A DNA stretch of 32,000 nt from Edaphobacter aggregans (GCF_003945235.1 NZ_RSDW01000001.1:4140001-4172000); one strand, 5' to 3'. Positions 1 to 32,000 are shown, numbered from the stretch's first letter. A program made the numbers and translations. Notes: generated by a model not told the origin, from the sequence alone.

Positions 1-127
1 CCGCATAAGTCAAATCGCGACGACGCATCCACCAATGAAATTCCCCGGAAAGGTCATTGACGACCTCGTTCCCGCTGCGTACCCTTCGGCAAGAAAGCAG
101 TCAGCAGCTCTCAAGGAGACCCACCCC

Positions 128-442
128 ATGCTCAAGCTTCGCCACAAAATTCTCGCAGCCGCTCTCCTCTTCACCTCCCCCATCTTCACCGTAGCCCAGA
201 CCGCTCCCCCGACTCCCAAGACCCCCGCGCCAGCAGCCGCCACCGGCCTCCTCGACATCAACACCGCCAACCCCGACCAGCTCAAAGCCCTCCCGGGCAT
301 CGGCGACGCCTACGCCAAGCGCATCATCGACAATCGCCCCTTCACCAGCAAAGACCAGCTCGCCAGCAAGGGCATCATCCCCCAGAAGACCTACGACGGC
401 ATCAAGAACCTCATCATCGCCAAGCACGCGCCGTCCAAGTAA
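128..442 (+). CDS. Secreted ComEA-like helix-hairpin-helix DNA-binding protein
   Basis: ORF 35..442. I prefer the ATG at 128, which has AAGGAG at 113-118 and is followed by a signal-peptide-like MLKLRHKILAAALLFTSPIFTVAQ. The C-terminal LLDINTANPDQLKALPGIGDAYAKRIIDNRPF...GI matches the ComEA/HhH pattern. Confidence 0.8.
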   Translation: MLKLRHKILAAALLFTSPIFTVAQTAPPTPKTPAPAAATGLLDINTANPDQLKALPGIGDAYAKRIIDNRPFTSKDQLASKGIIPQKTYDGIKNLIIAKHAPSK

Positions 443-514
443 CCAAAACAATCTCTGCCACACCCACAAGGCTGACTGCTACCATGCAGCCAGCCTTTGT
501 CTTGCCATCTTCCT

Positions 515-3112
515 ATGCTGCAACGATCGGCTCGCCTCCAATATCTCCTTCTCGCAATCGTGGCGTTCTTCGCGCTCACGCACCTCTACCTGGGTTTCAA
601 GCAGAACTTCTATACCCAGGCCAACGGCCGCTACCTCGCTCGCGTACCCTTCTTCGGTAACACTCGCGGAGCCACCCTCACCTCCCTTTTGCCCGAGGCC
701 ACAGCCGCCGGACTCAAGGCAGACGACACCATCCTCACCGTGAATGGCCGCCCCTTCACCGGCAACATAGTCCTGTCGCAGGAAGTCCGTCACAGCCAGC
801 CAAACCAGCTCCTCGACGTCACCTTCGTCCGCCCCGGCAACTCCGCACCGTCGCACGCGAGCATCGTCCTCGCGCCCATCCACACGCAGGCCACTACCCT
901 CTGGGGCTGGATCGTCCTCACCGTCATCTCCCTCCTGGCCGCCTTCTGCCTCTTCACGGGTCTCTACGTCGTTCTGGCGAAACCCCGCAACCCGCACGCC
1001 TGGCTCATCCTCGGCATACTAGGCTATTTCGACGCTCTCTTTGTCTCGCCCTCCTCGCTACACGGCCCGCTGGTGCCCATCGCCATTATCTGGTCCGTGA
1101 TATCGCAGACCGCCATGCCCCTCTGCCTCATGGGCTTCGGCATCTACTTCCCCGATCGGTCGACGATCGACATCCGTTTCCCCTGGATCAAGTGGCTCTT
1201 TGTCCTTCTCATCGTTTCGCTCATGCCGTTCGATATGTTGCAGTTGTTCGGTCACAACTACAACTTCGCCCTGGTGCGCTGGTTAGACCCCTATCTGAAC
1301 CGCATCTTCGCCATCGATACCATCGCCAGCTTCCTCGCCATCTGCTACTTCTTCATCTGCCTCCTCCCGCGAATCCGCACCGCCACCGGCGACGCTCGCC
1401 GCCGCCTTCGCATCCTCTACCTCGGAACCTCCATCGGCCTCGCACCATTCTTCGTCCTCCTCTTCATCGCTATCGTCCGCAAGACCGACGTCGGCGCGGC
1501 CATGCCCGAGTGGATCGTTCTCACCATCGTGGGAATCCTCTTCCTCTTCCCCCTCACCCTCGCCTACGTCGTCGTCGTCCAGCGCGCCATGGACGTCCGC
1601 ATTCTCATCCGACAGGGCACCAAATACTTCTTCGCCCGCCAATCCATCGTCATCGTCTCCATCCTGCTCACCACTTGGATGGCCTACAACATCAGCCGCT
1701 TCTTCTCGAGCTCCGGCCACCACCGCGTCGTCGACGTCGTCCGCATCTTCGGTATCATCGCCCTCTTCTTCGCCTTCCGCTTCGTCTTCTCCAAACGCCT
1801 TCAGCAAAGAATCGACCAGCGCTTCTTCCGCGAGGCCTACTCCACCGAGCAGGTCCTCTCCGAAATCTCCGACGAAGCCCGAACCTTCACCGAGGTCGCC
1901 CCACTCCTCAACACCATCACCCAGCGCATCGGCGACACCCTCCACGTCGACCGTATCGCCGTCTTCCTTCGCTCCGGCGACACCTACCACCTCCAGCTAG
2001 CTACCGGAGCTCCTCTCGCCGCCAGCTTCACCCTCCCAGCCACATCCACCACCATCACCACGCTCACTCGCGGCCGCTCCCCCGCCAACGTCTACCGCGA
2101 CGACCCCTCCAGCTGGCTCGTCGATGCATCCGAAGCCGAGCGCACCGCCCTCGCTGACCTCTCAACCGAACTCCTCGTCCCCCTCCCCGGTCGCAAAAAC
2201 CTCGCCGGCGTCATGGCCCTCGGCCCCAAGCGGTCAGAAGAGCCCTACTCCCGCACCGACCGCCAGCTCCTCCAGTCCATCGCCTCGCAAACCGGCCTCG
2301 CCCTCGAGAACGCCGAACTACTCGAACACCTCACCACCGAAATCTCCCATCGCGAACGCATCTCCCGCGAGATGGAGATCGCTCGCGAGGTGCAGGAGCG
2401 CCTCTACCCCCAGGTCTACCCCAACCTCCCCGGCATCGACCTAGCCGGCTTCTGCCGCCCAGCCCAGGCCGTAGGCGGCGACTACTACGACTTCTTCATC
2501 CTCCCTCCATACCGCGGCGACGAAGAGCGCCTCGCCCTCGCCCTCGGCGACATCTCCGGCAAAGGCATCTCCGCCGCTCTCCTCATGGCGAGCCTCCGCG
2601 CCAGCCTCCGCAGCGCCGCTCAACTCCAACCCGGAGACCTGGCCACCCTCATGCGCCACGTCAACCGCCTCGTCTACGAGTCCTCCACCACCAATCGCTA
2701 CGCCACCTTCTTCTACGCCGAACTAGACCCCGAAACCCGCGTCCTCACCTACGTCAACGCCGGCCACAACCCACCCCTCGTCCTCCGAGGCACCGAGACC
2801 ATCCCTCTCGAAGCCACCGGCACCGTCATCGGCCTAATCCCCAACGTCGTGTACACCCGCTCTGCCGTCCGCCTCCAACCCGGAGACGTCCTCATAGCCT
2901 TCACCGACGGCATCTCCGAAGCCATGAACGCCGCCGAAGAAGAGTGGGGCGAAGCCAACATGGTCGCCGCCGCCCAAACCCTGCTAACCCAACCCGCCTG
3001 CTCCACCACCGCCCAGCAACTCATCACCTGCATAGTCCAGGCCGCCGACCGTTTCACCGCCGGAGCCCCCCAGCACGACGACATGACACTCCTGATCTGC
3101 GCCATCCACTGA
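515..3112 (+). CDS. Membrane sensor phosphatase: PDZ-like domain, polytopic membrane region, GAF-like domain, SpoIIE/PP2C phosphatase domain
   Basis: ORF 497..3112 (TTG at 497; first ATG at 515 chosen; start uncertain). PDZ-like segment GLKADDTILTVNGRPF...VTFVRPG after the first hydrophobic helix. Many hydrophobic helices follow. GAF-like HVDRIAVFLR...LLVPLPGRKNLAGVMALGPK. PP2C/SpoIIE motifs GGDYYDFF, GDISGKGISAALLMA, AGHNPP, FTDGISEA, DDMTLL. Confidence 0.85.
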   Translation: MLQRSARLQYLLLAIVAFFALTHLYLGFKQNFYTQANGRYLARVPFFGNTRGATLTSLLPEATAAGLKADDTILTVNGRPFTGNIVLSQEVRHSQPNQLLDVTFVRPGNSAPSHASIVLAPIHTQATTLWGWIVLTVISLLAAFCLFTGLYVVLAKPRNPHAWLILGILGYFDALFVSPSSLHGPLVPIAIIWSVISQTAMPLCLMGFGIYFPDRSTIDIRFPWIKWLFVLLIVSLMPFDMLQLFGHNYNFALVRWLDPYLNRIFAIDTIASFLAICYFFICLLPRIRTATGDARRRLRILYLGTSIGLAPFFVLLFIAIVRKTDVGAAMPEWIVLTIVGILFLFPLTLAYVVVVQRAMDVRILIRQGTKYFFARQSIVIVSILLTTWMAYNISRFFSSSGHHRVVDVVRIFGIIALFFAFRFVFSKRLQQRIDQRFFREAYSTEQVLSEISDEARTFTEVAPLLNTITQRIGDTLHVDRIAVFLRSGDTYHLQLATGAPLAASFTLPATSTTITTLTRGRSPANVYRDDPSSWLVDASEAERTALADLSTELLVPLPGRKNLAGVMALGPKRSEEPYSRTDRQLLQSIASQTGLALENAELLEHLTTEISHRERISREMEIAREVQERLYPQVYPNLPGIDLAGFCRPAQAVGGDYYDFFILPPYRGDEERLALALGDISGKGISAALLMASLRASLRSAAQLQPGDLATLMRHVNRLVYESSTTNRYATFFYAELDPETRVLTYVNAGHNPPLVLRGTETIPLEATGTVIGLIPNVVYTRSAVRLQPGDVLIAFTDGISEAMNAAEEEWGEANMVAAAQTLLTQPACSTTAQQLITCIVQAADRFTAGAPQHDDMTLLICAIH

Positions 3113-3140
3113 TCCATACACCAATCCGCAGCACATCGCA

Positions 3141-3205
3141 GTTGCCCTTGCAGTTGCTTTTCTTGCTTGTCCCCCCGAAGGGGATCTGCTTCTATTGCTT
3201 TACCG
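3141..3205. repeat. T/G-rich intergenic repeat containing the core CGAAGGGGATCTGCT (same family as 7640-7800)
   Basis: The 15-nt core CGAAGGGGATCTGCT at 3176-3190 is identical to 7747-7761. The flanks are also similar (TTTCTTGCTTGTCC.. / ..TCTATTGCTTTACCG versus TTTCTTTTTTGTCATCC.. / ..GCTATTGCTTTGCCG). It lies between the convergent stops at 3112 and 3200. Confidence 0.7.
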
Positions 3206-4426
3206 AAGCCCAACCCGCCGAACCACCCCCAACCCAGGCACAGTCATGGCCGTAGTCACCACCGCCATCAAAACAAAAACCGTAAACAACAAAGGACTAA
3301 GAATCCCTTCCCTATACCCAATATTCAGCACCACCAATTCCACCAGCCCACGAGTATTCATCAAAACCCCAATCTCCGCCGAGCTCCTCCACGACATCCC
3401 ACTCACCCGAGCCCCCAGCGCCGACCCGCCAACCTTCCCCACCACCGCCACCACCAGCACCACAGCCAGCCAGCCCATCGCACTCTGCGAAAACATCTCC
3501 CGCTGCGCCCGCAGCCCCGTCATCGCAAAGAACAGCGGCAAGCCCACCGCAATCAAAGGCTGCAGCACACGTTCCGAACCCTCCTCCAGAGCCTTCGTCC
3601 ACGGCACGCAAACACCCGCCAGAAACGCCCCAAAGAAAGCATGCACCCCCAGCATCTCCGTTACCCGTGCACTCACAAACGCCACAGCAACGATCCCCAC
3701 AACCCAAACCCAAAGCGGCCCGCGCCCCGCCACACGAGCAGCCATCGGCCTTGCACCAAACAACATCACCCCCACAAACCCCGCCAGCAACGCCAGACGG
3801 CCCATCACCCCCGCCAGCCCACCACCCCGCACAATCTCCAGAATCACCGCCAGTAGCGCCCACGCCGCAACGTCATTGCCCGCCGCACACACCAGCGCAA
3901 TCGAAGCTGTCCCCGGATCAACCGCTCTCCCCGTCCCCCGCCGTTCCTGAATAATCCGTGCCAGCACCGGCAGCGCCGTTATGCTCATCGCGATCCCCAC
4001 AAACAACACAAATCCCACCCGCGACACACCCTCCGCTCGTGGCAACATCCCCGCCAGTCCCACCCCAAGGACGAACGGCACCGCAATACTCCCCACCGTA
4101 ATCGCCAGCGAACCCTTGCCGCCCGCGAGCTCCGTATCCACCTCAGCCCCAATCATCATCAGAAACAGCACCAGCCCCACATAGCTCACCATCTCCAGCC
4201 CTTGCAAACACCCAGGCGGAAACACTCTCGCCGAAGCAGCAGGGAAGTAATGCCCAAAGACCAGCGGCCCCAGCAGCAACCCACCTGCAATCTCACCCAC
4301 CACCCGAGGCTGACCCACTCGCCCCAGCACCCACCCGCAGACCTTTGTGACCGCAAGGATCATCGCAATCTGCACCGCCACCAGCACGATTTCTCCGACA
4401 AACCCACCAGCCGGGCACCCCATCAT
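3200..4426 (-). CDS. Cation:proton antiporter, CPA2 / Na_H_Exchanger family
   Basis: 408-aa ORF with more than 10 hydrophobic helices. The N-terminal GQPRVVGEIAGGLLLGP signature is typical of Kef-like CPA2 exchangers; no C-terminal TrkA-N/KTN domain is seen. Its ATG overlaps the stop of the upstream ORF (ATGA at 4426-4423). Confidence 0.85.
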   Translation of the reverse strand: MMGCPAGGFVGEIVLVAVQIAMILAVTKVCGWVLGRVGQPRVVGEIAGGLLLGPLVFGHYFPAASARVFPPGCLQGLEMVSYVGLVLFLMMIGAEVDTELAGGKGSLAITVGSIAVPFVLGVGLAGMLPRAEGVSRVGFVLFVGIAMSITALPVLARIIQERRGTGRAVDPGTASIALVCAAGNDVAAWALLAVILEIVRGGGLAGVMGRLALLAGFVGVMLFGARPMAARVAGRGPLWVWVVGIVAVAFVSARVTEMLGVHAFFGAFLAGVCVPWTKALEEGSERVLQPLIAVGLPLFFAMTGLRAQREMFSQSAMGWLAVVLVVAVVGKVGGSALGARVSGMSWRSSAEIGVLMNTRGLVELVVLNIGYREGILSPLLFTVFVLMAVVTTAMTVPGLGVVRRVGLR

Positions 4427-4938
4427 CCCGACCGCCCCCGCTGTCGTCGCGCCTCAACCACAATCACCAGCTCCGTCACCAGCAGGATCAGCCCTAACGG
4501 AGCGATACGTGCGGCCACTGCCGCCGGCCACCCCATCTTCAGATCAAAATGCTCATCCAGCACCCAGAGCATGATCCCTGCTACCAGCAGAATCGACCCA
4601 CCCCATCGCCTGAACCTCGCCGATATCTCGCTCTCGCCCTTATACTGCGTGCCCCGAATCTCCCGCACCGGCTGTCCAGCCAACCCATGCTGATCGTAGA
4701 TCCGGCATCGCAACGCAGGATCCTCCGCCACCTTCGCAGCAGCATGAGCTTTCGCCTCCGCCAGCGACCCGAACACCGTGCAAGCCGGCACCCCACCGCC
4801 GCTTTCGTCCTCTCGACCCACCACCCGAGGCTGTGTACCCGAGTACAAAACCGCATACTCCCCCGGGGCCATCCTTTCATTCCAGTTCTGCGGACGAGCC
4901 TCAGGATCAAACAACAGCAGCACACGTGGTTCGGACAT
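4423..4938 (-). CDS. Hypothetical protein: about 110-aa soluble N-terminal domain plus two C-terminal TM helices
   Basis: 171-aa ORF with coding-like composition. The C-terminal hydrophobic stretches are WGGSILLVAGIMLWVL and IAPLGLILLVTELVIVV. It has a 4-nt overlap with the antiporter start. I recognise no family. Confidence 0.6.
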   Translation of the reverse strand: MSEPRVLLLFDPEARPQNWNERMAPGEYAVLYSGTQPRVVGREDESGGGVPACTVFGSLAEAKAHAAAKVAEDPALRCRIYDQHGLAGQPVREIRGTQYKGESEISARFRRWGGSILLVAGIMLWVLDEHFDLKMGWPAAVAARIAPLGLILLVTELVIVVEARRQRGRSG

Positions 4939-5019
4939 CGGGCAAGTATATCAACGCACTAAACTCCACCCATTTACCACGCTTGCCCAGCAATTCTCCA
5001 CCAACAAACCACCAAAAAC

Positions 5020-6276
5020 CTACCTCAAATCCATCACCACAATCCGCCCATCCGAGTGAAAACTCCCCCCCGTAGCCGTCCTAGCCTCAAGCATAGGATT
5101 ATCCGGACTCACATAAGCCGCGCTAGAAAAAACGCCCGCCGCATCAAAGCTCTGCAGCAAATAATCCCGCTCTTTATCGATCTCCGGATCGATCTTATGC
5201 GTCACCTTCCCATTCCGCTGATCCTTCTCAAACCCAATATCATGCGTCGAAGACCCCACCCAAACCGGCCGCCCACCGATCACCTTGTCCGTCTTCCAAA
5301 CCCGCAGATGATGCCGCTCTGCCGCCACCATCAACGGGTCCGCCCGCGCATACGACATATCCTGCGGTCGCCCGAATAAGTACAACGTACTCATAGGCAT
5401 AGCCGTATAAGCCTCCTTATTCAGAGTAGCCATCAACCCACTCACAATCGCATCCTGCACCGACTTATCCACCGTCACCCACCCCGCTGCCTTGAAAGCC
5501 GCCACCACCTGGTCCTGAGTCCCCACCATGGCAAAATTAACCATGTCCCCTTCATTCCCCCCAACAGCCGCCTGATCCGTAACCCGCCGCGGAACATCAG
5601 CAAACGTAGCCGCCGAAACCAGCGAACTCACCGGCGTAACCGGTGCAGTCGAGACAGCACTAGCAGCCTTCACCGCCGGGGCAAACTTCACCTTCACCGT
5701 AAAACTCCCCGAAGCCGTCAGATCGCTACTCACATTCGCCCGCAGATAAAGCGTCCCACTCGTCGGCATCGTCACATTGCCATTAGCTCCAATCGAGAAG
5801 GGAACTGAAGCCCCCATATCGCTCACCCGCCCAATCAGCGCACCCACAGGAGCCTGGTTCAGCGGAAACTGCCGCAACAGATCCTTCCATCCTCTCGCCA
5901 ACCCATCCGGCCCCGTCTCACGCGCATCCGACAACGTAAAGCTCCCCGTCGCCGTAAAGTTCGCCGTCTCGCCCGCGCCCAGCACAACGCCCGTATCCAG
6001 CCACTCCCCGTCCTTCAGCGTGAACTCATAGTTCTGCTTATGCGCCGGAACAGCAGCCGCGCTGATCACCGGCTTGTCCCGCATACTCACTACCGCTTCC
6101 ACCCGCGGACCCACCCGAACCGTACTCACCGGAGCCGTCGGAACAGCCGTCGCCGTCGTCGAACCCGTCTGCTCTCCCGAAACCGCGCCAACGTCCAGTA
6201 TCAACACCAGTACAACACCCCTGATCCCCCAAAGGTGTCGTCGCCTATCCACTGGAAATCGTTTAGAGTGTTTCAT
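5020..6276 (-). CDS. Secreted LssY-like C-terminal domain protein
   Basis: ORF 5020..6444. I prefer the ATG at 6276 (MKHSKRFPVDRRRHLWGIRGVVLVLILDVGAVSG, signal-like). The C-terminal region VNFAMVGTQDQVVAAFKAAGW...STLYLFGRPQDMSYARAD...ERHHLRVWKT...THDIGFEKD resembles the LssY_C family as I remember it. The middle part is a beta-rich domain. Confidence 0.7.
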   Translation of the reverse strand: MKHSKRFPVDRRRHLWGIRGVVLVLILDVGAVSGEQTGSTTATAVPTAPVSTVRVGPRVEAVVSMRDKPVISAAAVPAHKQNYEFTLKDGEWLDTGVVLGAGETANFTATGSFTLSDARETGPDGLARGWKDLLRQFPLNQAPVGALIGRVSDMGASVPFSIGANGNVTMPTSGTLYLRANVSSDLTASGSFTVKVKFAPAVKAASAVSTAPVTPVSSLVSAATFADVPRRVTDQAAVGGNEGDMVNFAMVGTQDQVVAAFKAAGWVTVDKSVQDAIVSGLMATLNKEAYTAMPMSTLYLFGRPQDMSYARADPLMVAAERHHLRVWKTDKVIGGRPVWVGSSTHDIGFEKDQRNGKVTHKIDPEIDKERDYLLQSFDAAGVFSSAAYVSPDNPMLEARTATGGSFHSDGRIVVMDLR

Positions 6277-6319
6277 ATCAATGTCCTTTATTAAGACGCT
6301 GAACCTGGGCCAACGGCTT

Positions 6320-7060
6320 ATGTCATTCACCAATCTCGTCCGCAAAGCCGCTTGTTTCGCAGCCGTCGCCTCCGTTACCGTTGCACTCTCCGGCTGCCAG
6401 GGCATCGTCAACAGTCCAACGATGTCCCAGGTCCGCATCATCAACGCCTCGCCGGACGCGCCCGGCCTCGATATCTATCAAAATTCTGCCATTATCGCCA
6501 GCAACCTCGGCTTCGGCTCCATTACATCCTACGTCCCCATCGATCCCGGGACCTACACGACCACTGCCAACGCCTTCGGAACCAAACAGGCTCTCTCCTC
6601 TTCCAAGACGACCTTCGTCACCGCCAACCAGTACACCGTGCTCATCGGAAACGTAGCCGCCAGCCTGCAGCAACTCACCCTTAAGGACCAAAGCCAGGCC
6701 GCTCCCTCCGGCCAGATCGCTCTCCGCTTCATCGACCAGGCCACCCGCATCGCCGCTGTCGATGTTTATCTCATCCCCTCCGGTTCGAAGCTCACCGACG
6801 TCACGCCTGTCTACACCAATCTCAGCTTCGGTATCAACACGGGCTACCTCAACATCCCCGTCGGCACCTATAGCCTCGCCATGGTGCCCACCGGAACGAT
6901 CCCCACCAGCACCACAGTGCTCACCTACAGTGGACCTCAGGTCACCTACACCTCCGGTTCGGCCAGCACCGTTATCCTGATCGATCAACAACTCCTCACC
7001 ACCCCCGGCCTCCAGGTCATCACCGCCCCGGACTACGTCTCGCCCACCGCTACAAGCTAG
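6320..7060 (+). CDS. Lipoprotein with DUF4397-like repeats
   Basis: ORF 6074..7060. Plausible starts are the ATG at 6320 or 6281. Signal plus lipobox: MSFTNLVRKAACFAAVASVTVALSGC. Repeated RIINASPDAPGLDIY / RFIDQATRIAAVDVY segments resemble DUF4397. It is divergent from the LssY-like gene. Confidence 0.7.
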   Translation: MSFTNLVRKAACFAAVASVTVALSGCQGIVNSPTMSQVRIINASPDAPGLDIYQNSAIIASNLGFGSITSYVPIDPGTYTTTANAFGTKQALSSSKTTFVTANQYTVLIGNVAASLQQLTLKDQSQAAPSGQIALRFIDQATRIAAVDVYLIPSGSKLTDVTPVYTNLSFGINTGYLNIPVGTYSLAMVPTGTIPTSTTVLTYSGPQVTYTSGSASTVILIDQQLLTTPGLQVITAPDYVSPTATS

Positions 7061-7215
7061 CCTCTCCCTACACGCCGCCACATCAAAAGTCGCGCCCAAC
7101 GCGAAAAATATACTTCTCGCAACCTCCGCAACACCCACTCAGTCCCTGTGTCTACTCCCACCGTAGGCAACGGCAGAAACATCCAAGCCGAAAAAAGAGA
7201 TACAGGAGCTTCATC

Positions 7216-7554
7216 ATGAACATCACGAAATTCGCACTTGCAGCCACTTTTCTCCTCTCCCCGGTCGTCATTCTTGCACAGGCACCAGCCACCGCACCGA
7301 CGTCAACCACCATCAACCAGCGCAAAGAGAACCAGCAGGACCGCATCGCTCAGGGCGTAAAGAGCGGCCAGCTTACCCCCGGCGAAACCTCAAAACTCGA
7401 GCATCAGGAAGCCGGTATCAACAAGGAAGAGCGTGGCATGCGAGCCCAGGACAACGGTCATCTCACCAAAGGCGACAAGGCCCTCGTCAACAAGCAACAG
7501 AACCAGGAATCCAAGCGTATCTATCGCGACAAGCACAACGCCAAGAAGGCCTAG
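7216..7554 (+). CDS. Small secreted, highly charged (K/Q/E/N-rich) protein
   Basis: 112-aa ORF with AGGAG at 7204-7208. Signal peptide MNITKFALAATFLLSPVVILAQA. The mature part is low complexity and charged. No family assigned. Confidence 0.65.
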   Translation: MNITKFALAATFLLSPVVILAQAPATAPTSTTINQRKENQQDRIAQGVKSGQLTPGETSKLEHQEAGINKEERGMRAQDNGHLTKGDKALVNKQQNQESKRIYRDKHNAKKA

Positions 7555-7574
7555 GAAAAGTGATCCACCGCTCC

Positions 7575-7620
7575 ATCGAATCAATGGCCGCCAGGAAATT
7601 CTCCTGACGGCCATTTCGAT
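7575..7620 (+). terminator. Nested stem-loop downstream of the 7216 gene (possible terminator, no clear T-tract)
   Basis: ATCGAA tc AATGGCCG c CAGGA aattc TCCTG a CGGCCATT TCGAT. It starts 21 nt after the stop codon. Confidence 0.35.
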
Positions 7621-7639
7621 TACGACTGCTACCGTCATT

Positions 7640-7800
7640 GTCGCCGCAGTTGCTGTTTGTTCTTGTGATTGGCTGTTCTTTGGTTGTCATCCGCAAACAT
7701 CTGATCTGCTTCTGCCATGGCTGTTGTCTTTCTTTTTTGTCATCCTCGAAGGGGATCTGCTGTTGTCGTTGCTATTGCTTTGCCGTTGCTTTCGTTGCCC
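7640..7800. repeat. T/G-rich intergenic repeat block with two tandem TTGTCATCC...GATCTGCT units
   Basis: Unit 1 at 7684-7716: TTGTCATCCGCAAACATCTGATCTGCTTCTGCC. Unit 2 at 7737-7769: TTGTCATCCTCGAAGGGGATCTGCTGTTGTCG. The flanks are TTGC/TTGT-rich. It shares a 15-nt core with 3176-3190. Confidence 0.7.
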
Positions 7801-7856
7801 CTTGTATCTGAGGTAGGTCGGTGCATCCCAGGCTGCGAAAGCACGTTTTGCTTAAG

Positions 7857-7913
7857 GGTACGGCTTCAGCCGTGCCACTAGTGTCTCTTTTGCTTGGCGG
7901 CTTCAGCCGCTGA
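7857..7913. repeat. Two REP-like GC hairpins with a TTCA loop
   Basis: ACGGC-TTCA-GCCGT at 7860-7873 and GCGGC-TTCA-GCCGC at 7897-7910, 37 nt apart, in a non-coding region. Confidence 0.6.
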
Positions 7914-8153
7914 GGTCACCCTCTAACTTGGACATCAACATCGCAGCGCAGCGGCCTGCACTCTGGGCCCGAACGAAGTCGAGGGGCCGGAGGGAAGCCC
8001 GAAGGGGTGTGCAACCACCAATATCGCCATCCCCCTTTGTCCGTTTTCCACAAGAGAACCTGTCAATACCCCAATACACATATCCCATTGCCCACCAATG
8101 AGATACCGCTGCCGAACCATTTCATTCAAACCGCTATAATGGATAGAGACAGC

Positions 8154-8195
8154 AAAGGGAAAGGCCTCGGCAAATCGCCGAGGTCTTTCCCTTTT
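8154..8195 (-). terminator. Strong (bidirectional) intrinsic terminator, likely ending the ahcY transcript
   Basis: GGGAAAGGCCTCGGC (8157-8171), loop AAATC, GCCGAGGTCTTTCCC (8177-8191): 15-bp stem with one mismatch. TTTT follows on the plus strand and TTTGCT on the minus strand. Confidence 0.8.
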
Positions 8196-8226
8196 AGAAT
8201 CAATACAAGAATAAGCACTATGAAAT

Positions 8227-8280
8227 GAATGCTTTACAATCTAAGTCCGGACCTAAAGTATCTAAAATCAATACTTTGCC
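8227..8280 (-). repeat. 3'-UTR stem-loop motif copy A1 (8241-8280) plus degenerate copy A2 (8227-8240)
   Basis: Minus-strand reading: GGCAAA|GTATTGATTTTAGATAC|TTTAGG|TCCGGACTTAG, followed by ATTGTAAAGCATTCATTT. It lies between the ahcY stop (8303) and the terminator (8154-8195). See findings. Confidence 0.6.
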
Positions 8281-8302
8281 CACCTTGCGTGGGATAGGGA
8301 TA

Positions 8303-9739
8303 CTAGTACCGGTACTGCTCCGCCTTGTAGGGGCCATCAACCGAAACGCCAAGATACTCCGCCTGCTTCGGCGAAAGTGTCGTCAGCTTCACGCCGATCT
8401 TCTCTAGGTGCAGACGGGCAACTTCCTCATCCAGCTTCTTCGGCAGGATGTAGACGCCCGGCTTGTATGTGTCCTTGTTCTTCCAGAGGTCGAGCGCAGC
8501 CAGCGTCTGGTTCGAGAAGCTGGACGACATCACGAAGCTCGGGTGACCCGTAGCGCAGCCCAGGTTCACTAACCGCCCCTCGGCCAGCACAAAGATGCTG
8601 TGACCTTCGGGGAAGGTGTACTTATCAACCTGCGGCTTAATATTCAGCTTCGTCACGCCCTTGGCGCTGTTCAGCTGATCCATCTGGATCTCGTTGTCGA
8701 AGTGCCCAATATTGCAGACGATCGCTTGATCCTTCATCTGCTGCATGTGCTCAAAGGTGATGATGTCGAGATTGCCGGTGCAGGTGACATAAATATCGCC
8801 GCGCCCAAGGGTCTCCTCAAGCGTCGTGACCTCATACCCTTCCATCGCCGCCTGCAGCGCGTTGATCGGATCGATCTCGGTGACCAACACGCGAGCGCCA
8901 AGCCCACGCAGCGAAGCTGCCGAGCCCTTGCCCACGTCGCCGTAGCCGCAAACCACGGCAACTTTGCCCGCCACCATCACATCGGTCGCGCGCTTGATGC
9001 CATCGACCAGCGACTCACGGCAGCCATACAGGTTGTCGAACTTGCTCTTGGTAACGGAGTCGTTCACATTGATTGCCGGAACCAGCAGTTTGCCCTGCTC
9101 CATCATCTTGTAGAGGCGGTGAACGCCAGTCGTCGTCTCCTCAGCCACGCCTTTCCACTCCTTGGCGAGCTTCTGGAAGTAAGTCGTATCCTCAGCATGG
9201 ATCTTCTTCAGCAGGTTCTTGATGACGCCCTCTTCCTGATTGCCCGAGGGAGTATTCACCCAACCATCGCCCTTCTCTAACTCCACACCCTTGTGGATGA
9301 GCAGGGTAACGTCGCCACCGTCGTCGATCACGATCTGCGGACCCAGGCCACCCTTGTGCCGCAGAGCCTGATCCGTGCACCACCAGTACTCCTCGAGCGT
9401 CTCGCCCTTCCAGGCGAACACAGGAACGCCGGCCGCAGCAATCGCCGCCGCCGCATGGTCCTGCGTCGAAAAAATATTGCAGCTTGCCCAGCGCACGTCG
9501 GCGCCCAGCGCGACCATCGTCTCGATCAGCACAGCGGTCTGGATGGTCATGTGCAGCGATCCAGTCACGCGAACGCCAGCCAGAGGCTTCGAGGGAGCGT
9601 ACTTGTTGCGGATAGCCATCAACCCCGGCATCTCCTGCTCGGCAATTTCAATCTCCTTGCGTCCAAACTCCGCAAGCGAAATGTCCGCGACCTTGTACTC
9701 CGTCGCCAGTACAGACTTATCGATAGTTGCTGTCGCCAT
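8303..9739 (-). CDS. ahcY: Adenosylhomocysteinase (S-adenosyl-L-homocysteine hydrolase)
   Basis: 478-aa ORF. N-terminal [30 protein letters not shown]-binding [12 protein letters not shown], and C-terminal ...[10 protein letters not shown] are all typical of AhcY. Confidence 0.97.
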
Positions 9740-9901
9740 TACGGCACCTCATTCCTTAATTCAAATGTCGTTGTGATGGACCAATCTGATCTACCTAAAG
9801 GATACCATTCGAGCCCTGTGTTTCAGCCAAAACTGCCCATCCGCGCTGCCTGTATTCATCAAACAACAACGCTTCTTTCATATACAATCTCCACATGTTT
9901 C

Positions 9902-11209
9902 TCATCGTTTCTCGTGAGATGCTCTTTGCTGCCTGACCGATAAACTAAGCACCGCGGCACACAACGCCAGCCCGCTGATTCCATACAGGCCGCCCGCGAA
10001 GCTATGAGTTGCATCACGCAACCTGCCCGTTAAATAAGGCCCTGTAAATCCGCCGAGCCCGCCAAGAGTCGTGATCATGGCAACACCGCCCGCCGCCGCT
10101 GCACCCTTCACCATCCGCGTCATCAGAGCCCAGAAAGGCCCCATCGTGCTCCACAGCCCAATAGCCGCCAGCGACAATGCGCACAACGCCACAGCCACAT
10201 CATGCGCCACAGCTGCCCAGGCGAACCCCACAGCAACCAGCACCATACATCCCGCCAGATGCCCACGTCGCTCATTCCACCTATCCGAACTCCACCCCAC
10301 AATCACCGTGAAGATGGCGGCCAGCACGTACGGCACCGTAGCATAGCGAGCAATCAGACTCGCGTCGCGCCCCATACGCCCATCAGCCAGGCTCGACAGA
10401 ATCAACGGCATCCACAGATTCACCACATACACGCCGATCTGGATAACGACATAAACTCCAGCCAGCATCCATACCGCCGGCATCTTGAAAACATCCATCA
10501 GATTGCCGTGCTCTCCGGCGCCATACAGGGTACGGTCCCGCTCGAGTTCGCCTGCTAGCCAAAGCTTCTCCTGCGAATCAAGCCACTCCGCCTTCTCCGG
10601 CCCGTCCCGCAGCACAAACAGCACAGATACCCCCAGCAGAACCGTCGGAATCCCTTCAGCCAAAAACAGCCACTGCCACCCGCTCAACCCAGCAACACCA
10701 TCTAGCCGCAATAGTGCACTAGAAATCGGCCCACCAATCACCCCCGCAAGAGACGTCGCCGTCATGAACTTGGCCACAGCCCGCGCCCGCTCGTGCGAAG
10801 GAAACCAGAACGTTAGATAAAGCAGCATTCCAGGCACAAAACCCGCTTCGGCTACTCCCAGCAAAAAACGCAGAATATAGAACGATCGCGGCGAGTGGAT
10901 GAACATCATGCACGCCGCAACAATCCCCCACGTGATCATGATGCGCCCAATCCAAAGCCGCGTACCGACCTTCCGCAGCATAAGGTTGCTGGGCATATCG
11001 AATAGCGCATAGCCCAGAAAGAATATTCCCGCACCCGTTCCGTACACCGTATCGCTGAAGTGCAGTTGCCGCTTCATGTCCATCGCGGCAAAGCCAACGT
11101 TCACGCGGTCCACATAGGCCACGATGTAGAGCAAAAAGAGATAGGGAATCAGTCGACGCGTGATCTTCGCGTACAGTACACGTCCATCAATCGCAGTCGC
11201 TTGCACCAT
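9902..11209 (-). CDS. MFS transporter, anion:cation symporter (ACS)-like subfamily
   Basis: 435-aa ORF with about 12 hydrophobic helices. The N-terminus RRLIPYLFLLYIVAYVDRVNVGFAAMDM...GAGIFFLGYALFDMPSNL is typical of ACS-type MFS permeases (tartrate/hexuronate-like). Substrate unknown. Confidence 0.85.
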   Translation of the reverse strand: MVQATAIDGRVLYAKITRRLIPYLFLLYIVAYVDRVNVGFAAMDMKRQLHFSDTVYGTGAGIFFLGYALFDMPSNLMLRKVGTRLWIGRIMITWGIVAACMMFIHSPRSFYILRFLLGVAEAGFVPGMLLYLTFWFPSHERARAVAKFMTATSLAGVIGGPISSALLRLDGVAGLSGWQWLFLAEGIPTVLLGVSVLFVLRDGPEKAEWLDSQEKLWLAGELERDRTLYGAGEHGNLMDVFKMPAVWMLAGVYVVIQIGVYVVNLWMPLILSSLADGRMGRDASLIARYATVPYVLAAIFTVIVGWSSDRWNERRGHLAGCMVLVAVGFAWAAVAHDVAVALCALSLAAIGLWSTMGPFWALMTRMVKGAAAAGGVAMITTLGGLGGFTGPYLTGRLRDATHSFAGGLYGISGLALCAAVLSLSVRQQRASHEKR

Positions 11210-11242
11210 CGCTCTACTGTATCCGGTCGAGCGCAGATCAAG

Positions 11243-12331
11243 TCAATTCTTCTCAGCAGCGAGCAATCTCAGCTTCCTCTCAACGCCCCAGCGATAGCCA
11301 GTCAGCGACCCGCTCTTCCCAACCACCCGATGGCAAGGCACAATTACCGCCACCGGATTCGCCGCACACGCTCCTGCGATGGCCCGCGTGGCCGTCGGCG
11401 ATCCAAGCTGAACTGCAAGCGCCGAATAACTCCGAGTCTCTCCGCGGGGAATCTCCTGCAATGCCCTCCACACTCGCTGTTGAAATGCCGTTGCACGCAC
11501 ATCGAGAGGAAAATTCGCAGCAAGTGGATGTTCGCCCATCTGGCTTGTCACAAAAGTCACAGCCTCAGCCAACCATCCCGTAGAGCTTTTCTCTGCCACC
11601 AATTCGGCCTTAGGAAAACGACCCCGAAGAATCTCAAATACCTCGGCATTATTGTCGCCAAACGCGATCGTGCACACACCTACATCGGTCGTCGCCACTA
11701 GCATCCGGCCCAACGGACTATCAGCAATATAGTATCGGATCTCAAGTCCTGCCGCTCCACTGCGCATCTCACGCGGAGTCATCCCTAACCGCGCCCCGCT
11801 GTTCTCATACAGCCTACTGCTCGATCCAAAATCCGCATCGTAGATTGCATCCGTCACTCGCATCTTCGGCTCCCTCACCTTGTCCTTGAACTTCTCCAGC
11901 CGCTGTGCCTTCGCGTACTGTCCCGGGCTCACCCCAAGCACACGCTTGAATCCGCGCAGAATTGTAAGCCGCCCAACTCCGGTAGCCTTCGCAACATCAG
12001 CCAACTTCATCCGTTCGTCCGCATGCTCCCGCAGATACTTCGTCACTGTCCCGATAGCGGCGGCCTGCGGATCCGCCTTGGGCGTCGTCCGCTCCGGCTC
12101 GCATCGCTTGCATGGTCTGAAGCCAGCCGCCTGCGCCGCGTCCGTCGTCGGAAAGAACTGCACCTGCTTGCGGTTAGGTCTGCGACTGGGACAACTCGGC
12201 TTACAGAAGATGCGAGTCGACTTCACAGCATAAAAAAACTGACCGTCAGCGCTTGCATCACGTTCCAGCACCTGCTGCCATTGCTTGCCAGGAAAGAGAC
12301 TCGGAATGTTGTTAGCTTTAGTCATCGTCAT
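11243..12331 (-). CDS. ada: Bifunctional Ada: methylphosphotriester-DNA/AraC-type regulator fused to O6-methylguanine-DNA methyltransferase
   Basis: N-terminal Zn site CKPSCPSRRP...CKRC. AraC HTH LADVAKATGVGRLTILRGFKRVLGVSPGQY. C-terminal MGMT active site IVPCHRVVG. Confidence 0.9.
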   Translation of the reverse strand: MTMTKANNIPSLFPGKQWQQVLERDASADGQFFYAVKSTRIFCKPSCPSRRPNRKQVQFFPTTDAAQAAGFRPCKRCEPERTTPKADPQAAAIGTVTKYLREHADERMKLADVAKATGVGRLTILRGFKRVLGVSPGQYAKAQRLEKFKDKVREPKMRVTDAIYDADFGSSSRLYENSGARLGMTPREMRSGAAGLEIRYYIADSPLGRMLVATTDVGVCTIAFGDNNAEVFEILRGRFPKAELVAEKSSTGWLAEAVTFVTSQMGEHPLAANFPLDVRATAFQQRVWRALQEIPRGETRSYSALAVQLGSPTATRAIAGACAANPVAVIVPCHRVVGKSGSLTGYRWGVERKLRLLAAEKN

Positions 12332-12404
12332 TCCAGTATCTTCCTACCACTCGTTCCTCGTCACACTCCGTTTCGTTCAATCAAACTCTGAATGGAACTT
12401 CCAG

Positions 12405-13322
12405 CTAGAGTCCGAACGGAGGAACCCACTTCTTGTCGCGCGTCCCCCCACCCACAAGTGGCACTGTAACTCCTTGCTCATCCACCTCGTAGCTCTCGAC
12501 ATAGAAGTTCTTTACCTCCGCTACACCAAAGCTGGTTGTGATGGCCACATCCGTAGCATCGCGCCCAGTCGCCATCAGCACGCGCCCGATGCGCGGCTCG
12601 TTATGACGAGCATCCATCGTCCACCATCGACCACTTAGAAAGACCTCGTACCATGCGCTGAAATCACCCGGACCGCTATAAGGTGTGCGGATATCCCCGA
12701 GGTAACCTGTCACGTACCGCGCAGGAATATTCATAGCCCGCGTCATCGCAATCGCCAGGTGTTGGTAGTCGCGGCACACGCCGACGCGTTCCGTAAACAC
12801 ATTCAGAGAAGTCTTCGTCGGGCGCGCCGTGTTGTAGTTAAAGCGCACATGGTTGTGCACCCAGTCGCGGATCCACACAGCCCGCGCCCATCCCGGTGTC
12901 GTGTGTCCGAACATATCGCCCGCCACTTGCGACATCTGGTCCACCTCGCAGTAGCGGCTGCTAAGCAAAAACTGCAGCGTCTCCGTTGGCAGTTCTTCGA
13001 CAGGATGTTGAATGGCCTCAGTAAAAATCGGATCGGGCTGGCCATCGTCTTCCACGAGACTTTTGCCACTTATCCGCAATGTTCCTTGCGGTGCCACAAA
13101 CCGAGAGCAACGGTTCCCGAAGCTGTCCAAATACTCCTCCGCTGCGATCGAAGTCTTCGACTCCAACTCCAACCCCTGAGGAGCGGTTTCAATGTGTTCG
13201 AGCGTCAATTCTTCCGGTTCGCGCACGAGCGGGTCGACCGAAGGATGAAGTCGTAGCATCGCGACCATCGTCAACTCTTGCGGAAGATGAAACTGAATAT
13301 CGAACTCGGAACGTATCAGCAT
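12405..13322 (-). CDS. Transglutaminase-like family protein (Bact_transglu_N plus transglutaminase core)
   Basis: 305-aa ORF with the core GVCRDYQHLAIAMTRAMNIPARYVTGYL (Cys nucleophile context) and ...WWTMDARHNEPRIGRV. The expected His position reads DFSAW (see findings). Confidence 0.8.
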   Translation of the reverse strand: MLIRSEFDIQFHLPQELTMVAMLRLHPSVDPLVREPEELTLEHIETAPQGLELESKTSIAAEEYLDSFGNRCSRFVAPQGTLRISGKSLVEDDGQPDPIFTEAIQHPVEELPTETLQFLLSSRYCEVDQMSQVAGDMFGHTTPGWARAVWIRDWVHNHVRFNYNTARPTKTSLNVFTERVGVCRDYQHLAIAMTRAMNIPARYVTGYLGDIRTPYSGPGDFSAWYEVFLSGRWWTMDARHNEPRIGRVLMATGRDATDVAITTSFGVAEVKNFYVESYEVDEQGVTVPLVGGGTRDKKWVPPFGL

Positions 13323-13414
13323 AAGTATCCCCGGCCAATCGTGGAAGGCCCTTGTAACTGCGATGCGAAAAGTTCCTGAGCGGCAAGTCTAACCTGCTTT
13401 TTCGCCTTAAATGC

Positions 13415-13450
13415 GATGCGGGGTGAAACTCATAGAGTCCACCCCGCATC
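13415..13450 (-). terminator. Hairpin downstream of metK (probable terminator, weak U-tract)
   Basis: 11-bp perfect stem GATGCGGGGTG / CACCCCGCATC with a 14-nt loop. It starts 19 nt after the metK stop. On the minus strand it is followed by GCATTTAAGG. Confidence 0.5.
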
Positions 13451-13468
13451 CTACAATGCTTTTTCGGT

Positions 13469-14671
13469 TTACTTTGCTGCGGTCTTGACACCAGCCTGCT
13501 CTGCTAGAGCAGCTGCCTTGTCAGTCTCTTCCCACTTGAAGCCTTCGCCCTTGCGGCCGAAGTGCCCGTAAGCAGCAGTAGCCTTGAAGATCGGTCTGCG
13601 CAGGTCGAGACCCTCAATGATGCCCTTCGGCGTCAGCGAGAAGTTTTTCCGCACCAGCGTCTCAAGCGTCGTCTCATCGACCTTGCCCGTGCCAAACGTA
13701 TCGACCAGCACACTAACCGGCTCAGCCACGCCGATCGCATAGGCAAGCTGCACCTCGCAGCGATCCGCCAGCCCAGCCGCGACGATGTTCTTCGCCACAT
13801 AGCGCGCCATATAAGCTGCAGAACGGTCGACCTTCGTCGCATCCTTGCCACTGAAGGCTCCGCCGCCGTGACGGCCCATGCCGCCGTAGGTGTCGACGAT
13901 AATCTTGCGTCCCGTCAAACCCGTATCGCCCATTGGCCCACCGACGACAAACCGTCCGGTCGGGTTGATGTGATACTTCGTATCCTCATCGAGCAGGTTC
14001 GCAGGAATCACAGCCTGGATCACATTCTTCAGAATGTCAGCGCGCAACTCGTCATTGCCCACGGTCTCAGCATGCTGCGTCGAAATCACAACCGCATCCA
14101 CACGCACAGGCTTGTGGTTCGCGTCGTACTCCACCGTCACCTGGCTCTTGCCATCAGGCCGCAGATACGACATCAACCCATTCTTACGAACCTCAGAGAG
14201 CTTATGTGCCAGCTTATGAGCCAGCGAGATCGGTGTCGGCATCAGTTCCGGCGTCTCATTGGTCGCGTAGCCAAACATCATGCCCTGGTCGCCTGCGCCG
14301 CCCGTATCGACACCCATGGCGATATCGCCTGACTGCTTATTGATCGTCGAGATCACCGCACACGTGTTCGAGTCGAACCCATACAGCGCATTGTCATACC
14401 CGATCGCCGCGACCGTTCCGCGCACAAGGTTCTGGAAGTCCACATAAGCCTTCGTCGTGATCTCGCCCGCAATCACCACCAGCCCGGTGCAGGTCAGCGT
14501 CTCGCACGCTACACGGCTGTAGGGATCCTGCGCTAGGCAGGCATCCAGAATCGCATCAGAAATCTGGTCGGCAATCTTATCCGGATGCCCCTCGGTTACA
14601 GACTCACTGGTAAACAGAAAACGGTCGCGTGTCGACAAATCAAACTCCTCCAAAGTCTTTGCGGGCAACAT
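13469..14671 (-). CDS. metK: S-adenosylmethionine synthetase
   Basis: 400-aa ORF with [37 protein letters not shown] and [19 protein letters not shown], the canonical MetK motifs. Confidence 0.97.
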
Positions 14672-14789
14672 ATCCCGCGCAGTAGGTAACCTCTCTATTC
14701 TACCCGTCTGTCACCCGCCCCCGCAAAACCACCCATGCATTTGCGACCAGTGCGCAGTCAATGGCGATATCCTGCATCAAACAGCATCT

Positions 14790-14828
14790 CCAACAAAACA
14801 AAGCGACGCCCATTCTCAGGACGCCGCT
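14790..14828 (-). terminator. Intrinsic terminator of the TonB-dependent receptor gene
   Basis: Minus-strand AGCGGCGTCC TGAGAAT GGGCGTCGCT (10-bp stem including 2 G-U pairs) followed by TTGTTTTGTTGG. It starts 20 nt after the stop at 14848. Confidence 0.7.
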
Positions 14829-14847
14829 CCACCTAAACTCCTATTTT

Positions 14848-17800
14848 TTAGAAAATTACTTTCGCGCCAAGCTGAAGAATGCGCTTGTCGCGGTAACCCG
14901 TAATGTTACCGGCAGTTGAGCTGAAACCGCTGGCACTAATCAGGCTACCCGTTGAAATTGTGTCCGGGTTTGTATGGTTGAACAGGTTGAAGGCCTCGCC
15001 GCGAAGCTGCATGTGCACATGCTCTCCAAAGTTGACATTCTTGAACAGGCCCGTATCCACGCGCCACCAGCCGGGTCCCTGCACAACATTGCGCTCGGCA
15101 TTGCCGCCACGGATCTGCCCGCTAGGAACTGCCGAAAACCCATTGATGTTGAACCAGTTCAGCCGATTGTGGATTGGAGTGGCCCCAGCATGGTTCGGAT
15201 TGGCAATCTGATCCGGCCGTCCGCTGGAGACGCTCGAGCCAAACACAACACCAACGCCAGCCGGATCCAGCCCCGTGGTCGTAACGTTCAGCGGCAGGCC
15301 CGTGTTGAAGTAGCCCAAGCCTGAGACCTCCCATCCACCGAGCAGGTGGCCAACCAGGCCATGCTGTTCATAGAAGAACGGTAACGCGTACACGGCGTTG
15401 AGGTTGAACATATGCCGACGGTCGGCAGCTGCAGGGCCATACTCCGCCGACGGAAGCGACGAAATCTGCGGAGCGCCAGTACGATCGGCGTTGGCGTTCG
15501 TCAGCGCATGTGACCACGTGTAATTTGCAGCCACCAGAGAGTTATGCTTCCACTCCTTGCGGGCAGACGCTTGCAGGGAATTGTAGTTGCCCATGAAAAT
15601 CGTCTGCACCGAGTTGATTGCGCTAAAGCCCTTATACGGCCGGTAGGGATTGATCAGCGACACGTTTGAGCTGGTCACTGTCGTCGTCGGGTTGGCTGCG
15701 GCAAACGCTCCAACGGGGGCCTGGTTGATATCCACAAGGCCCAGCAGATGGTTCTGCACGCTGCCAACATAGGCAACCTCACCTACGAAGCCCCCCTTGA
15801 TCTGCTGTTGAAAGCTCAAAGAGAACTGCTGGTTGTACGGCGTCCTGAAGCGTGGCGCTGTGGCACGAATCACCTGCGCCGCATAGCTCACATTTGCCGC
15901 AACGATCCCAGGATTGTCGAAGCTCGTATTTGAGACCGTTGGTGAGTTTACGAACGGAGGGTTCTGAAAGATATTTTGTTCATAGGTGCCGAACAACGCT
16001 GAGTCAAATGCGATGCCGTATCCTCCACGCAACGACGTCTTGCCGTTGCCGAAGACATCAAGGGCAAAGCCGAGGCGGGGAGCAAAATTGAGATTATCGG
16101 ACGATCCAATCTTATTTCCGTATGGAGAATTCTTCCCGTTGATACTCACGCCATTCGTCACTGCCGACGCCAAGGTCACGCCGGTCACAGGACTTACGCC
16201 AGTGCAAGGCGCGCCCGTCACGCAGATCAACCCATTCTTGTCCACCGTCGGCGCTGCAGCAGAGCTATACAGCGATGGATCAAAGGTCGTCAGCTGATTA
16301 TTTTGATCTGTCGGTTGTGCGAAGCGCGTGTAGCGAACGCCCATATTCAACGTTAGCCTCGGTGTCACCTTCCAGTCATCCTGTGCATACACCTCAAATT
16401 GATTGGCCAGAATATTGGCAGTCACATCGATCGAGGCTTGCGAGAACGTTGTTGCAAAGCCAGTCAGGAAGTTAGCCCACGCCTGCTGATAGGCCTGCGC
16501 CGTCGACCCGGTTGGAAGATTGCCATTCGTAAAGCCGAAGCTGCCCGCATTGGCGCTCGCATTGTTCTCACGCTTGTTGTAACGGTTGTAATCGATGCCC
16601 GCCTTGAGCGTATGGTTGGCAATCGTCTTGGTGACATTCCCGAAGATATTGTGGTTGCGGTTGAAGTCGCGATATGGGCCGTATGTAGCAAGAGTAGTGC
16701 CACTGGAGAATGTCAGGGTCGGCACTCGCGGCAACGTGGATGGGAAAAGCAGCGTTGGCTTGATGTCAGGCGAGTTCGCGTTCGCCATCAATCCCACCGG
16801 GTCGCTAAGCAGCGCGCCATACGAGAACGCATACCCGCCATCGATCAGCAGCGTCGGATTGATGACGTACGTCGCATGCCCAAGATACGTCCGTCCGGGT
16901 GCATTCGTATTAGTAGTGTTGACACCCGGAAAACCACTCCCCTGGAACAGTCCACCTGGCTCCTGCGTCGGAATTGAATCGTTGACCATTCGGAAGAAGA
17001 GGTTCATCTTCTGCCCAAGCTGTTGGTCGATACGAACGATCTGCTGGTTTCCGTTGAAGAGATTGCGCTGCGGTGGCGTCACCAGGGTGCCGGTCGCGTC
17101 CGGCGTTCCGACGCTCGCGTAAATGTCCTTCAGATACGCCTGCGCCAAGGTGCTTGTAATTGGCACAGTCGTTACACCGGTATTGTTGCATTTTCCGGTC
17201 GTTGCATTCGTGCTCGCGCACACGGCCTTGGTAAAGATGCCCTGTCGCTCAGCCACGCTCGGGACCCCCGTCAGCGTTAAAGGCTTGTACGTGATCACCC
17301 GCCGGATCTCTTGCGAGAAGAAGAAATAGGTATTGTGCTTCCGGCCGTCGTAGATGCGGGGTAGCCACACCGGCCCGCCGATCGTGTAGCCGAAGTCGTT
17401 GTAACGCAGCGCGCCGCGTGAAGCGGTTGTCTTCGCCGCGCCCGACGGCGTGGTCGTCAGTTTGTTCAGTACATCGTTGGCATTAAACACATCATTACGA
17501 ACAAACTCGTAGGCGCTTCCGTGGAAGTTGTTGGTTCCTGACTTCGTAATGACGTTGATCTGTCCGCTGGCAGCGCGTCCGTACTCTGCCGAATAAGCCC
17601 CGCGCTGCGTCTTGAACTCAGCAATTGCGTCCACCGAGGGATATGTCAGCAACGTGTAGTTCGATCCGCGATCCTGGTTGTCGACGCCGTCCACGGTCCA
17701 TCCATTGCCGCTTGTGCGGCTGCCGTTGACGGAGAAATTCACAACATTTGTCGCACCGTTCGGGCTCGAATTGCCAATGTAGATCTGATCGGCGCCCGTG

Positions 17801-18312
17801 TATGCCACGCCGGGCTGCAAACCTACCAGTTGCTCGTAGTTCCGGCTCGAAAGCACCAACTCTCGTACCTGCGTGCCGTTGATCAAAGATGCCTGGGTTG
17901 CATTCTCGAAGTTCAGGCTCTGAGCCTCCGTAGTCACAACCACTTTCTCTGTAGCGCCAGCCTTGAGTGTGCTGTTAATCGTCAGCGCATCGCCTACGTG
18001 CAATATGACGTTGGAGAACACTTGATCGCCAAAACCCGACGCTGTGACTGTAATCGTGTAGCCGCCCAACGGTAGCGAAGTCGCAGTATAAAATCCCGTT
18101 CCTGCCGTCTGTACCGTTCGAACCACTTCATTGCGGTCCGTATTGAGCAGCGTGACTGTCGCTCCATTGACAGCAGCGCCCGTCGCATCCGTCACTGTCC
18201 CGCTAATGCTTCCCAATCCCACCTGGCCCTGCGCCACGCCGGACGCCATCACCAGAATTACCGCCACAACGAAACCCGTAGCACGACCCATCAACTGCCT
18301 GAATATTGTCAT
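14848..18312 (-). CDS. TonB-dependent outer-membrane receptor with N-terminal carboxypeptidase-regulatory-like domain
   Basis: ORF 14848..18357. I prefer the ATG at 18312 (AGGAGAAGG upstream; signal MTIFRQLMGRATGFVVAVILVMASGVAQG). CarboxypepD_reg-like GSISGTVTDATGAAVNGATVTLLN...GGYTITVTASGF, then plug and barrel. The C-terminal ...LQLGAKVIF ends in Phe, as OMP barrels do. Confidence 0.9.
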   Translation of the reverse strand: MTIFRQLMGRATGFVVAVILVMASGVAQGQVGLGSISGTVTDATGAAVNGATVTLLNTDRNEVVRTVQTAGTGFYTATSLPLGGYTITVTASGFGDQVFSNVILHVGDALTINSTLKAGATEKVVVTTEAQSLNFENATQASLINGTQVRELVLSSRNYEQLVGLQPGVAYTGADQIYIGNSSPNGATNVVNFSVNGSRTSGNGWTVDGVDNQDRGSNYTLLTYPSVDAIAEFKTQRGAYSAEYGRAASGQINVITKSGTNNFHGSAYEFVRNDVFNANDVLNKLTTTPSGAAKTTASRGALRYNDFGYTIGGPVWLPRIYDGRKHNTYFFFSQEIRRVITYKPLTLTGVPSVAERQGIFTKAVCASTNATTGKCNNTGVTTVPITSTLAQAYLKDIYASVGTPDATGTLVTPPQRNLFNGNQQIVRIDQQLGQKMNLFFRMVNDSIPTQEPGGLFQGSGFPGVNTTNTNAPGRTYLGHATYVINPTLLIDGGYAFSYGALLSDPVGLMANANSPDIKPTLLFPSTLPRVPTLTFSSGTTLATYGPYRDFNRNHNIFGNVTKTIANHTLKAGIDYNRYNKRENNASANAGSFGFTNGNLPTGSTAQAYQQAWANFLTGFATTFSQASIDVTANILANQFEVYAQDDWKVTPRLTLNMGVRYTRFAQPTDQNNQLTTFDPSLYSSAAAPTVDKNGLICVTGAPCTGVSPVTGVTLASAVTNGVSINGKNSPYGNKIGSSDNLNFAPRLGFALDVFGNGKTSLRGGYGIAFDSALFGTYEQNIFQNPPFVNSPTVSNTSFDNPGIVAANVSYAAQVIRATAPRFRTPYNQQFSLSFQQQIKGGFVGEVAYVGSVQNHLLGLVDINQAPVGAFAAANPTTTVTSSNVSLINPYRPYKGFSAINSVQTIFMGNYNSLQASARKEWKHNSLVAANYTWSHALTNANADRTGAPQISSLPSAEYGPAAADRRHMFNLNAVYALPFFYEQHGLVGHLLGGWEVSGLGYFNTGLPLNVTTTGLDPAGVGVVFGSSVSSGRPDQIANPNHAGATPIHNRLNWFNINGFSAVPSGQIRGGNAERNVVQGPGWWRVDTGLFKNVNFGEHVHMQLRGEAFNLFNHTNPDTISTGSLISASGFSSTAGNITGYRDKRILQLGAKVIF

Positions 18313-18723
18313 CTGACCTTCTCCTGAAAAATCCAACATTGAAGTCCCCAGACTCACGCCGGGGTTCTTGATTTCATCTTTGTGACAGCAAAATGTCTGA
18401 CAAGAAACCGAGAATTAGCACTGCCACGAATACTCAGCAGGAACAAAAAGCTAGAAACAAGATGAACGTTGAGTTAATTATGCTCCCCGAATCTTGTCAA
18501 TCCATGAATCAACCATTCGTCACGAATCAGACAAGTATCCGTGGACTGCCCGTTGGTGAATCCTCCGGCCATTATTTATCTGACGTATCGACATCGCCAC
18601 GGAACCAATTCGTTTCAATGCCCCAGCTTTTGTCAAGCCCAATACATGGAAAAGTCATTACGAATCAATGATATCCAGATGCCAATCAATTTTTCATCCA
18701 CTCCGCTACTGAAATAAGAGAGA

Positions 18724-18768
18724 TTAAAACGAGGAAGTCCCGGATAACTCATCGGGGCTTCCTCTTTT
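18724..18768. terminator. Bidirectional intrinsic terminator (ends the HTH-gene transcript on the minus strand)
   Basis: GAGGAAGTCCCG (18731-18742), loop GATAACTCAT, CGGGGCTTCCTC (18753-18764): 12-bp stem with one mismatch. TTTT follows on the plus strand and GTTTTAA on the minus strand. Confidence 0.7.
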
Positions 18769-18817
18769 AACAATTCCTACCTCTCACTCGGAAAGGAAAT
18801 TTCTTATAAATATTATT

Positions 18818-18930
18818 TAAATCAATACTTTACAGGGCAAGCCTCATCAAAGCTTTTGAACCGAGGGACCTTGGTCTACCCATGATAAAACGAGTCCACC
18901 CGTAAACCTATTTTTATAAATACTTTACGA
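18818..18930 (-). repeat. 3'-UTR stem-loop motif copy B1 (18891-18930) and partial copy B2 (around 18801-18836)
   Basis: Minus-strand reading. B1: CGTAAA|GTATTTATAAAAATAGG|TTTACG|GGTGGACTCG. B2: CCTGTAAAGTATTGATTTAAATAATATTTATAAG. Both lie between the HTH-gene stop (18985) and the terminator (18724-18768). Confidence 0.6.
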
Positions 18931-18984
18931 GAAAATATCTAGGGGGAAGACCACCACGCCAAACATATCTGATCTGATTCCGCT

Positions 18985-19401
18985 CTAAAGCAGCCGTCCA
19001 TGAAGAACAAACTTCCAGACGCTCCACCCCAGAACCACCAGCGTAATGACCATCATGGCGATACCCATCCACCGCGGATCGATTATGAATGCGGTCCCAC
19101 CGCGATTTCGGCGGACATTTTCGGCGAACTCAGCCCAGTCCTCGCTATCCGGTTCGTACTCGCCGCTCTCCCGGAGACTGGCCTCAAATCGCTCAATCCA
19201 AGGCACTTCGTCCAGTTCAAGCACCTTGAGATAGCTGCGAACGATGCCCTTACGGAACACCCCACCAGGCAGTTCCCGGTACTCGCCCGCTTCAAGCGCG
19301 TGCAAATGACGAGGCGCAACCTTGGTCACCGCGCATATCTCGTCAATCGAGATATTTCGCCGTTCGCGCTCCAGCCGTAGTTCGTCGCAGAATCTTTCCA
19401 T
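18985..19401 (-). CDS. Membrane-anchored XRE/RodZ-like helix-turn-helix protein
   Basis: ORF 18985..19452. I prefer the ATG at 19401 (GGAG 4-7 nt upstream). ISIDEICAVTKVAPRHLHALEAGEYRELPGGVFRKGIVRSYLKVLELD resembles the RodZ-type HTH_25 domain. There is a single C-terminal TM helix (WMGIAMMVITLVVLGWSVW) and no periplasmic domain. Confidence 0.7.
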   Translation of the reverse strand: MERFCDELRLERERRNISIDEICAVTKVAPRHLHALEAGEYRELPGGVFRKGIVRSYLKVLELDEVPWIERFEASLRESGEYEPDSEDWAEFAENVRRNRGGTAFIIDPRWMGIAMMVITLVVLGWSVWKFVLHGRLL

Positions 19402-19610
19402 TCGCTCCGCCCAGCCTAAATCATTTATCGCCCGATTGCTCCCGCACTCCATCCCGCGGTCTTGGGAAGGATAGCGCGAGCCGGCCTATGGTCCAAGCTG
19501 TTTTTGATCTCCAATGGTAAAAGACAGGTTATTGGAACCAAAGTAGTTAGGTTGTTTCGACCAACCAGAGGAGGTCTCGAGATCGCAACCTGCACTATCG
19601 GGGATTTCCT

Positions 19611-19639
19611 TTGACGCTCCTGCTTCGAATCACTATTAT
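19611..19639 (+). promoter_or_regulatory. Candidate sigma-70-type promoter for the glycan cluster
   Basis: TTGACG (19611-19616), 17-nt spacer, TATTAT (19634-19639), about 75 nt upstream of the GTG at 19715. Sequence match only. Confidence 0.4.
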
Positions 19640-19714
19640 CAGGCTTTACCTGCCGCCTTGCGGTCTATTCTTCGACAACGAAGACAGCCATTGGTTTTTT
19701 AGAAAAGAGACTGA

Positions 19715-21244
19715 GTGCGCATCCCTTTTCCTGTACACATTCGCCTATGGCACGCCTTCTGCTTCGCTGGCCTGCTCTTTACGGCGCAACTGCTTGAGGG
19801 AACGTCACTTTACTTCTCGGTCTGCAGTGTTCTTTTCATCGTCATAGCTACAGTAGCGTTCAACCTTGCAGGTGGACTCGCACGTCCATCCGGCGCATAT
19901 GTATTTTTTTACTCAGTCCTCGCCGTCATTGTTGGCCTGTGTTGGAAGGCCATGATCGGCGAACCGGGAGACTCTAACCTTCTAAATCCGCTCCTGACCA
20001 TTCGCGTCTTTCTCGCTGGCATCACGGCGATGCTGGCCGCTGTCTACGTCAGCCGCAAACTGACGGCGAAACGCGCGTTTCTGCGAAATGCGGTGGCCGA
20101 AGCCAAGATGCAAAATGCCACCATCGGTTGCATGATCACCGGCCTGTTCCTATCTTTCCTGCTCATGGTTTTGACATGGCAGAGCGGTTCAGCGTTGAGC
20201 GCCCTTGCTCAGGTCAACCGCTTTCTTCCGCTTGCTATGGTTCTTGGTGTTGTCCACCAAATCCGCAAGAGTGGAGGCACCAGTAGCGTTAACCTTCCCG
20301 TACTGATTTCAGGCGCTGCCATCTTCGCAATGGGCGTACTCGGTTTCTCCAAGGAGGGAATGTTCACTCCACTTCTCTGTTGGGCCGTTGCTGCCGGATC
20401 TCAGCGCTATAAAGTATCTACCTTTCAAGCGATTGGGGCTGTCCTTGTAGTCGTTTTCATGTTCCGCTTTCTAGTTCCATATTCTCAGTACGGAAGAAAC
20501 CTCAGAAGTGAAACGGGTTCTGTCCGTGAAAACTTCAACGTAGCCATCTCTTTGCTCTTGGACCTTGAAGACGTTCGACAGAAATCCAACGCGCTGGCCG
20601 AGGATCCGAGTGCGGACAGTTCAAAAGAGAGCTACTACAACACACCTCAGGGATTTTTCGACCGGCTTCAAATGATCTCAGTAGATGATGCACTGATCGA
20701 TCTTACGGAACGAAACGGTACATTCGGTTACTCGCCAATCATCATGGGATTTGAGAACCTCGTTCCGCACTTTCTCTGGCCCAACAAACCTAACATTGGG
20801 TTTGGAAATGTATACTCCCACGAGCTAGGCGGCGTGATTGCGGAGGACGATAGTACAACGGGTATATCGTTCAGCCCATCAGGCGAAGGTTTCCACATCG
20901 CACGCTGGACCGGTGTTCTGATAGTCGCGCCGATCCTATGGATATTTCTCTTTACCCTTTTCGATTCTCTATGCGGAAGTGCAACCGAATCTCCGTGGGG
21001 TCTCCTTGTTATCGCTCAGTTCGCTCATTTGGCACCGGAAGGCATGTTGGGCGGCGTCATTTATATGCTTGGCTTTACTACTCTCAGCATTATTGTCGCG
21101 GCCCTAACTGCAGCTTACGTGATGCCGGTGCTTGGCACTCTTTTCAAGGGGCCCGAGCAGACCGGCCTGCGACGAATCGCCCTCGTTCGCAGCATACCGC
21201 GGCGTGCTCGCCCAGTCGTTCCCAGCGAAAGTAACGGTCTATAG
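19715..21244 (+). CDS. Polytopic membrane protein, Wzy/WaaL-like (O-antigen polymerase/ligase-type topology)
   Basis: 509-aa ORF with a GTG start (start uncertain). About 9 N-terminal helices, a roughly 130-aa hydrophilic loop (aa ~270-400) and about 3 C-terminal helices. The call rests on topology and gene context; I could not confirm a conserved motif. Confidence 0.45.
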   Translation: MRIPFPVHIRLWHAFCFAGLLFTAQLLEGTSLYFSVCSVLFIVIATVAFNLAGGLARPSGAYVFFYSVLAVIVGLCWKAMIGEPGDSNLLNPLLTIRVFLAGITAMLAAVYVSRKLTAKRAFLRNAVAEAKMQNATIGCMITGLFLSFLLMVLTWQSGSALSALAQVNRFLPLAMVLGVVHQIRKSGGTSSVNLPVLISGAAIFAMGVLGFSKEGMFTPLLCWAVAAGSQRYKVSTFQAIGAVLVVVFMFRFLVPYSQYGRNLRSETGSVRENFNVAISLLLDLEDVRQKSNALAEDPSADSSKESYYNTPQGFFDRLQMISVDDALIDLTERNGTFGYSPIIMGFENLVPHFLWPNKPNIGFGNVYSHELGGVIAEDDSTTGISFSPSGEGFHIARWTGVLIVAPILWIFLFTLFDSLCGSATESPWGLLVIAQFAHLAPEGMLGGVIYMLGFTTLSIIVAALTAAYVMPVLGTLFKGPEQTGLRRIALVRSIPRRARPVVPSESNGL

Positions 21245-21390
21245 TAGATGCGGAAAATTCTTGCTTTGGCGGGAGGGTCAGGTCGTCAAAAGCAACGCCT
21301 GCGCTCATGGGACTTTTTTCATCACCGTCATTGACTAGTCTGCATTCCCGCAGACTCCGTTAGGTCGCTCTGCCATACACTAGTATCTGT

Positions 21391-22482
21391 ATGAACAAAC
21401 TTGTTGTCGGTAACCTCGTCCATCGTCCCCTACGTTCGCTCATCACTGCCCTGGCTGTCGCCATTGAAGTCATCATGATCCTTTCCACTACCGCAATCCT
21501 CCTGGGAAAGATCGATGGTTTCAAGCAACGGCAGAACGGCATAGGAATGGACATGTTCGTACGCCCCAGCACCACCAACAATTTCATCGGCATGAGCTCT
21601 GCCGGGGCTTCCATCAAAGTAGCCGAGGTCCTTGCAACTATTCCTCACGTCGTCGTCGTCGCACCGGTCAATATCCAACTCACCAGTTCCTTGGACAGCA
21701 TCTACGGCATCGACTTCAAGACATTCAATGACCTCCTTCCGTTCACCTTCATCTCGGGAACCGCTTTCCAAGGCCCCAACGACGTCATCGTCGACGAATA
21801 TGCCGGGACTGGCAAAAAAGTCGGTGACACCCTCACGATCCTCAACCATTCCTTCCGTATCTCTGGCATAGTCGAACACGGCAAAGGAGGGCGTAAGTTC
21901 ATTCCCATCGAGACCATGGGTACGCTCACTGGTACCGAAGGCAAGGCCTCCATGTTCTATCTTCGGACTGAGGATCCTCCCAAACACCAGGAAGAAGTCC
22001 GCAACGCTATTCTCGCTATGCCAGGGATGAGCCAGTACAACGTCGCGACAGCAGAGGAATATCTTTCTTCCATCTCTCCGGCGCGTCTGCCCTACATGAG
22101 TACGGCGATTCGTGTCGTCGTAGGGATCGCACTTATCATCGGCTTCCTCGTTATCTTCCAGTCCATGTATACCGCTGTTATGGAGCGCACGCGCGAGATT
22201 GGCATTCTTAAATCCTTGGGAGCCTCCCGTTCTTATATCGTCGCCATCGTTCTCCGCGAAAGTGGTGCCCTTGCCTCCGTTGGCATCGTCCTTGGGGTTA
22301 TCCTTAGTTTCGTCCTTAGCATCTCTCTTGAGCGCCTTTTCCCCACTCTCGATTTCGTCATCGATCTTCCCTGGGTCTGGAAGACAATTGTTATCGCCTT
22401 CCTCGGGGCTCTTCTAGGCGCCCTCTACCCTGCGTACAAGGCTGCCAGCAAGGATCCCATTGATGCGCTTTCTTACGAATGA
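21391..22482 (+). CDS. ABC-transporter permease of the MacB/LolCE/FtsX family (no cognate ATPase adjacent)
   Basis: 363-aa ORF. N-terminal TM helix (LRSLITALAVAIEVIMIL), a roughly 210-aa periplasmic domain, and a C-terminal FtsX-type 3-TM bundle with ERTREIGILKSLGASRSYI...YPAYKAASKDPIDALSYE. Confidence 0.85.
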   Translation: MNKLVVGNLVHRPLRSLITALAVAIEVIMILSTTAILLGKIDGFKQRQNGIGMDMFVRPSTTNNFIGMSSAGASIKVAEVLATIPHVVVVAPVNIQLTSSLDSIYGIDFKTFNDLLPFTFISGTAFQGPNDVIVDEYAGTGKKVGDTLTILNHSFRISGIVEHGKGGRKFIPIETMGTLTGTEGKASMFYLRTEDPPKHQEEVRNAILAMPGMSQYNVATAEEYLSSISPARLPYMSTAIRVVVGIALIIGFLVIFQSMYTAVMERTREIGILKSLGASRSYIVAIVLRESGALASVGIVLGVILSFVLSISLERLFPTLDFVIDLPWVWKTIVIAFLGALLGALYPAYKAASKDPIDALSYE

Positions 22483-22527
22483 ACCGCAGAATTTTGGTTC
22501 TTAAGTCTGGGCCTTGCTATACCCTAG

Positions 22528-23859
22528 GTGGAATTCAGGGAGTATGGGCCCCACATGCGTCATAAGTATCACTTTCTCGCGGGTCTTCTCGCGTTTTCAA
22601 CCGTTTTAGTAATAGTCGTCGCAACGTGGTTGCCTTTTTCGAAACCCAGTCCAGACTCCTTGTTGCAAGCGCAGGAATGGGCCTCCTCTGGACGTATTTC
22701 GGGAACTTTCACTCCCATTGCCTATCCTCTATTGATCGCGCCCGCGTATCGCGTCGGCGGAATCCATGGGATCATTGCTTTGCAGGCTGCACTTCAAATC
22801 ACTCTAGTAGCGATATGCTTTTTTCTTCTTCTCCAATTAGGCATCTCCACACGCGCGGCCGCTTTTGGCTCTCTTCCCGTCGCACTCCATCCTGACCTTC
22901 TCGCTTCGATCACCAGGTCATGGGACGTCGCCCTGAGCACATTCCTCCTCGTGTTCCTCGTTCTGCTCTTCCTGCGCGTACAGTCCTCGGGGTCAAGGTT
23001 GAGCGTGAGTTTCGTCGGCGGAATCGTCTTTGCCACCGCAGTATTTTGCCGACCTAACTGTCTTCTTATTGCTGTAGCTCTGGTTTACGCGCTCTCATCA
23101 GGTGGAAAGCAGCAGCATGACGAGACGTCACGGCCCTTCGTGACAAAAAATAGGACCGCCCGGGCCGGTATCTATGCCTTCGTTGTCTTCACGGTTTCCG
23201 GCTTTTCCGCTTATATTCTTTTGGGAACTGTTGGCCATGGCTCTCCTTTCTTTCCACGGAACGGTTCTTACAACCTCTTTGCGGGAAACAACCCTTTCGC
23301 AGCCTCCGCGTTTCTGGCCAATCTCAATGGAGAGTTCTCGATCAATGCCGCGTACCGCGCGTGCCATCCCGAACTTAGCTTCTCCGCCCCTTCGCCCGAC
23401 TTTCGTGATCCATCTCTCAATAACTTCTATCGGCGTAGCTCCATCGACTACGCGCTTCATCATCCAGCTGCCGAAGTGAAACTGTTCGGGATTAAGCTCT
23501 TCACTTTTTTCCGTCCGGATATCCGGATCCATCACCAGCGTTTTGCCGTGAACGCTGTGAAGTGCTTTCTTGCCATGCCGGTCATCATTTTCCTCATTCT
23601 GCTTGCGCTGCCGGGTCGAGTCCCGCTCGATCGCGTCGACAGGTTGCTCCTAATCGTCTACGCCGCTTATATTGTGCCCTTTCTGCTTACTAATTCCGAT
23701 CCTCGCTTTCGTATTCCACTCGATGAGCTGTTCCTTCTTCATAGTGTTCGGCTGCTTGTGTTTCGAGGGAAAGTTGCCAGCCAGACGTCTCATGTTGACT
23801 GCTCACGGATCTGTAATGAGGAGGTTTTAGCAACTTTCTCTTCCGGTATGCTTCTATAA
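22528..23859 (+). CDS. GT-C-fold membrane glycosyltransferase-like protein (ArnT/PMT_2-like)
   Basis: 443-aa ORF (GTG at 22528; the ATG nine codons downstream at 22555 is equally plausible). Multiple N-terminal helices and a soluble segment with NLFAGNNPFA, which resembles the GNNP segment I recall in PMT_2/GT39-like proteins. Assignment is moderate. Confidence 0.55.
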   Translation: MEFREYGPHMRHKYHFLAGLLAFSTVLVIVVATWLPFSKPSPDSLLQAQEWASSGRISGTFTPIAYPLLIAPAYRVGGIHGIIALQAALQITLVAICFFLLLQLGISTRAAAFGSLPVALHPDLLASITRSWDVALSTFLLVFLVLLFLRVQSSGSRLSVSFVGGIVFATAVFCRPNCLLIAVALVYALSSGGKQQHDETSRPFVTKNRTARAGIYAFVVFTVSGFSAYILLGTVGHGSPFFPRNGSYNLFAGNNPFAASAFLANLNGEFSINAAYRACHPELSFSAPSPDFRDPSLNNFYRRSSIDYALHHPAAEVKLFGIKLFTFFRPDIRIHHQRFAVNAVKCFLAMPVIIFLILLALPGRVPLDRVDRLLLIVYAAYIVPFLLTNSDPRFRIPLDELFLLHSVRLLVFRGKVASQTSHVDCSRICNEEVLATFSSGMLL

Positions 23860-23914
23860 GATTTAAAATGCGCTGAAACTCAGGCGATTAGATTTACGTA
23901 CCACTCTTCCTCCC

Positions 23915-25591
23915 ATGGGCCAGTTGCACACAATATCGTCTCGTACTGCTAAAGCCTTTGAGGCTGCGGTCCTTCTTGTGGCTGTGATCTTCCTCGCACT
24001 GCACGCGCTCCATCTTAACGCTGACTTTCCCAACCACTCGCCATGGATGGACTGGGCAAAATATACCGACGAGGGTTGGTACGGCGATGCCGCTATCCGC
24101 CACTTCCAGCGCGGTGGATGGTACATCCCTGGTGACTTCAACCCTGCCGCAGCACTTCCGGTCTGGCCGCTGCTCGAGTTGATCGTCTTCCGTTTTACCG
24201 GAGTCAACTTGGAGTCAGCGAGGGCCCTCACTGTGGGCATTTTTGCGGGAATCCTCGTTGTGTCCTATCTGCTGTTGCGACGTTGGCATAAGCTCTGCCA
24301 AAGCGCCAGCGGAAGACACCGCGTCTCTTCCGCTCCAGCCATCGCGGTGCTTTTACTGGCCGTTAGCCCCTTTTGCTACGTCTTCAGCCGACTGGCCATT
24401 CTCGAACCGCTACTGGTTCTGCTTACTCTGCTTGCGATGCTGGCTGCCTCTTGGGCCCGTCCTCACGAAGCGACCACGCCTGAAGGAAGAGTTGCCTGGT
24501 TGGGAGCCCGCATCCGGTACATTGCGCCCATTCTTGCGCTGGGCCTTTTACTACCTTTGATGGTGCTTACTAAAACCACCGCAATCTTCCTGCTTCCGGC
24601 CATCGCATGGCTGCTATGGGCTCGCGCCGGATACCGTTTGAAACCCCTCCTGCAACTTGGCGTCCCTGCTGCCTTTTTGGGTGCTGTCGTCTGGTTGAGC
24701 TACTACGGATTCATCGTCCGTCCGCACTTCCTGAGCGATTACCGGTACCTGTTCAGCGCAAATGCCTACACTGGCATCACATCAGAGAACGCCATCTCAG
24801 TGTTGCGCGACGCCTTCGTCGACGGGGCATGGGTAGGACGCCTGCTCTATCCGTTGGCACTGCTGGCTGCAGTCATCGCTCTGCTGATCATGCCGCGGAT
24901 TCTGCGTAACCCGCTGATTCCGGCTTTGCTGCTTTGGGTGGCCGGGTATGCAGCCTTTCTGGCCTATCACAACAACCTGCAGCCCCGTTACTACTTGGTG
25001 ATTGCGGTTCCGCTTACGCTGTTGGTTCCGGTCGTCTTTGAGAGCATCTGGAACGGCCCGCGGATGATTGCGCCGCTCCATCGTTTTGCTGCCGTTCTTG
25101 CGGTAGCTGCTTTGGTTGTCCTTGCTGTGACCGATGCACGTCAGACGCTTCACTATGTCCGGACGCCCGAGTACACCTTCACGCACGCCGCCGAGCAGAT
25201 TCACGACATCGTGATGGCCGACCGAACCCACAATCCGCTGGTACTCTCAATCAGCGGTTCGGACCTGTCGCTGATGACCGGTTTGCCTTCGATCTGTGAT
25301 GACTTTGGCACCATGGAGCTTCCCGACCGTGTCCGAGCGTATCGACCGGGCTGGTACGTTACGTGGAATCAGGTGGACGACGACAAGATGGATGCGCTGA
25401 CTCCGATGTATCACCTGCAGCGCGTGGCAGCGTTTCCGGCTATGGATGATCCGGAGCGCAATCTTCTGATTCTGTACCGGCTTGATCCAGCGACTCCGAC
25501 GAATCCGCCGCGTCGCCGCCGTAAGCCTATTCCTCGTTTGCTCGTAACGAACTTTGGTCAGCAGCCGAGCGAACCGCAGCTCGAACACTGA
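23915..25591 (+). CDS. GT-C-fold glycosyltransferase, ArnT/PMT_2 (GT39/GT83-like) family
   Basis: 558-aa ORF. First-loop acidic motif YTDEGWYGDAAIRHFQRGGWY is typical of ArnT-like enzymes. About 12 helices, then a C-terminal soluble domain. Confidence 0.75.
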   Translation: MGQLHTISSRTAKAFEAAVLLVAVIFLALHALHLNADFPNHSPWMDWAKYTDEGWYGDAAIRHFQRGGWYIPGDFNPAAALPVWPLLELIVFRFTGVNLESARALTVGIFAGILVVSYLLLRRWHKLCQSASGRHRVSSAPAIAVLLLAVSPFCYVFSRLAILEPLLVLLTLLAMLAASWARPHEATTPEGRVAWLGARIRYIAPILALGLLLPLMVLTKTTAIFLLPAIAWLLWARAGYRLKPLLQLGVPAAFLGAVVWLSYYGFIVRPHFLSDYRYLFSANAYTGITSENAISVLRDAFVDGAWVGRLLYPLALLAAVIALLIMPRILRNPLIPALLLWVAGYAAFLAYHNNLQPRYYLVIAVPLTLLVPVVFESIWNGPRMIAPLHRFAAVLAVAALVVLAVTDARQTLHYVRTPEYTFTHAAEQIHDIVMADRTHNPLVLSISGSDLSLMTGLPSICDDFGTMELPDRVRAYRPGWYVTWNQVDDDKMDALTPMYHLQRVAAFPAMDDPERNLLILYRLDPATPTNPPRRRRKPIPRLLVTNFGQQPSEPQLEH

Positions 25592-25634
25592 AACTCTGTA
25601 TGGTAGGGGTAACTGAGGCAAATCTTCCCCTGGA

Positions 25635-26465
25635 GTGCCGGTGCGTCCGTCGGTCATCATTCTTACGTTCAACTCGAGCGACTCTCTTCCTGCAACTCTC
25701 GCCAGCATCCAGGGCCTTACCGACGATGTTCACGTTGTCGACTCCGGCAGTACGGATAGGACTGTTGAAATCGCTACGGCCGCGGGGGCTTCGGTCGAAC
25801 ATCACGCTTTCGAGAACTATGGGGCACAGCGTAACTGGGCTATCGACAACCTTTCGACTCGCTATAAGTGGCAACTGCATCTGGATGCCGATGAGCGCCT
25901 GACTCCGGAGTTGCGGGCGGAGATTCTCGCGCTGCCGGAGGAGTCATCGTACTCGGGTTACTTTCTGCCGCGGATGCTTCAGTTTATGGGCAGGGTGCTG
26001 CGGAATGGCGGCATGTCCCCTACCTGGCACATGCGGCTGTTTGTGACAGGCCAGGGCCGGTGTGAGGCTCGCGAGTACGATCAGCACTTTCAGTGCGTGG
26101 GCGAGACCCAGCGGCTGACGCACGCGATGATCGACGACATCCGCATGTCGCTCACCGAATGGACCTATCGGCATAACCGGTGGTCCGACGCTGAGGTCCG
26201 CGAGATGTCGCTACAGAACACAGAAGGGCGAATCCAAGGACGGATTGGCGGCAATCCGATCGAGCGGAAGCGGTTCCTGCGGCGCTTCTACTCGGGTGCT
26301 CCTGCGTTCAGCCGACCGTTCGCGCTTTTTTTCTACAGGTACGTCGTTCGCCTCGGCTTCCTTGACGGGATGGAGGGGTTCATCTTCTATGTGCTGCAGA
26401 CGTTCTGGTTCCGGTTTCTGGTGGATGCCAAGTTGTACGAGCTTCGGAAGAAGACGCTGGCTTAG
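25635..26465 (+). CDS. Family 2 glycosyltransferase, WaaE/LgtF-like (LPS-core type)
   Basis: 276-aa ORF. Start is the GTG at 25635 or, more likely, 25641 (GGAG 5 nt upstream). SVIILTFNSSDSLPATLASI...VVDSGSTDRT...HLDADE (DxD-like) and the C-terminal GFLDGMEGFIFYVLQTFWFRFLVDAKLYE are typical of this GT2 subgroup. Confidence 0.85.
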   Translation: MPVRPSVIILTFNSSDSLPATLASIQGLTDDVHVVDSGSTDRTVEIATAAGASVEHHAFENYGAQRNWAIDNLSTRYKWQLHLDADERLTPELRAEILALPEESSYSGYFLPRMLQFMGRVLRNGGMSPTWHMRLFVTGQGRCEAREYDQHFQCVGETQRLTHAMIDDIRMSLTEWTYRHNRWSDAEVREMSLQNTEGRIQGRIGGNPIERKRFLRRFYSGAPAFSRPFALFFYRYVVRLGFLDGMEGFIFYVLQTFWFRFLVDAKLYELRKKTLA

Positions 26466-26495
26466 CTGAACCAACCCCTCTCCCATACTTCAAGT

Positions 26496-26532
26496 CTTAA
26501 AGTATTCAAAATTTGGGGCTTAGGTCTGGACC
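26496..26532 (+). repeat. 3'-UTR stem-loop motif copy C1
   Basis: CTTAAA|GTATTCAAAATTTGGGG|CTTAGG|TCTGGACC, 31 nt after the GT2 stop. Confidence 0.65.
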
Positions 26533-26627
26533 TATCTTAAGTGCAAGTCGTCAGTTGCGGATTGTCAGTTTCAAACCTTCGGCTTCGTTCAGTTGATCGT
26601 TTCTGGGGATGCCCTCCTCTATTAAGT

Positions 26628-26664
26628 CCTAAGGTATTCAAATAATTTGACTTAGGTCTGGACC
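26628..26664 (+). repeat. 3'-UTR stem-loop motif copy C2
   Basis: CCTAAG|GTATTCAAATAATTTGA|CTTAGG|TCTGGACC. It is a direct repeat of C1, 132 nt downstream and upstream of the terminator at 26700. Confidence 0.65.
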
Positions 26665-26699
26665 GCAGTCTGGCTGTCGGTTTTCACTTAAAATAGGAA

Positions 26700-26730
26700 G
26701 AGCCCCGGCTGCGCCGAGGCTCTCATTTTG
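26700..26730 (+). terminator. Intrinsic terminator downstream of the glycan cluster
   Basis: GAGCCCCGG ctgcg CCGAGGCTC (9-bp stem, one mismatch) followed by TCATTTTGTCTCTGTTCTTATT. An A-run precedes it, so it could also act on the minus strand. Confidence 0.6.
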
Positions 26731-27402
26731 TCTCTGTTCTTATTATAGCGGGTTGAGAGAAATTAAATGGCGCGGTCATGTGGTTTGTTTCCAGCAAGTT
26801 AGATAGGTTTTTGGCTTGACAGCCTCGAGACGGCTAAAGGGACCTGATGTCAGATAGATCGGGCCTTTTGCCCTGAGGAATAGGAGCCCGAGCCTAAAGG
26901 CCTTTTGTATTTCGCGGGTTCTTCGCAGGGCCAAAGCCCTGCGCTTCCACCGAAGAACTAGTGCTGTGCTTCCAGGAAGAATAGAGAAAGGGACTTTCCA
27001 CAAAACCTGTAAAGCAGCCAAAGCTCGATATTTCGGAGGATTCGTCGTTGACGAGGTTTCCGGACTCGGCTATTCTTAAATCTCGCGCAGTCTCGCGTCT
27101 GCACGTCTGTGAAGCTATATCTCATGGACGCGCCAGCCACCGGGACATCGTGGTGGATCCACTCGGGGCAGCAGCGATTCAAGCCACCCCCAAAGCACCC
27201 ACTTCTCAGGTCCCAGTCAAGGTTTGACAAGGTTCTGTGCGCAATCATGCGGGTCGAACTCCTTGTGTGTTCGAGTAGTTTTCGCTCGCGTGTCCGACAG
27301 GTTTGATAAGCAAAAGCAGTCATGCACTAAAAATCAGCTTCACCATTCTTCATGCACCACGCCGAACACTGAAGACGGCAGAATCAAGGAGTAACCCAGA
27401 CG

Positions 27403-27837
27403 ATGTCCACTACGATTCCCAGCGGCAAAGATATTCAACGCAAGTGGTTTGTGCTCGACGCCAGCGGTAAGACGCTTGGCCGCCTCGCAACGCACGCCGC
27501 CAGCGTTCTCGCCGGTAAGCTCAACCCCCTCTACACCCCCTACATCGATATGGGCGATCACGTTGTCATCATCAACGCCGAGAAGATCGTTCTGACGGGG
27601 TTGAAGGCCGACCAGAAGCTCTATCGCCGCTACACCGGGTTCCCCGGCGGTCTGCGTGAAGAGTCCTTCATCAAGCTGCTCGCGCGTCGCCCGGAGGCGA
27701 TCGTCGAACAGGCCGTCAAGGGCATGCTTCCGAAGTCGAAGCTGGGCCGCCAGATGGCGACCAAGCTGAAGGTTTACAAGGGCGGTCAGCATCCGCACCT
27801 CGCACAGAAGCCTCAGCCGATGGAAATCGCCGGCTAA
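27403..27837 (+). CDS. rplM: 50S ribosomal protein L13
   Basis: 144-aa ORF with AAGGAG at 27386-27391. [26 protein letters not shown]...[10 protein letters not shown] is canonical L13. Confidence 0.97.
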
Positions 27838-27917
27838 GTTTTGTTGTCAGGCGCGGTCAGACGCGCCTCAGATAAAGATTTTCCGGCAAATGTCCGGAGG
27901 CAAGTTCAAGGAGCATC

Positions 27918-28313
27918 ATGGCAGATCTCGTCCAGTACTATGGCACCGGCCGCCGCAAGTCGTCGATTGCACGCGTTTTTCTGCGTCCCGGCAGCGGCAA
28001 CTTTACCGTCAACAAGAAGGACGTTGATGTTTACTTCGTGACGGCCCAGCAGCGCGCAGCAGCGAAGCGCTCGCTTGGCATCAACGACATCGGCGAGACC
28101 TTTGACGTTATCACCACGGTTCGTGGTGGTGGCGTGATGGGTCAGGCGGACGCCGTCAAGCTCGGCATCGCCCGCGCCCTTATGGAATTCAACCCCGAAC
28201 TCCGCAAGGCGCTCAAGTCGGAAGGCCTCGTTACCCGCGACTCGCGTGGTAAGGAGCGCAAGAAGTACGGTCAGAAGGGCGCTCGCGCTCGCTTCCAGTT
28301 CTCCAAGCGCTAA
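27918..28313 (+). CDS. rpsI: 30S ribosomal protein S9
   Basis: 131-aa ORF with AAGGAG upstream. [21 protein letters not shown]...[25 protein letters not shown] is canonical S9. Confidence 0.97.
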
Positions 28314-28519
28314 TCGCTCGGTACTGCAAGCTGTCGCAGCCCTGGTTGTACGGGCCCTCACAGTATTAGCGGGTGCAGGACGTTCGGTTCCGCACCCGCT
28401 CGCATCACCCTTATGTGCTCCAAACGGGACCGCATGAGGCACGGAGTCAAATCTCCCGTACGCGGGATCAATCCAGGTGCCGGCGCGTCTTCCCGGTTGC
28501 CTCAACCAAGGAGCTCAAT

Positions 28520-29437
28520 TTGGCAAACATTACGATGAAAGAACTGCTCGAAGCTGGCGTTCACTTCGGGCATCAGACCAAGCGCTGGAACCCCAAGATG
28601 AAGGAATACATCTTTGGCGAGCGCAACGGAATTTATATTATCGACCTGCAGAAGACCCTCAAGATGTTCAAAGAGGCTTCGAAGTTCGTTACCGATCTGA
28701 CCTCCACCGGCAAGCTCATCCTCTTCGTTGGCACTAAGCGCCAGGCGCAGGATGCCGTGGCCGAAGAGGCCAACCGCGCGGGCATGCCCTACATCAACAG
28801 CCGCTGGCTGGGTGGGTTGCTGACCAACTGGGTCACGGTGCAGAAGTCGGTGAAGCGTCTCCAAGAGTTGGACGATATGTCCACCGACGGCCGCTATGAG
28901 CTGCTGACCAAGAAGGAAGTCATCAAGCTCGAGCGCGAGCGCAAGCACCTGTCGACCAACCTTGCCGGTATTAAGAGCATGAAGCGGCTTCCCGATGCGC
29001 TGTTTGTCATCGACTCGAACAACGAGGCTATTGCCGTTGCTGAAGCCCGCAAGCTTGGTATCCCGGTTGTCGCCGTTGTCGACACGAACTGCGATCCGAC
29101 CGTTGTTGACTATGTCATCCCCGGTAACGACGACGCTCTCCGCGCCATCCGTCTCTTCACGACGAAGATTGCTGATTCGGCTTACGAGGGCACGCAGATG
29201 GTCTCTGAGCGCGCCTTTGCTACTGAAGTCGCCGACGTTGAGCCGACCGAGGTTGGTTCGGAGCACATCGGTGAGGACGGGGAGTTGGCTGACGTTCAGG
29301 CCTCCATCTCGGCTGCCGACAGCGACGAAGACGACAATGTCGATCTCGCAGCGGTCCTCGGCGGGAACATCCGCAAGGCCCCTGCAGCGGCATCGGTAGA
29401 CGAGCCCGAGACTGCCATCGCCGACACCGGAGCCTAA
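28520..29437 (+). CDS. rpsB: 30S ribosomal protein S2 (with acidic C-terminal extension)
   Basis: ORF 28373..29437. A TTG at 28520 lies 6 nt after AAGGAG and gives [27 protein letters not shown], the canonical S2 N-terminus. An alternative ATG is at 28535. Confidence 0.93.
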
Positions 29438-29573
29438 ACCCTATTGGCCCGGTCGTGTTAAGGGCACGGTATTTGCCGTGCTGTAACCGCCATCCGGATA
29501 TATTCAGGGGGCGCGGGCTTTATTGCCTGCGCCCCCTTTGCCTGAATCACGTTCTACACAGAAGGGAATCACA

Positions 29574-30236
29574 ATGTCTGACACCGCCGTAAAGATTGAT
29601 GCAAAACTCGTCAAGGAACTCCGCGAAAAGTCTGGCGCCCCGATGGGCGACTGCCTGAAGGCTCTGCAGGAGTCGAAGGGCGACATGGAAGAGGCGTTCG
29701 TCGTCCTCCGCAAGCGCGGCATGGCATCGGCCGCCAAGAAGGCCTCGCGCACCACGAACGAGGGTGCCGTGGGCACGTACATCCACGCTGGCGGCAAGAT
29801 CGGCGTCCTGCTCGAGCTGAACTGTGAGTCGGACTTCGTTGCTCGCACGCCTGACTTCCAAGAATTGCTCCGCGACATCGCCATGCACATCGCGGCTACC
29901 GATCCACGCTACGTTCGCCGCGAGGATGTGACCGCCGAGGATATCGAGCGCGAGAAGGATGTCTACCGCGCACAGGCTGCTGCGACCGGCAAGCCCGCTA
30001 ACATCATCGAGAAGATGCTGGAAGGCAAGATGGGCAAGTTCTATGAGGAGGTTTGCCTGCTCGATCAGCCGTTTATCAAGGAGCAGACACAGACCATTGC
30101 GCAGATCATTGCGACCAAGGTTGCCAAGCTCGGCGAGAACATCAGCGTGCGTCGCTTCGCGAGATTCAAAGTCGGTGATCCGAATTGGACTGTAGCGCAG
30201 ACCGCCCAGATTTCTACGGAGGAAGCATCGGCATAG
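29574..30236 (+). CDS. tsf: Elongation factor Ts (short form)
   Basis: ORF 29523..30236. The ATG at 29574 follows GAAGGGA. LVKELREKSGAPMGDCLKAL (UBA-like N-terminus) and ...GKIGVLLELNCESDFVART are canonical EF-Ts. Confidence 0.95.
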   Translation: MSDTAVKIDAKLVKELREKSGAPMGDCLKALQESKGDMEEAFVVLRKRGMASAAKKASRTTNEGAVGTYIHAGGKIGVLLELNCESDFVARTPDFQELLRDIAMHIAATDPRYVRREDVTAEDIEREKDVYRAQAAATGKPANIIEKMLEGKMGKFYEEVCLLDQPFIKEQTQTIAQIIATKVAKLGENISVRRFARFKVGDPNWTVAQTAQISTEEASA

Positions 30237-30263
30237 GCCAGCTTTCGACTCCGCTAGACAATC

Positions 30264-30295
30264 GAGCCCGGGCGACAGCCCGGGCTCTTCTTTTT
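30264..30295 (+). terminator. Intrinsic terminator after tsf
   Basis: GAGCCCGGGC gaca GCCCGGGCTC (perfect 10-bp stem) followed by TTCTTTTT, 28 nt after the tsf stop. Confidence 0.9.
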
Positions 30296-30403
30296 GCTCC
30301 TGACTAGGATTGAATTGAAGGTAGGCCTGATAATATCCGCGTTTCCTATATCGTCCACTACGGAGGCAATACATCTATTTTTTAGCAGCCTTTCTAGGTA
30401 TTT

Positions 30404-31525
30404 CTAAGCCATGACGCCCGTGGCCTCAGTTTTGAGGCTGCGTGCCCGTTCTTTCTCCAATATCCAACGCCTTGCAGGATTTTCAAGCCAGTAAATGCTG
30501 GCCACGCTGAGCCCTATAGTCACAACTACATAGATCAGGAAGGCTGGCATACCGTATCGTTCAATCGGGCGCCGCATGATCGTATTCAACGGCGCATGGA
30601 TTAGATAGAGTGCAAAACTGGCTTCGCCCAGCACGACCAACCAGCTTGCCGAAAACAAGGTGGAAATGACAACGTTGCCGCTGGCAAACGCAAGCAGAAT
30701 CAGTGCAAATAGCGGTACCTGAACGCCATGCTGCATCAGCATCTCAGGGACTGAAAGATCGAAGACGGGAACCGCGAAGAATGCCGCAAGACTACCCAAC
30801 AGAAGCCACGGAGCACAGCGTTGCAATGTCTGTGACCTGGCCGAATCCGCGCTGATCCACACGAAGAGTTTGGCGAGACAAATCCCCAGAACAAAGGCAT
30901 AGAGATGTTCCAGTGGGCTGCACGCTTGCTGCTGCCGTCCCATCGTTGTATGCGAGATGATCCAAACTAGCAGGGTTCCGCCGGCGTAGACGCAAACCGC
31001 GAATGGCAAGAGTACTCGTTCGCGCATTCGCCAAACAATTCCGCCGATGAAAGGAAAGAGTAGATAAAAAAACGCCTCCACTGAAAGCGACCACCCAGGC
31101 TGGTTGAATCCCTGAAGGCTGGCAAACCAGGCCTGCGCCAGACCGCCTGCGGCAAGAATCACAGCGATGGAATGTCCCCAGTTCTGGTGGGTAATGTATC
31201 TCTGGGTATAAAGAAAGTGGGGAAGATCCAGTGACATTGCGACCAGATAGAGTGGGTAAATGCGAGCGAACCGTGCAAGATAAAATTTTCGTTTGTCTAC
31301 CGATGCAGAGTTGTTGAGATAGACGATTGCTAGGATGAAACCCGACAGCAGAAAAAAGAATGGGACACAGACATATCCCACCCCGATGATGCGAGCAAGT
31401 ACCCCATAATCGCGGCGGTGCGAGGGAATTCCCGGAATTGCATGAAATAACAGCACATACAACGCGACGAAAAATCGTACGGAAGTAAGTGGAAGGATTT
31501 TGGACTTGGCCTGCGTGTTCGCCAT
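30404..31525 (-). CDS. Acyltransferase family 3 (OafA/YrhL-like) integral membrane protein
   Basis: 373-aa ORF. N-terminal LPLTSVRFFVALYVLLFHA is typical of Acyl_transf_3. About 10 helices throughout. Confidence 0.85.
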   Translation of the reverse strand: MANTQAKSKILPLTSVRFFVALYVLLFHAIPGIPSHRRDYGVLARIIGVGYVCVPFFFLLSGFILAIVYLNNSASVDKRKFYLARFARIYPLYLVAMSLDLPHFLYTQRYITHQNWGHSIAVILAAGGLAQAWFASLQGFNQPGWSLSVEAFFYLLFPFIGGIVWRMRERVLLPFAVCVYAGGTLLVWIISHTTMGRQQQACSPLEHLYAFVLGICLAKLFVWISADSARSQTLQRCAPWLLLGSLAAFFAVPVFDLSVPEMLMQHGVQVPLFALILLAFASGNVVISTLFSASWLVVLGEASFALYLIHAPLNTIMRRPIERYGMPAFLIYVVVTIGLSVASIYWLENPARRWILEKERARSLKTEATGVMA

Positions 31526-31682
31526 AAGGACCCTGCGGACTATCTTACATGCCGCTCGGAACGACCCAATCCCACGAAAGCCCCACGCCTAGGGCCTGAT
31601 TCTTCAGCCTTTCCGCGGCTAGTTCGTCTCCGTTGCTAGTAGGCGCGACAAGCGGTTGCCCCATGCGATACTTAGACCTGAC

Positions 31683-32000
31683 ATGTACAAAAGAGTCCTC
31701 CTCAAAATCTCCGGAGAAGCCCTGGCTGCAGGCCGCGGCTTCGGCATTGACGCAGTGTTCATCCACAAAGTTGCTGAGGAGATTGCGGATGCGCACGCTC
31801 TAGGCTGCCAGATTGGCATTGTGGTTGGTGGCGGCAATTTTTTTCGCGGTGTGGCGCAACAGGCCATCGATATGGATCGTGTCGCTGCTGATCATATGGG
31901 CATGTTGTCGACTGTGATTAATGCGATTGCTTTGCAAGACGCTATCGAAAAGCGGGGAATTATGTGCCGCGTGATGTCCGCGATTGAGATGCATCAGGTG
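31683..32000 (+). CDS. pyrH: UMP kinase, 5' part (runs off the window end)
   Basis: Absent from the ORF track because there is no stop in the window. My translation from the ATG at 31683 is MYKRVLLKISGEALAAGRGFGIDAVFIHKVAEEIADAHALGCQIGIVVGGGNFFRGVAQQAIDMDRVAADHMGMLSTVINAIALQDAIE..., which is canonical PyrH. Confidence 0.9.
   Translation, partial: MYKRVLLKISGEALAAGRGFGIDAVFIHKVAEEIADAHALGCQIGIVVGGGNFFRGVAQQAIDMDRVAADHMGMLSTVINAIALQDAIEKRGIMCRVMSAIEMHQV

Follow-up and report, generated by a model that had tools for sequence, protein, structure and literature searches.

The recurrent motif described after stop codons in a stretch of Edaphobacter aggregans DNA belongs to an intergenic DNA repeat that is present in many copies in soil Acidobacteriaceae and has so far not been described. 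The stretch that was analysed, called the window below, is 32 kb long. The best explanation, which we hold with modest confidence, is that the motif forms the core of a non-coding, interspersed, intergenic repeat family of REP/MITE-like character that is specific to one clade within the Acidobacteriaceae (Granulicella, Edaphobacter, Tunturiibacter, Bryocella, and relatives), and that the insertion or retention of its copies is coupled to replication polarity. Acidobacteriaceae rank with the most abundant bacteria in soil, yet their non-coding DNA is almost uncharted. Neither a prior description of the element nor transcription-start data for these genera were found in the literature searched.

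All four copies recognised in the sequence-only reading are located where it had placed them, C1 and C2 on the plus strand and A1 and B1 on the minus strand. A degenerate pattern that fits all four copies has four matches in the window, compared to 0.18 expected from dinucleotide-preserving shuffles. The copies and the features associated with them are as follows.

26475..26536, plus strand: copy C1, with a C-rich tract at 26475-26484 and the core AAAGTATT-N12-CTTAGGTCTGGAC at 26499-26531 (nhmmer E 3.8e-9)
26612..26668, plus strand: copy C2, with a C-rich tract at 26612-26619 and the core AAGGTATT-N12-CTTAGGTCTGGAC at 26631-26663 (nhmmer E 2.7e-8)
26698..26724, unstranded: bidirectional terminator-like GC-rich hairpin with T-runs on both strands
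26730..26821, plus strand: composite tail after C2, consisting of CTCTGTTCTTATTATAGCGGG, about 60 nt, and GGCTTGACA
8240..8302, minus strand: copy A1, with a C-rich tract at 8299-8291 and the core AAAGTATT-N12-TTTAGGTCCGGAC at 8277-8245 (nhmmer E 9.3e-10)
8191..8236, minus strand: two degenerate tandem units behind A1, AAAGCATTCATTTCA... and GTATTGATTCTAAAAG
8154..8194, unstranded: 18-bp hairpin, terminator-like on both strands, AAAGGGAAAGGCCTCGGC / GCCGAGGTCTTTCCCTTT
8061..8141, minus strand: composite tail after A1, consisting of CCATTATAGCGG, about 60 nt, and GGTATTGACAGG
7625..8302, minus strand: the whole mosaic block of about 680 nt, from the ahcY stop codon to the ancestral terminator
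18888..18950, minus strand: copy B1, divergent with 3 mismatches, with a C-tract at 18946-18942 and AAAGTATT-N12-TTTACGGGTGGAC at 18926-18894 (nhmmer E 0.19)
18800..18834, minus strand: partial unit downstream of B1, AAAGTATTGATTTAAATAATATTTATAAG

The genes upstream of the window copies encode, according to Pfam, S-adenosylhomocysteine hydrolase (ahcY), an HTH_25 protein, and a family-2 glycosyltransferase (GT2). Copy A1 starts 3 nt past the stop codon of ahcY (8305-8303), C1 starts 9 nt past that of the GT2 gene (26463-26465), and B1 is located 58 nt past that of the HTH_25 gene. The two copies that had been described as a tandem pair after the GT2 gene form a 41-nt direct repeat with 80% identity and a start-to-start distance of 132 nt. 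A C-rich tract is present in all four window copies. The terminator-like hairpins are separate features, located 24-60 nt downstream of the motif, and the motif itself is not an intrinsic terminator, as its centre is AT-rich and it contains no T-run. The hairpin sequence of 26698..26724 was also found after copies in loci L004 and L020, and the tail at 26730..26821 is kept behind the terminator in copies from several genomes. The mosaic block 7625..8302 further contains GGCTGAAGCC hairpins, CAGATCCCCTTCGAGGATGACAA units, and GCAACN runs.

The family was characterised by scanning one genome per species with the pattern GTCCRGACCTAAR-N(10-14)-AATACYTT, which matched at least 120 genome chunks; the counts of 119 and 123 copies used here refer to copies among the matches listed. 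Nearly all of the matches listed belong to Acidobacteriaceae (Granulicella, Edaphobacter, Tunturiibacter, Bryocella, strain TAA166, and many MAGs). At least 8-10 strict copies are present in each of five genomes, in addition to non-strict copies, and the per-genome copy number is a lower bound. Two megaplasmids of a cultured strain, Granulicella tundricola MP5ACTX9, also carry the element, 1-12 nt past annotated stop codons. RefSeq annotates no feature at the element sites, including those of the megaplasmid copies, and 117 of the 119 listed copies are located outside predicted genes.

Alignment of the listed copies defines a basic unit of about 65 nt, composed of CCCCCTCCCC, N4, AAAGTgtgC, AAAGTATTC, N11, YTTAGGTCYGGAC, and TTCGG. 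The upstream blocks of the unit are the C-rich tract (consensus CCCCCTCCCC) at positions -24 to -14, AAAGT at -9 to -5, and a C at -1, whereas the core contains AAAGTATTC with A at +10, +11, +14, and +16, followed by YTTAGGTCYGGAC and TT(C)GG. The limits originally given for the element thus enclosed the core, but missed the upstream C-rich tract (14-24 nt) and the TT(C)GG tail. The loop of exactly 17 nt that had been reported corresponds to a 12-nt gap between AARGTATT and YTTAGG, and this spacing is exact in 119 of the 123 listed Acidobacteriaceae-type copies in a search that allowed 10-14 nt. The 3' block, AGGTC(Y)GGAC(C/T)T, is near-palindromic. Since the strict pattern fixes 21 positions, conservation can be judged from the listed sample only outside of them. 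The information content of the unit is uneven, with positions 8, 10, 11, 14, and 34 kept and their neighbours free, a pattern that is suggestive of functional constraint more than of neutral decay.

Profile searches added about 15 non-strict full-length copies in the same loci (AAAGTCTTC, TTAGGTTCGGAC, and others) and about 25 partial units, mostly in direct tandem behind a full copy. The unit may stand by itself, form direct tandems with degenerate units, or head a mosaic 250 to 700 nt in length. In composites of the first type, to which A1 and C2 belong, it is followed by a GC hairpin that has T-runs, then by CTGTTTCTATTATAGCGG, a stretch of about 60 nt, and GGGGCTTGACAGG. Those of the second type, six copies from a single genome (CAVUSG01), add AAAAAGTCTTATAAAATGGGG and GCAAAGTATTCATAAATTTAGGYTTATG. 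Composites recur both inside and across genomes. A small open reading frame in the composite tail was considered and dropped upon inspection, as the reading frames vary.

The reading of the motif as a conserved RNA stem-loop is not supported. The 6-nt arms that had been proposed form six pairs in 4 of the 119 listed copies and at least five pairs in 29, and the third stem pair, adjoining the AAA/TTT core, is a C·A mismatch in 93 copies (78%). The difference between the B1 and C2 stems, taken earlier for a compensatory change, separates two subfamilies (...GTGC-AAAG and ...TCCT-AAAG) and is not covariation; the stems look compensatory because the outer bases of the minority subfamily (...TCCT-AAAG) happen to match TTAGG. 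No column pair exhibited pairing-type mutual information among the 119 listed copies, in which only the subfamily structure was detected. The apparent compensatory stem derived from four local copies vanishes in 119 listed ones, which calls for caution in motif discovery.

A weak hairpin is possible in each of the window copies. The 7-bp inverted repeat AAAGTAT/ATACTTT, noted earlier as an internal stem in A1, is intact in 33 of the 119 listed copies (28%) and retains at least 6 bp in 60. It is the commonest pairing in MFE folds, where it occurs in approximately 20-25% of the listed copies on either strand, and no other pairing recurs. MFE folds of the 119 listed copies contained no shared fold on either strand, and pairing of the C-tract with downstream G-rich runs was inconsistent among them. 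The folds of the four window copies have energies of -9 to -11 kcal/mol (z -1.3 to -2.2), each in a register of its own, and the consensus fold of the family is no better than those of shuffles (z +1.1). The motif had not been recognised as a named one, and a comparison of the whole window to Rfam agrees, giving 0 hits at the gathering score. At E <= 5, two weak unrelated hits were obtained in the window, none of them at the copies, with the Acido-1 and Acido-Lenti-1 families included in the search.

Gene contexts were scored according to the best same-strand ORF end or opposite-strand ORF start within 90 nt on the C-tract side of a copy. The contexts were derived from a home-made codon model in which only clear score margins were counted, and 12 of them were checked against Pfam/RefSeq. 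Among the 119 listed copies, 21 follow a same-strand stop codon, 44 precede an opposite-strand start codon, and 54 are ambiguous. The placement between stop codon and terminator, in the sense of the upstream gene, therefore describes the 4 copies in the window, but the family is not confined to it, and the 44 opposite-strand starts against 21 same-strand stops speak against a transcribed 3'-UTR RNA that is sense to the upstream gene. The ten Pfam-verified opposite-strand neighbours are MutS, UbiD, GH43, SdhB, acyl-CoA dehydrogenase, agmatine deiminase, SerA, GDSL lipase, GH28, and Sua5/TsaC. The idea of a regulon was dropped, as the adjoining genes are functionally unrelated. Listed copies are distributed among convergent (24), divergent (20), and co-directional (50) spacers in chance proportions. 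The two ends of the element differ in their surroundings: the C-tract end is close to a gene boundary, at a median distance of 30-60 nt and in many cases 0-12 nt from a stop codon, and the opposite end faces a spacer of 200-600 nt. This asymmetry is not accounted for by a simple model of selfish insertion. The C-tract and the corresponding G-run can supply or mask ribosome-binding sequences beside genes.

The orientation of the element tracks the compositional asymmetry of the DNA strands and not transcription, which also speaks against the 3'-UTR RNA proposed from the sequence. In 99 of 111 listed copies, the forward strand of the element coincides with the G-rich strand (binomial p = 3e-18), and the count becomes 98 of 111 if ±600 nt are excluded. 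The same polarity was observed for 13 of 15 non-strict copies and for both plasmid copies. Approximately 90% of the listed copies are forward on the G/T-rich strand, whatever the orientation of the neighbouring gene. Of the window copies, A1 and B1 conform to this polarity, and C1 and C2 are located where the skew is close to zero. As the skew is no less positive on one side of a copy than on the other, the element follows its strand rather than marking a boundary.

The GC skew calculated on the plus strand has the same sign for genes of either strand (in the window and, from independent gene calls, in L121 and L123). Third-position skews reach ±0.5-0.7, and the sign of the skew is mostly constant over hundreds of kb, with few flips per contig. 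T exceeds A on the G-rich strand. A strand-linked skew with more T than A on the G-rich strand is a classical signature of replication. Following the general rule, the G-rich strand was assumed to be the leading strand. Unambiguous long ORFs are slightly commoner on the C-rich strand of the copy loci (116 versus 91). We infer that the insertion or survival of the element is coupled to replication polarity, the assignment of the leading strand being an assumption. The strand asymmetry of this clade is exceptionally strong, with GC3 skews of 0.5-0.7.

The history of one insertion can be followed at ahcY. A metagenome scan with the AhcY of the window provided 80 syntenic loci, 41 of which were inspected (75-96% identity), and in none of these 41 does the element follow ahcY. 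The mosaic block 7625..8302 is missing from the syntenic site of L125, L126, L127, L130, and L193. The closest relative, L125, whose AhcY is identical to that of the window at 96% of amino acids and 87% of nucleotides, has the same convergent neighbour gene, which ends with ...RIYRDKHNGKKA (...RIYRDKHN.KKA) before its stop codon. The spacer between ahcY and this neighbour is about 75 nt long in L125 and contains one bidirectional terminator, whereas it is about 750 nt long in the window. The extra block of about 680 nt begins 0-3 nt past the ahcY stop codon, and the homologous terminator adjoins the neighbour gene. Locus L001 was ruled out as an ahcY orthologue by tblastn. The alternative raised in the sequence-only reading, insertion of a miniature element directly before terminators, is therefore broadly borne out. 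The ahcY block separates the stop codon from the ancestral terminator, is absent from relatives, and belongs to a family with amplified variants, but the element is not restricted to terminator-proximal sites.

Loci with a total length of about 535 kb that were gathered regardless of the motif, including closest relatives with equally strong skew, contained only one degenerate copy, and the distribution of the element is therefore patchy even among close relatives. The density is similarly uneven, with 4 copies in the 32-kb window versus none in 40 kb of Tunturiibacter. Local amplification is evident from six paralogous composites of about 240 nt that represent one variant and all belong to CAVUSG01. 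Furthermore, the nearest sequence neighbour of 18 of the 119 listed copies is located in the same genome, compared to 4.2 ± 2.3 expected. Some insertions are common to different species at orthologous sites (L036/L039, L011/L033/L037, and L054/L096). Because of this sharing, many of the copies appear to be old, and they may have been retained by selection.

The multi-copy, intergenic, polymorphic, burst-amplified, and mosaic-forming character of the element fits an interspersed repeat of the REP/BIME/MITE kind. Its copies would be inserted, or would survive, in step with replication polarity. By analogy with the IS200/IS605 and REP-RAYT systems, a candidate route is the transposition of single-stranded DNA by an enzyme of the HUH/Y1 type at the template of the lagging strand. 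The element would be passively transcribed as a sense 3'-UTR or an antisense 5'-UTR, depending on where it landed, and its conserved blocks would be read by a protein as a sequence rather than as an RNA hairpin.

The same polarity might instead serve the host. The element could be a replication-polarised DNA site, in which a protein reads AAAGTATTC, 11 nt, and TTAGGTCYGGAC together with the C-tract, and copies are kept by selection for a role in replication, segregation, or topology similar to that of KOPS, Chi, Ter, or gyrase/IHF-binding BIMEs. The strand polarity of about 90%, the 12-nt spacing exact in 119 of 123 listed copies, the position-specific conservation beyond the positions fixed by the search, the retention at orthologous sites across species, and the asymmetric placement beside genes speak for such a site, and the near-palindromic block AGGTC(Y)GGAC(C/T)T resembles a typical binding site of a dimer. 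Nevertheless, we consider this explanation unlikely: the element is nearly absent from about 535 kb of motif-unselected loci, equally skewed closest relatives included, its density is very uneven, its presence or absence at ahcY and the genome-specific bursts of variants have the look of mobile DNA, and the polarity of its G-run GGGGAGGG is opposite to that of KOPS. A broader proposal, that the element is a protein-read, replication-polarised intergenic signal of about 65 nt that acts either as a polar site for replication, segregation, or topology or as a C-rich entry site for Rho, seems to us quite unlikely. According to this proposal, a C-rich Rho-entry site would be needed because leading-strand transcripts are otherwise extremely G-rich. 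The post-stop C-tract, which could load Rho and would stand out in such transcripts, has also been counted in favour of a structured 3'-UTR RNA that extends from stop codon to terminator in the sense direction and acts on mRNA stability, termination, or protein binding. The four window copies and two plasmid copies have the corresponding position and sense, a weak hairpin can form in each window copy, and a forward terminator-like hairpin is present within 260 nt downstream in 43 of the 119 listed copies. However, only 21 of 65 clear contexts fit, neither a conserved fold nor covariation nor an Rfam family was found for the copies analysed, and strand skew (about 90%) predicts orientation far better than the adjoining gene does (about 32% sense). 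The 3'-UTR RNA is thus largely refuted, and we give it hardly any credence.

We also consider it very unlikely that the element, read from the reverse strand, provides a portable 5' leader or expression cassette, in which GTCCAGACC...GAATACTTT would be the promoter or leader and GGGGAGGGGG the Shine-Dalgarno sequence of the adjoining gene. In 44 of 65 clear cases, an opposite-strand gene starts 30-90 nt beyond the C-tract, and in about nine cases the G-run is positioned 5-10 nt before the ATG (L046, L073, L105, L091, L110, L072, and others). A reverse-strand TTGACA is present 57-97 nt beyond the motif in 49 copies, and it is commoner where an opposite-strand gene starts (39% versus 24%). However, 21 clear copies, including the four in the window and both G. 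tundricola plasmid copies, face the 3' end of a convergent gene, a position from which no gene could be expressed; the cassette explains only a subset of the copies because a third of them face a gene 3' end. Moreover, the genes served have no common function, the core lacks sigma-70 hexamers, the G-run is mostly too far from the start codon, and ahcY and its neighbour lack the element in relatives. Sigma-70 promoters have TTGACA- and TATAAT-like hexamers 16-18 nt apart, and a sigma-70 consensus scan flagged none of A1, B1, C1, and C2 on either strand. The one hit nearby, at 18840-18812 on the minus strand, overlaps the partial unit downstream of B1 only, and the best reverse-strand alignment by eye is CAGACC-N18-TACTTT (3/6 + 3/6). 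Upon inspection, the core is no match for promoters of the sigma-54, sigma-28, or ECF type either. The downstream TTGACA was rejected as a promoter of the element, as no consistent -10 follows it: TAnnnT comes 7 or about 20-24 nt later, and there are A-rich positions 14-16 nt past the hexamer. Because the direction of TTGACA correlates with the local gene context, these hexamers are probably resident promoters outside the unit.

If the element is an interspersed repeat, as we favour, it marks recent intergenic insertions. The link between its orientation and strand polarity suggests a trial use in MAG contigs, as an indicator of replication direction or of inversions. A protein-read signal, if true, would represent a new, intergenic and modular class of 'architecture-imparting' sequence, distinct from a gene-scattered 8-mer. 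The element is of high interest if its polarity serves the host or reveals a new mobilisation system, and otherwise of moderate interest.

KOPS (GGGNAGGG), Chi, and Ter resemble the element in that their orientation correlates with replication polarity, and the element contains GGGGAGGG on one strand. However, these sites are 8-23 bp long, KOPS and Chi are mostly located inside genes, and Ter sites are few, whereas the element is about 65 nt long, intergenic, and patchy. Unlike in KOPS, the G-run GGGGAGGG is on the C-rich strand, which gives it the opposite polarity.

The REP, BIME, and REPIN sequences of E. coli, Pseudomonas, and Stenotrophomonas are, like the element, short, multi-copy, and extragenic, and they are often located after stop codons and before terminators. 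The element also forms mosaics with other short motifs, as BIMEs do, and it shares with these sequences polymorphism between relatives and, probably, transcription in either sense. REPs contain an imperfect palindrome of 20-40 nt that can form a hairpin; the inverted repeat AAAGTAT/ATACTTT in the master copy of the element may be comparable, but is kept in only 28% of the listed copies. In contrast to REPs, the element does not carry a 5' GT[AG]G, as its invariant AAAGTATT contains GTAT and there is no GTAG or GTGG at the foot. Its units form direct tandems (C1/C2, the A1 units, L040, L115, and CAVUSG01) and not the inverted pairs of REPINs and BIMEs. The bipartite core with a fixed 12-nt spacing, the C10 tract, and the strong replication-strand polarity further distinguish it from REPs.

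MITEs such as the Neisseria Correia elements and ERIC/IRU share with the element a non-autonomous nature, a length of about 100-300 nt, an intergenic location near gene ends, and, probably, co-transcription with neighbours. Such MITEs can carry promoter-like boxes and ribosome-binding-like sequences at their ends, and the composite has TTGACA on its right edge and GGGGAGGGGG on its left. Inspection of the ends of the ahcY block and the composites revealed neither terminal inverted repeats nor a TA duplication. No target-site duplication was obvious at the one filled/empty pair (window versus L125), the right junction of which is blurred by divergence. To our knowledge, strand polarity of this kind has not been described for Correia elements or ERIC. 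As both the REP signature and the MITE terminal repeats failed, we describe the element by its behaviour and file it in none of those families.

Single-strand transposition by Y1 HUH enzymes at the lagging-strand template is the best-documented cause of such polarity (PMC3333891), and REP-like repeats that number about 600 copies and accompany atypical Y1 genes are known from another acidobacterium (PMC6006769). The candidate enzyme that was considered belongs to the acidobacterial TIRYT Y1 family; the sequence of G. mallensis TIRYT was taken from PMC3733652, and the loci of its homologues were compared. There is no TIRYT-subfamily Y1 gene in the 120 motif loci or the window, and the Y1_Tnp (PF01797) genes in L121, L122, and L123 (Tunturiibacter, Acidobacteriaceae MAG) are flanked by a different repeat of about 65 nt. 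A common GTATTCG heptamer and a C-rich stretch are too little to claim kinship with TIRYT/RAYT.

IS200/IS605 elements and their miniature derivatives are similar to the element in their replication-locked orientation and in having no terminal inverted repeats. They also make no target duplication, and none was obvious at the one ahcY pair compared. Their active strand is the one on the template of the lagging strand, and their ends, which contain hairpins, are recognised in single-stranded form. Unlike for IS200/IS605, no transposase gene, defined left and right subterminal hairpins, or conserved target tetranucleotide were identified for the element; among the 85 copies whose C-tract is clear, about 30 have (G)GTA in the left flank before it. 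The combination of failed REP and MITE tests with a polarity like that of IS200/IS605 could indicate a previously unrecognised single-strand or replication-coupled mobilisation, or a host function tied to replication.

The spacers that contain the motif, the core of an intergenic repeat unit of about 65 nt, also harbor other repeat modules. Units of CAGATCCCCTTCG(A/G)GGATGACAA are followed by runs of GCAACN hexamers, and the order of these modules relative to the composite headed by the motif unit is kept across several genomes. The same modules are also present in motif-bearing spacers of the scanned loci L004, L020, L032, and L110. Small GGCTGAAGCC, GGCTAAAGCC, and GGCCAAAGCC hairpins, which look like another short repeat family, are repeated in the motif spacers and in loci L004 and L036. 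The C2 copy of the motif is bracketed by a 24-nt inverted repeat with arms that are 79% complementary and 119 nt apart. This may be a separate palindromic element that served as the insertion target or carrier of C2.

Repeat features in the window and in two loci with Y1 transposase genes (L121 and L123)
Window 7640-7830, minus strand: CAGATCCCCTTCG(A/G)GGATGACAA units, then GCAACN hexamer runs
Window 7861-7872, 7898-7909, and 26880-26960: small GGCTGAAGCC / GGCTAAAGCC / GGCCAAAGCC hairpins
Window 26531-26554 and 26674-26697: 24-nt inverted repeat bracketing the C2 unit
L121 9870-9990 and 10505-10575: REP-like repeat of about 65 nt flanking the Y1 gene
L123 9865-9925 and 10505-10625: REP-like repeat of about 65 nt flanking the Y1 gene

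On the reverse strand, 49 loci (L033, L037, and L048 among them) have perfect TTGACA boxes 57-97 nt past the motif. In one class, a C-rich spacer comes after the box, with an A-rich patch (AACA) 14-16 nt later in place of a TATAAT-like -10 element; in another class, TAAAAT or TAAACT follows after just 7 nt. The genomes carrying these boxes may have an unusual promoter architecture.

Strand compositional asymmetry is exceptionally strong, regardless of gene orientation, in window 1-15000 and throughout loci L121, L123, and L125-L130 (ahcY loci of relatives), with a locus-wide GC skew of 0.2-0.35 and a skew at third codon positions of ±0.5-0.7. The asymmetry of the window declines to about 0 past 25000. 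Skew this strong was seen only among close relatives in Acidobacteriaceae, and ahcY loci below 80% identity have a value of about 0. The sign of the skew is mostly unchanged across hundreds of kb, with a few flips per contig.

Contigs labeled as Rhodanobacteraceae (L007, L086) and Solirubrobacterales (L116) MAGs also carry complete copies of the element, with flanking sequence typical of Acidobacteriaceae; the placement of these contigs outside Acidobacteriaceae probably reflects binning errors. The Y1 (PF01797, 'TIRYT') transposase genes of L121 and L123 have the REP-like repeat GGGTGCCCCATCCTTTCGCAGTCTCATCGCGATAGGGTGGGGTATTCGCGCCGGCAGGCGCGAACCG on either side, in direct orientation, and pieces of it (GGATGGGGCACCC) are also found near motif composites in L003, L032, and L088.
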